Positions 1-64,000 of a stretch of 64,000 nt of DNA are shown here, one piece after another. The stretch covers positions 10,462 through 74,461 of the IMG/VR virus record IMGVR_UViG_3300021400_000049. One strand, written 5' to 3'. Under the pieces are notes generated by a model. That model searched no databases and was not told where the DNA came from. It saw only the letters and a list, made by a program, of their open reading frames with translations. Position 1 is the stretch's first letter. Every line of letters begins with the position of its first letter. The position numbers and the translations under genes were made by a program. The DNA comes from a virus (Duplodnaviria > Caudoviricetes).

Positions 1-2
1 GA

Positions 3-713
3 ACAATCATAGAAAACTCAGATGGTAGTACATACACATTAAATCGTATAGATTACGACTATGTGATACATGAAAAACCTATAAATACTCAAGACACTGA
101 TTTTCAGTGTACTGAAAATCAAGCTACTGAAAATCAAGCTACTGAAAACCCCTACCAAATAAATACTAAAAAAACAAATACTAAAAAAACAAATACTAAC
201 CAAAAAAGCACCGGCTCCGGTGCTTCTTCTAAAAATCATTCTCAGGTCTACAAGAAAAGAGAAGTTCTAAATGATGATTTACAGAGTGGAAAAGATATAG
301 ATAAACAAAAGAGTGACCAGAGAAAATCTCCAAAAGACAAATTCAAAGATGAGTGTTTAGATATTATAGATAAAGAGTATTCAGACGAGACCAAAGATTT
401 ACTTATAGAATACTTTGATTTTGTTAGTTCTGTTCCAGAAGATAAAGACAATCTATGTAAGCGTGTTAAGACTGTAAAAGCATGGAGACATAAGTTAGAC
501 AGACTAAATGAGCTTGTAAAAGATGGCTATGACCCGATAGCTATTATTCAGCAAAGTTTGGATAAGAAGCAGTATGTATTTTATCCACTACAGTCTGTAC
601 AAAAGAAATCTAAAGGAAAAGAAACGCTCAGTGATAAACTTGTAGGTACAGATTTAGAGGATGCAAAAAGAAGATACCAAGAAGCAATAGATAATGGGGA
701 GGAGTTTTTCTAA
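3..713 (+). CDS. Phage replication initiator (5'-truncated; frame open to the window edge)
   Basis: Frame of ORF 63..713 has no stop back to nt 3. Internal iteron-like repeats, and it lies directly upstream of a DnaC-like loader and DnaB (lambda O/P-like layout). Confidence 0.6.
   Translation, partial: TIIENSDGSTYTLNRIDYDYVIHEKPINTQDTDFQCTENQATENQATENPYQINTKKTNTKKTNTNQKSTGSGASSKNHSQVYKKREVLNDDLQSGKDIDKQKSDQRKSPKDKFKDECLDIIDKEYSDETKDLLIEYFDFVSSVPEDKDNLCKRVKTVKAWRHKLDRLNELVKDGYDPIAIIQQSLDKKQYVFYPLQSVQKKSKGKETLSDKLVGTDLEDAKRRYQEAIDNGEEFF
98..224. repeat. Probable replication origin inside the initiator gene
   Basis: ACTGAAAA(T/C)C at 111, 126, 141 plus an inverted copy at 99-108; tandem AT-rich AAATACTAAAAAAAC at 161-200; palindrome AGCACCGG-CT-CCGGTGCT at 207-224. 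Confidence 0.6.
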
Positions 714-1396
714 TGAATGAGACAATGAATGAAGCAAATTGGCATGTATGGAATAAAGCTCAACTAGATAGTTTAGATTTCACAGAAAAATTTATACTAA
801 AGAATAGTTATCTTCCAAGATACCAATATATAGAAGATAATTTAGTACCTGATATAGATACTACACAATTTCTAAGGCTGAGAGAAATAAGAGGTAATAT
901 GCGTAACTTTTTAAATAGCAGTACAAATAATCTCGTATTGTGTAGTGAACATCTAGGTAATGGTAAAACATCATGGGCAGTAAAATTGATGCTTACATAT
1001 ATAGAGTTACAAAAGGGTAAATTAGACTATGTAGATGAGAATGAGGTGAATGTAGATAATTTTGATTATTGTGTATTTTGTCAGTCAGTACCTTTTCTTG
1101 TAGAGATGAAACAGTTCGGTAACAATAAGAAAAGCTATGAAATGTATCAAAGATTATGCAAAACAAATTTAGCAGTCATTGATGATTTAGGCGCAGTACC
1201 TATGTCACAGTATGATTACAACATTATATATGCAATTCTTGAAAGAAGGCTGTTCTCAGGATTACCTACTATTATCACAACAAACTTTGTATCAAAAGAT
1301 TTAGCAGAGAAGGAGTTAGGTGTAAGACTAGCAGATAGAATATGGAATAATTCAGAAATAATAGAATTTAAAAGTAAGGGGTTTAGGGGAGTATGA
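713..1396 (+). CDS. DnaC/IstB-like AAA+ helicase loader
   Basis: Walker A GNGKT, Walker B AVIDDLG, PTIITTN, RLADRI motif. Confidence 0.8.
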   Translation: MNETMNEANWHVWNKAQLDSLDFTEKFILKNSYLPRYQYIEDNLVPDIDTTQFLRLREIRGNMRNFLNSSTNNLVLCSEHLGNGKTSWAVKLMLTYIELQKGKLDYVDENEVNVDNFDYCVFCQSVPFLVEMKQFGNNKKSYEMYQRLCKTNLAVIDDLGAVPMSQYDYNIIYAILERRLFSGLPTIITTNFVSKDLAEKELGVRLADRIWNNSEIIEFKSKGFRGV

Positions 1397-2742
1397 GTGC
1401 AATACATTTGCAAGTATTGACACGAATAGTTGATGGTAAAGACTATTCGTTTATAGAGGATAATAACCTCACAAGTGATATGTTTGATGCATACTCTGAT
1501 GTGTTCGATTTTATAGTAGACCACTATAATCAATACAAAGTTATTCCTGAAGACACGACGGTTCAACAGAAGTTTCCAGACATTGAGTTTGTTGAGGTAA
1601 ATGAAAGTGACGATTATTTATTAGATGAGTTACGGAGTGAGAATATCACCAGTAAACTACAAAATATATTCAGACACGCTAATGAGGTTTCAACAAAAGA
1701 CGGAGCTATAGCCACATTAGAGTATCTTAAAAATGCAATAGCTCATGTTGAGTTTGACAATAGTATAGCTTCCACAGAGATTATAAGCTCATTTAATGAT
1801 AGACTTCAACATACTACAGAGGTATCATTAAACAAAGCTGATTGGTTTATACCTACAGGTTTTGATGAGCTAGATGCAGATATAAATGGTTTTCTGAGAG
1901 GTGATGAGCTTGTAGTTTTATTTGCTCGTACTAATCAAGGTAAATCATGGATTTCTGAGAAGATTGCTACATATATGGCAGAAATAGGGTTCAGAGTAGG
2001 TTACTTCTCTCCTGAGATGGGTGAACTTGATATAGGATATAGATTTGATACTTTACATGGTCACATCTCAAACAATGCTATGAGATTGGGCAGAGAAGAT
2101 GATAAGTTTAGTCTTGAATCTTATAAAGAGTATGGAGATACATTGAGTGCTATATCCGGTAAGTTGTTTGTTACAAGACCTAAGACATTCAATAGAAAAG
2201 TAACTGTATCAAAGTTAAGACAGTGGATAAAGTCTGATAAATTAGACGCACTCTTTATAGATGGTATTACATATCTTACTGATGAGAGATTTAAGAGAGG
2301 TGACAGTAAGACAATCTCATTGACCAATATCTCAGAAGATTTGATGGAACTATCAGCAGAACTGAAACTTCCAATAATAGTTGTAGTGCAAGCTAACAGA
2401 GGTGGTGTAGTAGAAAAGAATAGTTTAGACACTCCAGAGCTAGAAAATATCAGAGATAGTGATGGTATAGCACAGAATGCCAGTATTGTGTATGCCATAC
2501 GACAAGTGAAAACAGGTAGTGGTGAGACATTTCTTATCTTTGACAATAAGAAGATGAGAGGTGGAGAAGTAGGTAAATCCTATAAATATAAATGGGATAT
2601 TAACTATGGTAAGTTTGTTACTGTGACAGATAATGAAATACAACTAAATCAAGATACAGAAGAAGCTCCAGTAAGAGAAAAGAAAGAACCTACTGCAGGT
2701 AAACGTGCTAGACGTAGATTAGAGGCAGAAGATGATTATTGA
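1393..2742 (+). CDS. dnaB: Replicative DnaB-like helicase
   Basis: Walker A ARTNQGKS, FSPEM, LFIDG, IVVVQANR, DSDGIAQNA, KKMRGG. Confidence 0.9.
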   Translation: MSAIHLQVLTRIVDGKDYSFIEDNNLTSDMFDAYSDVFDFIVDHYNQYKVIPEDTTVQQKFPDIEFVEVNESDDYLLDELRSENITSKLQNIFRHANEVSTKDGAIATLEYLKNAIAHVEFDNSIASTEIISSFNDRLQHTTEVSLNKADWFIPTGFDELDADINGFLRGDELVVLFARTNQGKSWISEKIATYMAEIGFRVGYFSPEMGELDIGYRFDTLHGHISNNAMRLGREDDKFSLESYKEYGDTLSAISGKLFVTRPKTFNRKVTVSKLRQWIKSDKLDALFIDGITYLTDERFKRGDSKTISLTNISEDLMELSAELKLPIIVVVQANRGGVVEKNSLDTPELENIRDSDGIAQNASIVYAIRQVKTGSGETFLIFDNKKMRGGEVGKSYKYKWDINYGKFVTVTDNEIQLNQDTEEAPVREKKEPTAGKRARRRLEAEDDY

Positions 2743-3679
2743 TAATACAGAATACTTAATGGACTCAATAGATATAATCAATCTGTTAAAAGTCGATTTA
2801 GCGCAACATAACATTGATTATCTGAAAGATATAAAAGATGGTCCAAAGAATATACAGATTACTTGTCCTTATCATGCTAATGGTCAAGAGCATAAACCAT
2901 CAGCAGGTATAAGAAAGTCAGATGGAGTATTTCATTGTTTTAGTTGTTGTGAAACTCACACTCTACCCGAAGTAATATCATACTGCTTCGGGTATGATGT
3001 GAGTAGTTATGGTAAAAGATGGTTAGATACTCATATACAAGATAGAGTCTACACAAATGGCATAGCCAGATATAAAGAGAGACAGAAAGAAGTAGTAACA
3101 AATAACTTTGTATCGGAAGAAGAACTTGATAGCTATAGATGGACACATCCATATTGGGCAGAAAGAGGTATAGTAAATGAGAGAATCATTGAATTGTTCG
3201 ATTTGGGATATGATAAGAAAACTCAATGCATCACATTTCCAGTTAGAGATAGACAAGGAAACTGTGAATTTGTTGCAAAGCGTTCGGTCAATACAAAGTT
3301 CTTCCAATACCCACAAGGAGTTTCAAAGCCATTGTATGGACTCTATGAGCTATGCTATTTGGGCTTACAAGATGAAGAAATAATTGTATGTGAGTCAATG
3401 ATAGATTGTATTCTATTATGGCAATCAGACCATTATGCAGTAGCATTGAATGGTCTAGGTAATGAAAGACAATTCAAACAATTAAGAGAATTACCATGTA
3501 AAAATCTGATATTAGCTACAGATAATGATAAAGCTGGCAGAGATGCAAGACAGAGGATAAGAAGTAAAGTAACTAATAAATGGATTTCAGAAATAGCATT
3601 TCCTAAAGGAATAAAAGATATAGGGGAATGTTCTAAAGAGCAGATAGATAATATTTTAGATTGGAGGAAATGGTTATGA
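2732..3679 (+). CDS. dnaG: DNA primase (CHC2 zinc finger + TOPRIM)
   Basis: CPYH...HCFSC zinc finger; TOPRIM CESMID and ATDNDKAG. Confidence 0.9.
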   Translation: MIIDNTEYLMDSIDIINLLKVDLAQHNIDYLKDIKDGPKNIQITCPYHANGQEHKPSAGIRKSDGVFHCFSCCETHTLPEVISYCFGYDVSSYGKRWLDTHIQDRVYTNGIARYKERQKEVVTNNFVSEEELDSYRWTHPYWAERGIVNERIIELFDLGYDKKTQCITFPVRDRQGNCEFVAKRSVNTKFFQYPQGVSKPLYGLYELCYLGLQDEEIIVCESMIDCILLWQSDHYAVALNGLGNERQFKQLRELPCKNLILATDNDKAGRDARQRIRSKVTNKWISEIAFPKGIKDIGECSKEQIDNILDWRKWL

Positions 3680-4311
3680 ATGAAGAACGATTTTTCAGCA
3701 TTATAGTGCCCGCTCATAATGCAGGGAAAACATTGGACAAGTGTCTAACGTCAATCAAGAATCAAAAGTTTACCAATTATGAATTGATAGTGGTGTGTGA
3801 TTCTTGTGATGATAACACGGAAGAAATCGCTAGAAAGTACACAAACAAAGTAGCAAAAGTAAATTATCATAGTGATGGTTCAGCAAGAAATGTCGGATTA
3901 GATATTGCTAAAGGTAGATGGGTGATGTTCATGGATGCAGATGATTGGTATTTACATGAATATTGCTTTAAAATTTTAGCAGACTGCTTGGGTAAACATA
4001 ATGAGGATGTACTTGTCTACTCAATAATATGGAAACATATAGGTTATGTTACTGCGAGAAGTAAGATGGGTACATTATATCCTCATTGTACTAATAAATG
4101 CTGGAAGAGAAGTTTTATAGGTAATACAAGATTTCCAGATAAGTATGTAGCTAATGATGCAGGATTTCACGAATTGATGATGGCAAAGAATCCTGTAATC
4201 TATGAGTATGATACACCGATATATTACTATGATTATCTGAATGGACATAGTAAGTCAGATGAGATAGGTAGAACTGTCGAGAATACAAAAAAGTATTGGA
4301 GTACACATTGA
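3676..4311 (+). CDS. Glycosyltransferase family 2 (GT-A)
   Basis: FSIIVPAHN, ELIVVCDSCDDNT, ARNVGLDIAKG, FMDADD; start follows GGAGG RBS. Confidence 0.85.
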   Translation: MNEERFFSIIVPAHNAGKTLDKCLTSIKNQKFTNYELIVVCDSCDDNTEEIARKYTNKVAKVNYHSDGSARNVGLDIAKGRWVMFMDADDWYLHEYCFKILADCLGKHNEDVLVYSIIWKHIGYVTARSKMGTLYPHCTNKCWKRSFIGNTRFPDKYVANDAGFHELMMAKNPVIYEYDTPIYYYDYLNGHSKSDEIGRTVENTKKYWSTH

Positions 4312-4934
4312 TGAGATTTAGCATAATAATTCCTGCTTACAATTCAGCTAAATATATCGTAAAGGCATTAGAAAGCGTTAAAGCCCAGTCTTTTACAGAT
4401 TATGAGTTGATTGTAGTTTGTGACTCATGTAAGGATAATACTGCTGAGATAGCTATGAGTTACGGTGCGAAAGTTTATATTGGTAATTTTCATAATGATG
4501 GATTATCCAGAAGCAAAGGATTAGATGTAGCTCAAGGTGAGTATGTTTTATTTATGGACGATGATGATTGGTGGCTACATGAGTATGTATTAGAGCAGTT
4601 AAATGAGGAGTTAACAAGATTAAAGGATGCTGATGTACTAGCATTTTCTTTTATATTTAAAGGTATAGGCTACGCATCACCAACGAAAAATCAAGGTAAG
4701 TTATGGGTAGCTGTGTGGAATAAATGTTGGAAACGTGAGTGTATAGGTAGCACAAGATTTCCTAAAATACATTCATGCAGTGATAGATACTTCCATGATG
4801 CTATGATGGAAAAGAAATTGAAAATTTACACATGGGATATGCCTATGTATTATTACAACTATCTTAGAGAAGGTAGTATTTCTCAGAAAGACGGGAGAAA
4901 GGTGAGTGAATTGAAAAAATGTCTAAATATCTAA
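4311..4934 (+). CDS. Glycosyltransferase family 2, paralog of the upstream gene
   Basis: FSIIIPAYN, ELIVVCDSCKDNT, FMDDDD; shares NKCWKR..IG.TRFP with the upstream paralog. Confidence 0.85.
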   Translation: MRFSIIIPAYNSAKYIVKALESVKAQSFTDYELIVVCDSCKDNTAEIAMSYGAKVYIGNFHNDGLSRSKGLDVAQGEYVLFMDDDDWWLHEYVLEQLNEELTRLKDADVLAFSFIFKGIGYASPTKNQGKLWVAVWNKCWKRECIGSTRFPKIHSCSDRYFHDAMMEKKLKIYTWDMPMYYYNYLREGSISQKDGRKVSELKKCLNI

Positions 4935-5581
4935 TTCACGCTTGCGCAAAACGAAAGTGGTATGTAGATGAATTTTTAGTACCATCCATGCTTAAACAAG
5001 GTATAGAACGAGAAAATATATTAGTCTATAATGATAGCTCTAAAGAAGGCTGCCTTAAATCGTTTTTATCATCATATGATAATATTGCATCTGTAGTTGG
5101 TGGTATATGGCATTTACAAGATGATGTAATAATAAGCTCAAACTTTAAGGAGATAACAGAGACATATGATAAAGGTATAGTATGTGGATTCTGTAGTTTT
5201 TATAGCGAAGATGTTCCTTTTGGTATAAGACCTATCAGCGATATTTGGTATTCTTTTCCATGTATACGAATACCAAATATGGTATTTAAGAATTTTGTTA
5301 ATTGGGTAAAATCTCCAGAAATACAGAATAAATATAGAGTATATATTGAACAGAATAAATTTGTGGATATGCTATTTAGAATATTTATAATACAGACTTA
5401 TCCTGATAAGTTGGTACATAATCTGTGCCCTAACATAGTTGATAATGTTGACTATCTGTTAGGTGGCTCAGTGATAAATTATATACGGGATAAAGAGCCT
5501 TTATCATTATATTTTAGTGAGCAAAATTTAATAGAGGAACTTAAACATTCCATAGATAATTCAGTTTACAGACAGAAATAA
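4919..5581 (+). CDS. Putative GT-A fold glycosyltransferase
   Basis: WHLQDDVII DxD-like motif after a beta/alpha N-terminus; translationally coupled to the GT2 pair. Confidence 0.5.
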   Translation: MSKYLIHACAKRKWYVDEFLVPSMLKQGIERENILVYNDSSKEGCLKSFLSSYDNIASVVGGIWHLQDDVIISSNFKEITETYDKGIVCGFCSFYSEDVPFGIRPISDIWYSFPCIRIPNMVFKNFVNWVKSPEIQNKYRVYIEQNKFVDMLFRIFIIQTYPDKLVHNLCPNIVDNVDYLLGGSVINYIRDKEPLSLYFSEQNLIEELKHSIDNSVYRQK

Positions 5582-5593
5582 ATATGTTATAGT
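5565..5593 (+). promoter_or_regulatory. sigma70/sigmaA-type promoter
   Basis: TTTACA-17 nt-TATAGT with extended TG. Confidence 0.6.
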
Positions 5594-5641
5594 ATGTTTG
5601 TAGTCAACAAAACACGTTTAAAACGAAAGGAAACGAAAGAC

Positions 5642-6355
5642 ATGGCAACAGAAAAGAAACCAGTAGGCGAAGTTGGAATTATTGGACAGATGTATGAAGA
5701 AAGAAAGTCCAAGAAAGTAGGTGTATTAGAGAGTAGAAACGAGAAGTTTAAGACTTTGATGATGCGAGATAAAGACGGAAAGTCTTTTAACGTTCAGTAT
5801 TCTACTTTCAGAAGTAACTGGAGAAAGTATCAGGGCGAAGAAGTTATTCAGACTTCTGAACAGAAGGAAGAAATTAAGCAGGCAGCTAAAGAGGAGCTTA
5901 AATTAGCTAAAGAGGAAATGTCAAAATCTACTGAGACCACAATCAAATTCAGTAGACAGGAGAGAGCTGATGCAATTAAGGCTCTTAGAGTTGTGCTTAA
6001 AGATGCGATTAAAAATGCAAAGTATCCTCTTGAAATTGTAAGTCTTGCAAAGGGTGGTACAGTAGTTAAGCTCAAAGGTAAAAGACGTACAATGTTTGAG
6101 ATTTGGTTACCTTTAAGATATCCGGATGTATACTCATTCAGAATGAGAGATGATATTGATAAGTACATCAATCTTACTGAGTCTAAGGAAATCCTTGAGA
6201 AAGACACAAACAATATTCGTTATAGACCTAAGCGTGAGAGGTTTAATGATGTTCTCAAGGAAGTCTTGAGTGCGGTAGAACAGTTTGTTGATGAGACAGA
6301 CTTTTTACAGAAAAACGAGAAGAACGAAAAGAACGAGAAAAAGGAGAAAAACTAA
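5642..6355 (+). CDS. Hypothetical protein (basic; possible DNA-binding)
   Basis: Long ORF behind its own promoter; no motif confidently recognised. Confidence 0.55.
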   Translation: MATEKKPVGEVGIIGQMYEERKSKKVGVLESRNEKFKTLMMRDKDGKSFNVQYSTFRSNWRKYQGEEVIQTSEQKEEIKQAAKEELKLAKEEMSKSTETTIKFSRQERADAIKALRVVLKDAIKNAKYPLEIVSLAKGGTVVKLKGKRRTMFEIWLPLRYPDVYSFRMRDDIDKYINLTESKEILEKDTNNIRYRPKRERFNDVLKEVLSAVEQFVDETDFLQKNEKNEKNEKKEKN

Positions 6356-7062
6356 TGCCACGATTTTCTTATGAAGAAGCTGATAACTACGGAAGTCAGA
6401 ATTTTGAGGGAAAGATTAATTACTTTCAGTTAAGAAAAGACGGAGAGAAAGCGTACATTCATTTGTTAGGTAATGATATGAATGATTTTCCTGGCTATGC
6501 AGTTCATCAGATAACTGTAGGTCAGTCAAAAGCTGGCAAAGATGTACACAGATATGTAAACTGTCTTAGAGAAGCAGGTGCTCCAGTTACAGAGTGCCCG
6601 TTCTGTGCAGAGGGTAAGCATAATCCTGAGTTAAGTAAGGTGTATGCTAAGTTGTTTATTCCTGTATATAATTGTGATACTGATGAGGTGCAGATTTGGG
6701 AAAGAGGTAAGAAGTTCTTTAGGACTCTTGCAAGTTATTGTTCTCATAATCCTAATGTATCAGAGATTGTTACAGAAGTAGAAAGACAGGGTGCAGTAGG
6801 AGATACTGCTACTACATATGGATTATATCCTACAGACGAGAAAGATGATTTCAAGATGGAAAATATCTCAGAAGATATACCTGAGATTCTCGGAGATGTT
6901 GTACTTGATAAGTCTTTTGATGAGATGGATTATTATGTTAAGCATAATGAGTTTGAAGGAGATAAGTCAAATTCAGATTCAGGTGTAACAAGGAGAGATT
7001 CAGGTGAAGCTACTAGCAGAAGAACTCCTACAAGAAGAAGATCCGTAGAAGATGAATATTGA
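6355..7062 (+). CDS. Single-stranded DNA-binding protein, T4 gp32-like
   Basis: H...C...CPFC zinc ligands, LFIPVYN, IWERG, acidic C-terminus; located between primase region and polymerase. Confidence 0.7.
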   Translation: MPRFSYEEADNYGSQNFEGKINYFQLRKDGEKAYIHLLGNDMNDFPGYAVHQITVGQSKAGKDVHRYVNCLREAGAPVTECPFCAEGKHNPELSKVYAKLFIPVYNCDTDEVQIWERGKKFFRTLASYCSHNPNVSEIVTEVERQGAVGDTATTYGLYPTDEKDDFKMENISEDIPEILGDVVLDKSFDEMDYYVKHNEFEGDKSNSDSGVTRRDSGEATSRRTPTRRRSVEDEY

Positions 7063-7067
7063 TTTAA

Positions 7068-7181
7068 TGCCCGTAGAAGTTTGAGGACTGTCTATGAAAG
7101 CTCGTAAATAATGAGAAAGGCATACCCCCAAGTCAACTGCATTTTAGCCAATGCAGTCTCTTTCACAACAAAAGTCGGGTA
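7068..7181 (+). ncRNA. Candidate structured RNA
   Basis: Closing stem TGCCCG/CGGGTA; perfect 8-bp hairpin ACTGCATT-TTAGCC-AATGCAGT (7136-7157); TGAAAG/CTTTCA pairing. Confidence 0.35.
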
Positions 7182-7274
7182 GCACAGTAACTCAGTTGGC
7201 TAGAGGAAGTTATGAGTCTTTTGGTAAGCGTTTCAACTCATAGTGTGTCATGGGTTCGAGTCCCATCTGTGCTA
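7181..7274 (+). tRNA. tRNA-like element with aberrant, extended anticodon arm (no assignable anticodon)
   Basis: Acceptor AGCACAG/CTGTGCT+A; D arm CTC-AGTTGGCTA-GAG; T arm ATGGG-TTCGAGT-CCCAT; anticodon arm about 9 bp with 18-nt loop; no encoded CCA. Confidence 0.65.
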
Positions 7275-7564
7275 TTAGTTGTTCATGGTCAGAGCAACTA
7301 ATCTAGTAGTATTATTTTTCATGGTATGATTAACGCTACAAACAACTTATTTATGTCTACTTTGCTCTATTACATATCAGATAGAGCGGTAACCGTAAAC
7401 TACATCTTGTGGTTAAGATGTTTTTGGATACACAAATGCAAAACACATTGGTCTAAATCGTTTTGTTGTTCAAGTACAACTCCTGACATAAATTGATTAG
7501 CTAAGTTGTAGGTGTCGAACTAAACCGCGACATGGTTTATAAGCTAATACTAAAGGAGAATATT

Positions 7565-9115
7565 ATGCCATTATTTGAGATACAAAAGACAAGTACGGTG
7601 TCACAAGATACTGCACTTTTAAAGAAATCAAAGAAAAGGGCAAGCTCAATTACCACTACTAAATCTAGTAGTGGTAATCTTGTCAATAAGATAAATGCCA
7701 TTAAAGCTATGGTAGAAACTCATTTAGGAAAGTTTGCTGATGAGACCATAATAATTCAAGATGAGCAAACACTTTCCTATTATATAGACAGGTGCATAGA
7801 TAATGGTATATGTGCAATAGATACAGAAACTACAGGACTAGACCCGTTACAAGACGAATTAGTTGGAGTAGGTATTTATACACCAGGTGAAAAGACTGCA
7901 TATATACCAGTAGGTCATATGTCATATGTTACAGGTCAAAAAGTAAAGAATCAGCTATCATTAAATGTAGTTGGTAAGTATCTTGCGAAGCTACAGGAAT
8001 TGATAGATGTGGATATTGATATGTTCAATGCCCCATTCGACATAAGATTCATAAAGAATCATACAGGTACAAGACTAAAGTGTACATGGGATGCTTATTT
8101 AGCATCAAGGTGTCTAAATGAGAATGAGCCTAATAAAGGTTTAAAGAAATTACATCAAAAATATATTCTTAGGGGTGAAGAAGATGCCTTTAAGTTTGAC
8201 GAATTGTTTAAGGGAATAAATTTTGCATATATACCTATACAGACAGGCGCATTATATGCAGCCCATGACCCAAAGATAACTTATGAATATGCACAGTATC
8301 AGAGGGATATATTTAGAACCAAAGATAATCTTAAAGATGTTTATTGGGTATTCAAGAATATAGAAATGCCTTGTGTTGATGCAGTAGTCGATATGGAAGA
8401 CACAGGAATAGAATTTGATTTTGAATACAATGATAAGCTCAAAGAGAAATATCACAAGCTACTGGAAGAGAAGGAAACAAATTTCCACAAGCTCTGTGAG
8501 ATGTATAGAGATGAGATTGATAATTATAGCGGTGCAGTAAGATTAGACAATCCTATAAACATACAATCTGTACCTCAATTACAAGCTCTTTTGTATGATA
8601 TAGCAAAGATAGAACCTGTAATAGATAAGAAAACAAAGAAGCCTACAAGAAGTACATCTGAGGACACATTAAAGAGATTAAAGAATCCATTAGCAGATGC
8701 AATACTTGAATATAGGGCATTCTCTACAATAGTCAGTACATTCATAGACAAACTTCCTGAGTGTGTTAATCCAAAAGATGGTAGAATACATTGTAAATTT
8801 AATCAGTATGGTGCTGATACAGGAAGATTTTCTAGTAGTGACCCTAACCTCCAGAACATACCCAGTCATAATAAAGAAATACGAAAGATGTTCAAAGCTA
8901 CAGATGGTGAATACATTGTTAGCACAGATACAGATACTTTGGAAGTAGATAGATTTACAGAAGTTGAAACACCAGAAGGATGGAAGTATTCAGATACTTT
9001 AAAAGCAGGCGACTTGTTATTAGTAACAGATGAAGATGGTGAAGCAGAATATGAGATAGATGCCGTTGATGTGTTAGACGAAAAAGTTGTTATCAGACTA
9101 TACTTACCAAGTTGA
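7565..9115 (+). CDS. polA: DNA polymerase family A, N-terminal part (3'-5' exonuclease, thumb, start of palm) ending in a Hint-like domain
   Basis: Exo motifs AIDTETTGLD, FNAPFD, YAAHD; TGRFSSSDPNLQNIP; start placed after AAGGAG at 7553-7558. Confidence 0.9.
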   Translation: MPLFEIQKTSTVSQDTALLKKSKKRASSITTTKSSSGNLVNKINAIKAMVETHLGKFADETIIIQDEQTLSYYIDRCIDNGICAIDTETTGLDPLQDELVGVGIYTPGEKTAYIPVGHMSYVTGQKVKNQLSLNVVGKYLAKLQELIDVDIDMFNAPFDIRFIKNHTGTRLKCTWDAYLASRCLNENEPNKGLKKLHQKYILRGEEDAFKFDELFKGINFAYIPIQTGALYAAHDPKITYEYAQYQRDIFRTKDNLKDVYWVFKNIEMPCVDAVVDMEDTGIEFDFEYNDKLKEKYHKLLEEKETNFHKLCEMYRDEIDNYSGAVRLDNPINIQSVPQLQALLYDIAKIEPVIDKKTKKPTRSTSEDTLKRLKNPLADAILEYRAFSTIVSTFIDKLPECVNPKDGRIHCKFNQYGADTGRFSSSDPNLQNIPSHNKEIRKMFKATDGEYIVSTDTDTLEVDRFTEVETPEGWKYSDTLKAGDLLLVTDEDGEAEYEIDAVDVLDEKVVIRLYLPS

Positions 9116-9139
9116 CTTGTTGAGAAAATTCAGTATAAT
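9112..9139 (+). promoter_or_regulatory. Promoter for the GIY-YIG gene (probably leaderless mRNA)
   Basis: TTGACT-16 nt-TATAAT; ATG lies 7 nt after the -10 box with no RBS. Confidence 0.6.
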
Positions 9140-9145
9140 TAACTT

Positions 9146-9865
9146 ATGATTATATATAAAATAACAAACAAAATAAATGGAAAAGTTTATATAGGTGCAA
9201 CAAAGCAATCACTATCCGATAGATGGAAACAACATTTAAAGAAAATGTTATGCTATCCTGACAGAAAACTATATAAAGCTATGACGGAGTTTGGCATAGA
9301 TAATTTTAGTATTGAGGTTATACAAGAAGTGTTTAGTTATGATGAACTGTATAACCTCGAAACTATGTATATAGCAAAATATAATTCTGTTGATGATGGA
9401 TATAATACTCAATCGACTTCTCCTCAGAGAGAGGATTGGGAAGAATACTATGAGCATCTACACTTATCAATGACAGATGAGGTTAAGCAAAGAATTTCCA
9501 ATACTATGAAAAATAAGATTAAAAATGGAGAATTTTTCACACCTGAACATAGAAAGAAATTAAGTGAAGCACAAAGGGGTAGAAAATACTCTCCAGATAG
9601 AGCGGCAAAGTGCGCAACAAGGTGTATAGCTTGTTATTGTATAGTTGATGGTAAACGCTTTGATTTTAAAGATTATAAAGATGCAGGTGTATGGTGGTAT
9701 TATAATTACAAGCCTTTTGGTGAAAAATACTCAGTAAGTATATATCAAAAGAAAATAGTGCAGTCAATAGAATTAGGATATTGCACATATGGTAATAAAG
9801 GACATAAGAATTATAAGTATATAGATAATATTAAATGGTATAGAAAGGCAGGTGATGTCAAATGA
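9146..9865 (+). CDS. GIY-YIG homing endonuclease with NUMOD3-like repeat, between the polA fragments
   Basis: IIYKITNKINGKVYIGAT...R; HRKKLSEAQRGRK. Confidence 0.85.
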   Translation: MIIYKITNKINGKVYIGATKQSLSDRWKQHLKKMLCYPDRKLYKAMTEFGIDNFSIEVIQEVFSYDELYNLETMYIAKYNSVDDGYNTQSTSPQREDWEEYYEHLHLSMTDEVKQRISNTMKNKIKNGEFFTPEHRKKLSEAQRGRKYSPDRAAKCATRCIACYCIVDGKRFDFKDYKDAGVWWYYNYKPFGEKYSVSIYQKKIVQSIELGYCTYGNKGHKNYKYIDNIKWYRKAGDVK

Positions 9866-9921
9866 AAAAGTCGATAAGAGTTAGAAAACAATATGTTCTA
9901 ATGTCTGCCGACTATTCTTAG
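9862..9921 (+). CDS. polA: 19-codon polA fragment MKKSIRVRKQYVLMSADYS carrying the motif A catalytic Asp
   Basis: AGGTGA RBS and ATGA overlap with the upstream stop; YVLMSADYS matches polA motif A; ends at TAG 9919-9921. Confidence 0.75.
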   Translation: MKKSIRVRKQYVLMSADYS

Positions 9922-9922
9922 G

Positions 9923-10822
9923 TCACAACAAGAACCGAAAGTTATGACGATGATGTGTAATGACCCATCAATGATTAAAGCGTACAAAGAAGGAAAGGAT
10001 TTATATGCAGAAATTGCGGCGTTATCTTTCAATACAACTTATGAGAATTGCCTCGAGTTTAGACCCGACGGTACTACTAATCCCGAGGGTAAAGAGAGGA
10101 GAAGTCAGGCGAAGTCAATACTTCTTGGTGTTCTGTACGGCAGGGGAGTACCAAGTATTGCTGAACAACTTGGAACAACAACGGCAAAAGCTCAACAAAT
10201 AAAAGATGCAGTAATGAAAGGATTTCCAGCTATTGAAAAGTTTGAGCAAGATTCTATAGCTATGTCAGAGGATGTAGGATATGTAACAACTCTTTGGGGT
10301 AGAAAGAGAAGATTACCTTCAATGATGTTGCCTGACTTTGAATTTGAATATTTAGAGAGTGCTGATAATGCTGACCCATTAGATTTTGGTGATGATATTG
10401 ATAATGAAGTTCCTGATAGTGTTATCAATAAATATATGCACAGACTTACAAAAGCATGGGGCAGAGAAAGGATAAAGATAATATCTCAGGCTAAAGAAGA
10501 AGGAATAAAGATTATAGACCACACAAAAGATAAAGATACAACTAAGGTAGTAAATGCTAGAATACAAGGTAGTGCCGCAGACCAGTCAAAATTAGCCATG
10601 ATAGCTCTTAATAAGGATGCAAGATTAAAAGAGCTAGGATTTAGAATACTTATTCCTGTGCATGATGAGATAATAGCAGAATGTCCTATTAAAAATGCAA
10701 AAGAAGCAGTAGAGCGTTTCAAATATATAATGGAACACGCTAGTGGAGACAAATTCACAATACCTATAAAATGTGATGTAGAGTGCAGTGAAAGATGGTA
10801 TGGGGATACAATTGAAATTTAG
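9923..10822 (+). CDS. polA: DNA polymerase family A, C-terminal part (rest of motif A, motifs B and C), in the +1 frame relative to the 19-codon fragment
   Basis: SQQEPKV upstream of ATG 9944; RSQAKSILLGVLYG; NARIQGSAAD; PVHDEII. Confidence 0.9.
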   Translation, partial: SQQEPKVMTMMCNDPSMIKAYKEGKDLYAEIAALSFNTTYENCLEFRPDGTTNPEGKERRSQAKSILLGVLYGRGVPSIAEQLGTTTAKAQQIKDAVMKGFPAIEKFEQDSIAMSEDVGYVTTLWGRKRRLPSMMLPDFEFEYLESADNADPLDFGDDIDNEVPDSVINKYMHRLTKAWGRERIKIISQAKEEGIKIIDHTKDKDTTKVVNARIQGSAADQSKLAMIALNKDARLKELGFRILIPVHDEIIAECPIKNAKEAVERFKYIMEHASGDKFTIPIKCDVECSERWYGDTIEI

Positions 10823-10859
10823 TCATATCTGTAGTAGTGTAAAATAAAAAGGATGCGAT

Positions 10860-11522
10860 ATGACTAAAATATATTTGGTGACAAATCTAATAAATGGCAA
10901 GCAATATGTTGGTAAAACGAAATATTCATTAGCTCATAGATGGGCACAACATTGTACTAGACCGTACAATACATATTTACATAATGCTATTGTAAAATAT
11001 GGCAAAGAAAATTTTAAGATAGAGGAGTTATGTAGATGCTCAGATGACAAGTGGGAAGATTTGGAGAAATATTATATTCAAAAATATCATACACATTATA
11101 CTTGTGGAGGGTATAACATTTCTTTAGGTGGAGATTCTAATCCTATGGACGACCCTGTAGCTAGAGAACGACATAAGGCAAAAATGTCATCAGTAGAGCA
11201 AAAACTAAAGGATAGTGCGACTATAAGAAAATATAATTCGTCAGAGTTACGCAAACAACATGATAAGAAGACCTCTGAGAGACAGAAAGGCATATATAAT
11301 ACTCAATTTAGAAAATATAATGATTCTAAGAAAGTACGAATAGGTATGATTGAAGAAGGAAAAATTATTAAAGAGTTCGATTGCGCATCTGATGCCTGTA
11401 GATTTTTAGGTAAGCCATCAAAAGAAGCAGGTCATATTTTGAAAGTTTGTGATTGTATAAATAAATTTGGAAGACCAGCAAAGCATTTTGGATATAGCTG
11501 GACAAGATTGGAGAAAGAATGA
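10860..11522 (+). CDS. Free-standing GIY-YIG homing endonuclease (NUMOD1-like C-terminus)
   Basis: KIYLVTNLINGKQYVGKT...HRW; LEKYYIQKY; FDCASDACRFLG. Confidence 0.85.
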   Translation: MTKIYLVTNLINGKQYVGKTKYSLAHRWAQHCTRPYNTYLHNAIVKYGKENFKIEELCRCSDDKWEDLEKYYIQKYHTHYTCGGYNISLGGDSNPMDDPVARERHKAKMSSVEQKLKDSATIRKYNSSELRKQHDKKTSERQKGIYNTQFRKYNDSKKVRIGMIEEGKIIKEFDCASDACRFLGKPSKEAGHILKVCDCINKFGRPAKHFGYSWTRLEKE

Positions 11523-12379
11523 GATTTGCGGTATTCATATTATCTCATGCTAGAGCTAATAGGGTTGAGACCTATAATACATTAAGAGATGCAGGATATA
11601 CAGGTAAAATATATATTACTGTAGATGATGAAGATTCACAATTATCTACATACAAAGATAGATTTGAAAATTCGGATGATGATACTGAGCTTTTAGTGTT
11701 TGGTAAACAACCTATGATTGATATTGCTGATACTGTATATCCTGAAAAGAAAAGAAGTTCAGCATTATACGCTCGTAATTTTATAGAGAATATGGCAGAA
11801 ATATTTAGATTAGATACTTTTGCCATGATGGACGATGATATTACATCATTAAGATTTAGATGGATAGAAGATGGTTCAGTAAAGTCACATATTGTAAATT
11901 CAACTATGGATAAAGTATTTGAATACTACAGTCAGTATATAATTGACGCTGAGATTGCCACAGCTTCATTTCCATACAGTATGTTCTATGTATCAGGAAC
12001 AAGCGGGTTAGATAAGAAAATTACAGAGAGTAGGCATACTTATCAGATACATATAAGGAATACAAATTTTCCTGTTGATTGGGTATCTGTAATAAATCAA
12101 GATACAATCACACAGTTACAGACAATGCAAGTAGGTTATATATGGTGGTCAATACCTTATCTAGTATTTGATGCAGAACCTATGAACAGTAAATCAGGTG
12201 GATTAAAGTCTGTATACGATAGTATAAAAGATTTTGATATGGCATTTCTCGCAGTAATTTCTAATCCTAGTTGTTGTAAAGTAGCTTATTCTAGTGGACC
12301 TAGAAGTACAATGCAGATAAAAGAAGATAAGCACACAAGTTATCCTATGATTGTTAGTGAAAGGTATATGAAACTATGA
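11519..12379 (+). CDS. GREB1/TAGT-like GT-A glycosyltransferase
   Basis: FILSHARA...TL...GY; MMDDDI; EPMNSKSGG. Confidence 0.65.
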   Translation: MRFAVFILSHARANRVETYNTLRDAGYTGKIYITVDDEDSQLSTYKDRFENSDDDTELLVFGKQPMIDIADTVYPEKKRSSALYARNFIENMAEIFRLDTFAMMDDDITSLRFRWIEDGSVKSHIVNSTMDKVFEYYSQYIIDAEIATASFPYSMFYVSGTSGLDKKITESRHTYQIHIRNTNFPVDWVSVINQDTITQLQTMQVGYIWWSIPYLVFDAEPMNSKSGGLKSVYDSIKDFDMAFLAVISNPSCCKVAYSSGPRSTMQIKEDKHTSYPMIVSERYMKL

Positions 12380-13215
12380 TTGTGTATATAAAAACACATG
12401 GCAGACCAGGTAAGCAGTTGACTTACAATACTCTACGAGAAGCTGGCTACACAGGAGATATAGTCTTAGTCATAGATAATGAAGATGAATGTGGTGTAGG
12501 ATATTTAGAGTTCGTGAAACATGATGACAGACTATGGTTGCACATCTTTGATAAACAAAAATTGGTAGATGAGATAGATAGTGGCACAAATATTCCTAAA
12601 AGAGATGTAAATTTATATGCTTGGGTTGCTTGTGAGAGATTTGCAGAACAAGATGGTAATGATTTCTTCATAATGGCAGATGATGATATAACAAGATTTA
12701 GGTATAGGTATCTTGAAGATGGACATTTAAAGTCAATACCTATAACACAGAATCTTGATAGAGTATTTGAACATATTCAGAATTATATGGAATGCTCCAA
12801 TATAGCCGCTGCCAGCACAGGAATACCTCAAATGTACTTCTCTAAAGAGTTAGACGAAAATCTGTGGAAATACAGAGTGGCGTATCAATTCGTATTCAGA
12901 AATCCTAAATTTGATATGAATTGGGTGTCTGAATATGAAGAGGATATAATAACATCCATCAATATGTCAAAAGAAGGAAAGTATGTCACTTGTTTACCTA
13001 TGATTCAGCATGACGCAGTAGCTTTAGGTAAATCAGATGGCGGTATGAAAAGTATGTATGATGAGAATAATAGTCGATTTAGTCTCGCTGAGTATGGCCA
13101 TATATTTAATCCTTCTTGTGAGATTATGAATTTTTATAAAGGTAAGTGGATAACTAATATAAAAAGAGATAACGCATTTCAGAAATTAGTGAGTTCCAGT
13201 CGCAAGAAGATATAA
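12376..13215 (+). CDS. GREB1/TAGT-like GT-A glycosyltransferase (paralog)
   Basis: IKTHGRP...TL...GY; MADDDI; EEDI; KSDGGM. Confidence 0.65.
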   Translation: MIVYIKTHGRPGKQLTYNTLREAGYTGDIVLVIDNEDECGVGYLEFVKHDDRLWLHIFDKQKLVDEIDSGTNIPKRDVNLYAWVACERFAEQDGNDFFIMADDDITRFRYRYLEDGHLKSIPITQNLDRVFEHIQNYMECSNIAAASTGIPQMYFSKELDENLWKYRVAYQFVFRNPKFDMNWVSEYEEDIITSINMSKEGKYVTCLPMIQHDAVALGKSDGGMKSMYDENNSRFSLAEYGHIFNPSCEIMNFYKGKWITNIKRDNAFQKLVSSSRKKI

Positions 13216-13264
13216 AGTGTTATATAATGTTTAAGTAGTTCACACTAAGTTGAAAGGAGATAGT

Positions 13265-13759
13265 ATGAAGCAGTTATTTGAGGATGATAGTGCAAAGAAA
13301 AATCCTATGGGGGATGATACAAAGTATTCAAGAGCAATAAGAGTACCACAGTATGAACCTAAGAATGAGAAGCCTGAGTTGGAGTCAGTTTATGACCTCA
13401 CTAAGTATAGCAAGTTGATTGCTAAAATCAATAAGTCGGGTGTTACGGAAGAAGAAAAGAAGTTTCTCAAATTTGCCGCAACAAGACATATTGTATTTAC
13501 TTATAGTAAGATAGCTGATTATTATGCCAATGCTAGTGCTGAGATGCAGGCACTAATGGAAGAATCAGCACTTGTTATACTTGACATTGACGATGCTATA
13601 GCAAATGGATATGTGGCTCTATCAGAGAAGATGAAACAACTTATTGATGAAGAAAAGGCTAGAGATGCAAAAGCTAGAGAGGCTAGTAATATATTGAAGG
13701 CTCAAAGAGAATTAGCAGAGAAGAAAGCTAAGGAGAAAAAGGATGAGCAGAAGTCTTGA
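13265..13759 (+). CDS. Conserved alpha-helical phage protein accompanying GREB1-like glycosyltransferases
   Basis: IRVPQYEP, AATRHIVFTYSKIADYYA, EESALVILDIDDAIANGY; own promoter and RBS at 13200-13260. Confidence 0.5.
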   Translation: MKQLFEDDSAKKNPMGDDTKYSRAIRVPQYEPKNEKPELESVYDLTKYSKLIAKINKSGVTEEEKKFLKFAATRHIVFTYSKIADYYANASAEMQALMEESALVILDIDDAIANGYVALSEKMKQLIDEEKARDAKAREASNILKAQRELAEKKAKEKKDEQKS

Positions 13760-14609
13760 TGATTTTGCAGTATTAGTCTTAACTCATGGTAGAGCAGAGA
13801 ATGTTCCTACATACGGTACATTAAGAAAGTACGGTTATACAGGCAGAATAATAATGGTAGTTGATGATGAAGATCCTGATTTAGAGAATTACATTTCAGT
13901 GTATGGTAAAGAAAATGTGGAAGTATTCTCTAAAGATGAGGTTGTGCATAAGTTCGACACAATGGATATTCCTAAGCATAGAAAGTGTATAGTGTACGCT
14001 AGAAATGCCAGCTATGATATTGCAGAGAGACTTGGCTTAAAGTATTTTGCTCAGTACGATGATGATTATGTAACAAACCCTTATAGATGGCAAGAAGGAG
14101 ATACATTATATCGAAGTACATTAGCTAATCTTGATGAGGTATTTAAGGCACATATAGATTTTCTTGAAACTAATCCTAATATCTATACTGTAGCGTTTGG
14201 TCAAGCAGGAGATTATATAGGTGGTGTAGGCAGTAATCTTGTTAAGAGAAAGTGGCTAAGAAAAGCCATGAATAGCTTCATTTGTAAGACTGATAGACGA
14301 ATACAGTTTAACGGAACAATAAATGAGGATGTAAATGCCTATGTGCTGAATGGTTCAAGAGGTCAGATATATCTCACATTTGATTTTATGATGATAGACC
14401 AAGCAGAGACACAGACACAAGCAGGTGGTATGGCAGATTTATACTTAGGTGTAGGTACATATCAAAAGTCATTCTATACTGTAATGTGTAGTCCATCATG
14501 TGTGAAAGTAGGTATGATGGGAGATAGACATTATCGTATGCACCATAATATAGAATGGGATAATGCAGTTCCAAAAATAATATCAGATAGATATAAGAAA
14601 ACAAAATAG
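13743..14609 (+). CDS. GREB1/TAGT-like GT-A glycosyltransferase (third paralog)
   Basis: VLTHGRA...TL...GY; QYDDDY; INEDVN; QTQAGGM. Confidence 0.7.
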   Translation: MSRSLDDFAVLVLTHGRAENVPTYGTLRKYGYTGRIIMVVDDEDPDLENYISVYGKENVEVFSKDEVVHKFDTMDIPKHRKCIVYARNASYDIAERLGLKYFAQYDDDYVTNPYRWQEGDTLYRSTLANLDEVFKAHIDFLETNPNIYTVAFGQAGDYIGGVGSNLVKRKWLRKAMNSFICKTDRRIQFNGTINEDVNAYVLNGSRGQIYLTFDFMMIDQAETQTQAGGMADLYLGVGTYQKSFYTVMCSPSCVKVGMMGDRHYRMHHNIEWDNAVPKIISDRYKKTK

Positions 14610-14621
14610 GAGGAAAAGAGA

Positions 14622-14846
14622 TTGAAACTAGAAACAAAGTCAGTGGAGATTGAGAAAGAGAAGGTGCTCACAATATCTGAGTCAGAATTTGTGGATGTTG
14701 TGAAAGAAGTTATTGGTGAGATAGCAGAACATGATATAACTACACTCAATGAACCTATGCTCCTTTTAGCTTTAGGAGTTAGTCGTGCTGAACTAGGCGC
14801 AAAGTTGACAAATAGATTATTTAATCAGGAGGAAGAAAAGAAATGA
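14622..14846 (+). CDS. Hypothetical protein
   Basis: ORF with GGAGG RBS, coupled to dnaN. Confidence 0.5.
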   Translation: MKLETKSVEIEKEKVLTISESEFVDVVKEVIGEIAEHDITTLNEPMLLLALGVSRAELGAKLTNRLFNQEEEKK

Positions 14847-15958
14847 AATTAACAATCAACACCGCTACTTTTCAGAATATGGTAGCTAAGGCAGTAAAGG
14901 GAGCAGGTATGAATAATGACCTGCTAATCACACAGTTAATGTCAATCTCATTAAATAACAACAGGCTCACATTAACAACTACAGATAACAATAACTATCT
15001 GTATGTGAAGCAGGAGAAAGTAGCTGGAGATAATTTCAGTGTAGTAGTAATGGCTGATAAGTTTGCAAAGCTCATTTCAAAGCTCACTTGTCAGGAAGTA
15101 ACTCTTGAAATTCCTACTGCAAAAGAAGGCGAGTTGGATAAGCTCGTAGTAAAGGGAAATGGTAAGTATGTACTTGAATTACCTTACGATGAGAATGGAG
15201 AACTAATCGAGTTTCCTGATCCACTTGCTGAAACAACAAATGATTTTTATAGCTCAGGAGAAATTCAGCTTTCTACAGTAAGACATATTCTTAATACCGC
15301 AAAGGCAGCACTTCTTGTAGGTAAAGAAGATATGTGCTATTCAGATTATTATTGCGGAGATAGAGTTGTTTCAACAGATACTTACAAGATATGTGGTATT
15401 GATGTGAAGATTTTTGATGAGCCTAAGTTAATCTCACCAGAGCTTATGGATTTACTGGATGTTATGTCTACAGAGCATATTGATGTCAGATATAAAGATG
15501 ATGTGGTTATCTTTGAGACACCAGAAGTAGATATATATGGTTTAGTTGATGATGGCATAGAACAGTATCAGATTGATGCGATTTCAGGACTTCTTGATGA
15601 GCAGTTTCCTAGCTCATGTAAGATAGAGAAAGCTCCATTGTTGCAGATGTTAGACCGTCTATCACTCTTTGTAGATGTATTTGATAAGAATAGTGTCTAT
15701 CTCACATTCACAAAAGATGGCTTGATGGTATCATCAAAGCAGGATAGTGGATCAGAGATTATTCCTTACAAAGCTAGTGAGGAGTTCAGAGATTATACTT
15801 GTTGTCTTGATATTGATTTGTTTAAGACTCAGGTTAAAGCATATCAGGATGATGTTATCGAGTTGCTATATGGTAAAGAAAACAGTATTAAGTTCACTTG
15901 TGGTAATACAAAGCAGATAATTGCCCTTGCCGATGATGATAGGACAAGTGCTGAGTAA
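14843..15958 (+). CDS. dnaN: DNA polymerase III beta subunit-like sliding clamp
   Basis: 371 aa three-domain size; N-terminal MKLTI...VAKAV, LTLTTTD, STDTYKI patterns typical of beta clamps. Confidence 0.75.
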   Translation: MKLTINTATFQNMVAKAVKGAGMNNDLLITQLMSISLNNNRLTLTTTDNNNYLYVKQEKVAGDNFSVVVMADKFAKLISKLTCQEVTLEIPTAKEGELDKLVVKGNGKYVLELPYDENGELIEFPDPLAETTNDFYSSGEIQLSTVRHILNTAKAALLVGKEDMCYSDYYCGDRVVSTDTYKICGIDVKIFDEPKLISPELMDLLDVMSTEHIDVRYKDDVVIFETPEVDIYGLVDDGIEQYQIDAISGLLDEQFPSSCKIEKAPLLQMLDRLSLFVDVFDKNSVYLTFTKDGLMVSSKQDSGSEIIPYKASEEFRDYTCCLDIDLFKTQVKAYQDDVIELLYGKENSIKFTCGNTKQIIALADDDRTSAE

Positions 15959-15982
15959 CTTGCAGTAACTAGCAGTAATTTC

Positions 15983-16011
15983 AAGGGTGAGCATATAGCT
16001 CACCCTTATTT
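15983..16011 (+). terminator. Intrinsic terminator
   Basis: AAGGGTGAGC-ATATA-GCTCACCCTT followed by ATTT. Confidence 0.6.
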
Positions 16012-16027
16012 AAACGGAGAACATAGT

Positions 16028-16822
16028 ATGGGAAGAGAGTCATTAAAGAATGTTAGTAGGCTAATAGCATTAGCAAATAAGCCTACTTCTGTGAGCGAAT
16101 CATTTTTAGAGGATTTCAAGAGAAGTATATTGCTGACAGAGGAAAAGAATAGTGGATTACCTTCACAGACATTTAAGCCTTCATCATTAAATTGTGCTAG
16201 AGGTTGTTACTATCAGATAATGGGGTCTAAGCCTGATAGTGGCAGTTCATCATTTAATATGATAGGCATATGTAATAGTGGAAGTGACATTCATGTAAGA
16301 GTGCAGACTGCGGTAATGCAGATGATAGACAATGGCATAGATTGTGAGTGGGTAGATGTAGGACAGTATATTGAAGATAATGGCCTCGATTATCTTATAG
16401 TGAGGGAGAAAAAAGGTACAGAGACAAAACTTTATGATACAAGATATGGAACATATATCAGTTTTATGTGCGACGGTATTATAAAGTACAAAGGTAAATA
16501 CTATATCTTAGAGATAAAAACAGAGAGTAGCAATAAATGGTATAGTAGAGATGGTGTAGATCCTAAGCACCATAAACAAGCTATATCATATTCTAATAGT
16601 TTAAAGATTGATACTGTGTTATTCATGTATGTGGAAAGAGATTTGCTTAACATTAAAGCGTTTGAGTTTAATGTCACAAACGAGATGAGACATAACCTTA
16701 TAGCATTTTTTAATTTAGTGCAGGGATATGTTGAGCGAAAGATTGCACCACCAAAGGGAGATATTAAGCCCAATCAATGTCGTTATTGTAGTTATCAAAC
16801 ACAATGTAAGAAGGATGGTTGA
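16028..16822 (+). CDS. Cas4-like PD-(D/E)XK exonuclease with split Fe-S cysteines
   Basis: PSSLNC; CDGII...ILEIKT; QAISY; C-terminal CRYCSYQTQC. Confidence 0.75.
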   Translation: MGRESLKNVSRLIALANKPTSVSESFLEDFKRSILLTEEKNSGLPSQTFKPSSLNCARGCYYQIMGSKPDSGSSSFNMIGICNSGSDIHVRVQTAVMQMIDNGIDCEWVDVGQYIEDNGLDYLIVREKKGTETKLYDTRYGTYISFMCDGIIKYKGKYYILEIKTESSNKWYSRDGVDPKHHKQAISYSNSLKIDTVLFMYVERDLLNIKAFEFNVTNEMRHNLIAFFNLVQGYVERKIAPPKGDIKPNQCRYCSYQTQCKKDG

Positions 16823-16824
16823 GT

Positions 16825-17295
16825 ATGGAAAGAAAGAGTAGGGGTAAAGATTTTGAGTCAATAATACAAGAATCATTTGAAAGAGTTCCTGATACTTTGG
16901 TGTATAGAGTGCCTGACCAAATGACATATCGTTATGGCAGTAAAAATCCATGTGACTTCTTTATATATCATAAGCCAGTTTTGTATTGCTTTGAATGTAA
17001 AGCAACTAATAAACAGTCATTACCTTTTGCAAATATATCTGAAAATCAGTGGACAGAACTTTTGAAAATGTCAGCAATATCAGGAGTTATAGCAGGCATA
17101 CTATGTTGGTATGTAAACGCAGATTCAACTTTGTTTATACCAATTACAATTTTAGAAACATTAAAACAGAATGGTGCAAAGAGTATACGTTATGATGCAG
17201 ATTTTATGGGAATAGTGCATATAAAAGGAGAAAAGAAACGGGTTTTCTGGAATTATGATATGTCGGACTTCTTTAATTCTATTTACATTGCATAG
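16825..17295 (+). CDS. recU: Holliday junction resolvase, RecU-like
   Basis: RGKDFE; PCDFF; FECKAT; ENQW. Confidence 0.75.
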   Translation: MERKSRGKDFESIIQESFERVPDTLVYRVPDQMTYRYGSKNPCDFFIYHKPVLYCFECKATNKQSLPFANISENQWTELLKMSAISGVIAGILCWYVNADSTLFIPITILETLKQNGAKSIRYDADFMGIVHIKGEKKRVFWNYDMSDFFNSIYIA

Positions 17296-17431
17296 TTAAT
17301 GTTATACAATATTTATCTGTAAGAGGTCGAGACTTACATAATCCTATAACTTGTTAAATTCGCTTACGGACAAATGTAGATGCTCGACCCATCTACACCG
17401 TAAGCGTTTTTATATTTTAGGAGTAAATAAT
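17282..17431 (+). promoter_or_regulatory. Promoter plus structured leader/attenuator of the HNH gene
   Basis: TTTACA-17-TACAAT; two hairpins with complementary loops; U-tract before the AGGAG RBS. Confidence 0.6.
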
Positions 17432-17878
17432 ATGATAGAGGAATGGAGAGATATTAAGGGATATGAGGGAATCTATCAAGTCAGTAACTTAGGTAGAGTA
17501 AAGAGCTTAGCTCATACTTATAGTAGAAGAAATGGCATAACTAAGGCTGAGCATATTATTACTACATCAGAAAGAGTTCTATCACCTTTAAATGTTGGTA
17601 GATATTTAAGGATAGGGCTTACTGATGTGAAACATAGAACTGTACAACATTCAATACATAGACTTGTTGCGGAAGCCTTTATACCGAATCCTGACAATCT
17701 TCCTGAAGTTAATCATTTGGATTGTGATGGTCACAATAATATCGTAAGTAACTTGGAGTGGTGTTCACATTATGATAATATTCACTATGCTCCAAGCTCA
17801 ATGCGTCGTGTAATTGGTGTGAAGAAGAATTGGATATATAGAAAAGAAAAGTATGGTAGTACAGGAAAAAGCTATTGA
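17432..17878 (+). CDS. NUMOD4-HNH homing endonuclease
   Basis: EEWRDIKGYEGIYQVSNLGRVKS; HRLVAEAFIPNP...VNHLD...N...NLEW. Confidence 0.9.
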   Translation: MIEEWRDIKGYEGIYQVSNLGRVKSLAHTYSRRNGITKAEHIITTSERVLSPLNVGRYLRIGLTDVKHRTVQHSIHRLVAEAFIPNPDNLPEVNHLDCDGHNNIVSNLEWCSHYDNIHYAPSSMRRVIGVKKNWIYRKEKYGSTGKSY

Positions 17879-17956
17879 TTCATACTTTCCAGTCGATACC
17901 GCTTTGATTGTGTCTTACAATATAAAGTGAGAAGTGAGAAATTTTGACAGTAGAAA

Positions 17957-18184
17957 GTGAGAAATTGTATGGGAGAGCTTTTAACTTTTGAAAGAGGATG
18001 TAATCATTGTGAGAATTTAGTAAGAGTAGGTAAGAATACATATGTTTGTAATGCTAGGGCACATATGGACGACACAGATGTAGTTCCGATAATAGATGGC
18101 AAACATACAGAAGATTGGAATATTTGTAATGGTGAAGATTATCATTATTTTAGAACATTAAAGCTACACACAACTGCAAACTGA
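17957..18184 (+). CDS. Small Cys-rich hypothetical protein
   Basis: CNHC...C...C pattern. Confidence 0.45.
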   Translation: MRNCMGELLTFERGCNHCENLVRVGKNTYVCNARAHMDDTDVVPIIDGKHTEDWNICNGEDYHYFRTLKLHTTAN

Positions 18185-18195
18185 AAGGAGAAGTC

Positions 18196-18693
18196 ATGGT
18201 AAATAATGAGTTGTTAAATAAGATAGAAGAAAATTCGGCTGAAATAGACCAGACAGTAAAAGATATTATCGAAAAATATTCGGGTGAGCTTGATGATTAT
18301 ATGAATTTTATCAGAGGTATTCTTAGAAATGATGAGCAACCACCTACAGATGCAGAGCTTGATGATTTTGCACTTAACCTTTCCACTATGATTTATTACA
18401 CAAGTGTTGGTGCTGAGCAAATGGGAATAAGAGATGATATATCAAGTTCAGCATATAAAGAAGCGTACAATGTTGCCCGCTCTTTACAGAAGTCTGGTAC
18501 AGTAGCAGATAAAAATACACAGGCTGAACTCGATGCTATGGCAGAAAAAGTCATAAGCATAGTTTACAGTAAAGCCTATCGTATTCTTAAAGCTAAAGTA
18601 GAGTCAGCACAGGAAGTGCTTTCATCAGTTAAGAAAATCATTTCTAGGCGTATGAACGAGTACGAGCTTTCACGAATGAATATGAATAACTAA
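18196..18693 (+). CDS. Helical protein, possible UvsY-like recombination mediator
   Basis: All-helical, about 165 aa, directly upstream of recA; inferred from context. Confidence 0.35.
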   Translation: MVNNELLNKIEENSAEIDQTVKDIIEKYSGELDDYMNFIRGILRNDEQPPTDAELDDFALNLSTMIYYTSVGAEQMGIRDDISSSAYKEAYNVARSLQKSGTVADKNTQAELDAMAEKVISIVYSKAYRILKAKVESAQEVLSSVKKIISRRMNEYELSRMNMNN

Positions 18694-18704
18694 GGAGGAG
18701 TACG

Positions 18705-19745
18705 ATGGCTAAAGATAAATCAATGTCACTTGATGAAATAATCAAGAAGATAAATAAAGATGCGGGTTCAAATATTGTTGGTTATGGTATTCCTAAGAAA
18801 GAATGTACTAGAATACCATTTACTTCACCTCGTATGAACTATTGTACTTATGGGGGAATACCTACTGGTAGACTGATTGAGTTCTTTGGGGAGGAGCATG
18901 GTGGTAAAACGAGCAGTGCATTAGATATTGTAGGTAACTATCAGAGAATGGAAACAGGAAAGAAAGTAGCTTACTTTGATAGTGAGAACACACTTGAACC
19001 AGAATGGGCTGCAAAACTTGGTGTAGATTTAGATAATCTTATTTTATTGCAGCCGGAATCTCAGAGTGCGGAAGATATATTACAGTATATTTTAGAGATG
19101 ATGGACACAGGAGAGGTAGGATTAGTTATCTTAGATAGTATTGCCGCTATGGTATCAGCACAAGAAATGGATAAAACTGTAGCAGATAAAACGTATGCCG
19201 GAATATCTATGCCACTTACTGTGTTTGGTAGAAAAGCTGAGATGTTGTGTCATAAATATAATTGTACTGTAATAGGAATAAATCAGATACGAGATGATTT
19301 ATCAGCTATGTATGGCGGTGCAATAAAGACACCTGGTGGTAGAGCATGGAAACACCTATGCAGTGTTCGTATGCAGTTTATGAGAGGTAGCTTTATTGAT
19401 GAAAAGGGTAATGAGATTAAGAGAAGCTCAGAAAGTCCTGCAGGTAATAAAGTTCTTATGACAATGGTGAAGAATAAGACTTGTCCTGCAAATAGAAGAG
19501 GCGGTTATTATACACTTGACTATGCTAATGGAATAGATTACTTAGCAGACCTCATAGAAGTAGCTCTTAGATATAATCTGATAGTACAAAAGGGAGCATG
19601 GTTCTCGATAATAGATCCCGATAATGGAGATATATTAGCTGATAAGATACAAGGTATTGCTAATGTAAAAGAGTTCTTTATGGATGAGGCGAATGAAGAA
19701 ATACTCACATTCGTAGAAAAATATATAGATAGTAAAATACAGTAA
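18705..19745 (+). CDS. recA: RecA recombinase
   Basis: GGIPTGRLIEFFGEEHGGKT; LVILDSIAA; INQIR; TPGGRAWKH. Confidence 0.92.
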   Translation: MAKDKSMSLDEIIKKINKDAGSNIVGYGIPKKECTRIPFTSPRMNYCTYGGIPTGRLIEFFGEEHGGKTSSALDIVGNYQRMETGKKVAYFDSENTLEPEWAAKLGVDLDNLILLQPESQSAEDILQYILEMMDTGEVGLVILDSIAAMVSAQEMDKTVADKTYAGISMPLTVFGRKAEMLCHKYNCTVIGINQIRDDLSAMYGGAIKTPGGRAWKHLCSVRMQFMRGSFIDEKGNEIKRSSESPAGNKVLMTMVKNKTCPANRRGGYYTLDYANGIDYLADLIEVALRYNLIVQKGAWFSIIDPDNGDILADKIQGIANVKEFFMDEANEEILTFVEKYIDSKIQ

Positions 19746-19751
19746 ATATTT

Positions 19752-19783
19752 AGCGGGAACTTATCAGTTCCCGCTTTACTTTT
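19752..19783 (+). terminator. Intrinsic terminator after recA, overlapping the next promoter
   Basis: AGCGGGAAC-TTATCA-GTTCCCGCT followed by TTACTTTT. Confidence 0.65.
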
Positions 19784-19840
19784 ATATAAACGTGTTATAG
19801 AATGTTTATATAAAAAATACGCACAAATGAAAGGAGATAA

Positions 19841-20005
19841 ATGAAACAGTTATTAGAGCAGTGGTCTGGTAAGTTTGAAATCAACGGGGAAATAGATGTC
19901 AACTTAGACAAGCTGAATGTAAAAGATGGAGAAGAGTTTAGTGTAAGACTCATACCTAAAAACAGAGAGGTAGATGATGGAGAAGATTTATTGTCAGCCT
20001 ACTGA
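19841..20005 (+). CDS. Small hypothetical protein (54 aa; not in ORF track)
   Basis: GAAAGGAG RBS then ATG; open to TGA at 20003. Confidence 0.5.
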   Translation: MKQLLEQWSGKFEINGEIDVNLDKLNVKDGEEFSVRLIPKNREVDDGEDLLSAY

Positions 20006-20189
20006 CTGTGAGAATTGTGCTTATGCAGATTGTATAGGTACAATTAGAAAGAAAAGAGGAAGAAAGCCATTACCACCTGAAGTTTTGCATCAGCATAGAT
20101 TAGAGCAGAACAGACGGTATCAAGAACAACACAGAGATGAAATAAGAAAAAAGAATAGGGAGAGATACCATGCGAAAAAGAATAGCTGA
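19974..20189 (+). CDS. Small basic protein with CxxCxxC and AT-hook-like KRGRKP
   Basis: Sequence motifs in the translation. Confidence 0.45.
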   Translation: MMEKIYCQPTDCENCAYADCIGTIRKKRGRKPLPPEVLHQHRLEQNRRYQEQHRDEIRKKNRERYHAKKNS

Positions 20190-20706
20190 GATGTTAGTCC
20201 TAGCATCCTTTTTAGCTATTTTTGCAGTCACTAATAGAAATAGTCAAGAAGATAAAGACGAGAGCATACAGGCACAAGAAATTGAAGATACAGAGACTTA
20301 TTATATGTTGCATCACGAAGATTTTAGAGAAGAAATAGAGGAAGTTAGAAATGAGGTGATGTATGGTGAAGTTGAGTTACTAGCTATATTGATTCAAGCA
20401 GAAGCGGGCAATCAAGATGAACTTGGTAAAAGATATGTAGCAGATGTGGTATTGAATCGAGTAGACAGTAAACAGTTTCCAGATACTATTGAAGAGGTAA
20501 TAAATCAAGATAATCAATTCTCAGTAATATTAGATGGTGCATATGATAAAGCTGAGTGGACAGTGTGTGAAGATTGTTTTACAATCGCACTAGATGAATA
20601 TACAGGACCAAGAAAGAATACAGAGATATTGTATTTTACAAGTGGTGAGTATAATAGTTCAGGAATACCAGCGTTTAAATATGGCAGTCATTATTTCAGT
20701 AAGTAA
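20170..20706 (+). CDS. Cell wall hydrolase, SleB/Hydrolase_2 family, N-terminal membrane anchor
   Basis: LLAILIQAEAG; VADVVLNRV...FPDTIEEVINQDNQFS; YGSHYF. Confidence 0.85.
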   Translation: MRKRIAEMLVLASFLAIFAVTNRNSQEDKDESIQAQEIEDTETYYMLHHEDFREEIEEVRNEVMYGEVELLAILIQAEAGNQDELGKRYVADVVLNRVDSKQFPDTIEEVINQDNQFSVILDGAYDKAEWTVCEDCFTIALDEYTGPRKNTEILYFTSGEYNSSGIPAFKYGSHYFSK

Positions 20707-20725
20707 GAGAAAAGGAGCTAACAAA

Positions 20726-21235
20726 ATGAATGTAGGTTATAAGGATATTAACACGGTAGATGCCGCAAGGATGTTGAAAGTAGATAAATCATCAATAGTA
20801 TATTGGTGTACTAACAATTACATCAATTATACAAATGTTAGTGACGGCATACATAAGAAAAGATACTTAATTTCTGAGGAAGAAATAGATTATATTAAGA
20901 GTCTTATCAAGGAGCATGGCAAAAGAAACTGGCGTAAGTTTTACGACAAAGATTGGAATAAGAAGGAGAAGAAACCAATGAACGTCATTACATCAGATGA
21001 AGCCATGTTTATTGAAGAAGTTAGGGAGAAAGAAGAAAAAGAGAATAAGCCAGCTACTAATAATAAGGTAGATATAGATAGTGTAGCAATAACTATTGGT
21101 TATATACAGGACATCAAAGAGCGACTAAAAGACTTAGAGGCAGAGAAGGCACAGTTGCTTAACGAATACTCTCAGCTTAAACAGGAAGTAATTAGCGCAA
21201 TATCATTGGACAATGATTTAGAAAGTAAGGAATGA
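20726..21235 (+). CDS. Helix-turn-helix protein (excisionase/MerR-like N-terminus, coiled-coil C-terminus)
   Basis: TVDAARMLKVDKSSIVYWC. Confidence 0.55.
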   Translation: MNVGYKDINTVDAARMLKVDKSSIVYWCTNNYINYTNVSDGIHKKRYLISEEEIDYIKSLIKEHGKRNWRKFYDKDWNKKEKKPMNVITSDEAMFIEEVREKEEKENKPATNNKVDIDSVAITIGYIQDIKERLKDLEAEKAQLLNEYSQLKQEVISAISLDNDLESKE

Positions 21236-21236
21236 T

Positions 21237-24025
21237 ATGGAAATGACGATTGATGAAGCTATTAGGTATTATGAAGATAAAAATGTTGTTCTTACCGAAG
21301 AAGAAGCATTAGCTAATACTGTAGCAATAGAAACCATGAAGAAATATCAGCATATAGAGGATGTAATGAAGGACTATCGTAGTAATCCTATAGACTGTTT
21401 GTTTAGGATACATAGAATATTAGAGGGGTGAGATATGGCAGATATAGAATTAGTAATTAAAATACCAGAGGATGAATATAACATAGCAAAATACGGTCAA
21501 TATGGAAACATAAATGTTAATGTTGTTAGAAAAGCAATAGCAAACGGCACACCACTTCCTAAAGGGCATGGAAGATTGTTTGACGAACGAGATATTGTTA
21601 GTAGTAACTATGAGGTTATTGGTAATAGAATATATGAATTAGAGCCAATCATAGAAGCAGATAGGGAAGAAAAGGAGAATAAAAATGCGTGATTATTTAC
21701 CAGAAATTATATCCATCATTGTGATTATATCAGTAGCTGCCGCAATTATCTTTGGAGTATATAAAGCTGGAATAAAACGAGATGACAAACTTTGGAATGA
21801 TGGTCATTGTGACGTTTGTGGAGGCACTTGGAAGTATGAACAGTCAGTAGGGCATAGGTATTCTACAACATATATTTATGTTTGTGAAGACTGTGGTAAG
21901 AGGATAGAACTTAATGAGGTGAGATGAATGACAAGAGAAGAAGCAATTAAAAGATTAAATCTTATTCTTGAAACTAACAAAATGACACTTAATGGATTTA
22001 ATACACCACATGAGCCGTTAGAAAAAGAAATTGAAGCCCTTGATATGGCAATCAAAGCATTAGAGCAAAAGCCAAGAGAAGGGAAATGGATTTCAAAACC
22101 TAATGTATATGGAGTAACGTACTGTTCAGAGTGCGATTTTGAATTAAAGATAGATGATACTAATTATTGCCCTAAATGCGGTTGCCGTATGATTGAGCCA
22201 CAGGAAAGTGAGGATAAGGAATGATTACAGATGCTATTATTCCATACGAAGATATAGATGAAGAAATTATAGATTTATGCAGAGCATTTAATGACATTGA
22301 TGGGATTGAAACAGTAGAAAGTTGTTGTGGACACGGAAAAGAAACTTGCAAAATATGGTTTATAGTAAGAGATATTAAAACATTGAGCAGATTATGTTTC
22401 CATTGTTTTAATCACGAAGATTTTTGGAAAATTCAAGTTGATTTGGGCGACCCACATAGGGATTGGAATGAATTACATTTTTGTTTAATATCAAAAAGAA
22501 TTTGTAAGCAATCTGATTTTGACAAACTTGCTGACAGGATAAATCAAAGAAAAAAAGATATGTTGTATTCTGATGATGAATGGAAAAGTTTTCGGTACTT
22601 TGAAATTCAAGAAAATGCAATTAAAGAACTTTCAGAAAAAGAAAATTATTCGACAGTTTATGTTTGTTAAGATAAGGAGAGGTAGAAGATGGGCGAACAT
22701 GATGAACATATTGCTTTTGAAATGGGGTATGACAAAGGCTTTAAAGATGGCATAAAAGGCTCAATCCCAAAAGCCGACTACGAAAATCGCTTAAAGGCTG
22801 ATTTAAAGGCTATTCTTGTTGAGTTGCAGTTGGAGATTGAGGAAAATGGCATTGTAGATTTTGAGGAAACCTATGTTGATGATGGAGAATGTATTATTTC
22901 TGTTAGTGAGTGTAATAGGCTTATTCAAGAGAAAATCAACGCACTAAAAGGAGATGCAGATGAAACCTAAACTATTGTTGCCCTTCGTATTATTGTTTGT
23001 GCTTACAGGTTGTTCAGAAGTAGAAAGTAAGTACATTGTGGACTACAGGTATAATGCACCAAGAACAGATGTAGTGACTGATTATAAGTATGAATGGAAT
23101 TGGCATGAGGATGAATATCAATTAGTGCCTGATACTCACACAAAATATGTACCAGAATCTTATGAGCTGATGTGGGAAATCAGATACGATAATGGTCACA
23201 TATCAAGAGATTGGGAATCATGTACCAGATATGAGTATGAAAATGCGAAAAAGGAGTTGGGAGATGAGTGAGAAAGTTAGAGCCGAGAAATCTTTGAAAG
23301 AGAAAGGACTTATTTAGATGTGTATTGTAGCGATAGTATCTGGTTTATGTTTAGTGTCTTATGTAATTGGTTATAAGATAGGATATTCTGACTGTTTTAA
23401 ATACTTAAAACAAAAGTTAGAGGAGTATAAACATGCCAAAGAAATGTGAGACTTGTAAATATGCAGTTATAGGTAAGTATAGTCATTTATATGGTGGTAG
23501 ACCTATAGGTTGTGCATATCCAAATGATGGTAAATATAGGCATTGTAGGAAAGAAGCTGATAATATTAGGGGGATAAAAGTAAAATGAAATATGAAAGGT
23601 TAAATGTTTTAAAACAAAAGAGTATTAGCGAATATATGTCCGATGATTGTATTCAAGATGTCGCCAACCTTTTAAAATCAAAAGGTGGTAATAGAAGTCA
23701 GAGAAGAAGATTGGAGAAGTCTTTAAATAAAGTCGAGAACGTATTATCCCATGCTCAGAGAAGGGTAGATGATTCAGCATATAGGGAGTATCAAAAGGCC
23801 GTAGATAGAAATTATGTGCATTTCTTTTCATGCCTAGCACTGACAATGATAGAAGATTATGGTTGGCAAGAAACTGAGAATAATGACCACGGGCAAATAA
23901 CATCTTTATTAGAAAGAGTGGATAAAAAGATAAAGAAGTACGCAGATTTAGGATATACTACAGAAGATTTAACCAAAAAGCTAGATGATATTACAGGAAT
24001 ATTATTAGTGCCAGATGAGCATTAA
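21237..24025 (+). other. Run of short accessory ORFs (zinc ribbons 21685-21927 and 21928-22224, lipoprotein 22954-23271, others)
   Basis: Coupled ORFs with RBSs; CxxC pairs; lipobox LTGC. Confidence 0.6.
22221..22670 (+). CDS. Hypothetical protein with a TYW3-like N-terminal motif
   Basis: DIDEEIIDLCRAFNDIDGIETVESCCGH resembles the TYW3 D..I..L...IN.....TTSSCSG pattern. Confidence 0.3.
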   Translation: MITDAIIPYEDIDEEIIDLCRAFNDIDGIETVESCCGHGKETCKIWFIVRDIKTLSRLCFHCFNHEDFWKIQVDLGDPHRDWNELHFCLISKRICKQSDFDKLADRINQRKKDMLYSDDEWKSFRYFEIQENAIKELSEKENYSTVYVC

Positions 24026-24037
24026 AAGAGGTTAGCT

Positions 24038-24406
24038 ATGCAAACAATCAAAGAGAAGATAAGACAAAGAAGAAGGCAGATGTTAGTTCATTCTTATATA
24101 TACTATGAGCTAAATGAGAATATAGTAAGTGATGCACAGTGGGCTAAATGGGCTAAAGAATTACAAGAGTTACAAGAAAAATATCCTAAAGAGTCAGCAG
24201 AAGTGGAGGAATATGAACAGTTTAAGGACTGGGATGGTAGTTCAGGTGCATTTTTAAATTTTGGAGAAAACACAAAGACCGTCGCAAAAATTCTTTTAGA
24301 TATGAAATCAGGAAGTAAAATCTCAAATTCTACTATTTTAATTTACCATTCTGAGAAAAAATCTCAAAATACAAAAGTTAAATCAAATACAAGGAGTTTA
24401 TTTTAA
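24038..24406 (+). CDS. Stand-alone NAD-dependent DNA ligase N-terminal (domain Ia-like) protein
   Basis: HSYIYYELNENIVSDAQW...ELQELQ; no KxDG adenylation motif. Confidence 0.6.
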   Translation: MQTIKEKIRQRRRQMLVHSYIYYELNENIVSDAQWAKWAKELQELQEKYPKESAEVEEYEQFKDWDGSSGAFLNFGENTKTVAKILLDMKSGSKISNSTILIYHSEKKSQNTKVKSNTRSLF

Positions 24407-24505
24407 ACGTATTGACTTTTACGTTGCATTACTGTAATATTGATATTGTAAATGATATATAACACGTTTAAAACGATATGAACGAGAAAAAGGAGAAAAA
24501 ACGAG

Positions 24506-24790
24506 ATGACACTATTAGAATTACAGGATGTATTAGGAGACAGAATTAAAGTAGCTTTAAAAGAGAACATGACACCAGAACAGAGGCAGACAGAGAATGA
24601 GCAGTCAGCATTGATTGTAGGCTTAGCAAAGCAGATGATTAACAATGGAGACCTTATTCTCAGAACAGAGAAACTTGCCGCTCAGACAAAATCACTTTCA
24701 GAGTCAGCCGCTATGAAGCTGATAACAGGCAGATTGATAGACGAGCAGAAGAAAGTAGAATCGGCTATTGAGAATGTAGTGGAGAAGTGA
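24506..24790 (+). CDS. Hypothetical helical protein preceding the HNH gene
   Basis: Own promoter TTGACT-17-TAATAT (24412-24440) and AAGGAG RBS. Confidence 0.55.
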   Translation: MTLLELQDVLGDRIKVALKENMTPEQRQTENEQSALIVGLAKQMINNGDLILRTEKLAAQTKSLSESAAMKLITGRLIDEQKKVESAIENVVEK

Positions 24791-24791
24791 T

Positions 24792-25478
24792 ATGAGCAGA
24801 GAGTATACGGAAGAGCAGATAGAGTGGATAAAGGGTAACAGAAGCGGTCATTCTTATCAGGAATTAACTGAGCTGTTTAATGAGCGTTTTGGCACAAACA
24901 GAACATTTAATGGTATAAAGACAATGTGTACTCATAGACTTCATGTCTGTGATACACATGAGCCCTATACAAAAGAACAGGATGAATGGTTAATCGAAAA
25001 TGCTTTGAAGTATAACAATTATGCAGAAGTTGCCGAAGAGTTTAATAAGCTCTTCGGCACAAATAAAGTTGATAGAGGTGTTCAGTCTCATTGTGTTAGA
25101 GTATTGAACATAATATCAGGCAGACAGTCAAAAGCTCCTAGTGGTTGGAATAAGCAGCCTATAGGCGCAGAGTTGCTTACTAAAGAAGGTTATACTTTAG
25201 TAAAAATAAATGACACAGGCATTAAGAATAAAGACTGGATAACTAAACAAAGATATATCTACGAACAACACTACGGTAAGATAGGCGACACTGATATAGT
25301 AGTATTCTTAGACGGAGATAAATCAAATTATTCTTTAGATAATCTTGAGGCTATACCTAGAGCTATAAGTTTAAGAATAAACGCTAATAAATGGAATCAT
25401 CCTAATAAAGAGTTCACTTTAGCCGCTATAAGATGGTGTGAGTTGTATTATGTGTTGAAAGCGCAAGGCGCTATTTGA
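24792..25478 (+). CDS. HNH endonuclease with two N-terminal HTH-like repeats
   Basis: Repeats YTEEQ..W / YTKEQDEW; KQRYIYE...VVFLDGDKSN...DNL. Confidence 0.75.
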   Translation: MSREYTEEQIEWIKGNRSGHSYQELTELFNERFGTNRTFNGIKTMCTHRLHVCDTHEPYTKEQDEWLIENALKYNNYAEVAEEFNKLFGTNKVDRGVQSHCVRVLNIISGRQSKAPSGWNKQPIGAELLTKEGYTLVKINDTGIKNKDWITKQRYIYEQHYGKIGDTDIVVFLDGDKSNYSLDNLEAIPRAISLRINANKWNHPNKEFTLAAIRWCELYYVLKAQGAI

Positions 25479-25493
25479 AAGGAGAATTAAGAA

Positions 25494-25796
25494 ATGGAAA
25501 ACGCAGTAACAAACAATGTAGTATTAGACAAGAAGTTAGATGGATATTCAATCGAGATGAATAACTATATAGCTCCTCAGGAAATCACAGTTACCATTAC
25601 TCTTGCAGAGTATAGAGAACTGGTGAAGAAAGTAGCAACAAGAGATGCAGATGTTGATAGGGCTAATGCTGACAAATGGAAGAGAGAGGATGAGAACAGT
25701 AAGCTCAAAGCGGAAGTAGCTGAACTTAAGGCGAAGCTCTATGAATTACAGAATAACATGAATGATGCTAAGGAAGAAAAGTCAGATGAGGCCTAA
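25494..25796 (+). CDS. Coiled-coil hypothetical protein
   Basis: GAAAGGAG RBS; heptad pattern. Confidence 0.55.
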   Translation: MENAVTNNVVLDKKLDGYSIEMNNYIAPQEITVTITLAEYRELVKKVATRDADVDRANADKWKREDENSKLKAEVAELKAKLYELQNNMNDAKEEKSDEA

Positions 25797-26133
25797 GAAT
25801 TTTTCTACAAGATTTTATAGCTCTCGTCAAGAGAAGCGTGTGGCGAAAGCAGTAAATGGTAAACAAGTGGCAAACTCTGGTGCACCTATATTTGTGGCAG
25901 GTGATGTAAGAAATGACCTCTTCTTATTAGAATGTAAGACACATACAGAGTTCCGTGAAAACTTTACAGTAAAGCATAGCTGGATAGAAAAGAACAGAGA
26001 AGAAGCATTTCAGATGGGCAAAAGATACTCAGCACTCGTTTTAGATTGGGGCGATGGAGAAAATCATTATCTTATTGATGAGAGGTTGTTTCAAGAGTTG
26101 TTAGAGCATTTAAGAGAGGTGAATAAAGAATGA
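25786..26133 (+). CDS. PD-(D/E)XK nuclease, Holliday-junction-resolvase-like
   Basis: QEKRVA...SGA...GDV...LLECKT. Confidence 0.65.
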   Translation: MRPKNFSTRFYSSRQEKRVAKAVNGKQVANSGAPIFVAGDVRNDLFLLECKTHTEFRENFTVKHSWIEKNREEAFQMGKRYSALVLDWGDGENHYLIDERLFQELLEHLREVNKE

Positions 26134-26405
26134 CATTCCGAGAAGAGGAGAGAATAAAAAGAAATAGATTGATATTTGAAGATTTAGATATAGGCGACGT
26201 ATTTACTCCATTGGGTGCAAAATATTGTGATGTAAAGTTCGTTAAATTGAGTAATCTTAAAGAAGAGGATAAGCCGATACCAAAGAGACTGCCAAATGCA
26301 ATAGCATTATACAACACTCATTATATTGTATTTCCGCAGAAATATCGGGTTAAGAAAGTAAAGTCAATCACAGACAAATTTACTGAGGATGAAGATGAAA
26401 ATTGA
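26130..26405 (+). CDS. Hypothetical protein
   Basis: Coupled ORF with GAGGTG RBS. Confidence 0.5.
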   Translation: MTFREEERIKRNRLIFEDLDIGDVFTPLGAKYCDVKFVKLSNLKEEDKPIPKRLPNAIALYNTHYIVFPQKYRVKKVKSITDKFTEDEDEN

Positions 26406-26531
26406 TATTTTAGAGTATTTAAAAGAAGAGGAGAAAAAGAAAAGAGAACGGGAAATACAACTATATGAGGAACTAGAGTATATGTATGAGTGTGGATTAT
26501 ATAATCCACATGAAGATGCGGGAGATAGAAT

Positions 26532-26747
26532 ATGAATAAAACTCAGTTAGTAAGAGAACATCTTTTAAAACATGGCAGTATTACTTCTTGGGATGCCATA
26601 AATCTTTATGGCGAAACAAGATTATCTGATGTAATATTAAAACTCAGACAAAAAGGCTGGGACATAAGAACTATTATGGTAGAATTTACAGATAGATATG
26701 GTAATGTTGGTACTTATGCAAATTATGTATATAAAGGAGATAAGTAA
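26532..26747 (+). CDS. Small winged-HTH protein
   Basis: HLLKHGSITSWDAINLYGETRLSDVILKLRQKG. Confidence 0.7.
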   Translation: MNKTQLVREHLLKHGSITSWDAINLYGETRLSDVILKLRQKGWDIRTIMVEFTDRYGNVGTYANYVYKGDK

Positions 26748-27814
26748 TGGAAAAATCATTGGCTATCAAATATAGACCTCACTGTTGGGAGGATGTAATT
26801 GAACAGGATGCAGTAAAGATTATTTTAAAACAACAGTTAAAAAGCGGTAGTGTTCATCAAGCTATGTTATTCTGTGGACCATCTGGTGACGGCAAGACAA
26901 CAACTGCGAGAATACTTGCAAACGAGCTGAACAAAGGTAAAGGTAATGCTATAGAGATGGATGCAGCCAGCCATAATAGTGTAGATGATGTCAGAGAGAT
27001 TATAAAAATGGCAAGCTCAAAGACTATTGATGGCTCAGAATATAAAGTATTTATCATTGATGAGTGCCATTCACTTTCAAATACTGGTTGGCAAGCATTT
27101 CTGAAATGTATAGAAGAACCGCCAGCTAAAGTGGTGTTTATCTTCTGTACAACTGATCCTCAAAAACTTCCTGCTACAATTCTGAGCAGAGTACAGAGAT
27201 TTCAGTTTCAGAAAGTAAGTACAGACGGCATATTTAAGAGATTGGTACATATACTGTCAAAAGAATATCCATCAAAAATATCTGAGAATGATGTGGGTAC
27301 AAAAGTAGACCGAGATGCTCTAATGTTTATAGCTAAGTTAGCAGATGGCGGTATGAGATTAGCTATTCAGTATCTTGAAAAATGCTTGGCATATAGTGAT
27401 GAACTTACAGTAGAAAATGTGGTAAAAGCTCTTAATGTCACAAATTATGATGATTATATAGGCATAACTAATCTTTTATTTGATCCTAGTGACAGAGCTA
27501 GTCTAATTACAAGATTAGATGAAATTTATGCGTCAGGAGTAGATTTTAAGCAGTTTTTAAAGCAGTATGTATCATTTATATTAGATGTAAATAAAGCGTT
27601 GATTTTAGACGACCTTGATGATGCATTTCAGTATATCAATCTGCCAAGAACAAGTGAGATTGAGACGTGGCTAACTACCATTTTAGAACATGGAGATTTA
27701 GAGTTCTTCAACAAACTACTTTCCCATTTAGTAAAACTTGACGGTGATGTGAAATATTCACAGAGCCCTAAAGTCGATATTGAAGCAGGTATATTATTGT
27801 TTGAGGTGAAATGA
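26747..27814 (+). CDS. dnaX: Clamp loader ATPase, Pol III gamma/tau-like
   Basis: LAIKYRP; GPSGDGKT; IIDECH; TILSRV; GGMRLA. Confidence 0.9.
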   Translation: MEKSLAIKYRPHCWEDVIEQDAVKIILKQQLKSGSVHQAMLFCGPSGDGKTTTARILANELNKGKGNAIEMDAASHNSVDDVREIIKMASSKTIDGSEYKVFIIDECHSLSNTGWQAFLKCIEEPPAKVVFIFCTTDPQKLPATILSRVQRFQFQKVSTDGIFKRLVHILSKEYPSKISENDVGTKVDRDALMFIAKLADGGMRLAIQYLEKCLAYSDELTVENVVKALNVTNYDDYIGITNLLFDPSDRASLITRLDEIYASGVDFKQFLKQYVSFILDVNKALILDDLDDAFQYINLPRTSEIETWLTTILEHGDLEFFNKLLSHLVKLDGDVKYSQSPKVDIEAGILLFEVK

Positions 27815-28668
27815 TGATAGGACAACAGAAGTTAGTAGCACAGATAATTGACCTTATTGAGAGAGATAAGTTTCCTCGTTTCTCTATAGTAGTGGGTGAA
27901 AAGGGTATGGGGCATGAAGATGTTGGCAGAGTAGTAGCAGAACAGTTAGAGTGTCCATATATTTTATTGCAAGATGTTAAGGTAGATACCATTAGAAAGA
28001 TGATAATTGACGCTTATAAGTTACATGAAACAATGGTATATATCATTCCTAATGCAGATGATATGTCCATTAACGCTAAGAATGCCCTATTGAAGGTAGT
28101 AGAAGATACTCCTAATAAGGCATACTTTATCATGTGTTTAGAGGATCTATCTAATACACTGGCTACAATTCAGAGTAGAGGCATAGTGTTTAGAATGTGT
28201 CAGCCTACTGTAGACGAGATAAAGGAGTATGCCAGAGAGTTGTATGTTAATAAAAGCGATATAGATGAGGAAGAAATCAAATATGTAGGTGAAATATGTA
28301 CGAGCGAAGGTGATGTTGTTTACATGACTCATCATGGAGCAAAGAACTTTTATAGATATGCTCAGTATGTGGCAGATAATGTAACAAATGTGTCAGGAGC
28401 AGAAGTCTTTAAATTCTCAGATAAGTTGGCGCTTAAAGATGAAGAGGATAAATATGATGTGAGATTATTTCTCAGAGCATTACAGTATGTATTGATGAAT
28501 GAGGCGACAAAGTATTTAGATAAGGAAGCAGAATTTAGAATAAAAGTAAGAGTGCCAGCATTGATAGGTAAGTATATGCAAGATTTAAGAATAAAGGGTA
28601 TAAACAAGACAATGCTTATGGATAATCTATGGATAGAGGTAAGAAAGTTATGGAAATCGCAGACGTAA
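27811..28668 (+). CDS. holB: Clamp loader delta-prime-like subunit
   Basis: Degenerate Walker A GEKGMGH; NALLKVVED; TIQSRG. Confidence 0.7.
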   Translation: MMIGQQKLVAQIIDLIERDKFPRFSIVVGEKGMGHEDVGRVVAEQLECPYILLQDVKVDTIRKMIIDAYKLHETMVYIIPNADDMSINAKNALLKVVEDTPNKAYFIMCLEDLSNTLATIQSRGIVFRMCQPTVDEIKEYARELYVNKSDIDEEEIKYVGEICTSEGDVVYMTHHGAKNFYRYAQYVADNVTNVSGAEVFKFSDKLALKDEEDKYDVRLFLRALQYVLMNEATKYLDKEAEFRIKVRVPALIGKYMQDLRIKGINKTMLMDNLWIEVRKLWKSQT

Positions 28669-29567
28669 AGCAACATATAAAGACGGGTAAGCTAGATAAA
28701 GTCTATATTTTCTATGGAGAAGAGTATGCAATTATCAAGTTATACCTAAAAATGATGGCAGAAAAAGCAAATCTTGAACTAACTTATGCCGACAGTGTTA
28801 TGGATTTAATGACCGGAGTTCGTACAAAATCTCTTATTCAGTCGCACCATTTATATGTAGTAATGGATGATAAGGAATACATCACTAATGAGAAGATGCA
28901 AGAAAGATTTAAGGGATTAAATGACGATATTGTAGTTCTGTACTACACAAATGCCGATAAGCGTTTAAAATTTTGGAAACAGAATAAAGACCGTGCGGTT
29001 GAGTTCAGTAAGTTAGAGAGCAGGATTTTAGTAAAGTATATTAAGAAAGAGGCACCATTAAGTGACGATTATTGCCTTAAACTAATTGATATATGTGAGA
29101 ATGATTTCGGCAGAATATTGTTAGAGTTGAACAAGATAAATACTTATGCCAAATCTGAGTGTATGACAGTCGATGAGGCGTTTAAAACTTTAATCGCACA
29201 AAATGTAATATATAGACAGCCTAAAGACGCAATATTTGATTTTGTAGCCGCAGTTTTAGAAAGAAATCCTAGTAAAGCATACGATTTACTACAACAATCA
29301 AAAGCGATAGGAGAAGCTAATTTAACACTCCTATCAGTTCTTTATAATAATATAAAGACATTACTACAAATACAGTCAACAAACGACTATAAAGGCTTAG
29401 GTATAAATCAATTTATCATCAATAAAGTTAAAGCATATAAGAGCAATTATAGTAATGGCGAGTTAGTGAATGCCATGAAACTTATTAGATATGTAGAAAA
29501 GGGTATAAAGACAGGTACTATACCCGATGATTTAAGCATAGAGTATGTGTTGGTGAGAGTAATGTAA
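28650..29567 (+). CDS. holA: Clamp loader delta-like subunit
   Basis: VYIFYGEEY; ELNKI; IFDFVAAV; third gene of the loader operon. Confidence 0.7.
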   Translation: MEIADVKQHIKTGKLDKVYIFYGEEYAIIKLYLKMMAEKANLELTYADSVMDLMTGVRTKSLIQSHHLYVVMDDKEYITNEKMQERFKGLNDDIVVLYYTNADKRLKFWKQNKDRAVEFSKLESRILVKYIKKEAPLSDDYCLKLIDICENDFGRILLELNKINTYAKSECMTVDEAFKTLIAQNVIYRQPKDAIFDFVAAVLERNPSKAYDLLQQSKAIGEANLTLLSVLYNNIKTLLQIQSTNDYKGLGINQFIINKVKAYKSNYSNGELVNAMKLIRYVEKGIKTGTIPDDLSIEYVLVRVM

Positions 29568-29663
29568 TGGAAACTATAAATAAAGTATTTTATATTGTAA
29601 TTCTATTTTGCCTAATATGTTTTTTAGTATTCGGTGATAGAGATAACTGAGAGGAGATACCAT

Positions 29664-29948
29664 ATGAGATGTCCAAATTGTGATAGTGATAATATCTCTG
29701 TTTTAGAGACAATCAATCAGCCTAAAGCTACCCTTAGACAGAGGAAATGTGCTGAGTGCGGAACTAAATTTTATTCTAAAGAAGAAGTGGCACCATTAGA
29801 TAGTGTAAAACCTGTATTCGATGAATGGTTAAGGGAACGTTCAAGAAAATGCAGAGCTAAGAAGAAAGGAGAGGAATACAATGTCAAGTTTGAAGATGGC
29901 AGAGAGCAGCCAGCAGTCCCTAAAAAACCAACATCCCCTCTGTTTTAG
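29664..29948 (+). CDS. NrdR-like zinc-ribbon protein
   Basis: MRCPNC...RQRKCAECGTKFYSKE. Confidence 0.6.
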   Translation: MRCPNCDSDNISVLETINQPKATLRQRKCAECGTKFYSKEEVAPLDSVKPVFDEWLRERSRKCRAKKKGEEYNVKFEDGREQPAVPKKPTSPLF

Positions 29949-30051
29949 ATGTGGTCGTAAGCTCAAATCTGAGCAGTCGAGAATATTAGGCATGGGACCT
30001 ACTTGTTTCAGAAAGTGGCAAAATGAACAAAATACTAAGCCACTGATATAG
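29896..30051 (+). CDS. Small zinc-binding protein (51 aa; not in ORF track)
   Basis: CFRCGRKL...S...GMGPTC, a recurrent phage motif. Confidence 0.55.
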   Translation: MAESSQQSLKNQHPLCFRCGRKLKSEQSRILGMGPTCFRKWQNEQNTKPLI

Positions 30052-30062
30052 AGGTGTGATAT

Positions 30063-30371
30063 ATGCAGATAAGACCTAGAAGAAAATCATATCCATATAT
30101 GTGTCCATATTGTGATGAACTTACATATCCTAGTAAGAGTAGACCACCACTTATATTGCACAATAGGTCAATCACATTGTGGGTATGCCCTAACAATCAC
30201 GAATTTTTTACATATGAAAGGGTGTGTACTCATCAAGATTGGGCATACAAAGTATTTAACGGCATAGAGCAGTGCTGGCGAAAAGATTCAGATAAATGGC
30301 TAAAAGAGTTAATTAAAAAAGGGTTTGGTGTAGAGGAATATAATAACACAATGTCAAATAATGATGAATGA
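30063..30371 (+). CDS. Zinc-ribbon hypothetical protein
   Basis: CPYC...CPNNH. Confidence 0.5.
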   Translation: MQIRPRRKSYPYMCPYCDELTYPSKSRPPLILHNRSITLWVCPNNHEFFTYERVCTHQDWAYKVFNGIEQCWRKDSDKWLKELIKKGFGVEEYNNTMSNNDE

Positions 30372-30391
30372 TCCTCTACATATTAAATGTG

Positions 30392-30427
30392 AAAAATCGA
30401 CTAGAGAAATCTGGTCGATTTTTTTTA
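30392..30427 (+). terminator. Terminator closing the replication module
   Basis: AAAAATCGACTAGA/TCTGGTCGATTTTT plus long T run. Confidence 0.75.
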
Positions 30428-33400
30428 TTCCTGTTGATGTTTATTTATAGGTATATTACCTTATACTTGTAAACGAAAACATAGTTTTTGAAAGGAGAAA
30501 TTATGCAGGTATTATTTGACGAAAGGGATTATGAACCATTAAAAGAAGGAGAGACTTACGAAGGCAAGTTTGTAATTATTACACCTGAGTTCTTCAAGCC
30601 AGAGTTTAGAAATGCAAAATATCAGTTGTTTCATGCAGAAGCAGGATTTGGATGTGATCCTAGTAAGATAGGTAATGCAGTGTTTGGTAAAGATTGTGAG
30701 GAGACTTACAGACAGGAGAGATACAATATTCTCGGTGTAGCTAAGGAGTCCGCAATTCGTGAGTGGGAAAGAACATACCACATGAGTAGAGAGGTTTTCT
30801 ACAGAAAGGAGAATGATTGATGGAAGAATTTACAACAACATTTTGGCAAGATTTCACAATAGCTGACGCCTTCGGTGCGTCAGCTATCAAAGACACCTTT
30901 AAGAGAGCGTTTGAAGAATGGAAGTCAGACTACAGATACCTTACTGATTTAGTAATGGTAGTAAATCATAAGTGCTGGCAGCATTATGAGGAAGGCAATA
31001 CAGAGATTAGCCAGATTTATTCAGATTTATATTATAAGGCTGATGCTTATGCCTGCGAGAACTTAAAGGGTGAAGAGTTGAGTTACTATTTTAGGGTAAC
31101 AGATTGAAAGGGAAATATTATGAAATCTGAAATTAAGTGGAGAGATAATCTTAAAAGTATAGGTACTAATATTCCTAGGGTTGTTCCTAATGAAATCTAC
31201 ATGGCTATGAGTTCTATCGAATTTTATACAAAGACAATCAAGGCATTAGAAAGAGTGGGATGGAAATACTCGGGACGAGATGGAATGATTACTGGTATAC
31301 ATAACGAAAGGGCTATACAGATAGATATTGTGGAACAATATAATGACCATATGTACTTAGTAAAGTTCTGGAAAGACGGCAGTGTACATCTATATTTTAG
31401 AGATGAATACCTTAAAAACAGATATGGAAGGAGAGTATTGATATGAGTAAACCATATAGCAGAGATTATGAATCGGAACTATTAGATTTAGTCAGAGAGA
31501 ACGGAATAACAGATGAGGACTTAGTGTCCTCATTCCTGTGTTATTTCAGTTCAGATGATACCTGTGCTTGTCTTGAAGATGTGTGCAGAACCTATGATAT
31601 AGAGTATGAGGAAGAATAACTTCCTGTTGATAGGATAGCTGAAATATGCTATCCTATTTTTGTAAACAAAAACACACAAATGTTTGAAAGGAGAATATTA
31701 TGGCAGTAAGGATTATGAAGAGGTGTTTCTGCTGTGGCAGAGAATCATCATTGGAGATTACTGATGAGGTAAATAAGAGGTATGAGATGTATCTCAATGG
31801 AGTAGGATATATACAAGATATTCCACTACCAGCAGACCAGAGAGAATTTTTAAAGACAGGTATGTGTCTCAGTTGTCAGGAGTTAATCTTTGCAGATCCT
31901 GATGAAGAATAAATTCCTATTGATAAGGTAGCACCTTAGTGCTACCTTATTGTTGTAAACAAAAACACATTATGAAAGAGAGGTACCAAATGAAACGAGT
32001 TATTTATTTACCAGATGAGCTTAACGAGAATAAGCATATCCTCAAAGAAGTCTATGAGGGACATGGTGTATACAGAAGATACACACCCTCAGGATATCCA
32101 GTACATCAAGAGTGGGCAATAGTAAGAGAAAGTGATGGCTTCACTATTGTTACAGAGTCCTATAATAGTCTTGACCGTGTAGATATGCTGGATGCTATTG
32201 ATAACTACAAAGAAACAGGTAAATATGGTTTTACCTGCTTACAGACACACAAAGGTAAAGAGCATGGCTACTACAATGTACATAGAGGAGGTAATTTAAA
32301 GCTATGAGTTTTTGTGATTTCCATACAATGCAGACAAGGAGCGGTAAAGTATTCACCCCACTTTCTACAAATGATGTGGTAGATGTAATCAGAGATGAAA
32401 TGGGTGATGAGATAGCTGATTACCTCGATGAGTGTTTTTCAGATACTGCCTTAGAACAAGATACTGCCTATACATTATTACAGGATGAGTTTGCAAGTTA
32501 CGAGCAGGAGAACGAGAACTGGCATAACTTTGTAGATGAACTGTCAGAAGAAATAGAGGCAGTTAGAAGGAAGATAGAGGATAACAAATTAACAAAAGCC
32601 AAAATATCCATAGAGCTATATAAAATATATGAAAAGATGAGAAAGGAACTTTAATATGGACGAATTACAACTTATGGTACAGGCATTAGCCGGTACAATC
32701 GAAGATAATACGGCAGAGCTTAGAAAGATGAAGTCAGCAGGTAAACAGGATACAAAGATGTATATCCATAAGTTAGGAGAGATTTCAGCTTATGAGGATG
32801 TACTTAATATGGTCATATGGAGAATCAATCAGCTTTCTAATAAGTGAGGTGAATGATATGTGGTACTTAGTATTATTTATCCTCTTTTGTATATTCTTTC
32901 TTTAATAAGTTCCTGTTGAACTGGTATCTCCTACATGATATCCTATTCTTGTAAAGAAAACAAGAACACATATCTTGAAAGGAGATACCAAAATGACTAA
33001 AGAGGAAATTAAGCAGTACGAGAACAAGGAACCCATAGGTATATACGCACTCAGTAATTGGGGTGGCATAGAGATTTTAGATATTCTCTATGGTATTGAT
33101 GATTATGTGGTAGTAAGATACTATGGTAAGTCCTATCATAGAGTAAAGATTCACTATGGTGTAAACCATAGTTCATTCAGAATAGGCAGATTGACAATAC
33201 GCCTTGATGAGTGTATGAGAGTGTGAGGTAAAACCATGAAAGAGTATATTATAGTAGGGGATACAAAGTCTTTTAAGGATTGTCTTATCACTGTAGTGAG
33301 GGGTGATAGAAATGCCGCAGAGAAAGTGTTGGAGCGTATGCTATATGCTCCAACAGAAAATGACTATAAACTTATGGAAGGTCATAAGAATCTGAGAATC

Positions 33401-33715
33401 AAAGAGGTTAAAGAAAAAGACCAGTGGTGGAATGATCCGTTCTTAGCAAATTGAGAGGAGAAAGAGGATGCGAAAAATTAGTAAGAGTAAGTGGAAGAAG
33501 TGGTTATTGATGCATAGAGATTCAATACTTTAAAGGAGAAAGAAGATGAGTCAGTTAGGATATGAATGTTGTATATGCCATAAGATATTTACAGATTGGG
33601 GTAATGACCCATGGCCAGTAGTGAAAGATGATGATGCAAGGTGTTGTGACGACTGTAATAGTTCAGTGGTACTGCCTGCAAGATTAGCACAATTATTAAA
33701 TAAGGAGGATAATAA

Positions 33716-33976
33716 ATGAAGGATTTTGTAAATGATTTTGAGGTAAGAAAGGGAAAGTTAGATACTCTTGTAGCCAATGCTGGTTACAAGAGTTTTAGAG
33801 AGTTTGCCAAAGATACAGGAGTAACTGCCGCAAATCTATATTCAAATCTTCATGGTACATGGCATATGTCAATGAAAAGAATGTTTAAGGTAGCAAACAC
33901 ACTGAATGTGCCTATACTTCAGGTAATAGAGATTTTCTATCCAGATGAGCTGGCAGAGAATCAGGCATTGTTCTAA
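33716..33976 (+). CDS. Cro/C1-type HTH protein
   Basis: FREFAKDTGVTAANLYS...MFKVANTLNV. Confidence 0.7.
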   Translation: MKDFVNDFEVRKGKLDTLVANAGYKSFREFAKDTGVTAANLYSNLHGTWHMSMKRMFKVANTLNVPILQVIEIFYPDELAENQALF

Positions 33977-35000
33977 AATGTTCCAGTTGTATTCAGCTAC
34001 AGGATATATTACCTTATACTTGTAAACAAAAACAGTTCTATTTGAAAGGAGAACCAATATGTTAGTAACATCAATAGAAATCAGAGAGTGGTTAGATAAA
34101 CAGATTGAGGCCTATCACACATCCTTAGAGAAGTTGATAGTCAATGATGATGGAGATTACCTTAGTAACATCGGTGTTCAGGACAGAGGTATTCATCTCT
34201 GCTCAGATGCAGTAAGGTTTATTGCAGACAGACTTGGTATTGACCTCTGTGTAACATTAAGAAAGAGGGATACGGAGAATCCGTATGAGATTTTCATTCT
34301 GTATAAGGGTGAGAAGTTCTTCGGAATTGAAACTGAGGAAGAGTATCAGGAGAAAGGGGCAGTGGTATAAACCACTGCTCTTTAAAGAGGATAATGCTAT
34401 GATGAAGTTTGTAACATCCTGTATAGATGAAAAGACAGGATATGAGATGGTTTTATCAGAAGTCAGCTATAATGTAGCTATGGATTGGCTACAAAGGCAG
34501 TGTGAGAAGTATTTCAAGGAGATATTTAGAACCGAGAATAATGGTACAGATGATGTGTGGATATATGTAGGTACACCTAAGAAAGATGTAAATCCTATGA
34601 CAGGAGAGGTAGATGTGTGGTATACAAATCAAGTTATATTCCACTATGACGAGAGCAGAGGATATTTGATGCAGGAGTAAGATATGAATTTTGAGGATTT
34701 TTTACAGAACCTATACGGTATTTCAAGTATGTCCAATGATTATGAAGAAAGGGTTGTAGTTAATACCCAAGAAGATGATTGGGTAGTAGACACTGCAATA
34801 GTTACAGATAGGAGCTGGACATATGAGACCGCAGTAATGAGTCCACATTTCAGAAATAATAAATGGATAATAGTCGGTAAAGCAGATACCGAAGAGGATG
34901 CAGTTAAAGTGCATGAACAATGGGTTGATATGATGAGAAATGATCCTAGGGCATTATGGGATATATATGAGGAGAAAATATTTATACACGATTGATTATA

Positions 35001-35034
35001 AGCTACTGGAACTTAATATTCCAGTAGCTTTTAT
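35001..35034 (+). terminator. Intrinsic terminator fused to a promoter cassette
   Basis: AGCTACTGGAA-7-TTCCAGTAGCT followed by TTT. Confidence 0.65.
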
Positions 35035-35998
35035 TTTACCCATATGCTACCTTATATTTGTAAACAAGAACACATAGTTACGAAAGGAGACCACTATGAT
35101 ACAGATTGAGGTTAAGTCAGAGAATGTATTCGGAGATGTGAGATTTTCTTATTGCCAGGTAGAAGATATTCCAACGCACTTCGCAAGATTAAAGTTTGAA
35201 GGCTGGGATAATATACTATCAACCCATCTTGTAGATGAGTTTGGCAGACTACTTAATGAAGATGGACAGTTAGTGTGAAAGGAGACCATTATGAAAGTTT
35301 ACAGAGATAAGGCAACAGGTAAGAAGTTATATCCCGTATGCTCATGGGAAAGAAATCAGCATAAGCTCTATAATGCCATAGATAGGGCACATAATGCAGT
35401 TACCGATTTGTATGAAGACAAGTCGGCTACAATAGAGCAGATTGATAAGGCAGAAGCGTGGGTTCAAGAAGTAGAGAGGTTGACCAGTATATTCGATAGT
35501 CATGTAGCACCTAATGGTGTAGTTTATGCACTATGGGAAGATGGTCAGAAAATAAAGGACATCATATACGGTTATGATTGTAGGCATGACCAGCTTGAGG
35601 CAGAAAGGAGAATGTGATATGTGCCAATATCCATGTAGAAACTGTGTTTATTATAAAGAGTGCGGTGAAAGCACAAGAACAATGCCATGTAATGGCAGAA
35701 TGACGAAGAGTCAGCAGAAAGGGCTAAAAGCAAGCCTGATTGTAATGGATGAGTTTCCTTTAAAGACAAGAGAGGAACTAATAAGAGAAGGAGAAAGAGA
35801 ACAGGCAAGAAGAGCCTTCTATGAGGATTGAAAGGAGACCATTATGTGTAGAAACTGCGAGAACTGCCAATATTGTAAAGAGGACTTTGAATATGATGAT
35901 TTTGGTAATACCTTCGATTACTGCAAGTGTGTACTCACCAATGAGCTGATTGATTGTTCAGAAGCAGAGCATTGTAAGGATTATACAGAGTAGTCCAT

Positions 35999-36036
35999 AA
36001 AGTGTTAGGAATCGACTCCTAACACTTTTATTTTAT
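35999..36036 (+). terminator. Intrinsic terminator
   Basis: AAAGTGTTAGGA-6-TCCTAACACTTT followed by T-rich run. Confidence 0.7.
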
Positions 36037-39000
36037 TTTGATATAAAGTATCAACGAGCAGATAAAAACGTCAGGAAAGAGCAGGAAATGAGTTGAAATA
36101 TTCCTGTTGTCAGGTATATACCTGTATGCTATCCTATATTTGTAAACAAGAACAGAGAGTAAGTTTCATGGTGCCAAGTATATCTTCGCTATGGATGCTG
36201 AAATCGCCATATATGAAAGGAGAGAATATGATACTGAATGATGGATTTTACCCGTCAAAAGAGAGCGGGGTTGTACTAGAAAGATTTGAAGATATGTGGA
36301 CAAAACACTCGATGTCCGATAAGTATGCAAGGGATATTGTGACTACCAGCAATAGTAATATTCAGACCTACTCTGATGCCTTTATGTCAGAGATGGCAGG
36401 GGATGAGATATTCTTTGCAGACTGGATAAGATATAATGAGGGATTACTACCTTACATCAAGAAAGCCGCTGATACAGTGCGTTGGCTACATGAGAATGGA
36501 TATACAGAGTACAAAGTCAATATGCAGTCCGGGATAATAAAATAAAGCGCCTGGATTAGATTTTTATCTTATAGTTGATAAATTGCACACATTGAAAGGA
36601 GAAAGTTAAAAATGGCAACAATGATTAAATATGGAACAAAAGCAGGAGAAGACCTCATACATGATATGAATTACAGACACCCTAAAGGAAATACCCTTTA
36701 TGATGTGTACGGTAAAGTTTCTTCAAAGAAGGCGAAAAGTTGGGAGAAAATCAGAGATGATTGCAACTACCTCAAAGGTAGACGCCTTCATATTATAGGA
36801 GCATCAAGTTATGGGTATTCCTGCATATATGCTTATCCTATATATGACCATAGAGATGAGAGCATTATATCCATGATGATTAGAAAGGAAACAAAGGCGA
36901 ATACCTATGAGATGGAAGTGCCTATAGATGAATATGATAAGAGAATTATACACAAAGGAGAATAAGGAAGATGTTGATATATGATGTAAACCGATATTCA
37001 GAGGATGTATGTAAGTTACCTGATACCATAGTATTACCTGATGATTTAGAAAAGGACGATGTTGATGCCACAGTCAATGCCATAATAGAGTTTGTAGAGA
37101 AGATGTATGGCAGAAAACCGAGCGCATTTGGTTGTAGAGCAAATGGCCAGATTATAAGATACAGAGCATGAATCAAATAAGTTCCAGTTGAAAAGGTAGC
37201 ACCTGAGTGCTACCTTTTTCTTGTAAACAAAAACATTTCTTGAAAGAGAGGACCTATTATGAAGTACATTACCGAAAACATTACAGAGATTGAAAAGCTG
37301 GCCGTATCTATGATGCTCTTTGCTACTTGCGGTGAAGATGAAGATACAATGGCAAATGCCGAAGTATCAAAGACTTCCCCTAACACATTCCACATTGAAT
37401 ATGATGTAGCAAATCCTTTTAATGGAATATCCCTTACAGTAGAGATTCACCGAGAGAGCTATGCTAACGGACAATCGTCAGTATTCCACTACAACGTCAT
37501 ATCTAGTGCCTATGGTGATACCGGAGAGTTCACACTGACAATCGAATAAGTTCCTGTTGATAGGATAGCACCTCTGTGCTATCCTATACTTGTAAATAAG
37601 AACACATATTGAAAGGAGAACCATTATGTTGATGATGTTAGAAGAAGTATTCCCTGGGCAGAATAGAATGAATGAATATCCTATGGGAGAAGAGCAAGAG
37701 TTCCAGAGCATGAAAGAGTTTATATCCTGGAACATAGAGCAGATTGACGAAATCCTGAAAGATGCTCCAGAGGAGCAGATAACAAAAGATAAGCTGACCA
37801 ACGGTGAGTATTCAGTCTATGAAAAAGATGGCGTGGTGTATGTGAGAGTGGAGGTGATAGCATGATTACAAGAGCAAGATTGGAAATGGTGAATGCCAAT
37901 AACAAGAAAGTGTTTGGCAGAAGTATGTGGGGCTATTGTGAATTATCCGATTTAATAGTGAAGTTTTTCAGAATAATGCCTGATTATGTGGACCAAAGTA
38001 AATGTAACCTCAGGGTTTATGATGTGAGTCATTGATATTCCAGTTGATAAGGTACTACATATGTAGTACCTTATTCTTGTAAAGAAGAACACATACATTG
38101 AAAGGAGAACCAATTATGAGAGACATTGATATGAAATGGAGTACCGCAAGAGCTACATACGACCTTATAGTAGATGGAGAGTGGTATGCAGAGGGCAATT
38201 ATGAACAGATGGATGATATGGCAAGAGCCATGAGATTAGCTGATATTGAAGAGGAAGAAGCCAGATGTTCTCAGCCTAGTGATGATTACTACGGTGATGC
38301 AGATGATTGGGATGAGTGCTGACTTATCCCATATAGAAAGGAAACCATTATGGACAAGATAGTTTTGAAACTGAAAGGCAAACTAATAAAGGCCGATGTG
38401 ATAGATTTTTCAGACAGATTAAAGTACGGCGAGATGTTAACCTATGAAGATGCAGATGATGATTGGGAGATATTCTCAGTAAAAGGAACAAAATTCTATG
38501 TAGCCTATCAGCAGTGTTCTGCCTACGATAGGGTGTGAAAGGAGACCGATATGAGTGAAAACATGGTTCTTATAATGATTGATGAGTGCGGAGATGAGCG
38601 GGAATATGACCGTTATACTGTAGGAGATGATTTAGATGAGGATTATCTCGAAATGTGGCAAGAAATGAAAATTTCCAAAGCCAGAGAAGATTATCCAGAA
38701 GCCCGTAGATTTTACTTTGAAGATAGGCGCAATTGGAATAGCATGATAAATGCCATGATTAGAGATGATGAGGGATATGACCCTTGGGAAGATGAAGAGG
38801 TGCCAGTATGAATATCATAAAGCAGAATAAGAAAAGGCAGTTAGTAGAAGAATATGGACCATACATGAATAAGAGATATGCCATATATGACACAATGGGC
38901 ATAATGGAAGTATGGTTCTCAGACAAACAAAAAGCGTTGTCCCATTGGGAGAAATATAAAAACGCGGAGACTTGGGCAGAAAAGAGAGAGCGGTATAAAC

Positions 39001-39108
39001 AAGAATTATTAGCCACAATAGAAAGAGGTGGTCCAGAATTAGATGAACTACCATTTATCTGAGCATATATCAGCTCATTAAAAAGTTGGCGGGCGAAAAG
39101 ACAACCTA

Positions 39109-39480
39109 ATCCATTCATAAATCTATCTATAGAACTAGGCAAATATAAACCATAGATTATAATACAAAAACAAAGCGGAACATAGAGGCCATGTAGAGAT
39201 ACATGACCTTTTAGTGTATACCATATACGACTCTGTAAAATCAGAAAAGAGGGCGGTAAAAGAGTCCTGTTCATATACTCCATTTATTATACCAAATACT
39301 AATACCATATAAACCATATATAGAAACCATATAAATACCATTCTTTAGCCATTTATGCCATTCGTGACATGACTTTATTTAGTCTGTATCTAGGGCCATT
39401 CAGTAGCCATCTAGACTCCTTTCACCTTCTCGCCATTTAGCCCACAATATAGCCAGCCATTCACCCGACATTATCCCCGG
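39109..39480. repeat. CCAT-rich non-coding array
   Basis: About 15 CCAT; CC at 39305, 39314, 39327, 39338, 39349, 39358 (mean spacing 10.6). Confidence 0.65.
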
Positions 39481-40167
39481 CGCCTGGAAACGAAAATTGA
39501 TTCAAATCAAGAAATTTTAGTCCACTAAAGTGCACCTTGCACAAACGGCACCAGGCCACTAGCTTTGCCCCTTGTGGCTAAATTTTGGCGGGCGTCACTA
39601 TTAGGGAAAAGTGCCGAAAAATACGGGGTAGGTATCCGATTTTTAAAAGCCCGCCAAAACCTATTCGTCAAATTGCACAAAAACCACTAGAGGCCTCTGA
39701 CCGAACTCCGATAAGACGTATTCCTGTTGTAAGGTTATATAGGCTAGATTACCATAAAATAAAAAACACACACATAAATATGAAAGAGAGGATACCAATA
39801 TGACAAGAAATGCATTAGTATTAGAGTCTGCCAAAGAATATGCAAGAAAGGGTGCATGGAAGACCGCAGACAGAACATTACATGAAGTTATGGTAGATCC
39901 ATATAACTTTGATGATGAAGAACAGGAGATGGAAGCAAGAGAGTTACAGGTAGAGATAACTTCTCATGTAGCCCTCACTTATGAGCAACTCATGGATTTA
40001 GCCCTTAAGCATTATAACAAGGGCGGGGATAGTACATATGAATGTTGGGAAGAAAGAGATTACCAAGAACATGGACCTATGAGTAAGTATGAAGCACTCC
40101 GTATGTTTGCTATGGATTATGATATAGAAAGGGATAGAATGGGTTGGTAATATACAATCCATTATTT

Positions 40168-40202
40168 AGCTCCGCCCATTATCTGAGCGGAGCTTTTCTT
40201 TT
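40168..40202 (+). terminator. Terminator closing the early region
   Basis: AGCTCCGC/GCGGAGCT followed by TTTCTTTT. Confidence 0.65.
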
Positions 40203-40383
40203 GCCCATTTATTACCTCTAGAGGTATATATTAATATAGAAGAAACGGAACCTAAAATATAAAAATCATTGACACCGCCTTCTTTTTAGATGTATTATAA
40301 CCATGCAGAGAATAGTGAGGCGAGAGTGAAAACCATGACCCCTAAAAGAGATTGAGATTGGGGTATGAAGGAGTAGCTAGGCC

Positions 40384-40463
40384 AAGCGAAAAACGGTTAA
40401 GCGAAAGAAACATGGGCTTACTGAAAAGAAACGATGGCTTACTGAGCAGAAACTGGCAGAAAC
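40384..40463. repeat. 21-bp-period tandem repeats
   Basis: AGAAAC at 40406, 40427, 40448, 40458; GGCTTACTGA at 40415 and 40436; AAGCGAAA at 40384 and 40399. Confidence 0.6.
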
Positions 40464-40538
40464 GAACATTCAAATACAGGTGTCATTACTAGGCAGAGAT
40501 ATGGAATTTACATACCTCTGGTTTTGTGCGTCTGGAAT

Positions 40539-40651
40539 CCATTCTTTTAGGCCCATCAACTCTTTGCCCATATTCCCATAGAGGCCCATTGTCTATTAGG
40601 CCCATTCCTCTATAGGCCCTTTGCTGACGTAGGCCATTGAAGCCCCTGGCC
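40539..40651. repeat. (AGG)CCCAT repeat array
   Basis: CC(C) units at 40552, 40567, 40575, 40585, 40601, 40617, 40634. Confidence 0.6.
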
Positions 40652-40725
40652 ACACACAGGTGGTGTGGTGGTATGTGAGCTTCGCTCACAGAGGATCTGC
40701 TTGCACACAATGTAATAGAATAAAG

Positions 40726-40814
40726 TGTTATTGTTTACAATTAAATAATAAACAATGTTGTTGTTTACATTTTTTAAAATTGTACTTGTAAACAATAACA
40801 ACTTATGATAATAT
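40726..40814 (+). promoter_or_regulatory. Promoter with a 15-bp perfect inverted repeat of the TGTAAACAA motif
   Basis: TGTTATTGTTTACAA (40726-40740) / TTGTAAACAATAACA (40786-40800); TTGTAA-17-TAATAT with TGn. Confidence 0.65.
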
Positions 40815-40937
40815 GATATTGAGCTTCAATAAAGCGTGAGCTTTGAAGCGTGTTCTATCTGTACTTTAACAAACATAGTTAGCTACTAACTATCATATGG
40901 AAACGTAAACACACTATATCGAAACGAGGTAACGAAA

Positions 40938-41555
40938 ATGGAAAAAACAACTATTCTCAGTAACTACAAACTCGCACAAGCTACTTTTGACAACACTAAT
41001 AAGCGTGTTGCGATGACTGACAAGGAGCTTGCAACGCTTAGAGCGATATGCAAAACTAAGACTTTCGGTCTTGTATCGTTAATTGACGATATAGACAACA
41101 TTGCAACGTTCAATGGCGATTATGATTGCAAGCTTGCTCAGAGCGGTAACGCAAAAGAGCACACACTCGTGTCTATATGGAGTCGTAACGCTATTAAACA
41201 CGTTACTAAAAAGAGTGACTATAGAGACTTTGGTGTACGTTTTCACGTTGATAAGCTTGCTCAGCTTTACAAAAATAAAGACTTTGCAAAGCTGATAGAA
41301 AATAGCAACGTGCAAGTGTATTCTCACAGAGACGGTCTTGAAATAAGATTTACGTTTAAGTCACTTGCTGACTGTCTCAAGTTTGTTGCTGATATAGACA
41401 ACGCAACAAAAGAGACTCAAAGCAAGACTCAGACTCAAAAAGAGACAAAGTCTCAGAGCAAAGCAAAAGAGCAAAGCAAGACTCAGAGCAAAGCAAAAGA
41501 GACAAAGTCTCAGAGTAAAAGCAAGACTCTAAAAGAGACTCAGAAAAAAGCGTAA
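40938..41555 (+). CDS. Proline-free hypothetical protein with a basic K/S/Q/T low-complexity tail
   Basis: GAGGT RBS; 205 aa with no Pro; gene contains no CC. Confidence 0.8.
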   Translation: MEKTTILSNYKLAQATFDNTNKRVAMTDKELATLRAICKTKTFGLVSLIDDIDNIATFNGDYDCKLAQSGNAKEHTLVSIWSRNAIKHVTKKSDYRDFGVRFHVDKLAQLYKNKDFAKLIENSNVQVYSHRDGLEIRFTFKSLADCLKFVADIDNATKETQSKTQTQKETKSQSKAKEQSKTQSKAKETKSQSKSKTLKETQKKA

Positions 41556-41627
41556 ATGCTCATGATAGCAACATTTATAGTAGTGATAATATTATTCTTA
41601 CTCTTACTTGCTTTTATCTTTTGCTGA
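41556..41627 (+). CDS. 23-aa hydrophobic single-pass membrane peptide (not in ORF track)
   Basis: TAA-ATG junction with the upstream gene; MLMIATFIVVIILFLLLLAFIFC. Confidence 0.45.
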   Translation: MLMIATFIVVIILFLLLLAFIFC

Positions 41628-41640
41628 TAGCTTAAACATT

Positions 41641-41673
41641 AAAGCACTAGCATTTTTTGCTAGTGCTTTTTTG
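41641..41673. terminator. Intrinsic, probably bidirectional terminator
   Basis: AAAGCACTAGCA-TTTTT-TGCTAGTGCTTT. Confidence 0.8.
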
Positions 41674-41770
41674 TTTGCATTAAAGCGTTACATACCACCC
41701 AGCATCTTTGTTAGCATATGCTAACACGATTGCTGAGTGAGGGGTCTTGCTCCCGTAGGTCAGCATTTTT

Positions 41771-41951
41771 TATAATGACCGTGTCTCACTTATAAAGCCC
41801 GTGGTCTTTCTCCCACAGGAGGCTGCTTTTTATAAAGACCGTGTCACTTAGGTTTTATTTATAATGACCGTGCCACTCAGATTATTCTTTCCAGTAAGAG
41901 GCTTTCTGTCTAAAATACCTGGCCACATATAATCTAAAGACCGTGAAACAC
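41771..41951. repeat. Five TATAAWG(A/C)CCGTG repeats upstream of the terminase operon
   Basis: Copies at 41771, 41791, 41831, 41860 and about 41933; four are followed by GTG-N2-3-CAC. Confidence 0.7.
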
Positions 41952-42027
41952 TCAGCATCGGTCCAGGAACTTGCTACTGATTACATTTTAGTGTTATAGT
42001 ATGTTTACAATAATAAGGAGAATAACT

Positions 42028-42396
42028 ATGTCACCAACACCAATAACGATAGCTAGGACAATAGCAAATGCGCTGAACATGATATATGGCACACATATAG
42101 TAATAAATACGTCACAGTTCTTTGGCGGCGAAGGTAAATTAGTACGAATGTATGTCATTAAAGACGCATTTTATTATGGCGGTAAAAGTGAGTATTCAGA
42201 TAAAGAGCTATTCAAGACCGCCAGCGGAGTGTATGCGTGTTTGTACATGAGGGATATGCTTAATGCCTTCAAGGGAGAAGAGATTAAGGAGGATAATCAA
42301 GGTTATCTTAATGTTTTAGCTAAGAAGAATGGCAGAGCTAATATAGATTACATGGTGAAAACTTATTTAGGAGGAAAGGAAAATGGCAACGATTAA
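42028..42396 (+). CDS. Hypothetical protein upstream of terS
   Basis: Extended -10 TGTTATAGT at 41992-42000; AAGGAG RBS. Confidence 0.6.
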   Translation: MSPTPITIARTIANALNMIYGTHIVINTSQFFGGEGKLVRMYVIKDAFYYGGKSEYSDKELFKTASGVYACLYMRDMLNAFKGEEIKEDNQGYLNVLAKKNGRANIDYMVKTYLGGKENGND

Positions 42397-42883
42397 CTCA
42401 CAGATACCTGAGGATGCTTCGCCCAGAACACTGGATAAATTGCTTACAGGAACTTGCATTACTCACGATGGCTCAAGAATCTCACCTAAACAGGATAAGT
42501 TTATTAACCTGTATATCAAATACTCTGATCCTGCTCAGGCTGCGGAAGAAGCAGGATACATGGTTAGGAATACTAGAAAAGACAAGAGAGCCGCATATGC
42601 CAGAAAAGGCAAAGAGTTGCTTAGAGATGATGTTATAAGGAATGAAATTGCGGCTAGAATGGATGATATTAGAGGAGCTGAGATTGCTGACGCTACGGAA
42701 GTTCTAGTCTATCTTACAAGGGTTATGAGAGGAGAAGTTAAAGACCAGTTTGGAATTGACGCTTCGTTGCAGGAAAGAACTGCGGCGGCTAAAGAGCTTA
42801 ACAGAAGGCTCAGAGAGCTTGAACAGGATAAAGAGATGGGTGGAACTGGTAAAGAAGTACACCTCATATTGAGGAGAGAGTGA
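42383..42883 (+). CDS. terS: Terminase small subunit
   Basis: SPKQDKFINLYI...AAEEAGY; EVLVYLTRVMRGE; RTAAAKEL. Confidence 0.85.
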   Translation: MATINSQIPEDASPRTLDKLLTGTCITHDGSRISPKQDKFINLYIKYSDPAQAAEEAGYMVRNTRKDKRAAYARKGKELLRDDVIRNEIAARMDDIRGAEIADATEVLVYLTRVMRGEVKDQFGIDASLQERTAAAKELNRRLRELEQDKEMGGTGKEVHLILRRE

Positions 42884-42886
42884 TTT

Positions 42887-44194
42887 ATGGGTAGACACAA
42901 AAAGGCTAAGGAGAAAAATGGTGAAATTGTTTTGGATGTTAATGAAGCCATTGCTCCTGTTTATTTTGACGCTATGGATGATATTTTAGACCATAAGCAC
43001 GTTCATTATGTGTTTAAAGGCGGAAGAGGTTCTGCTAAATCTTCTTTTATTTCTGAAATGATACCTCTGGTATTAGTGAATAATCCTAAAGTTCATGCCC
43101 TTGTATTCCGAAAGATAGGTAATACTATAAAGAACTCTGTATGGTCACAGGTAGTATGGGGCATAGATAAATGGGGCCTAAGAGATTACTTTCAGATACC
43201 TAAGACTATTGCAAATCCTATAGTGTATAAACCTACAGGTCAGCAGATATTGTTTATGGGACTTGATGATCCTAACAAAGTTAAGTCTGTAAAGTTGCCT
43301 TTTGGATATATAGGAATAACATGGTTTGAAGAGTTAGACCAATTTGCAGGTGAGAAGGAAATTCGTAAAGTATTACAGTCTACAATGAGAGGTGGATTAT
43401 TATTTTGGGATTTTCGTTCATTTAACCCACCTATATCTAATCTAAACTGGGCTAATCAGTATGCTACAGATGCACTCAGTAGAGAGAACACACTGGTAAC
43501 CTCGACAAATTACATTGATATACCTGAAGAATGGCTTGGACAAGCGTTTATAGATGAAGCTGAGGACTTGAAAGAGACAAATCCACGAGCTTATGAGCAT
43601 GAGTATTTAGGTATACCTGTTGGTACAGGCGGTAATGTCTTTGAAAATGTTGAGCCTATGTACATGAATGATGATTTTATACTTGGCTTTGAAAGATGGT
43701 TAAGAGGAGTCGATTGGGGATGGTTCCCAGACCCATTTGCTTTCACATTATCTCACTTTGAGCCATCTACAAGAACTTTGTATATATTTGGTGAGTTTAG
43801 GTGTAACAAGTTATCTAATAGAGACACTTTCGATAAGGTGTTTAACGAATTACAAATTGCTGGAAGACCACTTGCATCTCCTGATGATATTATAATCTGT
43901 GATAGTGCTGAACCTAAGTCTATTTCTGACTGGAAGAGCTACGGAGCATATGGTGCTAGACCTGCTAAGAAGGAGCCTGACAGTGTTACTTACTCTATGA
44001 AGTGGCTACAGTCACTAAAGCATATTTATATTGATCCTAAGAGATGCCCAGCTACATACAAAGAATTTATCGAATATGAGTATGATAGGGATAAAGAAGA
44101 TGAAGTTATCAGTGGTTATCCTGATAAAGATAACCACTCCATCGACTCTGTGCGTTATGCTACTTCCAAGTATTGGGTAAGAAGAGGACAGTAA
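42887..44194 (+). CDS. terL: Terminase large subunit, PBSX/SPP1-like
   Basis: GGRGSAKS; WFEEL; GVDWG; DSAEP; DNHSIDSVRYA. Confidence 0.92.
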   Translation: MGRHKKAKEKNGEIVLDVNEAIAPVYFDAMDDILDHKHVHYVFKGGRGSAKSSFISEMIPLVLVNNPKVHALVFRKIGNTIKNSVWSQVVWGIDKWGLRDYFQIPKTIANPIVYKPTGQQILFMGLDDPNKVKSVKLPFGYIGITWFEELDQFAGEKEIRKVLQSTMRGGLLFWDFRSFNPPISNLNWANQYATDALSRENTLVTSTNYIDIPEEWLGQAFIDEAEDLKETNPRAYEHEYLGIPVGTGGNVFENVEPMYMNDDFILGFERWLRGVDWGWFPDPFAFTLSHFEPSTRTLYIFGEFRCNKLSNRDTFDKVFNELQIAGRPLASPDDIIICDSAEPKSISDWKSYGAYGARPAKKEPDSVTYSMKWLQSLKHIYIDPKRCPATYKEFIEYEYDRDKEDEVISGYPDKDNHSIDSVRYATSKYWVRRGQ

Positions 44195-44223
44195 TTGAAT
44201 ACACAGCCACTGAATGTTATACT
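44195..44223 (+). promoter_or_regulatory. Promoter for the portal gene
   Basis: TTGAAT-17-TATACT with extended TG. Confidence 0.55.
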
Positions 44224-44259
44224 ACATATAATGAAGGTCATTTGTAGAGGAGAACAGAA

Positions 44260-46056
44260 ATGAGCTTATGGGATAAATTGAAAGGAGCAATAAAGTCTAT
44301 GTTTGGGCGTGATGTTGTTGAAAAAGTGCTATCTGTGAAGTCGGCAGTATCTGACGATATGGTGAATAGTATTCAACTCTGGTCAGCTATGTATGAAGGA
44401 AGAGCCCCGTGGCTAAAAGAGGCTACTCCAGGTAGTCCTGAGAGAGTAGTATCACTTGGTCTACCAGCTCTTATAGCTAGTGAGAAAGCAAGAATGGTTA
44501 CATTAGAGATGGAGAGTGAAATTACTCCACCTATGAAGGATGTAGAGAAAGAGAACCCCGATTATCAGCCACCTGGTATTGATGCTGATGGTAATCCTAC
44601 AATGGGACAGGGTGCTATGATGATTACAGAGCCTGAGCCAGATGGTCCTGTAGAGAGGGCTAACTTTTTGAATGATTCTTATAAGAAGTTGCTCAAACAG
44701 ATAAGAAGACAGTTGGAATATGGTATAGCTAAGGGTGGATTAGTTATTAAGCCATATATTGTGATGTATGATGAAGGTTCACCTACTATTGAAGATAAGA
44801 CGAAAGAAGAAAGTGAGCGACTATCTTCTGAAAAGCCTTTGCCTAAGTATGAGTTTAATTTTGACTTTGTACAGGCTGACAGATTCTATCCTCTTTCTTT
44901 TGATAACAACGGAAAAATAACTGAGGCAGCCTTCTTACAGACAAAGACTGATAACGATAAAGTGTATACAAGAGTAGAGTATCATAAGCTGGAAGGTAGA
45001 ACGATTACAGTCAAAAACTATGCTTTTGTATCTCACAATAATACAGGAATAAACAGAATCTTTGTTCCTACAACTGTTAGTGATTTAGGTAAGCCTTGTG
45101 CATTAGCGGAAGTTTCTGAGTGGGCTAATCTTGAAGAAGAAGTAACTATTAAGAATGTTGATAGGCCTCTGTTTGCATATTTTAAAATGCCTGAAGCTAA
45201 TACTATTGATCCATACTCACCTCTTGGAGTATCAGGATATAGTAGAGTTGTTTCCCTCATTAAAGATGCTGATGAACAGTATTCAAGAATGTTGTGGGAA
45301 TTTGAAGGCGGAGAGCTTGCTATTGATGTAGACCGAGATGCCTTGAAGATTACAGAGTATCAGAATAGACAACATCAGACAGAGATGCCGGCTAAACAGG
45401 AAAGATTGTTCAGAAAGGTAGACCTGAATAGTGAGGAAACATATAATGTATTTGCTCCTGCGTTAAGAGACCAGTCACTTGCTAATGGACTCAATATCAT
45501 TCTCACAAGAATAGAGGATATTGTAGGCTTTAGTAGAGGTACAATATCAGAAGATGTGGGCAACATTGAAAAGACTGCAACCGAGCTAAAAATCAATAAA
45601 CAGAGGAGCTATTCTACTAATGCTGATATACAGGCAGCCCTTGAAGATGCTTTAAGAGATGCAGTTTACGCTATGGATGTGTATTGTACACTCTATCAAG
45701 TAACACCTCCTGGTGAGTATCAGATTTCATTTGAGTGGGATGATTCTATCATTGTTGATACAGAAGCAGAGCTGAATACAAGAATGTCCATGATAAATGC
45801 AGGCATTACATCTAAGCTAGAGACTAGAATGTGGTACTTCGGTGAAACAGAGAATCAGGCTAAAGCCGCATTACAGAAAGTTGATGATGAGAAGAAGCAG
45901 AGTATGGAAACAAATATTCAGGCTCAAGCTCAGTTAGGTGATGTTGCTCAAGGTAAAGATTTCTCAGGAAATAATAACAATCCTGAGCCAGATGCAGAAA
46001 AGAAGGATGTTACTAAACACAACACATCAAATAAGAATGCGGTAGCTAAAAACTAG
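44260..46056 (+). CDS. Portal protein (A118/SPP1-like)
   Basis: Follows terL; LEYGIAKGGLVIKPY; PLGVSGY; KTATE; FEWDDSII. Confidence 0.85.
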   Translation: MSLWDKLKGAIKSMFGRDVVEKVLSVKSAVSDDMVNSIQLWSAMYEGRAPWLKEATPGSPERVVSLGLPALIASEKARMVTLEMESEITPPMKDVEKENPDYQPPGIDADGNPTMGQGAMMITEPEPDGPVERANFLNDSYKKLLKQIRRQLEYGIAKGGLVIKPYIVMYDEGSPTIEDKTKEESERLSSEKPLPKYEFNFDFVQADRFYPLSFDNNGKITEAAFLQTKTDNDKVYTRVEYHKLEGRTITVKNYAFVSHNNTGINRIFVPTTVSDLGKPCALAEVSEWANLEEEVTIKNVDRPLFAYFKMPEANTIDPYSPLGVSGYSRVVSLIKDADEQYSRMLWEFEGGELAIDVDRDALKITEYQNRQHQTEMPAKQERLFRKVDLNSEETYNVFAPALRDQSLANGLNIILTRIEDIVGFSRGTISEDVGNIEKTATELKINKQRSYSTNADIQAALEDALRDAVYAMDVYCTLYQVTPPGEYQISFEWDDSIIVDTEAELNTRMSMINAGITSKLETRMWYFGETENQAKAALQKVDDEKKQSMETNIQAQAQLGDVAQGKDFSGNNNNPEPDAEKKDVTKHNTSNKNAVAKN

Positions 46057-46067
46057 CCCGCTTAATG

Positions 46068-46260
46068 TTTACATATACGAAAATGTGTTCTATAATGAAT
46101 GTGGGTGAGATGTTGACTCGGTCGCATTTTCCCCTCCTAGGGCCCAGAGGAGTTTTCCTCTGGGTTGAGGTAATAACTCGATATGAGATTATTATAAATT
46201 CGTCAATGCGGTGCGACATTTAACCACCCGCACATTCCAGCGTAGAGCGTGACTACGCAC
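46068..46260 (+). ncRNA. Promoter plus multi-stem leader RNA upstream of the scaffold gene (GP20-type motif candidate)
   Basis: TTTACA-17-TATAAT; nested stems GATGTTG/CGACATT, TCGCATT/AATGCGG, CCCAGAGG/CCTCTGGG, GCGTAG/CTACGC. Confidence 0.55.
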
Positions 46261-46301
46261 TTACAAATTAAACGGATATAAGAATGTAGAAGGAGAAAAG
46301 T

Positions 46302-46973
46302 ATGTTACTAAAGGAAATTTTTGACAAGGCAACATCTGAAAACGGCGCTCTTACATTGGAGGAGTTTGAGCGTATTGCTAAGGAAAACAAAGCAAAATTC
46401 ACAGATTTATCTGAAGGTAAATATGTGGATCGACAGAAGTATGAGGATGACCTTGCTAAGAAGGACACAGAGATTACATCTCTGAATGACACAATCACTA
46501 GCAGAAACGCAGACCTCGAGCAGTTAAAAACTCAGCTCAAAGATGCTGGTAGTGATGCCGGAAAGTTAGAGGAGCTTAATAGCAATCTAACCGCTTTACA
46601 GGCTAAGTATGATGCTGACACCGCAGCCCTTCAAACTAAGCTATCAACACAGGCCTATGAGTTTGCAGTTCGTGATTATGCAGGTAAACAGAAATTCTCT
46701 AGTGAGGCCGCTAGAAGGGACTTCACACGCTCAATGATAGACAAAAAGCTCCCTATGGAAGATGGAGCTATCATGGGAGCAGATGATTATATGAAGGCAT
46801 ATGCTAAAGCAAACGCTGATGCATTTATTCAGAAAGAATCAGCTCCTAAAGCACCTGCTCCTGAGTTTGTAGGCTCAGCTACAGGTGGTAAAGATAAAGC
46901 TACAAAAATGTCATTATCAGAGATGATGGCAAAGAAGAATGAAGATCCAAATTTTGTTATAAGTTTTGACTAA
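46302..46973 (+). CDS. Capsid scaffolding protein (Phage GP20-like)
   Basis: Coiled coil; GKYVDRQKY; located between portal and MCP. Confidence 0.8.
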   Translation: MLLKEIFDKATSENGALTLEEFERIAKENKAKFTDLSEGKYVDRQKYEDDLAKKDTEITSLNDTITSRNADLEQLKTQLKDAGSDAGKLEELNSNLTALQAKYDADTAALQTKLSTQAYEFAVRDYAGKQKFSSEAARRDFTRSMIDKKLPMEDGAIMGADDYMKAYAKANADAFIQKESAPKAPAPEFVGSATGGKDKATKMSLSEMMAKKNEDPNFVISFD

Positions 46974-46992
46974 TTGAAAGGAGAAAAATATT

Positions 46993-48060
46993 ATGCCATT
47001 TTTTGATGCGAAATTATTTAATGGTGAAGTATTTCAGAAATATGTAGATAGAATTCCTAATATGCATCTGAATACACTTATTAAGTCTGGAGCAATCGTT
47101 GGCAGACCTGAGCTTGCGGCTTCAATGTCTGACCAGGTTGGTGGTAACTACTTGACCACACCTCTTAAGGGTCTCATCGGTGGAACACCTCTGAACTATG
47201 ATGGTGTTACAAACATCACATCTACAGGAACACAGACTTATTCACATTCCAGAGTTGTTGTAGGACGTGCTAAAGCATGGACAGAAAAGGATTTCTCTTA
47301 CGACATCACTGGCGGAGTAGACTTCATGCAGAATGTCGCTGAACAGGTTGCTGAGTATTGGGATGAGCAGGATCAGGCACTTCTTATCAAGATTCTTGAT
47401 GGTGTGTTCGCTATGTCAGACGATGCAGGAGCTGAGTTTGTAGAGGAGCATACACATGATGTATCTGGTGTTACAAACAGTGAGGGTGTTCTTGGTTACA
47501 TGGATGCAACCACACTTAACACTGGTATGCAGAAGGCTATGGGAGACCATAAGCAGAAGTTCGCTCTTACACTTATGCATTCCGCAGTAGCTACACATCT
47601 TGAGAACTTGAAGGTACTTGTTTACCTCAAGTACAACGATGCTAACGGTATGGAGAGAGACCTTAACATCGGTACTCTTAACGGACGTATGGTTATCGTT
47701 GATGATGATATGCCTGTTATCACAGAAGGATCTGGCACATCAGCAGTTAAGAAGTATGTTACTTATGTATTCGGTCAGGGTGCAGTTGAGTACACTAACT
47801 GCGGTGCTAAGGTTCCTGCTGAGATGGCAAGAGATCCTTATAAGAACGGCGGTGAGGATACACTCATCACAAGAAATAGAAAGTGCTTTGCTCCTTATGG
47901 AATTTCCTTCAAGGGCATCGGCGACATCGCAACACTTTCTCCTACAGACGCAGAGCTTGCAACTGGCGCTAACTGGGAGATTGTAAATACAGGCGGATCA
48001 TCTAAGATGTATCTTCCTCACAAGGCTATTCCTATTGCCAGAGTAATTTCACTCGGCTAA
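46993..48060 (+). CDS. Major capsid protein
   Basis: FNGEVFQKYV; NYDGVTNI; MHSAVATHL; GTLNGRMVIVDD; GGEDTLITR. Confidence 0.88.
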   Translation: MPFFDAKLFNGEVFQKYVDRIPNMHLNTLIKSGAIVGRPELAASMSDQVGGNYLTTPLKGLIGGTPLNYDGVTNITSTGTQTYSHSRVVVGRAKAWTEKDFSYDITGGVDFMQNVAEQVAEYWDEQDQALLIKILDGVFAMSDDAGAEFVEEHTHDVSGVTNSEGVLGYMDATTLNTGMQKAMGDHKQKFALTLMHSAVATHLENLKVLVYLKYNDANGMERDLNIGTLNGRMVIVDDDMPVITEGSGTSAVKKYVTYVFGQGAVEYTNCGAKVPAEMARDPYKNGGEDTLITRNRKCFAPYGISFKGIGDIATLSPTDAELATGANWEIVNTGGSSKMYLPHKAIPIARVISLG

Positions 48061-48109
48061 TAACAGCGGGTTCCTCCTCTGTTTAAATCTAAGAAAGGCG
48101 GTCAAGTCT

Positions 48110-48556
48110 ATGTATCTAACATTTGAAGAATATTCTGAATATGGTGGGACACTAGATGAGACCGCCTTTAATGATTTAGAATTTGATGCAGAAAGCACAA
48201 TAAACTGGTATACATTTAACCGACTCAAAAGACCAGAGTGGGCAGAAGCATTAAATACAGAGGAGTTAAAACGTTGTGTATATCAGCTTATACGTCTGAA
48301 ACAGATGGAAGATGCACTCCTTACATCAAGCGTAGGTGGTGTAGGTGCAGGAGTTGGATGGACAAAAGAAGCTGGAATAACACAGGAGTCTAATGACGGA
48401 GTGTCTACGAGCTACAACACTTTAAGTAGTGGTGAACTCATGGCATTTCTTAACGGCTCTAAAACAAAGAAAGACCTCATTGACCAGTATCTTAATAGCA
48501 TAGTCAATGATTTAGGAAGAAAACTTCTCTATAGGGGAGTTTATCCGGGAGAGTAA
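48110..48556 (+). CDS. Head-tail connector/adaptor
   Basis: YLTFEEYSEYGG; ESNDGVSTSY; ends LLYRGV. Confidence 0.75.
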   Translation: MYLTFEEYSEYGGTLDETAFNDLEFDAESTINWYTFNRLKRPEWAEALNTEELKRCVYQLIRLKQMEDALLTSSVGGVGAGVGWTKEAGITQESNDGVSTSYNTLSSGELMAFLNGSKTKKDLIDQYLNSIVNDLGRKLLYRGVYPGE

Positions 48557-48557
48557 T

Positions 48558-48875
48558 ATGGTAGGATATATCTTTAGGGCTGAAAATACAGTCACTAAGA
48601 AAACTTATATTGGAAAATATCTATCTGTTGCATTTAACAAGAAGTATATAGGAGACAATCCTAACGTCCTTTCTGACGCTGAAAAGTATGGTGCAGACAA
48701 GTTTATAGTCAATATGATAAAGGCTTGTGAAACAGTCAAGGAATGCGATTTTGCATATGATGTTATACTTAAAGAACTTGGTGCAAAGACTGATGAGAAG
48801 TTTTATAACTTTGAGATAAAATCAGAAGAAGCACCAGCAAAGAGAACCAGAAAGAAGAAAGTGGTAGAAGAATGA
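48558..48875 (+). CDS. Degenerate GIY-YIG-derived protein
   Basis: GYIF...KTYIGK...KYG..KF; no obvious catalytic Arg/Glu. Confidence 0.5.
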   Translation: MVGYIFRAENTVTKKTYIGKYLSVAFNKKYIGDNPNVLSDAEKYGADKFIVNMIKACETVKECDFAYDVILKELGAKTDEKFYNFEIKSEEAPAKRTRKKKVVEE

Positions 48876-49318
48876 ACCATTACAGTCAATGGTGGGATGA
48901 TACAATCACACTCTATAACAAATACATAGAGCCTACTACTAAGAAGGTAAAATGGTATCGTCATGTTATTGATGGTTGTTTTTATAAGCATACTGTAGAA
49001 AAACTGACAGTAGGTAAAACCACTATTGATACTAATGTTTCTATATGTCGTATCCGTGTCTCTGATAAGTTTATAGATAAGAAGTCTTGGATGAAGCTGG
49101 ATGATAGTGAAAGGGCTGAAAAATTCACACTATCTGGTGGTGATATTGTTGTTGCTGATGAGACTGATTTTATTATAGACGAGTATGTATCTGGCATGAG
49201 GTCAGCAGACCTCATAAAAGAGAATAAAGAGTGGCCCGGTTGCTTTACAGTAGAGACTGTAAATATAAACGTTGGCGGTGGTAGAGGTGATGAGCATTAT
49301 CATCTAAGAGGTACTTGA
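48872..49318 (+). CDS. Head closure/minor capsid protein
   Basis: TITLYNK; FTLSGGDIVV; C-terminal HYHLRG; synteny. Confidence 0.6.
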   Translation: MNHYSQWWDDTITLYNKYIEPTTKKVKWYRHVIDGCFYKHTVEKLTVGKTTIDTNVSICRIRVSDKFIDKKSWMKLDDSERAEKFTLSGGDIVVADETDFIIDEYVSGMRSADLIKENKEWPGCFTVETVNINVGGGRGDEHYHLRGT

Positions 49319-49319
49319 T

Positions 49320-49742
49320 ATGGCAAAAGACTTTACAATACACACCAGAATACATACAGAAACATTGGATAGAGCCTTAAATAGAATTTTAAAAGATAAG
49401 TATGATAGAGCTATGCTTACTGGAGAAATTCAAGAAGAGGCTGCAAGGAAATATGCGGAGCAGTTAAATCATTATGTACCTAGTTCTATTCCTGGTGGAG
49501 ATGGAAATTTAAGAAGTGCATTGGAGTTTCCAAGATATAAAGGTACAGTTGCAATACATTATGTTGCAGAGAATAAATATGGAGAACACTACGCATCAGC
49601 TCAGTTTAATGCTCCTGATTGGTGGAACAGAACTAATGAGGGAACATTCAGCCATTGGAGTCAGCATATAACTCCAGAAGAAAAAGAAGTAGTTTATAGG
49701 CATGTAGCTAAATTGATAGTGGAGGGTATGAATAATGCCTGA
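49320..49742 (+). CDS. Minor capsid/neck protein
   Basis: YVP...GNLR; YASAQF; synteny. Confidence 0.55.
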   Translation: MAKDFTIHTRIHTETLDRALNRILKDKYDRAMLTGEIQEEAARKYAEQLNHYVPSSIPGGDGNLRSALEFPRYKGTVAIHYVAENKYGEHYASAQFNAPDWWNRTNEGTFSHWSQHITPEEKEVVYRHVAKLIVEGMNNA

Positions 49743-50238
49743 TAAGAATGAAGCAATCATAAAGTTTTTAATGGAATGTGATGAAATACAGAATAATCCA
49801 CTATTCTTTAATTTTGCCGATGCCGATGATGGAAATAACCATATTATATCACAAAAAGATACTGTAAAACGTCATTATATTGACGGCAGTGTGCTTAAAC
49901 AATATACTTTTATTATAGCCTGTTACTCATCGGTTGCACATATAGCAATACAAAATGATGAGTCAATTACAGATAAGAACATGGAAAATATGGCATATGT
50001 TCAGAAGATATTAGATTGGATAGATTTGCAGGCACATCCTATTCCAACAAGTGAAGCGGCTCAACCTGCACCACATTTTCCTGATTTTGGTCCGTTGTGT
50101 GAAATTAACGATATGACCACAATAAATACGGACCCAGATATAGATGGAATTGATACTTCTGTAAATCCTCCCATAGCGAGGTATTCAATCGGTGTAAATA
50201 TTGAATACCTAGACAAATCAAAGATGATTTTTAATTAA
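49735..50238 (+). CDS. Tail terminator-like protein
   Basis: Directly upstream of the major tail protein; ARYSIGVNIEY. Confidence 0.55.
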   Translation: MPDKNEAIIKFLMECDEIQNNPLFFNFADADDGNNHIISQKDTVKRHYIDGSVLKQYTFIIACYSSVAHIAIQNDESITDKNMENMAYVQKILDWIDLQAHPIPTSEAAQPAPHFPDFGPLCEINDMTTINTDPDIDGIDTSVNPPIARYSIGVNIEYLDKSKMIFN

Positions 50239-50253
50239 CGAAAGGAGCATACT

Positions 50254-50772
50254 ATGGCAGAGCAGTTTAATCTTAAAGCCGGCCAGAGAGCCGAGAGAAA
50301 ACTTCTCATTACAGTAGCAGAGTGGACTGAAGGCACAGCTCAGATAAGAGAGTTTCTTGGAACAAGAACTGAGGACTCATCTATCGAGTACAACTCAGAA
50401 ATTGAGACCACAACAGACATCAGAGGTAACAACTATACAGACCTCGAAAGAACTCAGCCTGAGCAGACTTTTGATGCTTCACCTATCATCGGTGGTGAAA
50501 AGCTGAAAGTTAAGCTGAACGACATTAGACGTAGAAATGCCATTTCAGAACTCGGTGGTTTCACAATCTACATCATCACTGCATTTGTAGGCGATTCTAC
50601 AAATGGTTATGCCGCAGAGAAGCATACTGATTGCACAATCACTTATGATTCAATCGGTGGCGATACAAAGATTAACTTCCCTTACACAGTACACTTTAGT
50701 AACAAGATTACTACAGGTACTGTTGATAAGCTGGCAGAGGACTTTGTATTTACTGCTGATGCAACAGTTTAA
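50254..50772 (+). CDS. Major tail (tube) protein
   Basis: Strong RBS, high-expression codon use, beta-rich; synteny. Confidence 0.7.
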   Translation: MAEQFNLKAGQRAERKLLITVAEWTEGTAQIREFLGTRTEDSSIEYNSEIETTTDIRGNNYTDLERTQPEQTFDASPIIGGEKLKVKLNDIRRRNAISELGGFTIYIITAFVGDSTNGYAAEKHTDCTITYDSIGGDTKINFPYTVHFSNKITTGTVDKLAEDFVFTADATV

Positions 50773-50791
50773 TAATTAGGAGGGGAATAAA

Positions 50792-51412
50792 ATGGCCAAG
50801 TCAACATCAAAACTCTTTCAGAGTGAGGAACCTAAAGAAATGAAGGAAGATGCTATGAATCTTCCTGAAGAGGTAAAAGAAGAAGTAAAAGAGGAAGTAA
50901 TTCCTAAAGAACAGACGTTTGTAGTCAATACTCCACCTGTTACAGATGATATTCAGGATGTAAATATCTCTGCAATCAGAAGGAAGAGATTTAGAATCAA
51001 CGGAGACTCAAACAAGATATTGGAACTCAATACAAGTGACATCAATATCACATCCAGATTATCTTCTGCATATGAGCGTCTTACAAAGCATATGGAAGAA
51101 GTTGGTAATATTCTTTCAAGTCTTCCAGAAGATGCTATTGGTGAAGAGCAGGAGAAACTCATAAGAGAGAATCTGGATAAGATAGATGCTGAGATGAAGA
51201 AGGAAGTTGATTACATCTTTGATGCTCCTGTAAGTGAGATATGTTGTGATGATGGTTCAATGTATGATCCATTTGAAGGTATGTTTAGATTTGAGCATAT
51301 CATTGATGCAATCACTAAACTCTATGAGACAAACCTCAATTCTGAGTTTAGTAAGATGAAGCGCAGAGTATCAGCAAAAACATCCAAGTATACCAAGAAA
51401 TATCACAACTAA
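50792..51412 (+). CDS. Tail assembly chaperone
   Basis: Acidic helical ORF between tube gene and Gp15-like gene. Confidence 0.6.
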   Translation: MAKSTSKLFQSEEPKEMKEDAMNLPEEVKEEVKEEVIPKEQTFVVNTPPVTDDIQDVNISAIRRKRFRINGDSNKILELNTSDINITSRLSSAYERLTKHMEEVGNILSSLPEDAIGEEQEKLIRENLDKIDAEMKKEVDYIFDAPVSEICCDDGSMYDPFEGMFRFEHIIDAITKLYETNLNSEFSKMKRRVSAKTSKYTKKYHN

Positions 51413-51435
51413 GAATTGAATAAGGAGCTCCGTGT

Positions 51436-52011
51436 ATGTATGAATTACCTACGGAGATAGAAATAGCAGGACGTCCGTATCAGATTCGTAATCGCGGCGA
51501 TTACAGAACGATATTGGGCGTCTTTTCTGCTTTAGAGGATCCAGAACTAACTCAGAATGAGCGTATTATCTCCGCTTTAATTATATTTTATGAAGATTTA
51601 AACGATATTGAAGATGTGTTTGCATTACCTGATTTAGAGTCCGCAACTAAACAGATGTATGACTTTTTTAATGGCGGTAAGGGTGAAAAAGGTAAAGCCG
51701 CTAGAAAACTTATAGATTGGGAAGATGATTCAGCAATCATCAGTTCAGCGGTAAATAAAGTTGCAGGGATGGAAATTAGGTCAGCAGAATATATACATTG
51801 GTGGACTTTTCTGTCATACTATATGTCAGTAGGGGAGTGTGTTTTATCTACTGTGGTTAGTATAAGGGATAAAATGATGAGTGGTAAAAAGTTAGAAAAA
51901 TGGGAACGAGATTACCGCAACGAGAATCCTCAATACTTTAATTGGAACCACAAGACTGTAGATGAAGTTGATGCGGAAGAATGGTTAAAGAGTGTTTGGA
52001 ATAAGGAGTAA
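51436..52011 (+). CDS. Bacteriophage Gp15-like tail chaperone
   Basis: LPTEIEIAGRPYQIRNRGDYR; LIDWEDD; YIHWWTFLSY. Confidence 0.75.
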   Translation: MYELPTEIEIAGRPYQIRNRGDYRTILGVFSALEDPELTQNERIISALIIFYEDLNDIEDVFALPDLESATKQMYDFFNGGKGEKGKAARKLIDWEDDSAIISSAVNKVAGMEIRSAEYIHWWTFLSYYMSVGECVLSTVVSIRDKMMSGKKLEKWERDYRNENPQYFNWNHKTVDEVDAEEWLKSVWNKE

Positions 52012-52014
52012 GAT

Positions 52015-55000
52015 ATGGGTGCAAACGGAATAGACGGAGAAGTAGAAATCCCTATAAAGTTTACAGTTGAAGATGATAGTGCCGTAAAGAAGTCTATAGC
52101 TGAGATTCAAACTGCTATAAAAAAGGCTCAAGATTCTTTGAATAAAGATACAACAAATACTAAGGCGACAAAGGAATCTATTGCCGCTATGCAGACCTAT
52201 GTCGATAAGATTGAGGCCGCAAGACGTAAAATGTTAGAACTTAAGGCCGCATCTGAATCTTCGGCTCAAAAAGCAGAAGCTATGAAAAATTGGGACTACA
52301 AAGCTGATGGGTTTAATAAGTCCGATTACAATACCGCAGTATCTGCCGCGAATAAAGAGGCTACAAAAGCTAGAAGGGATTATATCACTCAGAGTGGGGC
52401 CCTAAAGAAGGCGATGAATGATAGTTATAATGCCGCTATGCAAGAAGTCTCAGGATTGCAGTTAATTGAGTCTGAGGCGATTAAGTCAAAAGGATCTATT
52501 GATTTATTTAAACAGGCTTTGCAGTCGTTTAAAAAGCAGGTTGAAGATGTTAATAAGTCGAAGTTAGGATTTAACGAGATTACATCCTCAATAACTAAGA
52601 TGCAGTACGCTATGACTGCTATGGACAATGCTGTGGAGAAGCAGTATAAGACATTAAATGGTCAGACTGTACAAGTAAGTCCGTTCGCAACATCTGAGCT
52701 TTCAAATGCAAGAGATGAGTTGCAGGAAATGCGTGACCAGCTTGCTATGGCATTAGAAACATATGTGGACCTCAGAGATAGCATAAACGATGGTTCAATA
52801 TACCAGAATCTTAAGGCAGATGGAAAATCTACCGAACAGTTTAAGAGCGAAATTATTTCTCTAAATGAAATGATTGACCAGAGTATACGAGAAATCATGG
52901 AAATGACTTCTGTATATGAGCATGAGGCTATGATTGCCGCTCAATCAGCTAGAGAAATACAAGGAAATTTAGTTACACAATCAGCTCCTCGTGAAGATGT
53001 TGGATATGCAGAGACATCATTTCAAATGACAAAGGAGCAATTAGAGGCTGAACAGGAACTTGCTAAAGCAGAGGAAGAAAGAATAAAGAGAGAGCGTGAG
53101 GCTTATGCTGAACATGAGAAAGCTAAGAAGGCAGCAATCGCCAGTACAAATAAAGAGATTACCACAGTAAAGCAGTCTGCCGCTCAGTATTACTACAAAC
53201 TCCGTGCGGTTAAGATGCTTGGCTTCACAATAAATCAGATTACATCAACTGTAGATAAGTTTAATAAGAAACTTGTTAGTGGAGCTACAAAAGCTCTTAA
53301 TGCATATCTTAGACTTATACCTGGTGTAAATGCACTTAAAAAGGCGTTTGATAAAGCACAATCATCTCAGAAGAAATTTAATAAGGAGATGAAGAATACC
53401 AGTAAGAATACTGATTTAGGTAATCAATCTTTAGGCAAATTCTTGATAACCACGCTTAAAGCAATTATAGGTGTACGCTCTTTGTATATGTTACTGCGTA
53501 AGCTCAGAAAAGCTATAGGTGAAGGCTTTGAGTCTATGGCTAAACAGATTTCATCTGTAAACACTCAGATGTCTTCCGTAGTTACATCTATAAATCAGAT
53601 GAAAGCCTCAGTTACTGCCGCTATTCAGCCAATACTTTCTGTTTTAGCACCTGCACTTGAAAGAGTAGCGGCTGCGGTTGCTGAAATAACATATCAAATA
53701 GCTTCATTCATTGCCGCGCTTACAGGTCAGTCAGTAGTATATAAGGCTGCCAAAGTATGGACAGATTATGCCGATTCACTTGATAAAACTGGTAAATCAG
53801 CTAAGAAAGCTAAGAAAGAGCTTGCCGGTTTTGATGAATTGAACGTGCTTCATACTGATGATAAGAGTGGCGGAGATGATTTTGGTGGAATGAGCTGGGA
53901 TCCAGTTGCTCCATCAAAGAAAGCTCAGGAATTAGCTGAGAAAATCAAGGACATTTTTAAGAAACTGTTTGACCCTCTAAAAGAAGCATGGGAGAAATTC
54001 AGAACATTCATAATCAACTCATGGAAATATGCTCTTAGAGAATTACTTAAACTAGGAAAATCCATAGCGAAAGACTTCTGGAGAGTATGGGAAAGCGATA
54101 CTGTACAGAACATCTTTGATAACATAGCCCAAACAATAGCTTATATAGGCATAATAGTCGGTAATCTCGCAAAGAATTTTAGAAAAGCATGGGAGTATAA
54201 TGAGAGTGGTTATAGAATCTTAATGTCTATAGCTAAATGTCTTGAATCAATTACTCGACACATTCTTGATGCCGCTAAGTATACTGCTAAATGGTCAGCA
54301 GAGCTTTCATTTATACCCGCTATGAATGCCCTTGCAGATAACATGGAACAGAAACTTGTGCCCGCAGTTGAGAGGGTTGCAAGTCTGTTTGAAATGCTCT
54401 ATGAGCAGATACTCCTTAAGATAATAAAGGATTTCATTGAAAAGGGATTACCTCAGCTTGTAAACTTCTTTGGAACAGTAGCGGAGATTGTAGGCATAAT
54501 CGCTGAGAAGATAGAGATTGCCCTTAGAAGCGGTAGCAATGGTATAATGATAGTTCAGAGAATAGAGGATCTGTTACAGATTCTTATGACTGGCTTTCAA
54601 GATATGGCAGATGCTACAAAAGAATGGGCAGAGAATTTAGACCTCAGACCATTGATGGTATCTCTTAAAGATAACCTTGAAAAGATACAACCGTTAGTTC
54701 AGTTTATCTCAGATACAGTTAAAACATTTTGGACAGATGTATTACTTCCATTATGGAAGTATCTTCTTGAAGAAGGATTTCCTAAGCTACTCGATGCTAT
54801 AGGAAAGATAGCTCAGGGTGCAGATTGGGAAACAATCACTACAAATATGCAGAATTTCATGTCGGCACTTGAACCTATATTTGAATTTGCATGGGAAGTT
54901 CTTATTCAGTTAATTAGCGATTTTGGTACTGCCGTTACAGACTTCTTGGGCTCAGAAGAATTTACTAACATTATAAACAATATAAAGGAATTTGCTGATA

Positions 55001-56925
55001 ACTTCGCTAATATGTCTGACGATGAGAAGCAGGCATATGTAGAAGAAATGACCAACAAGATTGAGCAACTTGTCGGAGTTCTTATAGGATTAACTGCCGC
55101 ATTACATCTCATCAATAATGTTGCTATGCCGCTAATCACAAACTACATGACATTTAGCAACTTTATAAGACAGGGTGTAATGCAAGCTCAGGTAGCAAAG
55201 CTCAGTAAGGACGTAGCTACCTTAGCAGGAACAGGTGGAAATGCTACTGGTATTGCAGGATTAGCGGCTAAATTAAGTAGTGTATCTACTGAGTTCAAGA
55301 CTCTCGGTATGGTATTACAGAATTGGGGTAGTGTATTCACAACACCTACTGAACTTATAGGAAAGCTCACTACTGCATTAGGACCTGGAGCAGGGTTACT
55401 TGGAGCACTTACTGCCGTGACTGGAGTTTTAACTGCTGTATCTGGTGGATTCGATATGATGAATAACGGATTTAGTCTTGGCAGTGAAGCGGTGACGGTA
55501 TTTGGTGGAGCACTTACTACAGTAGGACTTATCATAGCTGGAGTAGCTGCTTGGCCAGCAGTTATAGCAGGTGCTTTAGTTGCGATTGTAGCTAATCTCG
55601 GAGCATTTGGCGATGATATGCTCAATTTTGTATTAGTTACAATGAGTAATATCGGAAATAAAATACATGAGTTCTTTTCAAATTTAGGTCATAATTTTGG
55701 AGTTTGGATAGGCACAACAGTAAGTAACATTAAGGCTAATCTCGAAGAAAAGTTAGAGGAATTACAGAAACCTGAAAACTGGATTGAATTTGGTATAAAC
55801 ATACTCAAAGGTATATTATCTATCTTCTTATTACCTCTCAAACTGAAAGAATGGATAGTAAAGGCAATAACAGGATTTTTTGAGGGATTTGTCGAGGGCT
55901 TAAAAGAAGGTTTTGATATGCACTCTCCATCAAAGAAGATGGAACCTTTTGGTGAGAATATCCTCGAAGGAATTTTACAGGGTATTATATCTGCTATTAC
56001 ATCCATCGGTTCTTGGATAGTAAATAATGTAGTTACTCCTATTGTAAACGGTATTAAATCAGCATTTAACGCAGTTACCGGCACAATAAAGTCTGTTGGC
56101 TCTAATCTGATAAATGGATTATTACAAGGCATTGTAAGTATGATTGCTAATGTCATTTCAAGGATTGCCAACTTTGTTTATCAGATAAAGAGTGCATTTA
56201 GCTCAGGTCTTTCTGCATCATCATTAGTAAGTGTCGGTTACAATCTTCTTGTAGGACTGATAAATGGAATTATTGATGGATTTAACAGAGCATATCAGAG
56301 AATAAGAGAAGGCTGCAGTAATATTGTTAATATCGCCAAGAGTATATTCCAGATTGGTTCACCATCTAAGGTATTTGAGCAGATAGGTAAATATGATATG
56401 GAAGGTCTTACAAATGGTATAGATGAAGGAGCATCAGACGCAAAAGACGCTATGGAAGACGCCGTAAGCGATATTATACCAGATGTTAATACATCAGATA
56501 GTTTTGCTGATAACTTCTTAGACAACCTTACTACAATGAAGCAGGATGCAATCAGTATTATCAACTCAATGGTAGATGAGATGTCTACATCCATGAGCAA
56601 TCTTGATACTCTGTTTTCATCAGGTAATTGGGGAATTGCTTCTCAGTTAGGTAAGTTGAGTACAATATCTATTCCTAATATTGCTCAAGGTAAAACTCTT
56701 CCATCTACAGCTCAGTTCTCACAGGCAAAAAATGAAGAGGAGTTTGATTATAGTAGACTGGCTAATGTTTTATCATCAGCCATCGTTGATGCAATGGGCG
56801 CATCAAGTTATAATAATACTAATAGCGGAGATACTATTATTAGCATTGATGGCAGAGAGATATTTAGGGCAGTTAGAAAACAGAATGACATTTACAGAAA
56901 GTCAACTGGTAAGACTGCATTTTAA
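52015..56925 (+). CDS. Tape measure protein
   Basis: 1636 aa helical; LAGFDELNVL; periodic W/F repeats; hydrophobic segments. Confidence 0.9.
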   Translation: MGANGIDGEVEIPIKFTVEDDSAVKKSIAEIQTAIKKAQDSLNKDTTNTKATKESIAAMQTYVDKIEAARRKMLELKAASESSAQKAEAMKNWDYKADGFNKSDYNTAVSAANKEATKARRDYITQSGALKKAMNDSYNAAMQEVSGLQLIESEAIKSKGSIDLFKQALQSFKKQVEDVNKSKLGFNEITSSITKMQYAMTAMDNAVEKQYKTLNGQTVQVSPFATSELSNARDELQEMRDQLAMALETYVDLRDSINDGSIYQNLKADGKSTEQFKSEIISLNEMIDQSIREIMEMTSVYEHEAMIAAQSAREIQGNLVTQSAPREDVGYAETSFQMTKEQLEAEQELAKAEEERIKREREAYAEHEKAKKAAIASTNKEITTVKQSAAQYYYKLRAVKMLGFTINQITSTVDKFNKKLVSGATKALNAYLRLIPGVNALKKAFDKAQSSQKKFNKEMKNTSKNTDLGNQSLGKFLITTLKAIIGVRSLYMLLRKLRKAIGEGFESMAKQISSVNTQMSSVVTSINQMKASVTAAIQPILSVLAPALERVAAAVAEITYQIASFIAALTGQSVVYKAAKVWTDYADSLDKTGKSAKKAKKELAGFDELNVLHTDDKSGGDDFGGMSWDPVAPSKKAQELAEKIKDIFKKLFDPLKEAWEKFRTFIINSWKYALRELLKLGKSIAKDFWRVWESDTVQNIFDNIAQTIAYIGIIVGNLAKNFRKAWEYNESGYRILMSIAKCLESITRHILDAAKYTAKWSAELSFIPAMNALADNMEQKLVPAVERVASLFEMLYEQILLKIIKDFIEKGLPQLVNFFGTVAEIVGIIAEKIEIALRSGSNGIMIVQRIEDLLQILMTGFQDMADATKEWAENLDLRPLMVSLKDNLEKIQPLVQFISDTVKTFWTDVLLPLWKYLLEEGFPKLLDAIGKIAQGADWETITTNMQNFMSALEPIFEFAWEVLIQLISDFGTAVTDFLGSEEFTNIINNIKEFADNFANMSDDEKQAYVEEMTNKIEQLVGVLIGLTAALHLINNVAMPLITNYMTFSNFIRQGVMQAQVAKLSKDVATLAGTGGNATGIAGLAAKLSSVSTEFKTLGMVLQNWGSVFTTPTELIGKLTTALGPGAGLLGALTAVTGVLTAVSGGFDMMNNGFSLGSEAVTVFGGALTTVGLIIAGVAAWPAVIAGALVAIVANLGAFGDDMLNFVLVTMSNIGNKIHEFFSNLGHNFGVWIGTTVSNIKANLEEKLEELQKPENWIEFGINILKGILSIFLLPLKLKEWIVKAITGFFEGFVEGLKEGFDMHSPSKKMEPFGENILEGILQGIISAITSIGSWIVNNVVTPIVNGIKSAFNAVTGTIKSVGSNLINGLLQGIVSMIANVISRIANFVYQIKSAFSSGLSASSLVSVGYNLLVGLINGIIDGFNRAYQRIREGCSNIVNIAKSIFQIGSPSKVFEQIGKYDMEGLTNGIDEGASDAKDAMEDAVSDIIPDVNTSDSFADNFLDNLTTMKQDAISIINSMVDEMSTSMSNLDTLFSSGNWGIASQLGKLSTISIPNIAQGKTLPSTAQFSQAKNEEEFDYSRLANVLSSAIVDAMGASSYNNTNSGDTIISIDGREIFRAVRKQNDIYRKSTGKTAF

Positions 56926-56935
56926 GGGGTAAACT

Positions 56936-57343
56936 ATGGCATATGAAGGTTACTTGATAAAAATAGGATATAACGATAAATTCTATAACAATTATATTGT
57001 ATTTGATACATATAAGGTATCTAAAAAGATTATCGACCTAGATAGTTATAGAGATGCAAATGGTGTACTGCATAGACAGGCACTGGAACATGTTTCTTAT
57101 ACAATCGAATTTGAATTAAGGCCTCTTATGGAAGATGTTCATGCCGAAATAATGGAGGCAATAGAGAACACATTTACTATTCCTGAAGAGCGTAAACTAT
57201 CAGTAACCTTCTGGTTGCCAGAGGAGCATATATATGTAACCGCAGATTGTTATATGCCTGACCCTGAGATTACAGTAAAAGCAGAATATAATGGCACAGA
57301 TTTAAGATATGATAAAACAACCATTAAATTTATAGGATATTGA
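56936..57343 (+). CDS. Distal tail protein (Dit)-like
   Basis: DLDSYRDANGVLHR; CYMPD; immediately after TMP. Confidence 0.65.
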   Translation: MAYEGYLIKIGYNDKFYNNYIVFDTYKVSKKIIDLDSYRDANGVLHRQALEHVSYTIEFELRPLMEDVHAEIMEAIENTFTIPEERKLSVTFWLPEEHIYVTADCYMPDPEITVKAEYNGTDLRYDKTTIKFIGY

Positions 57344-60309
57344 TTATGCTGAATGTCGATAATAAAGTAAAAACTGAATTTTTAAGGGATTCCTCTGCTA
57401 AGGAATTGATAGTTGAGTCAGGAATTCCGTCTGAAGGAAGAAACTTTTTTAGTGGTATTTCTGGCTATGGAGTTGGTTTGACGATTGACCCTCCATTATA
57501 TGGCCATGTAATCACACTACTTGATAAGGATGGAAATCAAACAGCAAACTTTTCGGATTGTGCAGATATGGAAAACATGAGAAACTTTGATTATGTTTGT
57601 GTACAGTTCATTGCGCATCTAACTGGATTTAGCGGTGATGAAAGTGAGGTAACATTTTCCTTTTCTCTACCAGTTGAAGGCCAAGGTTATAACATAAGTA
57701 CAAAGCAAACTGTTAGCATTTCAGAACTGACTTCCTCATATGTTCAGATAACTTTACCAATTTCAACATCAGGATTAGGATATAGCTCCACTGATTTAGA
57801 TTTATCTAAGAGTAATAGCTCAAATACTTTTAGTGGCACATTAAGTTTATCTAGTATTATGTTGTCATTCTCTAATGACATATCGGTATTTCCTAATACA
57901 TATGTACCATACTATGAAGATACTAATGAATACTTTAAGGTTACAAACGATAATCTTGTTTCTGAATCATTCTCACTTAATGAGAGCCTTTGTTCTGAGC
58001 AAAATATTAAATTCGGTCTTTGTGAAGCCGCTTATTGTCAATTTACGGTAGCAGATAATGAGAAGGATTTTAAGGACAGAATCATTAAACCTTCAATAAA
58101 ACTAAAAGACAGTACATTAGAAAAAGCATTTTTACCTCAAGTCAATTTCTATAAAGAATCTTACCCAGTACCTTCTTTAGGAAGTGAATATTGGCAATAT
58201 TATTGGAACAACTTAAATCTAAATACTTACTTTGCACTGGCTTGGCAAAATAAGACATTACTTATGACAAACGATTATTATAGCCAATTTAAGTTTGTAT
58301 GCGTAACCGTCAAATGTAAAGTTGAAATAACTAATCCCGCTGAACCGGTTAGTGCCTTTTTATTTTATCCACAGATTTGGGTAAATAGAAAAGATGGCAC
58401 AAGACGAGATGTAGGTCGTGTCTGGTATGATGATATGGAATATTCAAAGTCAGAAAATTGTGTGGTATCAATAGGTGAATTATCTGACTGGCACGAAGTA
58501 AGATTCTACATACCAATAAATTTCGGTGACTATTACAGTAAAAGATACCCTACATATGCAGACACTACAACTCTTGATAATTTCCAAGATACAGGATTTG
58601 CTATGAGACCTCTGAATACAGATGGAGATATATTTAGAAGTCCTGTTCATGTTGACCGTGTTGACCTCTATGTAAAGCAGTGGCAGATAAATTTAGTACA
58701 GTCAAAGTATGATTCTATTCCAGAATATGACCCCGCTGATTGTGTAGAGTACAACGGCTCAACAATAGAAGATTATTTGAATTGTATAAATACACCTATT
58801 CCACTCGGTGTATTCAAGGTGAATAGTGTAAAGAAACATCATACTTGGGATATGATAAAACAAGAAATAACTGCATATGACAACCTTACTGTTTTAGAAC
58901 AAAATGCCGCAGACTGGTATACTCAGTATATGTTCGGAATAAGTTTTGATGATTATACAAGCTCATATGGATTTCAATTTGCCAGACAGATGTTTAGTAC
59001 GTTCTATAACTATTTATACTCATTAAAAGCATTTGATGGCTATAAGTCAGTCGGTGAATATGCGTTTGCTATATTGTGGGAAGAATCATTAACTCCAGGT
59101 ACAGATAGGTCAGGTACTCCAAAAGTATTGTGGGCACTTAATAATACAACAGACTATCCTCGTCACACAGATTGTAATATTAATTACATCAGTCATACCG
59201 TAACTAATCCTGACATCTCAAAACTATATTTTATACACATTGATTACCCGGACTATCCTAATATAGATAATATAAAATCTGTATTTGAATATCCTCAGTA
59301 TGAGGAATTTGGATATTCTAATTTTGACCCTTTATATAGAGGTTTATATAAAGGAAATGTCTTAGTTGAGCAAACACTATCAAATGGTAGTACAAACAAT
59401 GTGTGTGTGGATAGTGAGGATTATTTTATGTTGGATCCTGATTGCATACAAGTTACTGTTCATGTTGCAGTGTGCATACAAGGATATATTCAAGGTGTAT
59501 ATGACCCCAATTATGTATGGCATGCCTACACATATGTTAATTCAGTATATCTCGGAGCTACTAATGCAAGTCTAGTGCCTGATTTACCAAATGGCGCTAT
59601 GCGATTAGTTTACTATAACTACGGTAATCAAGATATTTTCGCTTGCGATTCCTCTATAACAGGTAGAGATGTGGTACGTTCATTGCTTGAAATAAACGGC
59701 TGTTTCTTTAGGCTTAACCGTTCTACTGGTAAACCTGAGTTTGTTTATTGTACTAAATCTGGACTTTATCCTAGAAATGATTTATACCCTGCCGATGATT
59801 TATATCCAAGAGAAGGTACTAATCATACTATTACTATGGGACAGTATCAGTCATTTGAACAGGAAGATTATACCGTTCAAAAGTATGGTAAGATTCAGAT
59901 AAGAAAAAATATCACATCTAATGAAACTAAGAGTATTGTTGAGTGGGAATATACAGGTGATGATTCTTATGACAATGTTTATGCCATAGATGATAATATA
60001 TTTTATTGTAATGAAGATATGGAATATGACTATGATAATATGCCGGAAGTATCTAAAATGCTTGCTAATATGTGGGGCAGAATAAGTAACATGGATTATA
60101 CCCCATGTACTCTTGTGTGTAAAGGTATGCCTTGGATAGAATGTGGAGATAGGATTGGCGTGCTGACAAAAACAGGTGGTGCTGAATCATTTATATTCCA
60201 TCGTACATTGACTGGTATACAAGCTCTTAAAGATACTTATGAATCTGAGGGCGATGAATATACAGAAGCAATCAATGATTATGGCTATAAAGAATGGGAG
60301 GGTAACTAA
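57343..60309 (+). CDS. Baseplate hub/Tal-like protein with inserted beta-rich domains
   Basis: ESLCS...FG.C; LGVFKV; ITAYD; GMPWIECGD; LYP..DLYP repeat. Confidence 0.65.
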   Translation: MMLNVDNKVKTEFLRDSSAKELIVESGIPSEGRNFFSGISGYGVGLTIDPPLYGHVITLLDKDGNQTANFSDCADMENMRNFDYVCVQFIAHLTGFSGDESEVTFSFSLPVEGQGYNISTKQTVSISELTSSYVQITLPISTSGLGYSSTDLDLSKSNSSNTFSGTLSLSSIMLSFSNDISVFPNTYVPYYEDTNEYFKVTNDNLVSESFSLNESLCSEQNIKFGLCEAAYCQFTVADNEKDFKDRIIKPSIKLKDSTLEKAFLPQVNFYKESYPVPSLGSEYWQYYWNNLNLNTYFALAWQNKTLLMTNDYYSQFKFVCVTVKCKVEITNPAEPVSAFLFYPQIWVNRKDGTRRDVGRVWYDDMEYSKSENCVVSIGELSDWHEVRFYIPINFGDYYSKRYPTYADTTTLDNFQDTGFAMRPLNTDGDIFRSPVHVDRVDLYVKQWQINLVQSKYDSIPEYDPADCVEYNGSTIEDYLNCINTPIPLGVFKVNSVKKHHTWDMIKQEITAYDNLTVLEQNAADWYTQYMFGISFDDYTSSYGFQFARQMFSTFYNYLYSLKAFDGYKSVGEYAFAILWEESLTPGTDRSGTPKVLWALNNTTDYPRHTDCNINYISHTVTNPDISKLYFIHIDYPDYPNIDNIKSVFEYPQYEEFGYSNFDPLYRGLYKGNVLVEQTLSNGSTNNVCVDSEDYFMLDPDCIQVTVHVAVCIQGYIQGVYDPNYVWHAYTYVNSVYLGATNASLVPDLPNGAMRLVYYNYGNQDIFACDSSITGRDVVRSLLEINGCFFRLNRSTGKPEFVYCTKSGLYPRNDLYPADDLYPREGTNHTITMGQYQSFEQEDYTVQKYGKIQIRKNITSNETKSIVEWEYTGDDSYDNVYAIDDNIFYCNEDMEYDYDNMPEVSKMLANMWGRISNMDYTPCTLVCKGMPWIECGDRIGVLTKTGGAESFIFHRTLTGIQALKDTYESEGDEYTEAINDYGYKEWEGN

Positions 60310-61043
60310 TGGATAAAGCGTATTCCAGAATAAATTGGCAAAATGAACCGTCAATAGCTACTCCTATAAATGACGTGAACCTCAATAGGATGGATAATGC
60401 TCTTAATGTCATTGATAACAGAGTGGTAAACCTTGATACAACAAAAGCCAATGAAAGTGATATGCTTACTGCTTTCAACAGTATTACATACAATACATCA
60501 ACTGGTGTATTTGTGTTCACCAGAAAGAATGGCACTTCTCTTACAGTAGACCTCAATATTGAGAAGATACCTGTATCTTTCAGTATGGATGCTAATGGCG
60601 TCATTATAATGACAACAGATGATGGCTCTCAATATACGGCAGATGTAGGAGCATTAATAAAGACATATACTTTTGTTGATTCCTCTACAATCGACTTTAC
60701 TATTACAGTAGATAGTGATGGTAATAAAACAATAACTGCCGAAGTTATTGATGGTTCAATTACTACAGAAAAACTTCAACCCAACTTTCTAGCAGATTGT
60801 CAAGAAGCACAAGCCGAAGCAGAAGCGGCTCAAACTGCCGCAGAAACAGCACAGTCAGCGGCAGAAGATAGTGCCACAGATGCAGAAGCATGGGCAGTAG
60901 GACAGAGAAATGGAGCAGATGTGCCATCTACAGATGAAACATATGAAAATAATGCAAAATTCTACGCTGAACAGGCTGCAAGTTATGTTGGAGCATTAGC
61001 TATTACAGACGAGCAGTGGGCGCAAATTGAAGCTATAATTTAG
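60309..61043 (+). CDS. Baseplate/tail fibre-associated protein
   Basis: INWQNEPSIATPIN..NLNRMD; Ala-rich coiled coil; AEAWAVG. Confidence 0.55.
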   Translation: MDKAYSRINWQNEPSIATPINDVNLNRMDNALNVIDNRVVNLDTTKANESDMLTAFNSITYNTSTGVFVFTRKNGTSLTVDLNIEKIPVSFSMDANGVIIMTTDDGSQYTADVGALIKTYTFVDSSTIDFTITVDSDGNKTITAEVIDGSITTEKLQPNFLADCQEAQAEAEAAQTAAETAQSAAEDSATDAEAWAVGQRNGADVPSTDETYENNAKFYAEQAASYVGALAITDEQWAQIEAII

Positions 61044-61068
61044 TAGGTAAATATGTTATATTAAGATT

Positions 61069-61305
61069 ATGAAGGAGGTACTTATCATGGTACGTTGTGC
61101 GGGCTATACACTAAATGATTCAGATATGACCGCTAAAGTCGAGCTTGAAGCAGATACAAAAGCAGAAATGACAGGTCTATCAACAGACGATATTGTAGGG
61201 TATCCTGATGGGTACAAAATGGATTTTATGAGTTCTGTGTTTACTACTTCTGGAGAGATGGCATTCTTGAAGTCAGATGGTGAGACATGGAATTGGGGTG
61301 AATAA
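61069..61305 (+). CDS. Small hypothetical virion-module protein
   Basis: ORF with RBS. Confidence 0.5.
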   Translation: MKEVLIMVRCAGYTLNDSDMTAKVELEADTKAEMTGLSTDDIVGYPDGYKMDFMSSVFTTSGEMAFLKSDGETWNWGE

Positions 61306-61318
61306 GGAGGGCAAGTAA

Positions 61319-62638
61319 ATGGCTAGTGAGAGTCAGTTAATAATGCAGGCTGTCAAGAAAGCCCTTGCGGCCTCAAAAACTTATACAAATGAGGTAGTTA
61401 TAGGTGGCGGAGCTATCAAAGGTAAAAACTGTGTTATCAGCTCCATAGATGCTATTGCAGGAGGACATAGGGTAAATTTTACATGGACTCTTGATAGTGG
61501 TACAGTGCAGACAGGATATATAGATGTACTTGATGGTGAAAATGGTGATGCAGGATTAGGCATTAAATCTAGTGAAATAGATGCTAACAATCACCTCATT
61601 ATCACATATGATAATGATGTCACAGAAGATGCAGGAGAAGTTCAGACTGTACAAGGTGAAGATGGAAAGTCTGCATATGAGGTAGCTGTAGAGCAAGGAT
61701 ATGTAGGCACAGAAGAAGAGTGGCTTGCATCATTAAAGGGTGATGATGGTGAGGGAGTCCCTACAGGTGGAACTACAGGTCAGTTTCTTGTAAAGAAATC
61801 TAGTGCTGATTATGACACGGAGTGGGGCACACCTACAGGTGGTGGTGATATGCTCAAGTCTGTATATGATACAGATAATGATGGCAAGGTAGATTCCGCT
61901 GAAAACGCAGATACAGTAGATGGTCATACTGTTGCCAAAAACGTTCCTGCTGATGCAATATTTACCGATACTGTCTATGACGATACAGAAATTCGTGGTG
62001 AGATTGATGATAAGGTTGATAAGGTAAGTGGCAAAGGACTTTCTACAGAAGATTACACTTCCGAAGAAAAAACTAAACTTGCAGGTGTTGATGAAGGTGC
62101 GGAAGTAAATATTATAGAAAGCATAACCTTAAATGGCACGGAAGTTACTCCCGATGCAAATAAGAATGTTGCGCTTACTGTTATCACAAAGGCTGTCAAT
62201 GACCTTGTAAACTACTATCTCAAGTCTGAAACATACTCAAAGACAGAAGTTGATGAGATTGTAACAGCCATCAAGAATAGTCGTTTTGAGGTTGTGGCTA
62301 CACTTCCAACAACTGACATCAAAACTAATGTCATTTATCTTGTGCCAAAGTCACCGTCACAGACAAGTAATGTCAAGGATGAGTATATCAACCTTAATGG
62401 TACAACCGCAGGATGGGAAAAGATTGGTGATACTGAGATTGATTTGAGTAATTATGTGACTATTACTGCTCTCAATACTGCCCTTTCAGATTACACTACA
62501 ACCACAGACTTGATGGCACTACTTGCAGATAAGCAAAACACACTTACTGCTGGAAATAATATCGACATAACAAACGATACAATAAAGGCAGTAATCATTA
62601 CAGATACACAATGGGCAACAATAGACTCAGAATTATAA
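61319..62638 (+). CDS. Collagen-like tail fibre/spike protein
   Basis: GxY runs; GKSAYEVAV..GYVGTEEEWLASLKG; GGGDMLKSVYD. Confidence 0.7.
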   Translation: MASESQLIMQAVKKALAASKTYTNEVVIGGGAIKGKNCVISSIDAIAGGHRVNFTWTLDSGTVQTGYIDVLDGENGDAGLGIKSSEIDANNHLIITYDNDVTEDAGEVQTVQGEDGKSAYEVAVEQGYVGTEEEWLASLKGDDGEGVPTGGTTGQFLVKKSSADYDTEWGTPTGGGDMLKSVYDTDNDGKVDSAENADTVDGHTVAKNVPADAIFTDTVYDDTEIRGEIDDKVDKVSGKGLSTEDYTSEEKTKLAGVDEGAEVNIIESITLNGTEVTPDANKNVALTVITKAVNDLVNYYLKSETYSKTEVDEIVTAIKNSRFEVVATLPTTDIKTNVIYLVPKSPSQTSNVKDEYINLNGTTAGWEKIGDTEIDLSNYVTITALNTALSDYTTTTDLMALLADKQNTLTAGNNIDITNDTIKAVIITDTQWATIDSEL

Positions 62639-62653
62639 AGGAGGGACAAAATA

Positions 62654-64000
62654 ATGGCAGATAAGACGATGGTCGACTATACCCGAAAGATTAAGCCATA
62701 TTTTGAGGGTGTAGCACCAATAGAGCCTACAACAACTGCTACATCAGCTCATGCAGTAGGGCATGTATTTTATCTTAATGGTACTAAAGTAAAATGTACT
62801 GTACCAATATCTGTAGAAGATACAATAGCTATTGGCACAAATGTTGTAGAGGCAGATGATGTTGAGTCTGAAATTCAGACTTTAACGAACCAAATTGAAG
62901 ATGTCTATGAAGTAATGGGACAGAATGGGGCAAAGAATAAAATTCCCATGGATTTAGCCAAAATCAAAGCTCTAAACACATTAGGGACTTGGTCTGGAAA
63001 TACATACACAAGGAATAATGTAAATTTTACAGTAAATGATGATTTTACTGTGGACGTAGACACTAATGGTGGTGCATCAACAAATAATGCAGAGTTTCAG
63101 ATTTGTGATGCATTTTCGCTTCCTATTGATAATTGGATTTTGTCCAGTGGTAATGATATGCCCACAAATATTTATTGGTCAGCCCAGACAACACGAGGCT
63201 GGCAAGACATAACCAATGGAAATAACGAAAAAGCATTTTCGATTGCAAGCGGAGAGTCTGTACTTAAAGTCAGATTATATGTTGCATCAGGACAGACAGT
63301 AGACCATCTTGTATTAATACCAATGATACGCAACGCATCAGACACCGACCCAACATATCAGCCATACGCCAAGAGTAATCAGCAACTCACACAGGACACC
63401 ACAGCACTTCTTGATAATACGGAAGTAAATGGCGCTGTGAATATGTTGCCGAATAATGCTACACCTCAGGTTAAATATGGAGTAACCTTTACTGTTAATG
63501 ACAATGGAACAATAACAGCTAATGGTACAGCTGAAAATAATACCAGCATTTTCGCAACAGTTACATTGCCTGCAGGTAATTATATTCTTTCTGGTTGTCC
63601 TAGTGGCGGTTCTGGTAATAAATATCGTATTGCTATAAATAACAGTGACACATCAACAAATCTTGGATTTGATTATGGTAGTGGCTTTGAATTTACACTT
63701 AATGAAGAAACAAATTTGATAGTGTATTTTGACATAAGAAATGGTTACATAGCCAATAAGCTCACATTCAAGCCCATGATTACAGTACCATCCTACAATG
63801 GTCCTTATGTACCTTATGCCAAGAGTAATAAGGAATTGACAGAGGAATTGAGCGAAGATTCGGCAAATGTAACAGAAAATGGTATTACTGCCTCCTTTAG
63901 AAAATGGGGAAAAATTTGTACAGTATCATTCACAGGTGCTTTTAATGCCGATTTTGCTTATGATGTACCATTTTTAAATATTCCAAGCGGTTTTGCACCT
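62654..64000 (+). CDS. Receptor-binding/tail fibre protein, 3'-truncated (not in ORF track)
   Basis: GAGGGA RBS, ATG at 62654, frame open to the window end; two beta-sandwich modules each ending PM I...PYAKSN.(Q/E)LT. Confidence 0.7.
   Translation, partial: MADKTMVDYTRKIKPYFEGVAPIEPTTTATSAHAVGHVFYLNGTKVKCTVPISVEDTIAIGTNVVEADDVESEIQTLTNQIEDVYEVMGQNGAKNKIPMDLAKIKALNTLGTWSGNTYTRNNVNFTVNDDFTVDVDTNGGASTNNAEFQICDAFSLPIDNWILSSGNDMPTNIYWSAQTTRGWQDITNGNNEKAFSIASGESVLKVRLYVASGQTVDHLVLIPMIRNASDTDPTYQPYAKSNQQLTQDTTALLDNTEVNGAVNMLPNNATPQVKYGVTFTVNDNGTITANGTAENNTSIFATVTLPAGNYILSGCPSGGSGNKYRIAINNSDTSTNLGFDYGSGFEFTLNEETNLIVYFDIRNGYIANKLTFKPMITVPSYNGPYVPYAKSNKELTEELSEDSANVTENGITASFRKWGKICTVSFTGAFNADFAYDVPFLNIPSGFAP

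Follow-up and report, generated by a model that had tools for sequence, protein, structure and literature searches.

The family A DNA polymerase gene of this phage is split into two halves by a GIY-YIG homing endonuclease gene, and the downstream half is interrupted a second time, inside the catalytic motif A, by a stop codon and a change of reading frame. We consider it likely that ribosomes pass this interruption by programmed bypassing, hopping from the serine codon TCT in front of the stop to a serine codon TCA located 7 nt downstream. This reading, which had been put forward in a first-pass annotation, is the only mechanism that fits all natural variants of the site observed here. The features that bear on it in the window, i.e. 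the whole 64,000-nt stretch of DNA that was analysed, are as follows.

7532–9115, plus strand: upstream half of the polymerase (family A; 3'-5' exonuclease and polymerase up to ...IRKMFKATDG), with a cassette-encoded tail at its end
8909–9112, plus strand: C-terminal extension (CTE, about 68 aa), all-beta, conserved and non-polymerase, resembling the N-terminal half of an intein without the nucleophile
9112–9139, plus strand: promoter-like site TTGACT-16-TATAAT, a consensus match only (11 of 12 positions, the best of the region), ending 6 nt before the endonuclease ATG
9146–9865, plus strand: GIY-YIG homing endonuclease gene between the polymerase halves (Pfam GIY-YIG, E 3.6e-10; weak NUMOD3), its stop overlapping the next start (ATGA)
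9850–9855, plus strand: Shine-Dalgarno sequence AGGTGA of the downstream half, 6 nt 5' of ATG 9862
9862–9891, plus strand: new start and basic, cassette-encoded N-terminal extension (NTE) MKKSIRVRKQ
9864–9875, plus strand: 5' arm of an RNA helix (G of AUG plus AA, then AGUCGAU), pairing with 9907–9917
9892–9918, plus strand: homology patch (HomR) YVLMSADYS, re-encoding the motif A beta-strand, with the catalytic Asp codon GAC at 9910–9912 and the take-off codon TCT at 9916–9918
9907–9917, plus strand: 3' arm of the helix (GCCGACU, then UUC), reaching two bases into the take-off codon
9919–9922, plus strand: coding gap, TAG (9919–9921) and G (9922), proposed to be undecoded
9923–9925, plus strand: landing codon TCA, proposed to add no second Ser, with decoding resuming at CAA 9926
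9923–10822, plus strand: downstream half of the polymerase (the rest of motif A, SQQEPK, and motifs B and C; Pfam DNA_pol_A from profile position 167)

Direct reading of the sequence agreed with its earlier description. The ORF at 9862–9918 consists of 19 codons (MKKSIRVRKQYVLMSADYS), is well initiated and ends in GCC GAC TAT TCT followed by TAG, and the continuation of motif A (TCA CAA CAA GAA CCG) is found in the +1 frame from 9923. A strong Shine-Dalgarno sequence was located 5–8 nt upstream of the start in all 18 listed loci. The NTE follows the pattern M-K-K/R-S/L-I/L-R-x-R-K in the 32 distinct leader sequences described below, and the HomR matches YVLMS(A/S)DYS of relatives without interruption. 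The only conserved Asp of motif A is the one in the 19-codon ORF, which places the catalytic residue before the break, as the annotation had stated. The upstream half matched Pfam DNA_pol_A_exo1 and DNA_pol_A (profile positions 4–163) and could be aligned, as far as the residues just before motif A, with the polymerases of phages phiCTP1 and Dp-1, which are intact. The stretch IVSTD in the upstream 527-aa ORF, which looks similar to motif A, was considered as the place of the genuine Asp, which would have made the mini-ORF a duplicate, and was dropped because the stretch is not conserved in relatives. ATG 9944, which had been judged a poor start, lacks an upstream Shine-Dalgarno sequence, and the ORF that it opens matches Pfam only from profile position 167 and thus contains no motif A. 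The phage genome, known only from a metagenome, is about 74 kb long and complete, with terminal repeats, and encodes no tRNA(Ser) gene. TAG is an ordinary stop in this genome, where it terminates 7 of 76 ORFs; recoding of TAG was dropped on this ground and because the frame must change regardless.

The annotation had advised looking for the same break in independent related genomes. Such a break, at an identical codon each time, was found in 32 distinct leader sequences that came from independent assemblies, namely IMG/VR, JGI/ENA metagenomes, Logan assemblies of separate SRA runs and GTDB MAG contigs. Approximately 66 of 80 related polymerase genes carry no interruption at the site. The flanks of the break-bearing sequences have diverged, the endonucleases being 40–49% identical and the C-fragments showing dS values above 1. 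Judged from these sequences, the recurrence of the break is far above chance, although shared descent could explain part of the invariance of the 12-nt core, given the relatedness of the sequences and the mobility of the cassette. Between gap-bearing lineages the C-fragments have dN/dS ratios of 0.12–0.25, indicating purifying selection. The S-Q-Q-E codons, compared in 16 sequences, have changed at synonymous third positions only, with no conserved start codon 5' of them. Comparison of the region with 50,697 phage records by megablast and blastn gave no match, and no cultured phage with the cassette was found. A scan of genome collections returned mostly chance matches, the two true ones being MAG contigs labelled Paludibacteraceae (rumen) and Firmicutes, labels that we do not trust as host assignments.

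The site varies in a way that is informative about the mechanism. A total of 14 combinations of gap and landing codon were observed, with hop distances of 6, 7, 8, 15 and 16 nt, so that the frame relations 0, +1 and +2 all occur. The gaps range from 3 to 13 nt and comprise TAG, TAGG, TAGT, TAGA, TGAA, TAGCG and TGAAG in addition to gaps of 12–13 nt. Each of the two in-frame 15-nt versions contains two stops (TAA..TGA and TAG..TAA), and of two near-identical cassettes with the same 63-nt leader, L011 has TAGG in the gap and L186 has TAG, one base less. All 32 sequences use TCT as the take-off codon, as compared to 1 of 62 intact sites, and a stop (TAG, TGA or TAA) comes immediately after it in every version. 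The landing codon is TCA, TCT, TCG or TCC, followed by CAR CAR GAR, and never AGY, which is used for that Ser in 23 of 62 intact genes. The take-off codon thus agrees with the landing codon, TCT with TCN, in all 14 variant types, as bypassing by a single tRNA demands. The Asp codon before the gap is always GAC in the cassettes, whereas the intact genes have 33 GAC and 29 GAT; these synonymous sites near the gap (GAC, TCT) are fixed in the cassettes but free in the 62 intact genes. The distance from start to take-off is fixed at 18–19 codons. A Ser-to-Ser hop gives DYSQQE in all versions, which neither frameshifting nor readthrough does, and D-Y/F-S-Q-Q-E is restored at each of the five hop distances irrespective of frame.

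RNA structure was also found around the site. The small hairpin noted in the annotation exists, but is weak in the window (-3.3 kcal/mol), and the conserved helix is another one, of longer range. Across the variants the energy of the local take-off hairpin reaches -10.3 kcal/mol, the strongest example being GUGACUA-UUCU-UAGUCAC. In the conserved helix the opening codons of the leader pair with bases that adjoin the take-off codon. Its pairing is kept in 91.6% of cells in the 32 sequences, as compared to 33–64% with a slid partner, and the pair 9873/9909 is AU in 16 sequences, GC in 14, CG in one and GU in one. The covariation score was 0.267, against 0.180 in shuffles, and was reached by none of 500 shuffles. 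A consensus fold of the whole region from -75 to +45 showed almost no shared structure; the helix was made clear by folds of single sequences and a re-anchored alignment. The covarying, leader-spanning helix and the conserved basic leader peptide are both putative stimulatory signals.

The most serious competitor to bypassing, itself improbable, is an enzyme of three chains or a truncated enzyme, an option already listed in the annotation: the 19-residue peptide would be released at TAG, translation of the downstream half would begin separately, from ATG 9944 or through re-initiation close to the stop, and the Asp would come from the free peptide or be absent. The intein-like tail could perhaps hold such a peptide, as split inteins hold short C-fragments. 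The 16-nt variants (L155, L226, L229 and L240) fit this scheme, their in-frame ATG being 4 nt past the stop and two codons (6 nt) ahead of the landing codon, a classic coupling geometry, so that termination followed by re-initiation could occur in them. However, the 6-, 7-, 8- and 15-nt variants have no in-frame ATG, GTG or TTG before SQQE, which is nevertheless invariant in protein sequence, and in L157 and L172 there is no ATG in the 12 codons after the landing codon. As ATG 9944 itself lacks both a Shine-Dalgarno sequence and motif A, no start codon retains the conserved SQQE outside the 16-nt variants, and selection for the TCT take-off and TCN landing codons would be left unexplained. A programmed +1 frameshift at UCU-UAG-G, similar to that in prfB, would yield ...ADYS-RS-QQEP, with two extra residues in motif A. 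The variant in the window is indeed +1, such shifts are stimulated by an A-site stop, and AGG is the next codon in the new frame. We nonetheless regard this as very improbable: close relatives have in-frame (6 and 15 nt) and +2 (8 nt) gaps rather than a fixed +1 relation, the tRNA(Ser) on UCU cannot re-pair on CUU (non-cognate), and an insertion of two residues between D-Y-S and Q-Q-E is found in none of the approximately 66 intact relatives.

There is scarcely any likelihood that the 6–16 nt are removed from the RNA before translation, by cutting and ligation or by editing. RNA editing, which the annotation had named, found no support. The gap does lie in or beside a hairpin loop in several variants, but the matched Ser codons, the stop after take-off and the fixed distance of 18–19 codons are features of translation and not of splicing, and no bacterial or phage system is known to remove such short mRNA segments. 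The annotation had also suggested the relic of a group I intron, which was dropped when a permissive Rfam search (E up to 1) over positions 8700–11700 gave no match to any family, group I introns included; moreover, no splice junction gives DYSQQE, and the flanks are translated ORFs under selection. An equally slight chance is given to a recently broken, non-functional polymerase carried by a selfish cassette, or to an artefact of assembly. The genome is known from metagenomic data only, and such cassettes can be mildly harmful. Assembly error, another of the original alternatives, is nevertheless excluded by the agreement of independent assemblies, and decay of the gene is difficult to reconcile with the age of the cassette (endonucleases 40–49% and tails 40–53% identical), with the purifying selection on the C-fragment, with compensatory changes in the helix and with a complete genome that has terminal repeats.

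Programmed bypassing would thus proceed in the following manner. A homing-endonuclease cassette has invaded the polymerase gene and split it just before motif A, bringing, in this order, the intein-like tail, the GIY-YIG gene, a ribosome-binding site and start, the basic 10-residue leader, the 9-codon patch and a 7-base insert composed of TAG-G and a second Ser codon. Ribosomes starting at 9862 would translate 19 codons, pausing once peptidyl-tRNA(Ser) sits on UCU and UAG occupies the A site. That tRNA would then let go of the mRNA and re-pair at UCA 7 nt downstream, with decoding restarting at CAA, and the product would be a single chain, MKKSIRVRKQYVLMSADYS-QQEPKV..., with motif A intact. 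A hop would be recognised by a peptide ...QYVLMSADYSQQEPK, with YVLMSADYSQQEPK as the junction peptide, whereas a +1 shift would yield ...DYSRSQQEPK. If the 5' stem-loop of T4 gene 60 is a guide, the helix between leader and take-off site probably favours forward movement of the mRNA. The two polymerase halves would subsequently assemble non-covalently, perhaps via tail and leader. Another probable effect of the insert, by analogy with T4 MobA, is to break the target of the endonuclease, so that a cassette-bearing genome would remain uncut. Laboratory stop-hops in E. coli are reportedly inefficient, whereas a replicative polymerase would presumably need a fair yield of hopping; this counts against bypass, as do the lack of a phage-encoded tRNA(Ser) and the weakness of the local take-off hairpin in the window.

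The mobility and the limits of the cassette were evident from comparisons between close relatives (L157 with L158 and L155 with L140), by which its boundaries were mapped. In the pair L157/L158, with flanks that are 98% and 95% identical, the element replaces 34 nt, the parental Ser codon AGT has become TCT TAG TCA, and the HomR is identical to the parent at 22 of 24 bases. The endonuclease, whose 40–49% identical orthologues occupy the same position, is swapped for an HNH_3 type in L014 and is missing in L012 and L182/L184. Searching viral contigs with the endonuclease alignment returned generic GIY-YIG genes only. All parts of an endonuclease-borne split-gene cassette were observed: an in-frame CTE, an endonuclease gene between the halves, a new start with an NTE, and a HomR.

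The resemblance to T4 gene 60 that the annotation had pointed out extends, part by part, to the gene 39-mobA-gene 60 cassette, which includes a 50-nt translational bypass (Bonocora et al. 2011, as cited by Manning & Atkins 2022, bioRxiv 10.1101/2022.08.31.505936) and is termed 'unique' in the latter survey. Both involve an essential replication gene that a homing endonuclease has divided; the upstream half carries an in-frame tail, and the downstream half consists of a new start, a leader, a homology patch and an untranslated insert. Both have a landing codon that matches the take-off codon, a stop after take-off and 5' mRNA structure, the endonuclease can be swapped or lost with the gap kept, and the element ends at the landing codon. 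The two differ in the gene invaded (motif A of a family A polymerase here, the Toprim domain of a topoisomerase in T4, with no sequence similarity), in the codons (Ser UCU to UCN, as opposed to Gly GGA to GGA), in the gap (3–13 nt, as opposed to 50, or 20 in one clade) and in the leader (19 and 46 codons). The tail is intein-like only here, and the cassette phages described here were sampled from rumen or gut, with ribosome-binding sites of the Firmicute type. With no insertion in a topoisomerase II large subunit, the polymerase cassette is analogous to the gene 60/MobA family and not a member of it.

Stop-hops were previously described at low level from synthetic constructs in E. coli (Weiss, Dunn, Atkins & Gesteland 1987, via citing papers), and as far as those papers describe them, the natural 6-nt variant TCT TAG TCA is an exact match. 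The polymerase site differs from these in being conserved, in its position within an essential motif and in its putative accessory signals; no natural in-frame stop-hop was known according to a 2016 recoding review (PMC5009743). The terminase of Streptomyces phage Hau3 also has a short coding gap within a phage gene, with the junction peptide verified by mass spectrometry in E. coli (PMC10732093), but there the trigger is a rare sense codon (UUA), thought to be regulatory, with no homing endonuclease or split gene. We found no paper in the literature that describes a hop in a polymerase gene. Very few natural cases of programmed bypassing are known; they comprise gene 60 of T4 with its homologues, inserts in yeast mitochondria and the terminase of a Streptomyces phage. 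We think it fairly probable that the polymerase sites represent a second, independently evolved family of natural bypasses and the first natural stop-hops, borne by an endonuclease cassette, with a hairpin over the whole 19-codon leader, an insert of 3–13 nt conferring target-site immunity, and a hop efficient enough for a replicative polymerase. If so, the combination of an untranslated insert with a homing endonuclease has arisen on at least two occasions, which would support the view that bypassing protects mobile elements from their own nuclease. With a 57-nt leader, gaps of 3–13 nt, three stops and four landing codons, the system is minimal and naturally varied, and thus a good subject for work on take-off, on landing and on the part that mRNA folding plays at the ribosome exit. 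Since gene callers split these polymerases into fragments, similar sites elsewhere have probably been missed.

The tail was examined by structure prediction. The CTE is kept in 16 cassette-bearing relatives (40–53% identity) and had no match in Pfam. An AlphaFold2 model had a pLDDT of about 85 across residues 28–87, and its best structural matches were inteins, although weak ones (Foldseek E 0.06–0.2), with VIA Z scores of 6.8 to 5.7 against the MchDnaB-1, PI-SceI, Prp8, gp41-1 and PolII inteins. Thus, on the basis of the model, the CTE looks intein-like. The columns aligned to intein residue 1 contain E, V, T, C or M, the tail stops before block B, without a TxxH block, and neither the leader nor the start of the downstream half contains HN and a nucleophile; protein splicing is therefore not expected. 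Fractured genes, whose split inteins flank a free-standing endonuclease (Dassa et al. 2009, PMC2677866), are similar in that a replication gene is present as two ORFs around an endonuclease, with an upstream tail resembling an intein N-fragment, but differ from the polymerase cassette, which lacks the splicing residues listed above. In Aeh1, nrdA is split by mobE into two ORFs with added tails that still give an active enzyme (described in bioRxiv 10.1101/2022.08.31.505936); this resembles the polymerase, except that no coding gap is reported for Aeh1 in that description. Finally, the promoter-like site at the end of the tail lies so close to the endonuclease ATG that the endonuclease transcript may possibly be leaderless.

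The family A DNA polymerase gene of the window is in pieces. The source genome (IMG/VR, complete, 74,461 bp), most of which is covered by the window, has 36% G+C and 107-bp terminal repeats. The region is arranged as follows:

7532-9115, + strand: upstream polymerase half, 527 aa, encoding the 3'-5' exonuclease followed by polymerase sequence as far as ...NLQNIPSHNKEIRKMFKATDG, after which comes a non-polymerase tail of 68 residues
9146-9865: GIY-YIG homing endonuclease ORF, whose stop overlaps ATG 9862
9850-9855: AGGTGA, preceding ATG 9862
From ATG 9862: 19-codon leader MKKSIRVRKQYVLMSADYS, ending in TCT TAG
To 10822: rest of the polymerase, TCA CAA CAA GAA CCG..., in the +1 frame, one G after TAG

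Re-reading of the window showed that the first-pass annotation had described the site correctly to the base. TAG is an ordinary stop in this genome, terminating 7 of the 76 ORFs. The phage genome contains no tRNA(Ser) gene; its single tRNA gene is an unusually long (88 nt) tRNA-Thr(GGT) at window 7188-7275, as identified by ARAGORN.

A protein database search with the tail of the upstream ORF matched three relatives, on Logan assemblies from three different SRA runs, with the identical three-gene layout, the same GCCGACTATTCTTAGGTCACA and substitutions on either side. The occurrence of the same break in contigs from different runs with diverged flanks rules out an assembly error, which the first-pass annotation had listed as an alternative. 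It had also proposed looking for the gap in independent relatives. Pattern scans returned 24 viral contigs, about 30 metagenome contigs and two MAG contigs that carry the site, with 32 distinct leader sequences in total over all scans. No cultured phage carrying the site was found in searches of phage records. In a set of 80 related polymerase genes, approximately 66 have no interruption and show the sequence ...KMFxAxxGYVLMS(A/S)D(Y/F)SQQEP, and each of the remaining 14 has its break precisely at the 3' end of the D-Y-S Ser codon.

Versions of the break (14 over all scans), by hop distance
6 nt: TCT TAG TCA
7 nt: TCT TAG-G TCA; TCT TAG-G TCT; TCT TAG-T TCA; TCT TAG-T TCC; TCT TAG-A TCA; TCT TGA-A TCT; TCT TGA-A TCA
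8 nt: TCT TAG-CG TCG; TCT TGA-AG TCA
15 nt: TCT TAA-CAG-TGA-AAG TCA; TCT TAG-CAA-TAA-AAG TCA
16 nt: TCT TAG-TTAAATGGAG TCA; TCT TAG-TTGAATGAAG TCA

In every version the take-off codon is TCT with a stop immediately next to it, and the landing codon belongs to the UCN box and is followed by CAR CAR GAR. Given these hop distances, the sequence after the gap lies in frame 0, +1 or +2 with respect to the leader; two of the in-frame versions have two stops each. Contigs L011 (TAGG) and L186 (TAG) differ by one base in the gap and have identical 63-nt leaders; the gap length modulo 3 is evidently free.

These comparisons provide strong support for the Ser-to-Ser bypass proposed in the first-pass annotation, in that gap lengths vary while the codon rules hold. 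The peptidyl-tRNA(Ser) would quit TCT and re-pair on the downstream TCN, which is the sole mechanism that yields D-Y/F-S-Q-Q-E in all versions. A +1 frameshift suits only some versions and, as the first-pass annotation had noted for the window, would add two residues to motif A, the best-conserved motif of the polymerase. Readthrough is ruled out by the frame relations and the double stops. The main rival holds that translation terminates and then initiates separately; it is plausible only in the case of the 16-nt variants (TAGTTAAATGGAG, TAGTTGAATGAAG; L155 2985-3003, L226, L229 and L240), which retain an in-frame ATG 4 nt past the stop and two codons ahead of the landing codon; these may use re-initiation instead of, or besides, hopping. 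Against it, no ATG, GTG or TTG in the S-Q-Q-E frame is conserved across 16 sequences, and contigs L157 and L172 have no ATG in the 12 codons following the landing site. Nothing was found in support of removal of the gap at the RNA level before translation, and a dead polymerase gene is contradicted by the selection on the downstream fragment, the RNA helix and the cassette described below.

All 16 diverged sequences compared encode S-Q-Q-E directly past the landing codon, with variation at its third codon positions (TCA/TCT/TCG, CAA/CAG, GAA/GAG). The V, L, S and A codons of the leader vary synonymously, but GAC and TCT do not vary. The intact genes (62 non-identical ones) use GAC (33) or GAT (29) for the Asp, and TCA (29), AGT (15), AGC (8), TCG (6), TCC (3) or TCT (1) for the Ser. 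The downstream fragments of the gap-bearing lineages show dN/dS values of 0.12-0.25 at dS >1. Judged from the sequences, translation probably runs across the gap site.

In folds of single sequences, the first bases of the leader recurrently paired with bases just upstream of the take-off codon (in the window, G9864-A9866 with U9915-C9917 and A9869-U9875 with G9907-U9913). The helix spans almost the whole mini-ORF and terminates within the take-off codon. In 32 distinct sequences (17 in a smaller set), 91.6% of the cells were standard pairs, as compared to 33-64% with the 3' partner slid, and none of 500 shuffles (0.180 +/- 0.012) attained the covariation score of 0.267, with the caveat that the sequences are related and that the structure was derived from the same sequences that score it. 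One pair occurs as AU (16), GC (14), CG (1) and GU (1), and the next as CG (12) and GC (5); in lineages whose 3' side reads AGT GAC, the 5' side reads AAG TTA CT, giving a longer helix of 8-9 pairs. On re-forming at the mRNA exit, the helix could, by analogy with the T4 gene 60 5' stem-loop (bioRxiv 10.1101/2024.12.09.627546), pull the message forward. The local take-off hairpin noted in the first-pass annotation exists in the window but is weak there, a 4-bp version at -3.3 kcal/mol. Some 6-nt variants (L157 2979-2996 and others) have a perfect 7-bp inverted repeat, GTGACTA-TTCT-TAGTCAC (-10.3 kcal/mol), whose loop contains the take-off codon and whose 3' arm contains the stop and landing codons.

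Comparison of L157 (gap) with L158 (intact) delimits the inserted element. The two are 98% identical upstream and 95% downstream; identity is lost after ...KMFIA and starts again at the landing codon. Approximately 945 nt in L157 replace 34 nt of the parent, including a patch, TATGTTCTTATGTCTAGTGACTAT, that shares 22 of 24 bases with the parent, and the parent's lone AGT Ser codon has become TCT TAG TCA. L155 and L140 give the same 3' end. Thus, the element consists of tail, endonuclease, leader, homology patch and gap. The T4 MobA element is described in the same terms (CTE, endonuclease, NTE, HomR, bypass), likewise ends at the landing codon, and sometimes has its endonuclease lost or exchanged for GIY-YIG or VSR types (Manning & Atkins). 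Similarly, most lineages of the polymerase cassette have a GIY-YIG endonuclease (40-49% identical), L014 has an HNH_3 enzyme in its place, and L012 and L182/L184 have none. The T4 insert prevents MobA from cutting its own genome (Manning & Atkins), and the polymerase insert may by analogy protect its own genome from the endonuclease.

The 68-residue tail is conserved in 16 relatives and was modeled as a six-strand beta domain (pLDDT ~85). With each of two methods, the top structural matches were inteins, aligned from intein residue 1 with modest scores (Foldseek, E 0.06-0.2; VIA, MchDnaB-1 with Z 6.8 and rmsd 2.1 over 54 residues, and gp41-1 with Z 6.1 and 28% identity). The tail and leader of the relatives contain no conserved nucleophile, TxxH block or HN junction, so that no protein splicing is expected. 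A possible origin of the tail is a split intein; as a relic, it would now only hold the polymerase halves together.

No description of this site was found in the full-text literature, for which coverage was incomplete. According to PMC5009743, no natural in-frame stop-hop is known, and the gene 60 cassette has been termed unique (2022 preprint, Manning & Atkins). The nearest short-gap case is the short bypass in a Streptomyces phage terminase.

A near-consensus promoter, TTGACT-16-TATAAT (window 9112-9139), lies right on the stop codon of the upstream polymerase half and ends 6 nt ahead of the endonuclease ATG, which lacks a Shine-Dalgarno sequence. This suggests that a leaderless endonuclease transcript may be made inside the cassette from this putative promoter. 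Between tail and endonuclease, the L155 insert (~2.26 kb) additionally has, at 948-1928, a small ORF and a PAPS-reductase-like gene (Pfam PF01507, E 2e-10). A second, free-standing GIY-YIG endonuclease gene directly follows the polymerase in the window (10860-11522); L007 and L009 lack it and have a glycosyltransferase gene at this place. In the window (11519-14609), L007 and L009, the polymerase is followed by three paralogous glycosyltransferase genes of the TAGT family (PF20691). L009 also has two GT2 genes between the primase and polymerase genes, a position that is occupied by ORFs in the window as well. The TAGT-family and GT2 genes suggest hypermodified, glycosylated DNA.

Follow-up and report, generated by a model that had tools for sequence, protein, structure and literature searches.

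Gene content of the replication region

The window, the whole 64-kb stretch of DNA that was analysed, is part of a complete 74,461-bp phage genome with terminal repeats, and six genes of sugar-transferase type sit among the DNA-replication genes of this 74-kb phage. Three of them, encoding TAGT paralogs, form a module with a small adaptor gene between a split polA (7532-9115 and 9944-10822), whose two pieces are interrupted by a GIY-YIG gene, and a + strand gene for a beta-type, dnaN-like sliding clamp (14843-15958; PF00712 N-terminal domain, 26.1 bits), and the placement of the TAGT block between polA and dnaN in the sequence-only reading was thus confirmed. In addition, a second GIY-YIG gene lies at 10860-11522, clamp-loader genes at 26747-29567, and a 74-aa ORF without a family match at 14622..14846 (+ strand) between TAGT3 and the clamp gene, with a 42% identical counterpart at the equivalent position in the related record L009. 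The module genes overlap or are tightly spaced, the ATG of TAGT2 overlapping the TAGT1 stop codon (ATGA) and the start of TAGT3 overlapping the adaptor end by 17 nt, and the + strand from polA to the clamp gene contains no terminator-like site.

A six-frame search of the whole genome returned exactly three matches to PF20691 (TAGT), all on the + strand and above the gathering cut-off of 27.5 bits, namely TAGT1 (11519-12379; 80.8 bits), an accessory third paralog, TAGT2 (12376-13215; 69.0 bits), the second paralog, and TAGT3 (13743-14609; 118.1 bits), the core GT-A glycosyltransferase, which also matched phrog_842 (E 6e-58), a PHROG family named beta-glucosyl-HMC-alpha-glucosyltransferase. The mutual identity of the three proteins was 26-35%. 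Alignment with the homologues of phages c5 and jlb1 revealed that R12 in (S/T)H(G/A)R, T18..L22, Y27-x-G29, and DDD105-107 were invariant, as was D195, embedded in INEDV in TAGT3, YEEDI in TAGT2, and INQDT in TAGT1. The GT-A active-site motif has been defined as R...DDD...ED(Y/F) (bioRxiv 10.1101/2023.12.21.572611), of which R12 and DDD105-107 are kept here, together with ED in TAGT2 and TAGT3 and QD in its place in TAGT1. The three paralogs that had been recognised by their (S/T)H(G/A)R...TL...GY.G and DDD motifs are therefore well founded.

Being 40-45% identical to the TAGT that adjoins ParB-like genes in Lactobacillus, E. coli, Nocardia, Vibrio, and Haloarcula viruses, TAGT3 is, on sequence similarity, the orthologue of the ParB-associated TAGT of many phages, and it stands directly downstream of the adaptor in every relative. 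TAGT2 shares 43-95% identity with the upstream TAGT of L007, L008, L009, L013, and L014, and every relative in this phage group has a TAGT of this type ahead of the adaptor. Counterparts of TAGT1 were detected only in L007 (88%), L013 (61%), and G002, and were missing from L008, L009, and L014.

The other three transferase-type genes are short, overlap one another, and belong to the replication operon, with primase on one side and SSB on the other. Two encode soluble family-2 glycosyltransferases on the + strand, GT2a (3661-4311; PF00535, E 9e-26, 91.2 bits) and GT2b (4296-4934; PF00535, E 2e-24, 86.9 bits), both passing the gathering cut-off of 23.3 bits. GT2b overlaps GT2a at one end and GT-A220 (4919-5581, + strand) at the other, the latter being a likewise soluble 220-aa protein with a predicted GT-A/nucleotidyltransferase fold and invariant R12 and Q67-D68-D69. 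Neither a Pfam or PHROG match nor profile similarity to the TAGTs was found for GT-A220, the family of which comprises 670 members. Foldseek comparison of its AlphaFold2 model (pLDDT 93.8, pTM 0.89) gave mimivirus R655 as the best match (E 2.5e-6), along with cytidylyltransferases and GT6/GT31/GT7-type GT-A enzymes, and GT-A enzymes and sugar nucleotidyltransferases scored alike (E 2.5e-6 to 2e-4; TM about 0.4-0.58). The genes at 3.7-5.6 kb complete, as proposed earlier, a set of six genes with a nucleotide-sugar-transferase fold, putative in the case of GT-A220.

The idea that these six form a single pathway was not supported, since the conserved core is only the adaptor and TAGT3, usually plus one upstream TAGT, with GT-A220 (found in L007, L008, L013, and L014 but not in L009) and TAGT1 as accessories and the GT2 pair absent from the closest relative. 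Indeed, GT2a and GT2b were missing from all relatives examined, including the closest one, L007, whose TAGTs are 88-96% identical, and the pair appears from this distribution to be a recent two-gene insertion specific to this phage. Across the relatives, the number of transferase genes climbs in steps (2, 3, 4, and 6) around the constant adaptor and TAGT3 core, as would be expected if a glycan is being diversified. Such a distribution is also compatible with separate pathways, in which the adaptor and TAGT would act on DNA and the GT2 pair, perhaps with GT-A220, on virion proteins or on a receptor made of wall teichoic acid or polysaccharide (TarS/TarP- or Gtr-like). The GT2 pair lies 6.6 kb from the TAGT block, beyond the polymerase; its closest solved relatives are GalT1, TarS, TarP, and polysaccharide synthases such as chondroitin synthase, its PHROG matches are GtrB-like O-antigen-conversion families, and the best fold match of GT-A220 is a mimivirus glycosylation enzyme, with cytidylyltransferases nearly equal. 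Nevertheless, this division of labour is considered quite unlikely, as all three proteins are short and soluble and are encoded in the replication operon, outside the structural and lysis modules, and as GT-A enzymes from different families do follow one another in characterised phage DNA-glycan routes (bioRxiv 10.1101/2023.12.21.572611).

A probable ParB-related adaptor encoded beside a sliding clamp

The adaptor gene (13265-13759, + strand) starts with an ATG at 13265, with AAAGGAG just before it, and encodes 164 aa, the TTG start set by the ORF tool at 13250 giving 169 aa. No Pfam match was found in the protein, and its family, with 1190 representatives at 50% identity, has no Pfam model. 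It is 51% identical to c5 gp01 and 41% identical to the jlb1 ParB-like protein, in the C-terminal half only, and tblastn uncovered homologues with E-values down to 1e-31; the family's conserved Y..P.YE, RH, E..Q...E, and VI.D positions are all present. The AlphaFold2 model (pLDDT 86) comprises a disordered N-terminus, a four-helix core (44-112), and a long coiled-coil helix (113-168), in agreement with the helical gene that had been noticed among the TAGTs, which is real and conserved. By homology, the adaptor is the C-terminal domain of the TAGT-neighbouring ParB-like protein without the ParB nucleotide-binding domain (NBD). ParB_N (PF02195) was not found in the genome at E<=10, and with this domain missing the adaptor falls outside the ParB/Srx (ParB-CTPase) proteins. 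The suggestion that this protein, then counted as 165 aa, creates the acceptor was not supported in view of the ParB C-terminal homology, including the 51% identity to the C-terminal part of c5 gp01, and of the helical, coiled-coil model; it does not look like an acceptor-making enzyme and is best read as an adaptor protein.

The association of the adaptor with TAGT was found throughout, a TAGT adjoining the adaptor homologue in 28/28 phage records (tblastn) and being present in 39/39 IMG/VR records of at least 30 kb that carry the adaptor family, as well as in all nine metagenomic adaptor contexts with readable neighbours. Moreover, one record (P0181) carries a natural TAGT::adaptor fusion as a single 534-aa protein. 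The closest known arrangement is the ParB-like and TAGT cassette of Lactobacillus phages c5 and jlb1, E. coli Rac-type prophages, and halovirus HHTV-2, in which the adaptor domain (38-51% identity) and TAGT3 (40-45%) are orthologous to those described here, the adjacency and overlap of the genes are alike, and TET and ThyS are absent too. However, the adaptor domain of the cassette is fused to ParB_N and heads a packaging operon upstream of the terminase genes in small, clamp-less temperate phages, whereas in the present phage it has no NBD and lies in a replisome operon by dnaN, with five more transferase-fold genes. No paper characterising an orphan ParB and TAGT module was found in the literature searched.

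A phage beta clamp gene was present in 22 of the 26 records with an NBD-less adaptor versus none of the 13 with a ParB-fused one (Fisher p = 3e-7, kinship ignored), and three of the four NBD-less records without it are only 20-60% complete. In related records, the distance from the TAGT to the start of the downstream clamp gene is usually no more than about 0.6 kb. Furthermore, nearly all standalone IMG/VR adaptors begin with M-x(0-8)-[LM]F, often QxxLF, and an N-terminal Q..[LMI]F occurred in 7/26 standalone representatives versus 0/85 fused ones (shuffles: mean 0.14, maximum 2), the first 12 residues of standalone adaptors containing QLDLF, QLRLF, QFELF, QFSLF, QFNLF, QLNMF, QSELF, or QYELF. 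These QxxLF-type N-termini resemble QL[SD]LF, the bacterial beta-clamp-binding motif of clamp partners, e.g., at the N-terminus of Hda, a terminal peptide that fits into the hydrophobic cleft of the clamp. The putative motif of the present phage differs in that MKQLF has its Q directly before LF, a partial match to the canonical form; M[KN]QLF is kept across the clade of this phage while the following residues vary, and no matching terminal motif was found in the other replisome proteins of the phage. What is new here is that the presence of a clamp gene and a clamp-binding-like N-terminus track the NBD-less adaptors and not the ParB-fused ones, and the small adaptor probably serves to tether the core enzyme to the DNA sliding clamp.

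A similar pairing of a DNA-modifying enzyme with an adjacent ParB-derived partner without an obvious DNA-binding domain is known from 5mYOX176/ParB176, in which ParB176 activates the 5mYOX176 thymine dioxygenase specifically on double-stranded DNA (O'Toole et al., PNAS 2026, PMC13229309). The resemblance is in logic only, as the enzyme here is a glycosyltransferase, a dioxygenase is absent from the genome, and the partner has no NBD, which is essential in ParB176, but has an N-terminal [LM]F motif and adjoins a clamp gene.

Absence of known acceptor-making enzymes and possible targets

The substrates of characterised PF20691 members are 5hmU or 5hmC in DNA or a DNA-linked glucose (bioRxiv 10.1101/2023.12.21.572611; PMC13390438). 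Six-frame HMM searches of the complete genome at E<=1 returned no match to Tet_JBP, Thymidylat_synt, Thy1, DNA_methylase, N6_N4_Mtase, 2OG-FeII_Oxy_3, Radical_SAM, or TGT. The lack of TET/JBP, C5-methylase, and thymidylate synthase genes first noted for the 64 kb thus extends to the complete genome, and no standard hmC/hmU pathway was found outside the window; the usual association of the TAGT family with TET/JBP or a hydroxymethylase is not seen here, PF12851, PF00303, and PF02511 all being without a match in the complete genome. Known base-priming enzymes were also not found in a complete 75-kb relative, PF12851, PF00303, or PF02511 exceeded the cut-off in 0/39 further adaptor-carrying viral records (the Tet_JBP search having run without a positive control), TET or ThyS was present in 0/23 near-complete module-carrying records, and neither was found in c5 and jlb1 (31-38 kb), which carry the ParB-like and TAGT pair.

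A conventional chemistry, in which an unrecognised phage or host hydroxylase or hydroxymethylase makes 5hmC, 5hmU, or another hydroxylated base for the TAGTs, would reconcile these absences with the known family activities. PF12851 reportedly misses 5-17% of phage 5mYOX contigs (PMC13229309), a point that carries weight with Tet_JBP searches lacking a positive control, the radical SAM genes that L017 and L021 carry within the module might provide priming without oxygen, and many small ORFs of this genome are without annotation. Such a route is nevertheless decidedly improbable given the zero matches to eight HMM families and the absence of these enzymes from the small c5 and jlb1 genomes and the near-complete records; furthermore, the larger unknown proteins are a 307-aa low-complexity, G/N/Q-rich one, a 253-aa K/E-rich one with no enzyme-family match and only a sub-threshold HEPN match, and the 220-aa GT-A fold. 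With the known base-priming enzymes absent, no known phage route could supply the acceptor if DNA is the target. Glycosylation of a canonical base is not known for any TAGT. The earlier proposal of a possibly new acceptor therefore stands with regard to the missing priming routes, but not with regard to the adaptor as its maker.

The known systems differ in the same respect. TET/5mYOX- or ThyS-associated GT-A enzymes and the trypanosome JGT share the PF20691 family and the R...DDD...ED motif (bioRxiv 10.1101/2023.12.21.572611; PMC8256090), but the TET/ThyS-associated enzymes need a C5-methylase plus TET or a hydroxymethylase, found neither here nor in any of the 39 related records. Subclass I of these systems, which builds di- and oligosaccharides on 5hmC, likewise has several successive glycosyltransferases per locus, and about 65% of glycosyltransferase-bearing contigs had no such priming neighbour and were left unexplained (Pyle et al., bioRxiv 10.1101/2023.12.21.572611). 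The TAGT-family beta-glucosyl-HMC-alpha-glucosyltransferase of phages T6/T2 adds a second glucose, its acceptor being a sugar already on DNA (PMC13390438), and serves as a model for the accessory TAGT1 and TAGT2. T6 makes 5hmC before replication and attaches the first sugar with an alpha-glucosyltransferase, neither of which has a counterpart here.

The genome contains 37 GATC sites versus 280 expected, and the median observed/expected ratio was 0.36 for 6-mer palindromes versus 1.0 for other 6-mers. Given this very strong avoidance, the DNA seems to have evolved under exposure to cutting by type II restriction enzymes; the proposed hypermodification is disfavoured by it insofar as this means a base replaced in bulk or decorated throughout. 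Elsewhere in the same genome there is a 1,045-bp cassette free of CC.

The avoidance, suggestive of largely unmodified DNA, also bears on a protein target. GREB1, a TAGT-family member, glycosylates a protein, its TAGT-type domain O-GlcNAcylating ER-alpha (PMC7968844). By analogy, the TAGTs might glycosylate a clamp-associated replisome protein, a host DNA-bound protein, or the adaptor itself, with the adaptor bringing enzyme and substrate together on the clamp. A hydroxylated-base route was found in none of the genomes examined, and Y26 and Y35 of the adaptor are invariant within a poorly ordered N-terminal segment, although residues 31-40, including Y35 (pLDDT near 80), may simply pack on the helical core. 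In addition, L017 has a SPASM-type radical SAM enzyme between adaptor and TAGT, a type of enzyme that often modifies peptides. We regard a protein target as unlikely, however: three of the four characterised family activities target DNA or a sugar attached to it, the partner descends from a DNA-clamping ParB protein, and the module spans Gram-positive, Gram-negative, actinobacterial, and haloarchaeal viruses, so wide a host range that any protein target must be universal or phage-encoded.

A proposed model of clamp-tethered DNA glycosylation

Taken together, a replisome-embedded, clamp-tethered, post-replicative glycosylation system acting on newly made phage DNA is an account that we judge about evenly balanced between right and wrong. 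We infer DNA as the target, docking on the clamp, the order of the enzymes, and a sparse or context-specific modification. The core would consist of TAGT3 and a dedicated non-catalytic adaptor, whose helical domain would bind the glycosyltransferase and whose N-terminal MKQLF peptide would dock on the phage's own beta clamp, encoded just downstream. In the clamp-less small temperate phages, the equivalent adaptor domain is instead fused to a ParB nucleotide-binding domain, a module that clamps DNA in its own right. The first sugar would be attached by TAGT3 from host UDP-sugars, and the glycan would then be lengthened or varied by TAGT2 and, in this phage, also by TAGT1, GT-A220, and the new GT2 pair. 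In favour of the model, activation of a different phage DNA-modifying enzyme on double-stranded DNA has been proven for ParB homologues (PMC13229309). The studied ParB-dependent system needs both NBD and CTD (PMC13229309), and the lack of the NBD here speaks against the clamp-tether proposal. The missing acceptor-making enzymes in this genome and in 23 near-complete relatives, the palindrome avoidance, the non-canonical MKQLF, and the protein substrate of GREB1 weigh against the model as well.

A more far-reaching and rather doubtful reading is that TAGT3, kept on DNA by an adaptor docked to the clamp, glycosylates an acceptor outside the known routes, at sparse, context-specific sites on fresh phage DNA, with the five extra transferases building a variable glycan; the acceptor could be a canonical base, an exocyclic amine, or some other site in ordinary DNA, and the CC-free cassette might in that case be a stretch from which the mark is excluded. 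If true, this would represent new chemistry of DNA modification, and the clamp-tethered system would represent a second, clamp-based delivery of DNA-modifying enzymes, evolutionarily interchangeable with the ParB nucleotide-binding domain.

The TAGT paralogs and the search for an acceptor-making enzyme

The three + strand paralogs TAGT1 (11519-12379), TAGT2 (12376-13215), and TAGT3 (13743-14609) scored 80.8, 69.0, and 118.1 bits, respectively, against Pfam PF20691 (cut-off 27.5) and also matched phrog_842, with pairwise identities of 26-35%. The shared motifs claimed by the sequence-only reading were present in all three, as were the DDD triplet and, further along, an (E/Q)D, and by sequence TAGT1-3 are bona fide members of the TAGT family. 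They lack the contextual hallmark of the family, namely a linked TET or ThyS gene.

The viral record, of which the window covers bases 10462-74461, was complete (74,461 bp, 107-bp direct terminal repeats, completeness estimate 100%), with a G+C content of ~36% and almost every gene on the + strand. A Gram-positive host is indicated by its CW_7 endolysin, LLH holin, and RecU. The replication module runs from a DnaB helicase and a primase through two family-2 glycosyltransferases (GT2a, 3661-4311; GT2b, 4296-4934), a 220-aa protein (GT-A220, 4919-5581), a 253-aa protein, SSB, the N-terminal part of polA, a GIY-YIG gene, the C-terminal part of polA, and a second GIY-YIG gene to TAGT1, TAGT2, the 164-aa partner (13265-13759, hereafter the adaptor), TAGT3, a 74-aa ORF, a dnaN-like clamp (14843-15958), a Cas4-like nuclease, and RecU, followed by RecA and a DnaX/delta/delta-prime clamp loader. 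No megablast match to the locus was obtained among GenBank phages, and a promoter scan of it performed equally to or worse than on shuffled sequence. Four free-standing homing-endonuclease-type genes, two GIY-YIG and two HNH/NUMOD, were also recognized (9146-9865, 10860-11522, 17351-17878, and 24792-25478), one splitting polA and another lying directly upstream of TAGT1; in the relatives such genes occupy other positions, and the primase of one of them (L014) carries a LAGLIDADG insert.

The lack of TET and hydroxymethylase genes, previously noted for the window, held for the complete genome, outside the window included, the TET search being one without a positive control. Across eight HMM searches in six frames, mostly at E<=1, the complete genome yielded no TET/JBP, ThyA-type synthase/hydroxymethylase, ThyX, or C5-methylase, nor any N4/N6-methylase, generic 2OG-Fe(II) oxygenase, radical SAM, or TGT. 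As a caveat on the TET negative, Pfam reportedly misses some phage 5mYOX enzymes (PMC13229309), which would leave room for a cryptic hydroxylase as the source of the acceptor. Three proteins considered for this role were rejected: a 307-aa protein ahead of the window (L004:4717-5640, whole-genome coordinates), which is low-complexity and G/N/Q-rich and found unnamed viral clusters alone in the ESM Atlas; the 253-aa protein (5594-6355), which is K/E-rich, with a sub-threshold HEPN match and no ESM Atlas match; and the 220-aa protein, which instead models as a GT-A / nucleotidyltransferase fold. Weighing the caveat against these searches, we consider a cryptic hydroxylase unlikely. The 307-aa protein also has a hydrophobic segment, a Cys-rich C-terminus, and a match to phrog_16490, and is not an enzyme candidate.

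The same gap was seen well beyond this phage. Both TET/JBP and ThyS were missing from c5 (31.8 kb), jlb1 (38.3 kb), HHTV-2 (52.6 kb), and a 75-kb relative, all of them complete genomes, and the only ThyA homologue among the genomes compared was that of the 191-kb Vibrio phage pv27. Moreover, all 39 adaptor-bearing IMG/VR records contained a TAGT, none of the 39 (and none of the 23 near-complete ones) contained TET/JBP in an HMM search without a positive control, and none had ThyS above the cut-off. Two other lineages carry a radical SAM gene within the adaptor-TAGT module (L017:3544-4521, with a SPASM domain, and L021:6432-7346), and the encoded enzymes might make the acceptor or tailor sugars independently of oxygen; at a further locus (L019), the slot held by the radical SAM gene in L017 is filled by a weak class I methyltransferase match. 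The intervening genes of L017 and L019 do not decide the acceptor in the phage studied here.

A ParB-derived adaptor and the co-occurrence of its NBD-less form with clamp genes

The suggestion that the partner, then counted as 165 aa, creates the acceptor was not upheld: it is instead a homologue of the C-terminal domain of ParB-like proteins, encoded next to a TAGT. Its true start is the ATG at 13265, preceded by an AAAGGAG ribosome-binding site, and in tblastn it matched the C-terminal ~110 residues of ParB-like proteins from 28 phage records, each with a TAGT3 orthologue as the next gene. Identity was 51% to gp01 of phage c5 and 41% to gp24 of jlb1, with their C-terminal half alone aligning, and their ParB nucleotide-binding domain (NBD; ParB_N) had no counterpart in the adaptor or elsewhere in the genome. 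Clustering at 50% identity gave 1190 representatives of the adaptor domain family; among the best 150 listed, the majority were 230-300 aa long with an N-terminal extension, which Pfam identified as ParB_N in 20 of 87 family members scanned, and many other members were truly standalone (125-170 aa). Judged from its sequence, the partner, being without the defining ParB domain, is a ParB-derived adaptor and not a ParB.

Structure prediction (AlphaFold2, pLDDT 86) gave a helical protein consisting of an N-terminus with little order, four helices forming a compact core (residues 44-112, pLDDT >94), and a long K/E-rich helix (113-168). Foldseek against the PDB returned nothing at E<=0.001, the long helix dominating the comparison, and a wide VIA search gave coiled-coil matches to that helix alone (Z <=6.7), which hardly probed the core. 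The family profile matched a single kind of PDB sequence, the ParB NBD of fused relatives. The helical core contains the invariant polar residues R79, H80, E104, and D112, and its weak PADLOC match to a dGTPase (E 0.0015, 15.9 bits) was dismissed as noise.

A natural fusion provided direct evidence for joint action of adaptor and enzyme: the 534-aa family representative P0181 (L015:214-1818, also in a 16.6-kb JGI contig), with a TAGT at residues 5-193 and the adaptor domain at 398-520. Next come a second TAGT and the large terminase, giving the same TAGT-adaptor-TAGT order as in the phage studied here.

The two adaptor architectures differed in their association with a clamp gene. Among the 39 IMG/VR records, a beta-type clamp (PF00712) was encoded in 22 of 26 with NBD-less adaptors vs. 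0 of 13 with ParB-fused ones (Fisher p = 3e-7, uncorrected for shared ancestry), and three of the four clamp-less NBD-less records were 20-60% complete. In at least 14 of the 22, as in the phage studied here, the clamp gene started within ~0.6 kb downstream of a TAGT. In addition, nearly all NBD-less adaptors start with M-x(0-8)-[LM]F, and many of their N-termini read Q-x-x-[LM]-F (QLDLF, QLRLF, QFELF, QFSLF, QFNLF, QLNMF, QSELF, and QYELF), which we take to be the bacterial beta-clamp-binding motif QL[SD]LF. An N-terminal Q..[LMI]F occurred in 7 of 26 standalone representatives vs. 0 of 85 fused ones at the equivalent stretch (shuffles: mean 0.14, never >2). A further representative, P0136 (MKQLDLF...), comes from a differently organized phage, in which adaptor, TAGT, radical SAM, TAGT, DnaB, and a small ORF precede a full three-domain beta clamp. 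In the clade of the phage studied here, an M[KN]QLF N-terminus is kept and the residues after it vary; its own MKQLF is a partial match to QL[SD]LF. A scan of the termini of all ORFs in the genome revealed no replisome protein carrying the clamp motif. Because the statistics are uncorrected for ancestry and the MKQLF match is partial, we infer only tentatively, at a little under even confidence, that the adaptor docks onto the clamp. The ParB NBD and the N-terminal clamp-binding-like peptide appear to be alternative ways of loading the adaptor-enzyme pair on DNA. The jumbo Vibrio phage pv27 (191 kb) also has a standalone adaptor and TAGT in its replication module (L020:8474-9903), with a different processivity factor and an adaptor N-terminus free of the [LM]F motif.

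Core and accessory transferases and the nature of a possible mark

Comparison by tblastn with five relatives (L007, L008, L009, L013, and L014) separated core from accessory transferases. L009 had a TAGT2-type gene, the adaptor, and TAGT3 and nothing more of the set, L008 and L014 had the 220-aa gene as well, and L007 and L013 additionally had TAGT1, with GT2a and GT2b limited to the phage studied here. The latter two form a precise 1.2-kb two-gene insertion (3661-4934) between the primase and the 220-aa gene, overlapping the neighbouring genes at both ends, and are missing from the closest relative, L007 (L007:4576-4594), despite its TAGT1-3 being 88-96% identical; GT2a found remote matches alone among cultured phages. 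The resulting ladder, with two, three, four, or six transferase genes in closely related phages, agrees with diversifying selection acting on a glycan. Among the 39 adaptor-bearing records of >=30 kb, 24 had one TAGT, 14 had two, and one had three, placing a phage with three TAGTs at the rich end of the range.

The 220-aa protein had 670 homologues, no Pfam or PHROG family, and no tblastn match in cultured phages. Its model (pLDDT 93.8) revealed a GT-A / nucleotidyltransferase fold with an invariant QDD, the best fold matches being mimivirus R655, cytidylyltransferases, and GT6/GT31-type enzymes; it was rejected as a divergent TAGT (hhalign probability 0.2 against the TAGT alignment). The earlier observation is confirmed and its interpretation partly supported, in that the six transferase-fold genes stand and the acceptor-making role of the 164-aa protein does not. 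The transferases might instead be divided in function, the GT2 pair and perhaps GT-A220 modifying wall polymers or virion proteins, which would suit the confinement of that pair to a single genome among those compared; set against the position of these genes within the replication module and the successive GT-A enzymes that extend DNA glycans (Pyle et al., bioRxiv 10.1101/2023.12.21.572611), we regard such a division as unlikely.

Extreme palindrome avoidance spoke against a blanket modification. Across the whole genome (the window and the 10.4 kb before it), GATC occurred 37 times vs. 280 expected, and palindromic 6-mers had a median observed/expected ratio of 0.36 (57% <0.5), compared with 1.0 (1.8% <0.5) for non-palindromic ones; AGTACT, ATCGAT, and GCTAGC were absent, and CpG stood at 0.49 of expectation. 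A/T-only palindromes were avoided too (ATTAAT, 5 observed vs. 32 expected), which gives no sign that any one base is protected. Under type II restriction pressure of this kind a full sugar coat is unlikely, and it is probable that any mark is sparse or depends on context, or that something other than DNA is the target. The last case would accommodate GREB1-like protein glycosylation at the replisome, which we deem unlikely. The longest CC-free stretch of the + strand (40650-41695; 1,045 bp, the next longest gap being 323 bp, with 1,527 CC in 74.5 kb) coincides with the region of the longest GG-free gaps, and a connection with the glycosyltransferases would be pure conjecture.

Proposed mechanism and significance

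We favour a scheme in which the helical core of the adaptor would hold TAGT3. In small temperate phages, where the pair adjoins the terminase, a fused ParB NBD would put the adaptor on DNA, and in phages with their own replisome this would be achieved by docking to the phage beta clamp. TAGT3 would then attach the initial sugar, drawn from a host UDP-sugar, and accessory transferases would lengthen or diversify the glycan, as the TAGT of T6 does on glucosyl-5hmC (PMC13390438) and the successive GT-A enzymes of Pyle et al. do (bioRxiv 10.1101/2023.12.21.572611). In chromosome segregation, the ParB NBD acts as a DNA clamp gated by nucleotide. ParB homologues have also been proven to activate a phage DNA dioxygenase on double-stranded DNA (PMC13229309). 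Of the systems studied, 5mYOX176/ParB176 comes closest, and of those unstudied, the orphan ParB+TAGT cassette found in temperate phages; our literature search found no paper characterizing a ParB+TAGT pair without TET.

About 65% of phage glycosyltransferase contigs are without TET or ThyS and have been set aside in published surveys (bioRxiv 10.1101/2023.12.21.572611). Counted as 1190 clusters (50% identity) and no fewer than 576 loci in IMG/VR, and spread over viruses that infect haloarchaea, actinobacteria, and both Gram-negative and Gram-positive bacteria, the adaptor-TAGT pair is among the commonest phage modules lacking an explanation, and the phage studied here, with six transferase-fold genes, is an unusually rich example. 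New here are the tallies over the whole genome and the 39 records, the TAGT-adaptor fusion found in nature, and the core/accessory ladder, as well as the predicted fold of the 220-aa protein, the argument from palindromes, and the link to the clamp. The alternation of NBD and clamp peptide provides a mechanistic handle on the adaptor-enzyme pair. If the sugars are on DNA, glycosylation independent of base priming would be new chemistry and, if true, would bear on phage anti-restriction and on DNA-labelling tools.

Follow-up and report, generated by a model that had tools for sequence, protein, structure and literature searches.

What keeps CC and GG out of a whole kilobase in front of the packaging genes of a 74-kb rumen phage, and which step of infection might depend on it? 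We analysed a 64,000-nt stretch of this genome, called the window here, and all coordinates are those of the window. Positions 40694 to 41694 (1,001 nt; C 170, G 180), referred to as the island, contain no CC and only 10 GG, which confirms the CC/GG-free operon of the original prediction.

Composition and recurrence of the CC/GG-free island

Elsewhere in the 74-kb phage, CC and GG together occur about 60 times per kb, and the island is the sole stretch of its kind in the genome. A genome scan with 500-nt segments and 250-nt steps gave 30.4 CC+GG per segment in average (sd 7.4; 1st percentile 15.75), and only three segments have a count of 12 or less, all of them at the island (9, 6 and 11). 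The 10 GG of the island correspond to 5 Gly codons, 1 Trp codon, the codon junctions ATG-GAA and AAG-GAG, the ribosome-binding GAGG and one site in the leader. Near-identical DNA was not found in the phage collection.

The island carries the gene of a 205-aa basic protein (40938..41555, + strand; pI 9.6). For all genes of at least 60 aa, the amino acids were kept and the codons were redrawn from the phage's own usage. By this codon redraw, 7.3 CC and 17.5 GG are expected in the 205-aa gene, while 0 and 8 are observed, and its z-score (−4.1) is the lowest among all these genes. Proline is absent from the protein, against a genome average of 2.8%.

Islands upstream of the terminase genes (terS/terL) were found at L005/L007, L006/L008 (G001), L010 (G002), L020 (G006) and L023 (G008), with a weak one at L022 (G007), while the minimum observed/expected CC/GG is at least 0.47 at the remaining loci among the 80 examined. 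The terminase large subunit is 54–98% identical in the island-bearing relatives. That four lineages keep an island of differing gene content ahead of their packaging genes is a new observation. The cassette is also present in relatives from three other animal-gut runs, where the upstream stretch is replaced, and the cultured relative Blautia phage Montmirail has no island (minimum observed/expected 0.57). As to completeness, G003 is complete, G004 reaches 75%, and G002, G006 and G008 are fragments (66%, 32% and 13%).

Taken together, six islands (three orthologous) have 2 CC and 36 GG in 3,518 nt of coding DNA, and 0 CC and 15 GG in 3,285 nt of non-coding DNA. Because the non-coding DNA is also free of CC, selection works on nucleic acid rather than on protein; the exclusion acts on DNA or on a transcript of the whole island, not on one protein. 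For the same reason, translational codon optimisation alone was rejected as the cause. General restriction-site avoidance was rejected too, since the islands show no shortage of 4-mer palindromes that lack CC/GG (534 observed, 544 expected), while every site or PAM containing CC/GG is nearly absent from them. Genome-wide, GATC (37 observed, 241 expected), CGCG (6 and 25), GGCC (39 and 78) and CCGG (21 and 53) are all rarer than expected, a pattern that points to nuclease pressure on these phages.

Could the island be a compositional accident, either a recently acquired foreign gene or the result of local hypermutation that erased CC/GG? The local composition is unusual: GC skew falls to about 0 across 39000-42000, the + strand being otherwise G-rich, and AG and CT are enriched in the longest CC/GG-free run of the island (41334-41695). 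The conservation data, however, make an accident extremely improbable. The trait has survived protein divergence of about 20% and a change of genes between lineages, it extends to non-coding DNA, and its boundaries are sharp, with CC-rich DNA on either side. All 5 Gly and the 1 Trp of the 205-aa protein are invariant across 18 homologues, and in three relatives the avoidable GG (AAG-GAG) is replaced and reads AAA-GAG.

The two dinucleotides are not excluded equally. On the + strand, CC is excluded far more strictly than GG (2 vs 51 in the 6.8 kb of the six islands), and the same is true of non-coding DNA and of L023, the one reversed-gene locus, where the best island ORF (136 aa) is on the opposite strand; this ORF has itself alone as homologue, and the gene is only putative. 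Such asymmetry could come from a constraint at RNA level, by which a long + strand transcript over the island must have no CC and few GG, which might spare it cleavage by an endoribonuclease or the loading of Rho, or keep it free of structure and ready for translation at once. The strong promoter at 40269 reads into the island, the codon bias described below indicates very high expression, and complementarity involving the shared leader is visible by eye. However, GG is strongly depleted too and remains only where it is required by a codon or the ribosome-binding site, the only sizeable ORF of L023 would be antisense to such a transcript, and we know of no nuclease of CC specificity. An RNA-level constraint is thus distinctly unlikely in our judgement. 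Near-total exclusion of CC/GG over a kilobase, across gene-swapped lineages, argues strongly that some selective agent reads CC/GG; to our knowledge, the early regions of phages have not been linked to an agent of this type.

Gene unit of the island and its product

The predicted CC-free promoter was found as well, CC being absent from 40694 onward. Its region (40713..40814, + strand) contains a 31-nt inverted repeat with TGTAAACAA boxes at 40731 (−), 40761 (−) and 40787 (+). The likely promoter consists of TTGTAA (40786-40791), a 17-nt spacer and TGA-TAATAT (40809-40814) and is kept in L006; a promoter scan of the region names another candidate close to this pair. At L010, the island promoter is a perfect TTGACA-17-TATAAT of host type. 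Behind the 205-aa gene lie the gene of a 23-aa hydrophobic peptide (41556..41627, +), present at both orthologous loci (26 and 21 aa), and an intrinsic-terminator-like hairpin (41641..41669, +) with 12 pairs and then a T run.

The share of C-ending codons is 0.53 in the 205-aa gene, 0.47 in the capsid gene and 0.24 in the genome, and CTT+CTC make up 0.80 of the Leu codons in both genes and 0.34 in the genome. This capsid-like codon bias points to very high expression of the 205-aa gene. Together, these features support the island as a separate gene unit that is host-promoter-driven and strongly codon-biased.

No Pfam, PHROG or NCBIfam family includes the 205-aa protein. Its own family has 18 members, with 4 representatives among 1.84 billion proteins, and a metagenome scan with the 205-aa alignment returned a previously known contig and one weak partial match, and nothing else. 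Residues 1-158 are conserved, and residues 159-205 form a variable tail rich in K, S, T and Q. Family searches found no HTH gene in the island unit, unlike in acr-aca operons; inverted repeats like theirs are present at the island, but the HTH gene of the Aca repressor is absent.

In the structure model of the 205-aa protein, an alpha/beta domain is preceded by only about 25 residues. The model weakly matches the C-terminal double-wing DNA-binding domain of T4 MotA, at Z 4.5 for 5jlt_A (rmsd 3.7, 103 residues aligned) and Z 4.8 for 6k4y_M, both below the trust line of the tool (Z about 8). For the model of a 153-aa island protein from another lineage, the values are Z 5.9 (6k4y_M) and Z 4.8 (5jlt_A), again below this line. 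Both models match MotA entries of BFVD weakly (E 0.004-0.04, below the trust line), six BFVD entries are common to the two match lists, and the 153-aa model also has PsiB and AcrIIA11 as weak fold matches. Foldseek against PDB gave no match at E ≤0.001 for the 205-aa model, and by hhalign the 205-aa family has no similarity to the 153-aa or 165-aa island proteins of other lineages. We regard the 205-aa basic protein, with its alpha/beta domain and lysine-rich tail, as probably DNA-binding.

MotA is thus among the best matches of two independent models from two island lineages, and one TGTAAACAA box overlaps the putative −35 of the island unit's promoter. On the other side, the scores are weak, the N-terminal sigma-binding activation domain of MotA is absent from the 205-aa protein (Pfam gave no match even with E allowed up to 5), and a partner like AsiA was not found. 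Moreover, MotA boxes are centred near −30, whereas the box of 10 early promoters is at about +1, downstream of the −10, where one would sooner expect a repressor site or an RNA leader than the site of an activator.

Early promoters and the DNA around the island

All eleven predicted early promoters were recovered, at 30428, 31621, 31914, 32910, 33981, 35019, 36101, 37182, 37551, 38038 and 39721, each with TTCC (11 of 11) and with CC within the −10 box (TAyCyT/TACCAT; 11 of 11). Ten of them belong to one family (30428..38115, + strand; TTCCWGTWG ... TGnTAyCyT ... TGTAAAnnA) and have small genes behind each. The TGTAAA box lies downstream in these 10 of 11; the eleventh promoter (39721..40150, +) is without it and precedes a 116-aa ORF (39800-40150, +) of no known family. 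The predicted shared motif is also real: TGTAAACAA has 10 exact copies against 1.15 expected, and 0 of 100 shuffles reach 10. Three of the 10 copies are at the promoter of the island cassette, and a sequence box is common to the island promoter and the early promoters.

Upstream of the island, a conserved non-coding element (39575..39665, +) contains the 11-nt inverted repeat TTTTGGCGGGC...GCCCGCCAAAA (fold z-score −2.2) and has no Rfam family; Rfam over 38500-42500 gave a sub-threshold GcvB match and nothing more. A near-consensus sigma-70-type promoter, TTGACA-18-TATTAT (40269..40298, +), reads into variable non-coding DNA that includes a 21-nt tandem repeat; this stretch is missing or replaced in relatives. 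The tRNA scan found a single tRNA-Thr, distant from the island locus.

CC-rich phased arrays had been predicted to fence the operon near the packaging genes, and they are present: segments with 25 or more CC occur only at 39040, 39290, 39540 and 40290, and 12 of the 39 GGCC sites of the genome fall in 39000-42000. Array A (39270..39470; conserved in L005 and L006) has CCA/CCAT phased at 9-13 nt on a C-rich + strand, with CCA at these intervals within 39280-39457. Array B, the left fence (40540..40660; conserved in L006), is made of AGGCCCATT-like units with GGCC spaced 16-17 nt, five in succession within 40583-40648. On the right, a 44-nt palindrome (41696-41739) is followed by 4-5 direct repeats TATAAWGACCGTG, and GACCGTG has 4 copies in 41777-41939. 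Since this region (41696..41952) lies directly upstream of terS/terL, it is a candidate terminase recognition (cos/pac) region. A conserved 122-aa ORF and then the packaging genes follow in 42028..44194 (+), with the terminase small subunit at 42383-42883 (+) and the large subunit at 42887-44194 (+). The nearest characterised terminases are those of the PhiCP39O group (about 46% identity), for which circular permutation is putatively assigned and which fall in the cluster of headful packagers (PMC3442830).

Phased arrays flank every island examined. The fence sequences differ by lineage, with GGCCCATT units here, GGATCC/CCGG/GGCC and a 20-nt tandem repeat at L010, and (GGNN)x15 at L020, yet they are always dense in CC/GG. 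These arrays suggest another reading, in which the CC/GG-free kilobase between them is a physical packaging or ejection signal that halts or holds DNA in the portal or tail, or ends a packaging run. The constant position beside the terminase repeats and the always high density of otherwise variable fences would agree with such a signal, as would the stricter exclusion on the strand running 5' to 3' in the presumed packaging direction. Island presence also tracks a capsid-protein type, which is common to 5 of 5 island-bearing genomes compared and to 0 of 4 without island. GG/CC steps are the most A-form-prone steps. However, the constant presence of a highly expressed gene with its own promoter would be left unexplained, and we know of no packaging or ejection signal of the CC/GG-free type. 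A physical signal therefore seems very unlikely to us.

Candidate readers of CC/GG

According to the original prediction, the phage itself writes the mark: virion DNA carries sugars at CC/GG, only the unmarked island fires, and its product licenses the CC-containing promoters or further DNA entry. On this view, host polymerase without help could not use promoters and genes that bear the mark. The six glycosyltransferases of this scheme do exist, two GT2 and three TAGT by Pfam and one GT-A/GT25-like fold by an atlas structure match. The two GT2 genes and the gene with the GT-A/GT25-like fold are located at 3676..5581 (+), and the three TAGT genes (PF20691; E 6e-34 to 7e-19, all over the family cut-off) at 11519..14609 (+), with a 164-aa ORF (weak ParB-like match) between. 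All six lie among replication genes, and the three TAGT are DNA-associated; TAGT genes in a replication module beside a weak ParB-like ORF recall the post-replicative sugar hypermodification described in PMC13229309. Post-replicative phage sugar marks are known to be context-dependent, CC is present in the −10 box of all early promoters, no fixed DNA end is required, and G000 and G001 each carry an island and three TAGT genes. What stands of the modification-gated start is the + strand gene unit, the box common with the early promoters, the basic protein and a weak match to a DNA-binding fold.

The mark itself finds no support and is contradicted in part. Six-frame searches of the whole genome gave no C5-cytosine methyltransferase candidate (PF00145), and there was neither a TET/JBP dioxygenase candidate by PF12851 search nor a thymidylate-synthase-type hydroxymethylase in the whole genome. 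The ORFs without assigned function had no family match; atlas and PDB sequence searches gave nothing usable for the ORF at 5642-6355, and the PDB sequence search was empty for 4919-5581. For phage 5mYOX, PMC13229309 describes thousands of contigs that were found by its own profiles without PF12851 annotation. Most phage C5-methyltransferases are described with a GpC context (10.1101/2023.12.21.572611), and T-dioxygenases with NTC or NTG (PMC13229309); none of these is CC, and a CC-specific context mark in phages was not found in the literature searched. GGCC and CCGG are avoided genome-wide, which is not expected were such sites shielded. TAGT genes occur without an island in G003 (complete) and G004 (75%), and the weak-island G007 has no TAGT in the 1.2 kb upstream of the clamp gene, where G000 has one. 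The repeated early-promoter element of the island-bearing G002 has TATACT as its −10 box, without CC. Moreover, E. coli polymerase is able to transcribe fully glucosylated T4 DNA. A gate based on sugar marks is unlikely in view of these points.

We tentatively prefer another explanation, to which we give somewhat less than an even chance: 40694-41694 would be an immediate-early launch pad hidden from a factor that reads CC/GG. With its host-type promoter, three TGTAAACAA boxes, 205-aa gene, membrane peptide and terminator, the island would form a self-contained immediate-early unit, which selection on nucleic acid keeps free of the CC/GG step. Host RNA polymerase and ribosomes would have to express it at once and at high level, and until its product acts, it would offer a CC/GG reader no target. 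The likeliest reader would be host interference, through CRISPR PAMs of two letters (CC/GG) or restriction sites containing CC/GG, with sugar marks of the phage itself a less likely candidate. Next, the product would probably act on TGTAAACAA-bearing promoters or leaders, its own included.

In favour of a hidden launch pad, no other part of the genome shows so extreme an exclusion, which includes non-coding DNA and recurs with different genes; the host-type promoters, the capsid-like codon bias and the signs of nuclease pressure also speak for it. The position of the island, adjoining the putative terminase site, is suggestive of a first-entering end; if the DNA ends are fixed, the island would be packaged last and enter the cell first. 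If they are circularly permuted as in the PhiCP39O group, this leading-end argument fails. Against the launch pad are the palindromes without CC/GG, which have the expected frequency in the islands, and the weak fold matches (Z 4.5-5.9, below about 8). Furthermore, the fences are the richest CC/GG targets of the genome, and pure target avoidance leaves them unexplained, as the launch pad does for the CC-over-GG asymmetry of the + strand. A broader claim is more doubtful still, namely that phages of unrelated groups hide a kilobase launch pad beside the packaging site from an undescribed reader of bare CC/GG, which is stricter on one strand, and that dense CC/GG arrays fence it. Such a reader might belong to a widespread interference mechanism of the host, or to DNA entry or packaging.

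Known systems offer partial parallels. EcoRI and CRISPR act on the first-step-transfer DNA of T5 only, a segment that ends at a repeat-rich stop signal (10.1101/866236). This leading segment must lack nuclease targets as the sole DNA exposed before protection, and it is bordered by conserved non-coding DNA rich in repeats (10.1101/866236). Like the putative launch pad, it is short and has its own early genes. The island differs in its length (1-1.8 kb vs about 10 kb), in excluding a dinucleotide rather than a particular site, in the absence of A1, A2 and dmp homologues and in its nearest terminases, which point to headful packaging; early entry and a pause are presumptive for the island. For Murciavirus, escape is described as depending on a first-injected region that is free of the restriction motif, and T7-like leading regions (Murciavirus, T7 gene 0.3) as motif-free and encoding anti-defence genes (PMC12455610). 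Transcription of the T7 leading genes proceeds towards the part of the DNA still outside the cell, whereas the island is transcribed towards the presumed end, so DNA internalisation driven by transcription, as in T7, would not work here; an Ocr-like acidic DNA mimic is absent here, the island product being basic.

Leading regions of conjugative plasmids, which enter first, are reportedly enriched in anti-defence genes. They are adapted for fast translation (PMC13478746), comparable to the capsid-like codon bias of the island gene; as far as that report goes, short motifs are not consistently depleted in them, in contrast to the near-absolute exclusion in the phage island. By full-text search of the literature, target-free leading regions were found only at the level of specific restriction sites.

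Excluding CC/GG has its cost in proline-free and glycine-poor proteins. If the reader is host interference, the island would reveal the DNA that is exposed first and the gene products that disarm the host, and if it is a phage mark, the island would be a case of epigenetic gating of the phage programme. In either reading, the sequence signature of the island is a simple one with which to look for immediate-early or anti-defence modules in uncultured phages.

Phage genome and layout of the locus

The viral contig is 74,461 bp long, with a 107-bp overlap between its two ends, and the window takes in bases 10462-74461; nearly all genes lie on the + strand. Pfam matches show a Firmicutes-style siphophage, with terminase, SPP1-type portal, scaffold protein and tape measure, an endolysin containing a CW_7 repeat, and its own replication and recombination set (DnaB, primase, split PolA, clamp, clamp loader, RecA and RecU). 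The gene for the family-A DNA polymerase is in two pieces, with Pfam matches at 7565-9115 and 10262-10822 on either side of a homing-endonuclease-like ORF (9329-9865). Near-identical DNA is present in animal-gut metagenomes.

From left to right, the locus begins with array A (CCA motifs), which is followed by a conserved non-coding element with an 11-bp closing stem (TTTTGGCGGGC/GCCCGCCAAAA; 39575-39665), whose fold z-score is -2.2 and which matched no Rfam family. Next come the eleventh early-type promoter, a 116-aa ORF and a terminator, and then a near-consensus promoter at 40269, which leads into a variable stretch. Downstream of this strong promoter, a 21-nt unit (AAAGAAAC..GGCTTACTGA) occurs as two tandem copies (40404-40445), and the stretch containing them is missing or replaced in relatives. 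Array B (GGCCCATT units) separates the variable stretch from the island (40694-41694). To the right of the island, a 44-nt palindrome is followed by four or five repeats of TATAAWGACCGTG (41696-41952), and the right end is formed by a late-type promoter, a conserved 122-aa ORF, terS and terL. Inside the island, a 31-nt inverted repeat contains three TGTAAACAA boxes, and the -35 of the inferred island promoter (TTGTAA, 17 nt, TGA-TAATAT) is overlapped by one TGTAAACAA box. This promoter is followed by a structured leader of 115 nt, then by the 205-aa gene, a gene for a 23-aa hydrophobic peptide and a terminator.

The original prediction described the island as fenced by phased CC-rich arrays, and its flanks are indeed phased and richer in CC than any other part of the genome, with 12 of the 39 GGCC sites. 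The fence sequence is lineage-specific, yet CC/GG-dense in every lineage. In L020 (locus of relative G006), about 15 tandem GGNN units (290-350) form the left fence and might fold into a G-quadruplex; a run of CACTTTA...TAAAGTG hairpin repeats is found farther along.

CC/GG exclusion and its recurrence in relatives

The predicted CC/GG-free operon was confirmed: the 1,001 nt of 40694-41694 contain no CC and 10 GG, although C (170) and G (180) occur there at the frequency seen elsewhere in the genome. In a genome-wide scan, CC+GG averaged 30.4 per 500-nt window (sd 7.4), and only three windows had 12 or fewer, all at the island. When the same protein, which contains no proline, was recoded from the phage's own codon usage, 7.3 CC and 17.5 GG were expected (z-score -4.1, the lowest among all genes). 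The ten GG comprise five Gly codons, one Trp codon, the junctions ATG-GAA and AAG-GAG, the ribosome-binding-site GAGG and one in the leader; 18 homologues all retain these five Gly and this Trp, and the sole avoidable GG reads AAA-GAG in contigs from three other runs.

Island and fences are retained in two orthologous loci (~80% protein identity). Of the 80 loci retrieved by terminase large subunit and scanned for minimum observed/expected CC/GG, L010, L020 and L023 (loci of G002, G006 and G008) contain further strong islands and L022 (of G007) has a weaker island, with terminase identity of 54-71% to this phage, while the minimum was at least 0.47 in all other loci. Whole-record scans gave exactly one island each in this phage, G001, G002, G006 and G008, a weak one in G007, and none in G003, G004, G009, G010 and the cultured Blautia phage Montmirail. 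In L010 the island gene encodes a 153-aa protein that lacks Gly, Pro and Trp, and in L020 a 165-aa protein, neither of them similar to the 205-aa family by hhalign; the L023 island contains a reverse-strand ORF of 136 aa and a further 1.3 kb in which no ORF is clear. The non-coding DNA of six islands pooled (3,285 nt) has 0 CC and 15 GG.

These comparisons indicate that the island is a trait of the phage group, not of one gene, and that the constraint acts on nucleic acid, because different genes occupy the islands of different lineages and the non-coding DNA is CC-free as well. Codon optimisation alone was rejected, as the exclusion also affects non-coding DNA; foreign origin or mutational decay was rejected by conservation, sharp borders and retention of essential GG. 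General restriction-site avoidance was also rejected, since the islands contain 534 palindromic 4-mers that lack CC/GG, in line with the 544 expected.

On the + strand, the exclusion of CC is far stricter than that of GG (2 CC vs 51 GG in six islands), and the same is true of the non-coding DNA and of the one locus whose ORF is reversed. Island presence also tracks capsid-protein type (5 of 5 genomes with island vs 0 of 4 without). The major capsid protein type (46993-48060) is common to all five island-bearing genomes compared and was not found by tblastn in the four others; terminase, portal and scaffold proteins are common to all.

Short palindromes are strongly avoided genome-wide in this phage and its relatives, and the avoided set is lineage-specific: GATC and CGCG in this phage and G001; AGCT, CTAG and ACGT in G002; CATG, CTAG and GATC in G003; GGCC and CTAG in G009 and G010. 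These differences suggest different hosts or restriction repertoires. An N6/N4 DNA methyltransferase (PF01555, E 8e-18) is encoded in the early region of the island-bearing G002 (L101 3098-4054), unlike in this phage, where Pfam detected none.

Island products and promoters

The 205-aa family is tiny: a word-indexed search gave 18 proteins, and a set of 1.84 billion gave 4 representatives. The structure model of this family has pLDDT 63 and that of the 153-aa protein, the better of the two, pLDDT 82; in each, an N-terminal helix is followed by a two-layer alpha/beta domain, a long helix and a disordered lysine-rich tail. The two models also share their weak matches. In the viral library, several T4-type MotA proteins are among the high-ranking hits; among solved structures, the MotA C-terminal domain matches both models weakly (Z 4.5-5.9), beside YjbR, frataxin-like proteins, PsiB and AcrIIA11. 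The models suggest one fold class kept by two lineages and a product that binds nucleic acid, and the matches fall short of identifying it as MotA. Codon use of the island gene departs from that of the genome and resembles that of the capsid gene, which would fit very high and quick expression. The L010 cassette promoter is a perfect TTGACA-17-TATAAT.

Sequence inspection reproduced the eleven predicted early promoters exactly as described, and the shared TGTAAACAA motif is about nine-fold enriched and also occurs at the cassette promoter. The early-gene leader (TGTAAAC...GAAAGAAGA) recurs in reverse complement within a non-coding stretch just before the window (L004 9440-9560, genome coordinates), which fits a candidate antisense small RNA. 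This complementarity to the TGTAAACAA-containing leader, seen by eye, suggests that the box may be active in RNA as well as DNA.

Proposed sugar marks and the start of infection

According to the original prediction, sugar marks at CC/GG gate the start of infection, so that only the unmarked island fires first. Six glycosyltransferase-type genes are present (Pfam and structure match) and make DNA glycosylation plausible, and passages of 10.1101/2023.12.21.572611 and PMC13229309 describe context-dependent sugar marks in phages. However, several results argue against a mark at CC/GG, because of which we consider the gate unlikely: no known base-preparing enzymes were found in the genome, GGCC and CCGG are avoided throughout the genome to about the degree expected of unshielded sites, two relatives bearing the PF20691 glycosyltransferase family (TAGT) have no island, and the early-promoter family of G002 does not retain the CC of the -10 box.

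We tentatively favour, as a serious possibility, an island that is an immediate-early launch pad concealed from a CC/GG reader. A two-letter requirement would suit CRISPR PAMs better than restriction sites. The launch-pad reading leaves unaccounted the CC/GG strand asymmetry, the capsid-type association and the variable yet CC/GG-dense fences, and these keep two alternatives alive, namely a constraint at the RNA level, which seems quite improbable, and a packaging or ejection signal, which we judge very unlikely.

For the launch pad, the closest parallels are the first-step-transfer DNA of T5, which has a repeat-rich stop signal (10.1101/866236), and the first-injected regions of T7-like phages (PMC12455610); in both, the leading DNA alone must be target-free. 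This reading is weakened by the nearest characterised terminases, which PMC3442830 lists as putatively headful. The palindrome and repeats at 41696-41952 may be a cos-type site. In tailed phages, the last-packaged end is known to leave first. If the site is of cos type and packaging runs towards the late genes, the island would be the last DNA packaged and the first ejected.

Follow-up and report, generated by a model that had tools for sequence, protein, structure and literature searches.

A conserved CC-free, GG-poor island preceding the packaging module in an uncultured rumen phage

Why should one predicted transcription unit of a phage genome be devoid of the dinucleotide CC? The question is raised by a locus, termed here the island, within a 64,000-nucleotide stretch of DNA (hereafter, the window) from an uncultured rumen phage, the record of which is a circular-type assembly with a 107-bp end overlap. 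The island lies just upstream of the DNA-packaging genes. An initial annotation had described a long run without CC on the + strand, where about 30 would be expected. Dinucleotide counting confirmed this run at positions 40652-41694 (1,043 nt, + strand; 0 CC, 15 GG), bounded by CC at 40650-40651 and at 41695. The local base content (C, 17.1%; G, 18.7%) predicts 30.4 CC and the window-wide CC rate 21.7. The window contains 1,334 CC in total, and the runner-up CC gap is 323 bp long, at chance level; a gap of 1,045 is expected about 5e-7 times in the window by gap statistics. With local C at 17%, 30 CC expected and such gap statistics, chance or a low C content was rejected as the cause. CC is indeed ordinary outside the run, at 21 per kb across the genome, and sliding-window counts along the 74.5-kb genome gave 12 CC and 28 GG for the next-lowest 1-kb window. 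The CC-free, GG-poor character of the island is genuine and far beyond chance.

GG is reduced about 4-fold, with 36-43 expected and 15 present in the run, 11 of them from 40693 onward. Those that remain are nearly confined to Gly/Trp codons, the ribosome-binding site (RBS) and ATG-G, and the breakdown originally offered for the 11 was verified in each part: six are forced by five Gly codons (41067, 41115, 41145, 41232 and 41334) and one Trp codon (41179), one belongs to the RBS (40928) and one to ATG-G (40940). The single avoidable GG is found in AAG|GAG at 41024, and two more lie in upstream or leader DNA (40693 and 40899). CG and GC steps, as had also been claimed, are not avoided (CG, 31 vs. 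33 expected; GC, 57 vs. 33 expected). General avoidance of restriction palindromes was considered and rejected, since AGCT (11), ACGT (7) and TGCA (8) exceed expectation.

Examination of the region revealed the run to span a promoter, a leader, two ORFs and a terminator, as had been described, together with a stretch of about 135 bp that precedes the promoter. On its left, the island is abutted by a CC/GG-rich tandem repeat array of AGGCCCAT-type units (40530-40651, + strand), in which AGGCCC occurs four times and GGCC six times, both being rare elsewhere, and CC density reaches about 90 per kb vs. 21 per kb in the genome. Inverted repeats TTGTTTACA (40731 and 40761) and TGTAAACAA (40787) lie around the promoter (40731-40795). 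The predicted sigma-A-type promoter (40786-40817, + strand) reads TTGTAA, 17 nt, TGaTAATAT, with a scan returning TAAACA, 17 nt, TATGAT as an alternative call. Neighbouring early promoters carry the invariant CC-containing boxes TTCCWG and TAYCTT, both of which are missing from the island promoter; a TGTAAACA box near the promoter is common to recurrent early-gene promoter cassettes. The leader of about 110 nt (40825-40937, + strand; assigned from sequence, with an inferred transcript start) contains a pair of short hairpins as well as the RBS GAGG (40926-40929, + strand). An 11-nt match between an sRNA and the leader was set aside, a rough estimate indicating that chance would yield matches of this length when a leader of 110 nt is compared with a genome of 74 kb, and an Rfam search of positions 39000-43000 found nothing but a sub-threshold match to GcvB, which lies outside the island. 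An ORF of 205 aa (40938-41555, + strand) is followed by a translationally coupled ORF of 23 aa (MLMIATFIVVIILFLLLLAFIFC; 41556-41627, + strand) encoding a single hydrophobic helix, and then by a predicted intrinsic terminator with a 12-bp stem and a T tract (41641-41680, + strand; also delimited as 41641-41669). Four direct repeats, (T)ATAA(T/A)GACCGTG (41770-41950, + strand), lie in the gap that separates the island from the packaging genes; late promoters and pac boxes are candidate functions, and the repeats persist even in L007, the most diverged relative, as TCTATGACCGTG. Further downstream come a 131-aa ORF, terS and terL (42001-44194, + strand; terS, 42383-42883; terL, 42887-44194) and the portal gene (from 44260). 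The phage GenBank collection held no near match.

As claimed, the 205-aa protein contains no proline (with 5 Gly and 1 Trp), and its basic tail (residues 156-205) is variable and rich in K/S/T/Q/E, residues 1-155 corresponding to a conserved globular domain. The protein belongs to no Pfam or PHROG family, a Pfam scan yielding a sub-threshold GNAT match only, and among 1.8 billion proteins it was matched by four 50%-identity cluster representatives, these being its own family. When an AlphaFold2 model (pLDDT 63) was compared with solved structures using Foldseek, no match at E<=0.001 was obtained. Against BFVD, the same pLDDT-63 model gave MotA of phage Bp7 as the top match (E 0.014, probability 0.89), with two further MotA rows, and VIA-align of this model returned 6k4y_M (Z 4.8) and 5jlt_A (Z 4.5), scores in the noise range. 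In the superposition of the pLDDT-63 model on MotA, the middle-transcription activator of T4 and also an early gene product, residues 22-156 fall on the C-terminal double-wing DNA-binding domain (103 of 114 residues; rmsd 3.7 Å; Z 4.5). By contrast, the 205-aa protein shows no sequence similarity to MotA, is not a member of the Pfam MotA families by sequence and lacks the MotA N-terminal domain, while MotA has nothing equivalent to the K/S/T/Q tail or to the coupled membrane peptide. The model hints weakly at a MotA-like, DNA-binding-like fold. Each of the 12 orthologous units contains a coupled ORF that is hydrophobic and 20-30 aa long.

These orthologous units, the CC content of which had been put forward as decisive, hold 0-1 CC per kb at 41-100% protein identity. 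The refuting condition set by the initial annotation was thus decided in favour of the finding, as CC is kept out at protein identities of 41-90% and with diverged synonymous sites. In the 11 closest units (10.3 kb), 5 CC are found vs. 213 expected (0.02 of expectation) and 116 GG vs. 419 expected (0.28 of expectation), such that the depletion holds on both strands; the twelfth and more diverged unit, L015, has 1 CC in 924 bp. Across the 12 units, NCC accounts for 2 of 496 codons vs. 8.9% in the phage's other genes, and C|C for 2 of 337 codon junctions vs. 9.6%. At four-fold sites, the orthologous units share only 50-77% identity with the window. Promoter and leader types are non-homologous among the units, yet all are CC-free, and the 3' non-coding parts are free of both CC and GG. 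Amino-acid composition as the sole cause was rejected, since re-encoding the protein with phage codon usage gives 5.5-6.7 CC and 15-19 GG vs. an observed 0-1 CC and 6-9 GG per ortholog (the exception being L011, with 16 GG); avoidable GG number 0-3 per CDS vs. about 10 expected. The distant homologue L016 (37-40% identical to the window protein) shows normal densities of CC (12 per kb) and GG (45 per kb), along with 1 Pro and 14 Gly; no longer contigs were found for P0020, a homologue of normal composition. The normal CC/GG content of a distant homologue, taken together with the CC-free state of diverged orthologs, therefore identifies the ban as lineage-specific selection on nucleotides and not as a property of the protein. 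Given that diverged relatives keep the ban by selection, some DNA reader of the CC/GG step must exist in the infected cell.

Mutation offers a different account, in which a CC-specific cytosine deaminase or a similar mutator would have cleared CC and GG with no selection for their absence. APOBEC3G-type enzymes display CC specificity, and there is some enrichment of CT and CA steps. However, one unit per genome is affected, with sharp borders; the C content of the island is above that of the genome; CG and GC are not depleted; and the ban outlasts saturating synonymous divergence. Moreover, the protein is well conserved, with 59 invariant positions across 18 homologues. The deaminase purge suggested by the initial annotation is unlikely as a pure mutation process, given that one unit only is involved, on both strands, and that this unit encodes a well-conserved protein; a mutational purge of any kind is accorded next to no probability.

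CC/GG-free islands were also found in relatives with terL 54-71% identical, at the same position but with unrelated genes. These island lineages beyond the 205-aa family are L026, L034, L036 and L132, and the island proteins of the first three show no homology to that family by hhalign or BLASTP. The L026 island has 0 CC and 2 GG in 1,042 bp and encodes a protein without P, G or W, while that of L036 has 0 CC in 1,811 bp vs. 63 expected. Like the island of the window, those of L026 and L034 are preceded by CC/GG-rich repeats. A GG-less RBS, GAAAGTGAG, occurs in four unrelated-gene islands. There is one island per genome, always no more than a few kb upstream of terL. Close relatives without an island exist, and in such island-less relatives no alternative banned dinucleotide was detected except for a CG-free stretch in L127. 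Comparison across these genomes establishes that the ban exists and is conserved, that it acts at synonymous and at non-coding positions, that it is lineage-specific and that it recurs, at one genomic position, with genes that are unrelated.

The L036 island bears on whether the ban acts on RNA. A CC-less mRNA might escape a CC-cutting endoribonuclease (cf. ACA-less mRNAs and MazF) or keep its RBS unpaired, and such a cause would fit both the coincidence of the CC-free run with a transcription unit, from promoter to terminator, and the CC-less sense strand of all + strand islands. The best ORF of L036, however, lies on the - strand (3 Pro, 0 Gly/Trp; RBS GAAAGTGAG; its only homologue found was itself, on one ENA contig), such that its mRNA is GG-free yet contains CC, and the CC-free strand is still +. 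That the same DNA strand is cleared despite the reversed gene argues against an RNA-level cause, an argument from one reversed gene only. In addition, the run of the window extends upstream of the promoter, and GG is avoided at synonymous sites, which a CC-reading RNase leaves unexplained. An RNA-level cause is accordingly considered highly improbable.

In all five lineages, the strictly cleared strand is + (terL sense), irrespective of gene orientation, which speaks for some other strand-polar DNA process, for example one in which sites for initiation by the phage primase are avoided, or those of a nickase with strand specificity, or those of a factor that acts on the 3'-ended single strand once the entering DNA end has been resected. 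The island, moreover, lies near the likely pac site, and the phage encodes a DnaG-like primase, DnaB and several HNH/GIY-YIG nucleases. Against this stand the strong depletion of GG as well, the lack of an evident benefit of a primer-free or nick-free kilobase, and the fact that no primase or nickase of this group is known to have CC specificity. A process of this kind is judged improbable.

The reading regarded as most likely, if still at rather less than an even chance, is that base hypermodification by the phage itself, specific to a sequence context and served by TET-associated glycosyltransferases (TAGT), acts as the reader. The glycosyltransferase genes of the phage comprise three TAGT (PF20691; window positions 11519-12376, 12376-13212 and 13743-14606) and two GT2 genes, and a ParB-like protein is also encoded. 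A search of the whole genome in six frames for PF00145 (C5-methyltransferase) and PF12851 (TET/JBP) gave no match at E<=1, divergent enzymes being possible, and a genome search revealed no ThyA-like hydroxymethylase; two unannotated neighbours of the glycosyltransferase genes have no HxD motif and no match among solved structures. Were thymine the target of the pathway, as it is for ParB-dependent T-dioxygenases, the relevant context would not be CC. As to the co-occurrence of island and glycosyltransferase genes, which the initial annotation had proposed to check, TAGT was found in 3 of 3 complete island-bearing genomes, but the association is not statistically significant. Full scans of four complete relatives without TAGT revealed no island, four TAGT-bearing relatives lack one, and no TAGT was seen in G001, an island-bearing contig that is 66% complete. 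The proposal of a mark-free patch is possible in view of the glycosyltransferases present, but its other part, that the mark blocks host RNAP, is unsupported because the template strand keeps 8-11 CC and because of the reversed orientation in L036.

We read the locus as an accessory, self-contained early unit consisting of a sigma-A-type promoter, a DNA-binding-like protein, a membrane peptide and a terminator, the position of which, directly upstream of the packaging module, would probably place it in an early-entering part of the genome. Purifying selection on DNA, rather than on RNA or protein, keeps CC off the + strand and nearly off the - strand. A DNA-acting factor needing CC thus finds no site in this one unit; if hypermodification is the reader, the cassette would stay an unmodified patch within an otherwise modified genome. 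Full clearing of the C-poor + strand and partial clearing of the other would fit a reader that is harmful only with sites on both strands. We infer the purpose of the ban to be 'stealth', or the keeping of an untouched patch: the encoded function may have to avoid being a target of modification-dependent host nucleases or, alternatively, the cassette may have to be handled as plain DNA right after entry.

The same clearing could, in line with a further suggestion of the initial annotation, serve against a host defence with CC as its minimal recognition, with the cassette providing a site-free counter-defence or takeover function. Such a defence might be type I-B CRISPR (5'-CCN PAM), Cas9 with NGG or a frequent-cutting nickase; the cassette would never be targeted and never serve as a spacer donor while being expressed from early-entering DNA, as with the first-step-transfer region of T5. 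A CC or NGG PAM demands exactly the clearing of CC/GG on both strands, and even the GG of the RBS has been given up in some lineages. The island is accessory, adjoins the packaging genes and is missing in close relatives, as for an anti-defence moron. The relatives of the phage lysin are all from Lachnospiraceae (class Clostridia), the host probably being a rumen member of this family. Type I-B CRISPR of C. difficile takes 96% of its new spacers next to CCN PAMs, with spacer yield following CC density (PMC8406132), and CC PAMs (I-F) are depleted across P. aeruginosa phage genomes (PMC12174588). Nonetheless, a single cleared 1-kb unit leaves the rest of the genome exposed unless entry is stepwise or infection cooperative. 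TCN, a weaker I-B PAM, is not depleted in the 11 orthologous units, and Cas9 does not predict the strand asymmetry. No CRISPR spacers matching window positions 30001-50000 were found in 401 Lachnospiraceae genomes; a short match in G319 inside the island was rejected as a spacer, being the start of an ordinary host gene. The layout also differs from that of an anti-CRISPR (acr-aca) operon, in which one or more small acr genes precede an HTH aca repressor gene: neither ORF of the island has an HTH domain, and the second encodes the 23-aa hydrophobic peptide. Host defence is thus held to be an unlikely reader, if one to be taken seriously.

In agreement with the initial annotation, which knew of no such locus, literature searches found no paper on such cassettes. 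Known motif avoidance by phages is a mild genome-wide signal or concerns sites of 4-6 bp, whereas here a two-letter step is near-completely removed from one unit, with such strength that proline is excluded, Gly/Trp are minimised and, in some lineages, the RBS is rewritten. The rule has persisted over long periods of evolution and reappears, at the same site in the genome, with unrelated genes. It is considered to have close to an even chance that many unrelated phages keep one early, packaging-proximal cassette without a given dinucleotide, this being the minimal step of an undescribed class of DNA readers (a hypermodification enzyme or a host nuclease), and that the cassette is a 'blind spot' that reveals the specificity of the reader and carries new first-acting takeover or anti-defence proteins. 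Should the reader be the phage's modification system, islands would reveal the context of unknown DNA modifications from genomes alone; should it be host defence, they would flag those genes for which a phage needs the earliest expression and the best protection, a rich source of counter-defence proteins. Either way, recoding of the locus offers a direct experimental handle.

Several known systems resemble the island in part. The pre-early (first-step-transfer) region of T5, reportedly without EcoRI sites and studied with ris mutants, as Davison and Brunel are said to have described in 1979, is a short early-gene block without nuclease target sites that are found elsewhere in the genome, is bordered by repeats and provides functions needed before the remaining genome is safe; the island, with 0 CC vs. 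30 expected locally and 21 per kb elsewhere, would be similar if a nuclease reads CC. In T5, however, the missing site is 6 bp long and the region is a terminal repeat, at the physical end of virion DNA, the early entry of which (ahead of an injection stop) has been demonstrated, whereas the ban described here concerns a dinucleotide and reshapes proteins (no Pro, few Gly); the position of the island beside terS is no more than suggestive of T5-type first entry, and searches of Pfam, PHROG and the 1.8 billion proteins linked the 205-aa protein to none of A1, A2 and dmp. In phage T7, the sites of the type III enzyme EcoP15I are said, after Meisel et al. in 1992, to lie all in one orientation. 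As in the island, an asymmetric motif is wholly removed from one strand, which is enough in T7, as the enzyme needs inversely oriented sites; in T7 a 6-bp motif is affected genome-wide, whereas here the ban is local and the second strand is 4- to 25-fold depleted as well.

Phage hypermodification systems with contexts of 2-3 nt include post-replicative modification at GpC[C/T] by a C5-methyltransferase, TET and glycosyltransferase (PMC8256090) and a T-dioxygenase acting with ParB at NTC/NTG (PMC13229309). TAGT and ParB-like parts are present here, but no methylase or dioxygenase was found in the genome, and for those systems neither a CC context nor a modification-free zone of the phage genome has been reported. 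In CRISPR PAM depletion (PMC12174588, PMC8406132), the same dinucleotide is avoided by selection on both strands; the known cases are mild and genome-wide, whereas the island presents a near-complete, local ban in one transcription unit.

A recount of CC across the window reproduced exactly the CC-free run that the initial annotation had placed at 40652-41694 of the + strand. From the local C content (17.1%), 30.4 CC would be expected in the run; none is found. The window holds 1,334 CC in all, and the second-longest gap between them is 323 bp, as chance predicts; the expected count of a 1,045-bp gap is ~5e-7. GG occurs 15 times in the run, with 11 occurrences from 40693 onward vs 36-43 expected. 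The contention that GG survives nearly only where forced was borne out: of the 11, six fall in codons for Gly (five) or Trp (one), one in the RBS and one at ATG-G, and the rest are one AAG-GAG codon junction and two upstream positions. CG and GC steps were indeed common, neither being avoided, with GC enriched 1.7-fold and CG at parity with expectation, as compared to 0.51 of expectation across the rest of the window. A dinucleotide scan revealed no second region resembling the run elsewhere in the genome. The virus record, whose final 64 kb make up the window, spans 74,461 bp with a 107-bp overlap of its ends, and essentially all of its genes are carried by the + strand.

The run comprises, all on the + strand, a sigma-A-type promoter (40786-40817; TTGTAA, 17 nt, TGaTAATAT) surrounded by the inverted repeats TTGTTTACA/TGTAAACAA, a leader of ~110 nt with a GAGG RBS, an ORF of 205 codons (40938-41555), a second ORF of 23 codons (41556-41627) that abuts the first via TAAATG and encodes one hydrophobic helix, and a terminator with a 12-bp stem (41641-41669). 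To the left lies a repeat array of AGGCCCAT-type units, rich in CC/GG, and to the right four TATAA(T/A)GACCGTG repeats, followed by a 131-aa ORF, terS, terL and an SPP1-type portal gene. The sequence ATAA(T/A)GACCGTG is found in four copies at 41770-41950, in the stretch separating the island from the packaging genes, with a fifth copy at 28984; all seven genome copies of GACCGTG are on the + strand. A TGTAAACA box is common to the island promoter and to ~12 recurrent early-gene promoter cassettes at 30428-39721, whose CC-containing TTCCWG and TAYCTT/TATCCT boxes the island promoter lacks. Each cassette precedes a small early ORF and contains TTCCWG, a -35-like TTGA/TTGT, a palindromic 17-nt spacer, the CC-containing -10-like TAYCTT/TATCCT and then TTGTAAACAaaaaca; TGTAAACA is the sole cassette box found in the island promoter.

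Homologues of the 205-aa protein numbered 18 among 5.8 billion proteins, every one metagenomic, and just two more, of greater distance, emerged when 1.8 billion cluster representatives were searched with a profile. Twelve orthologous loci (protein identity 41-100%) were fetched and, in line with the expectation that orthologs stay CC-free despite divergence, all 12 presented 0-1 CC per ~1 kb, with 26-42 CC per kb in their flanks; one locus, 51% identical (L007), is CC-free over 1,274 bases. Taken together, the 11 closest units contain 5 CC vs 213 expected and 116 GG vs 419 expected. NCC codons (2/496) and junctions at which C meets C between codons (2/337) are similarly scarce in the 12 units, as compared to 8.9% and 9.6%, respectively, in other genes of the phage. 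At four-fold sites, the units agree with the window in only 50-77% of cases, so there was ample time for CC to arise. Re-encoding with the codon usage of the phage yielded 15-19 GG per protein vs 6-9 observed (16 in L011), and avoidable GG numbered 0-3 in 10 of the 11 units tested. Promoter and leader regions belong to at least three unrelated sequence types, all without CC, and the 3' non-coding parts contain neither CC nor GG. One longer island (L010:850-2346) includes an extra 83-aa ORF, and the 583 bp 3' of its main gene (L010:1763-2346) are likewise devoid of both. Proline is absent from the proteins of all 12 fetched loci and present once in one further homologue in the alignment, while most orthologs conserve five Gly and one Trp. 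The CC/GG-poor unit is real and conserved, and avoidance of CC and, mostly, GG is maintained by selection; that it reflects mutational purging alone is highly improbable.

Judging from P0020, the most distant homologue (37-40% identical) and the only one with normal CC/GG content, this ban is not intrinsic to the 205-aa protein. Its locus, L016, a contig of just 1 kb (ENA ERZ27297876) around which no longer contigs were found, has 12 CC and 45 GG per kb; the protein contains one Pro and 14 Gly, and its tail is acidic where that of the window's protein is basic.

Scanning of 80 viral (terL-related) contigs, then of 23 related to one of these, revealed further islands 0.3-4.5 kb upstream of terL. 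Relative to counts expected from local base composition, these were L026 (1,042 bp; CC 0 vs 18.5, GG 2 vs 21), L034 (926 bp; CC 1 vs 22, GG 9 vs 29), L036 (1,811 bp; CC 0 vs 63.5, GG 22 vs 56.5), L132 (837 bp; CC 1 vs 19, GG 11 vs 20) and the non-coding, AT-rich L139 (CC 2 vs 14, GG 2 vs 11). No similarity could be detected between their proteins and the 205-aa family, nor among these proteins themselves; that of L026 (153 aa) has no Pro, Gly or Trp. A GG-less RBS, GAAAGTGAG, is common to four islands, and those of L026 and L034 are preceded by CC/GG-rich repeats, as is that of the window. The ban belongs to the genomic position and not to one gene. Fully scanned genomes contain at most one island and, since close relatives of bearers often have none, the island is an accessory module. 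L139:1632-2438, which is non-coding, AT-rich, CG-rich and CC/GG-poor, carries iteron-like repeats (TTGATATATTATTATTGAC, ~4 copies) and may be a replication origin. At the corresponding position upstream of terS/terL in a related phage, L127:4136-5056 (921 bp) has normal CC/GG but 0 CG vs 16.6 expected locally. Both genes in it lie on the minus strand, and the product of one ends in a KKGKKA tail; either another dinucleotide is avoided here or, the DNA being AT-rich, the gap may have arisen by chance.

The sole convincing ORF of L036 (132 codons), called as a gene in an ENA assembly and preceded by a correctly spaced GAAAGTGAG RBS, lies on the minus strand; its protein has three Pro and neither Gly nor Trp. 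Its mRNA would hence be GG-free rather than CC-free, yet the + DNA strand again has zero CC. Together with synonymous GG avoidance among the window's orthologs and the fact that the run begins before the promoter, this reversal favors a factor that reads DNA, and the same three points render a cause at the RNA level very unlikely. The strand argument, which comes from one reversed gene, is moderate evidence. Some other strand-polar process acting on DNA is somewhat less improbable, if still doubtful.

Among its replication genes, the phage encodes three TET-associated glycosyltransferases (TAGTs), two GT2 proteins and a ParB-like protein, the TAGT genes lying with the ParB-like gene among them at 11519-14606 and the GT2 genes with an unannotated 220-aa neighbor at 3661-5578. 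A family A DNA polymerase is encoded in two ORFs (7532-9112 and 9944-10819), split by a GIY-YIG/NUMOD3 homing endonuclease gene (9146-9862); a second GIY-YIG gene is at 10860-11519. A six-frame search of the genome detected no cytosine-5 methylase, TET/JBP dioxygenase or ThyA-like hydroxymethylase, and the HxD motif is absent from two unannotated neighbors of the glycosyltransferase genes. The proposed co-occurrence of islands with such genes was compatible with islands being restricted to modifying phages but not significant: TAGTs number three, three and one in complete island-bearing genomes (G000, G003, G011), with none seen in a fourth, 66% complete (G001), and two, one, two and two (G004, G009, G013, G014) or zero (G005, G006, G007, G012) in those lacking islands. 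The likeliest reader, though at less than even odds, is the phage's own context-specific hypermodification, including a variant in which a host nuclease attacks the modified DNA. In published phage modification systems the contexts are short: the C5-MT/TET route recognizes GpC[C/T] (PMC8256090), and T-dioxygenases, of which some are ParB-dependent, recognize NTC or NTG (PMC13229309). CC is the context of none of them.

A less probable reader is a host CRISPR system with a CC PAM or a CC-reading nuclease. The 46 genomic relatives of the endolysin (glucosaminidase plus CW_7) come almost exclusively from Lachnospiraceae, of the same class as Clostridioides difficile, whose type I-B system uses a CCN PAM, with spacer yield tracking CC density (PMC8406132); in P. 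aeruginosa phages, genome-wide CC-PAM depletion has been described (PMC12174588). No spacers against 30001-50000 of the window were found in 401 Lachnospiraceae genomes. One short match to the island in these genomes was an ordinary host gene start. Causes not considered account for the remaining probability.

No Pfam or PHROG family was found for the products of the unit. An AlphaFold2 model of the 205-aa protein was of middling confidence (pLDDT 63) and Foldseek returned no match among solved structures. In a Foldseek search of viral models, MotA of phage Bp7 ranked first (E 0.014, probability 0.89) and two further rows were also MotA. Ranks 2-3 in VIA-align went to the C-terminal DNA-binding domain of MotA (Z 4.8 and 4.5; 103/114 residues). 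These scores fall inside the range that the tool itself gives as noise. As two methods agree, a MotA-like DNA-binding domain can be taken as a lead only. The K/S/T/Q/E tail is variable in both length and sequence, and the coupled hydrophobic peptide keeps its position and character in 12/12 orthologs.

The island would be an accessory early cassette adjoining the packaging genes and kept blind to a CC/GG reader. Nothing explaining such a unit was found in the literature, and the most fitting description of the locus is motif avoidance in a new form that is both extreme and local. The + strand is C-poor (14% C, 22% G) and therefore the cheaper to clear completely; full clearing of one strand with partial clearing of the other would be expected were harm to need sites on both. 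Phage T7 reportedly does likewise with type III restriction sites, resembling the island in the complete clearing of one strand.
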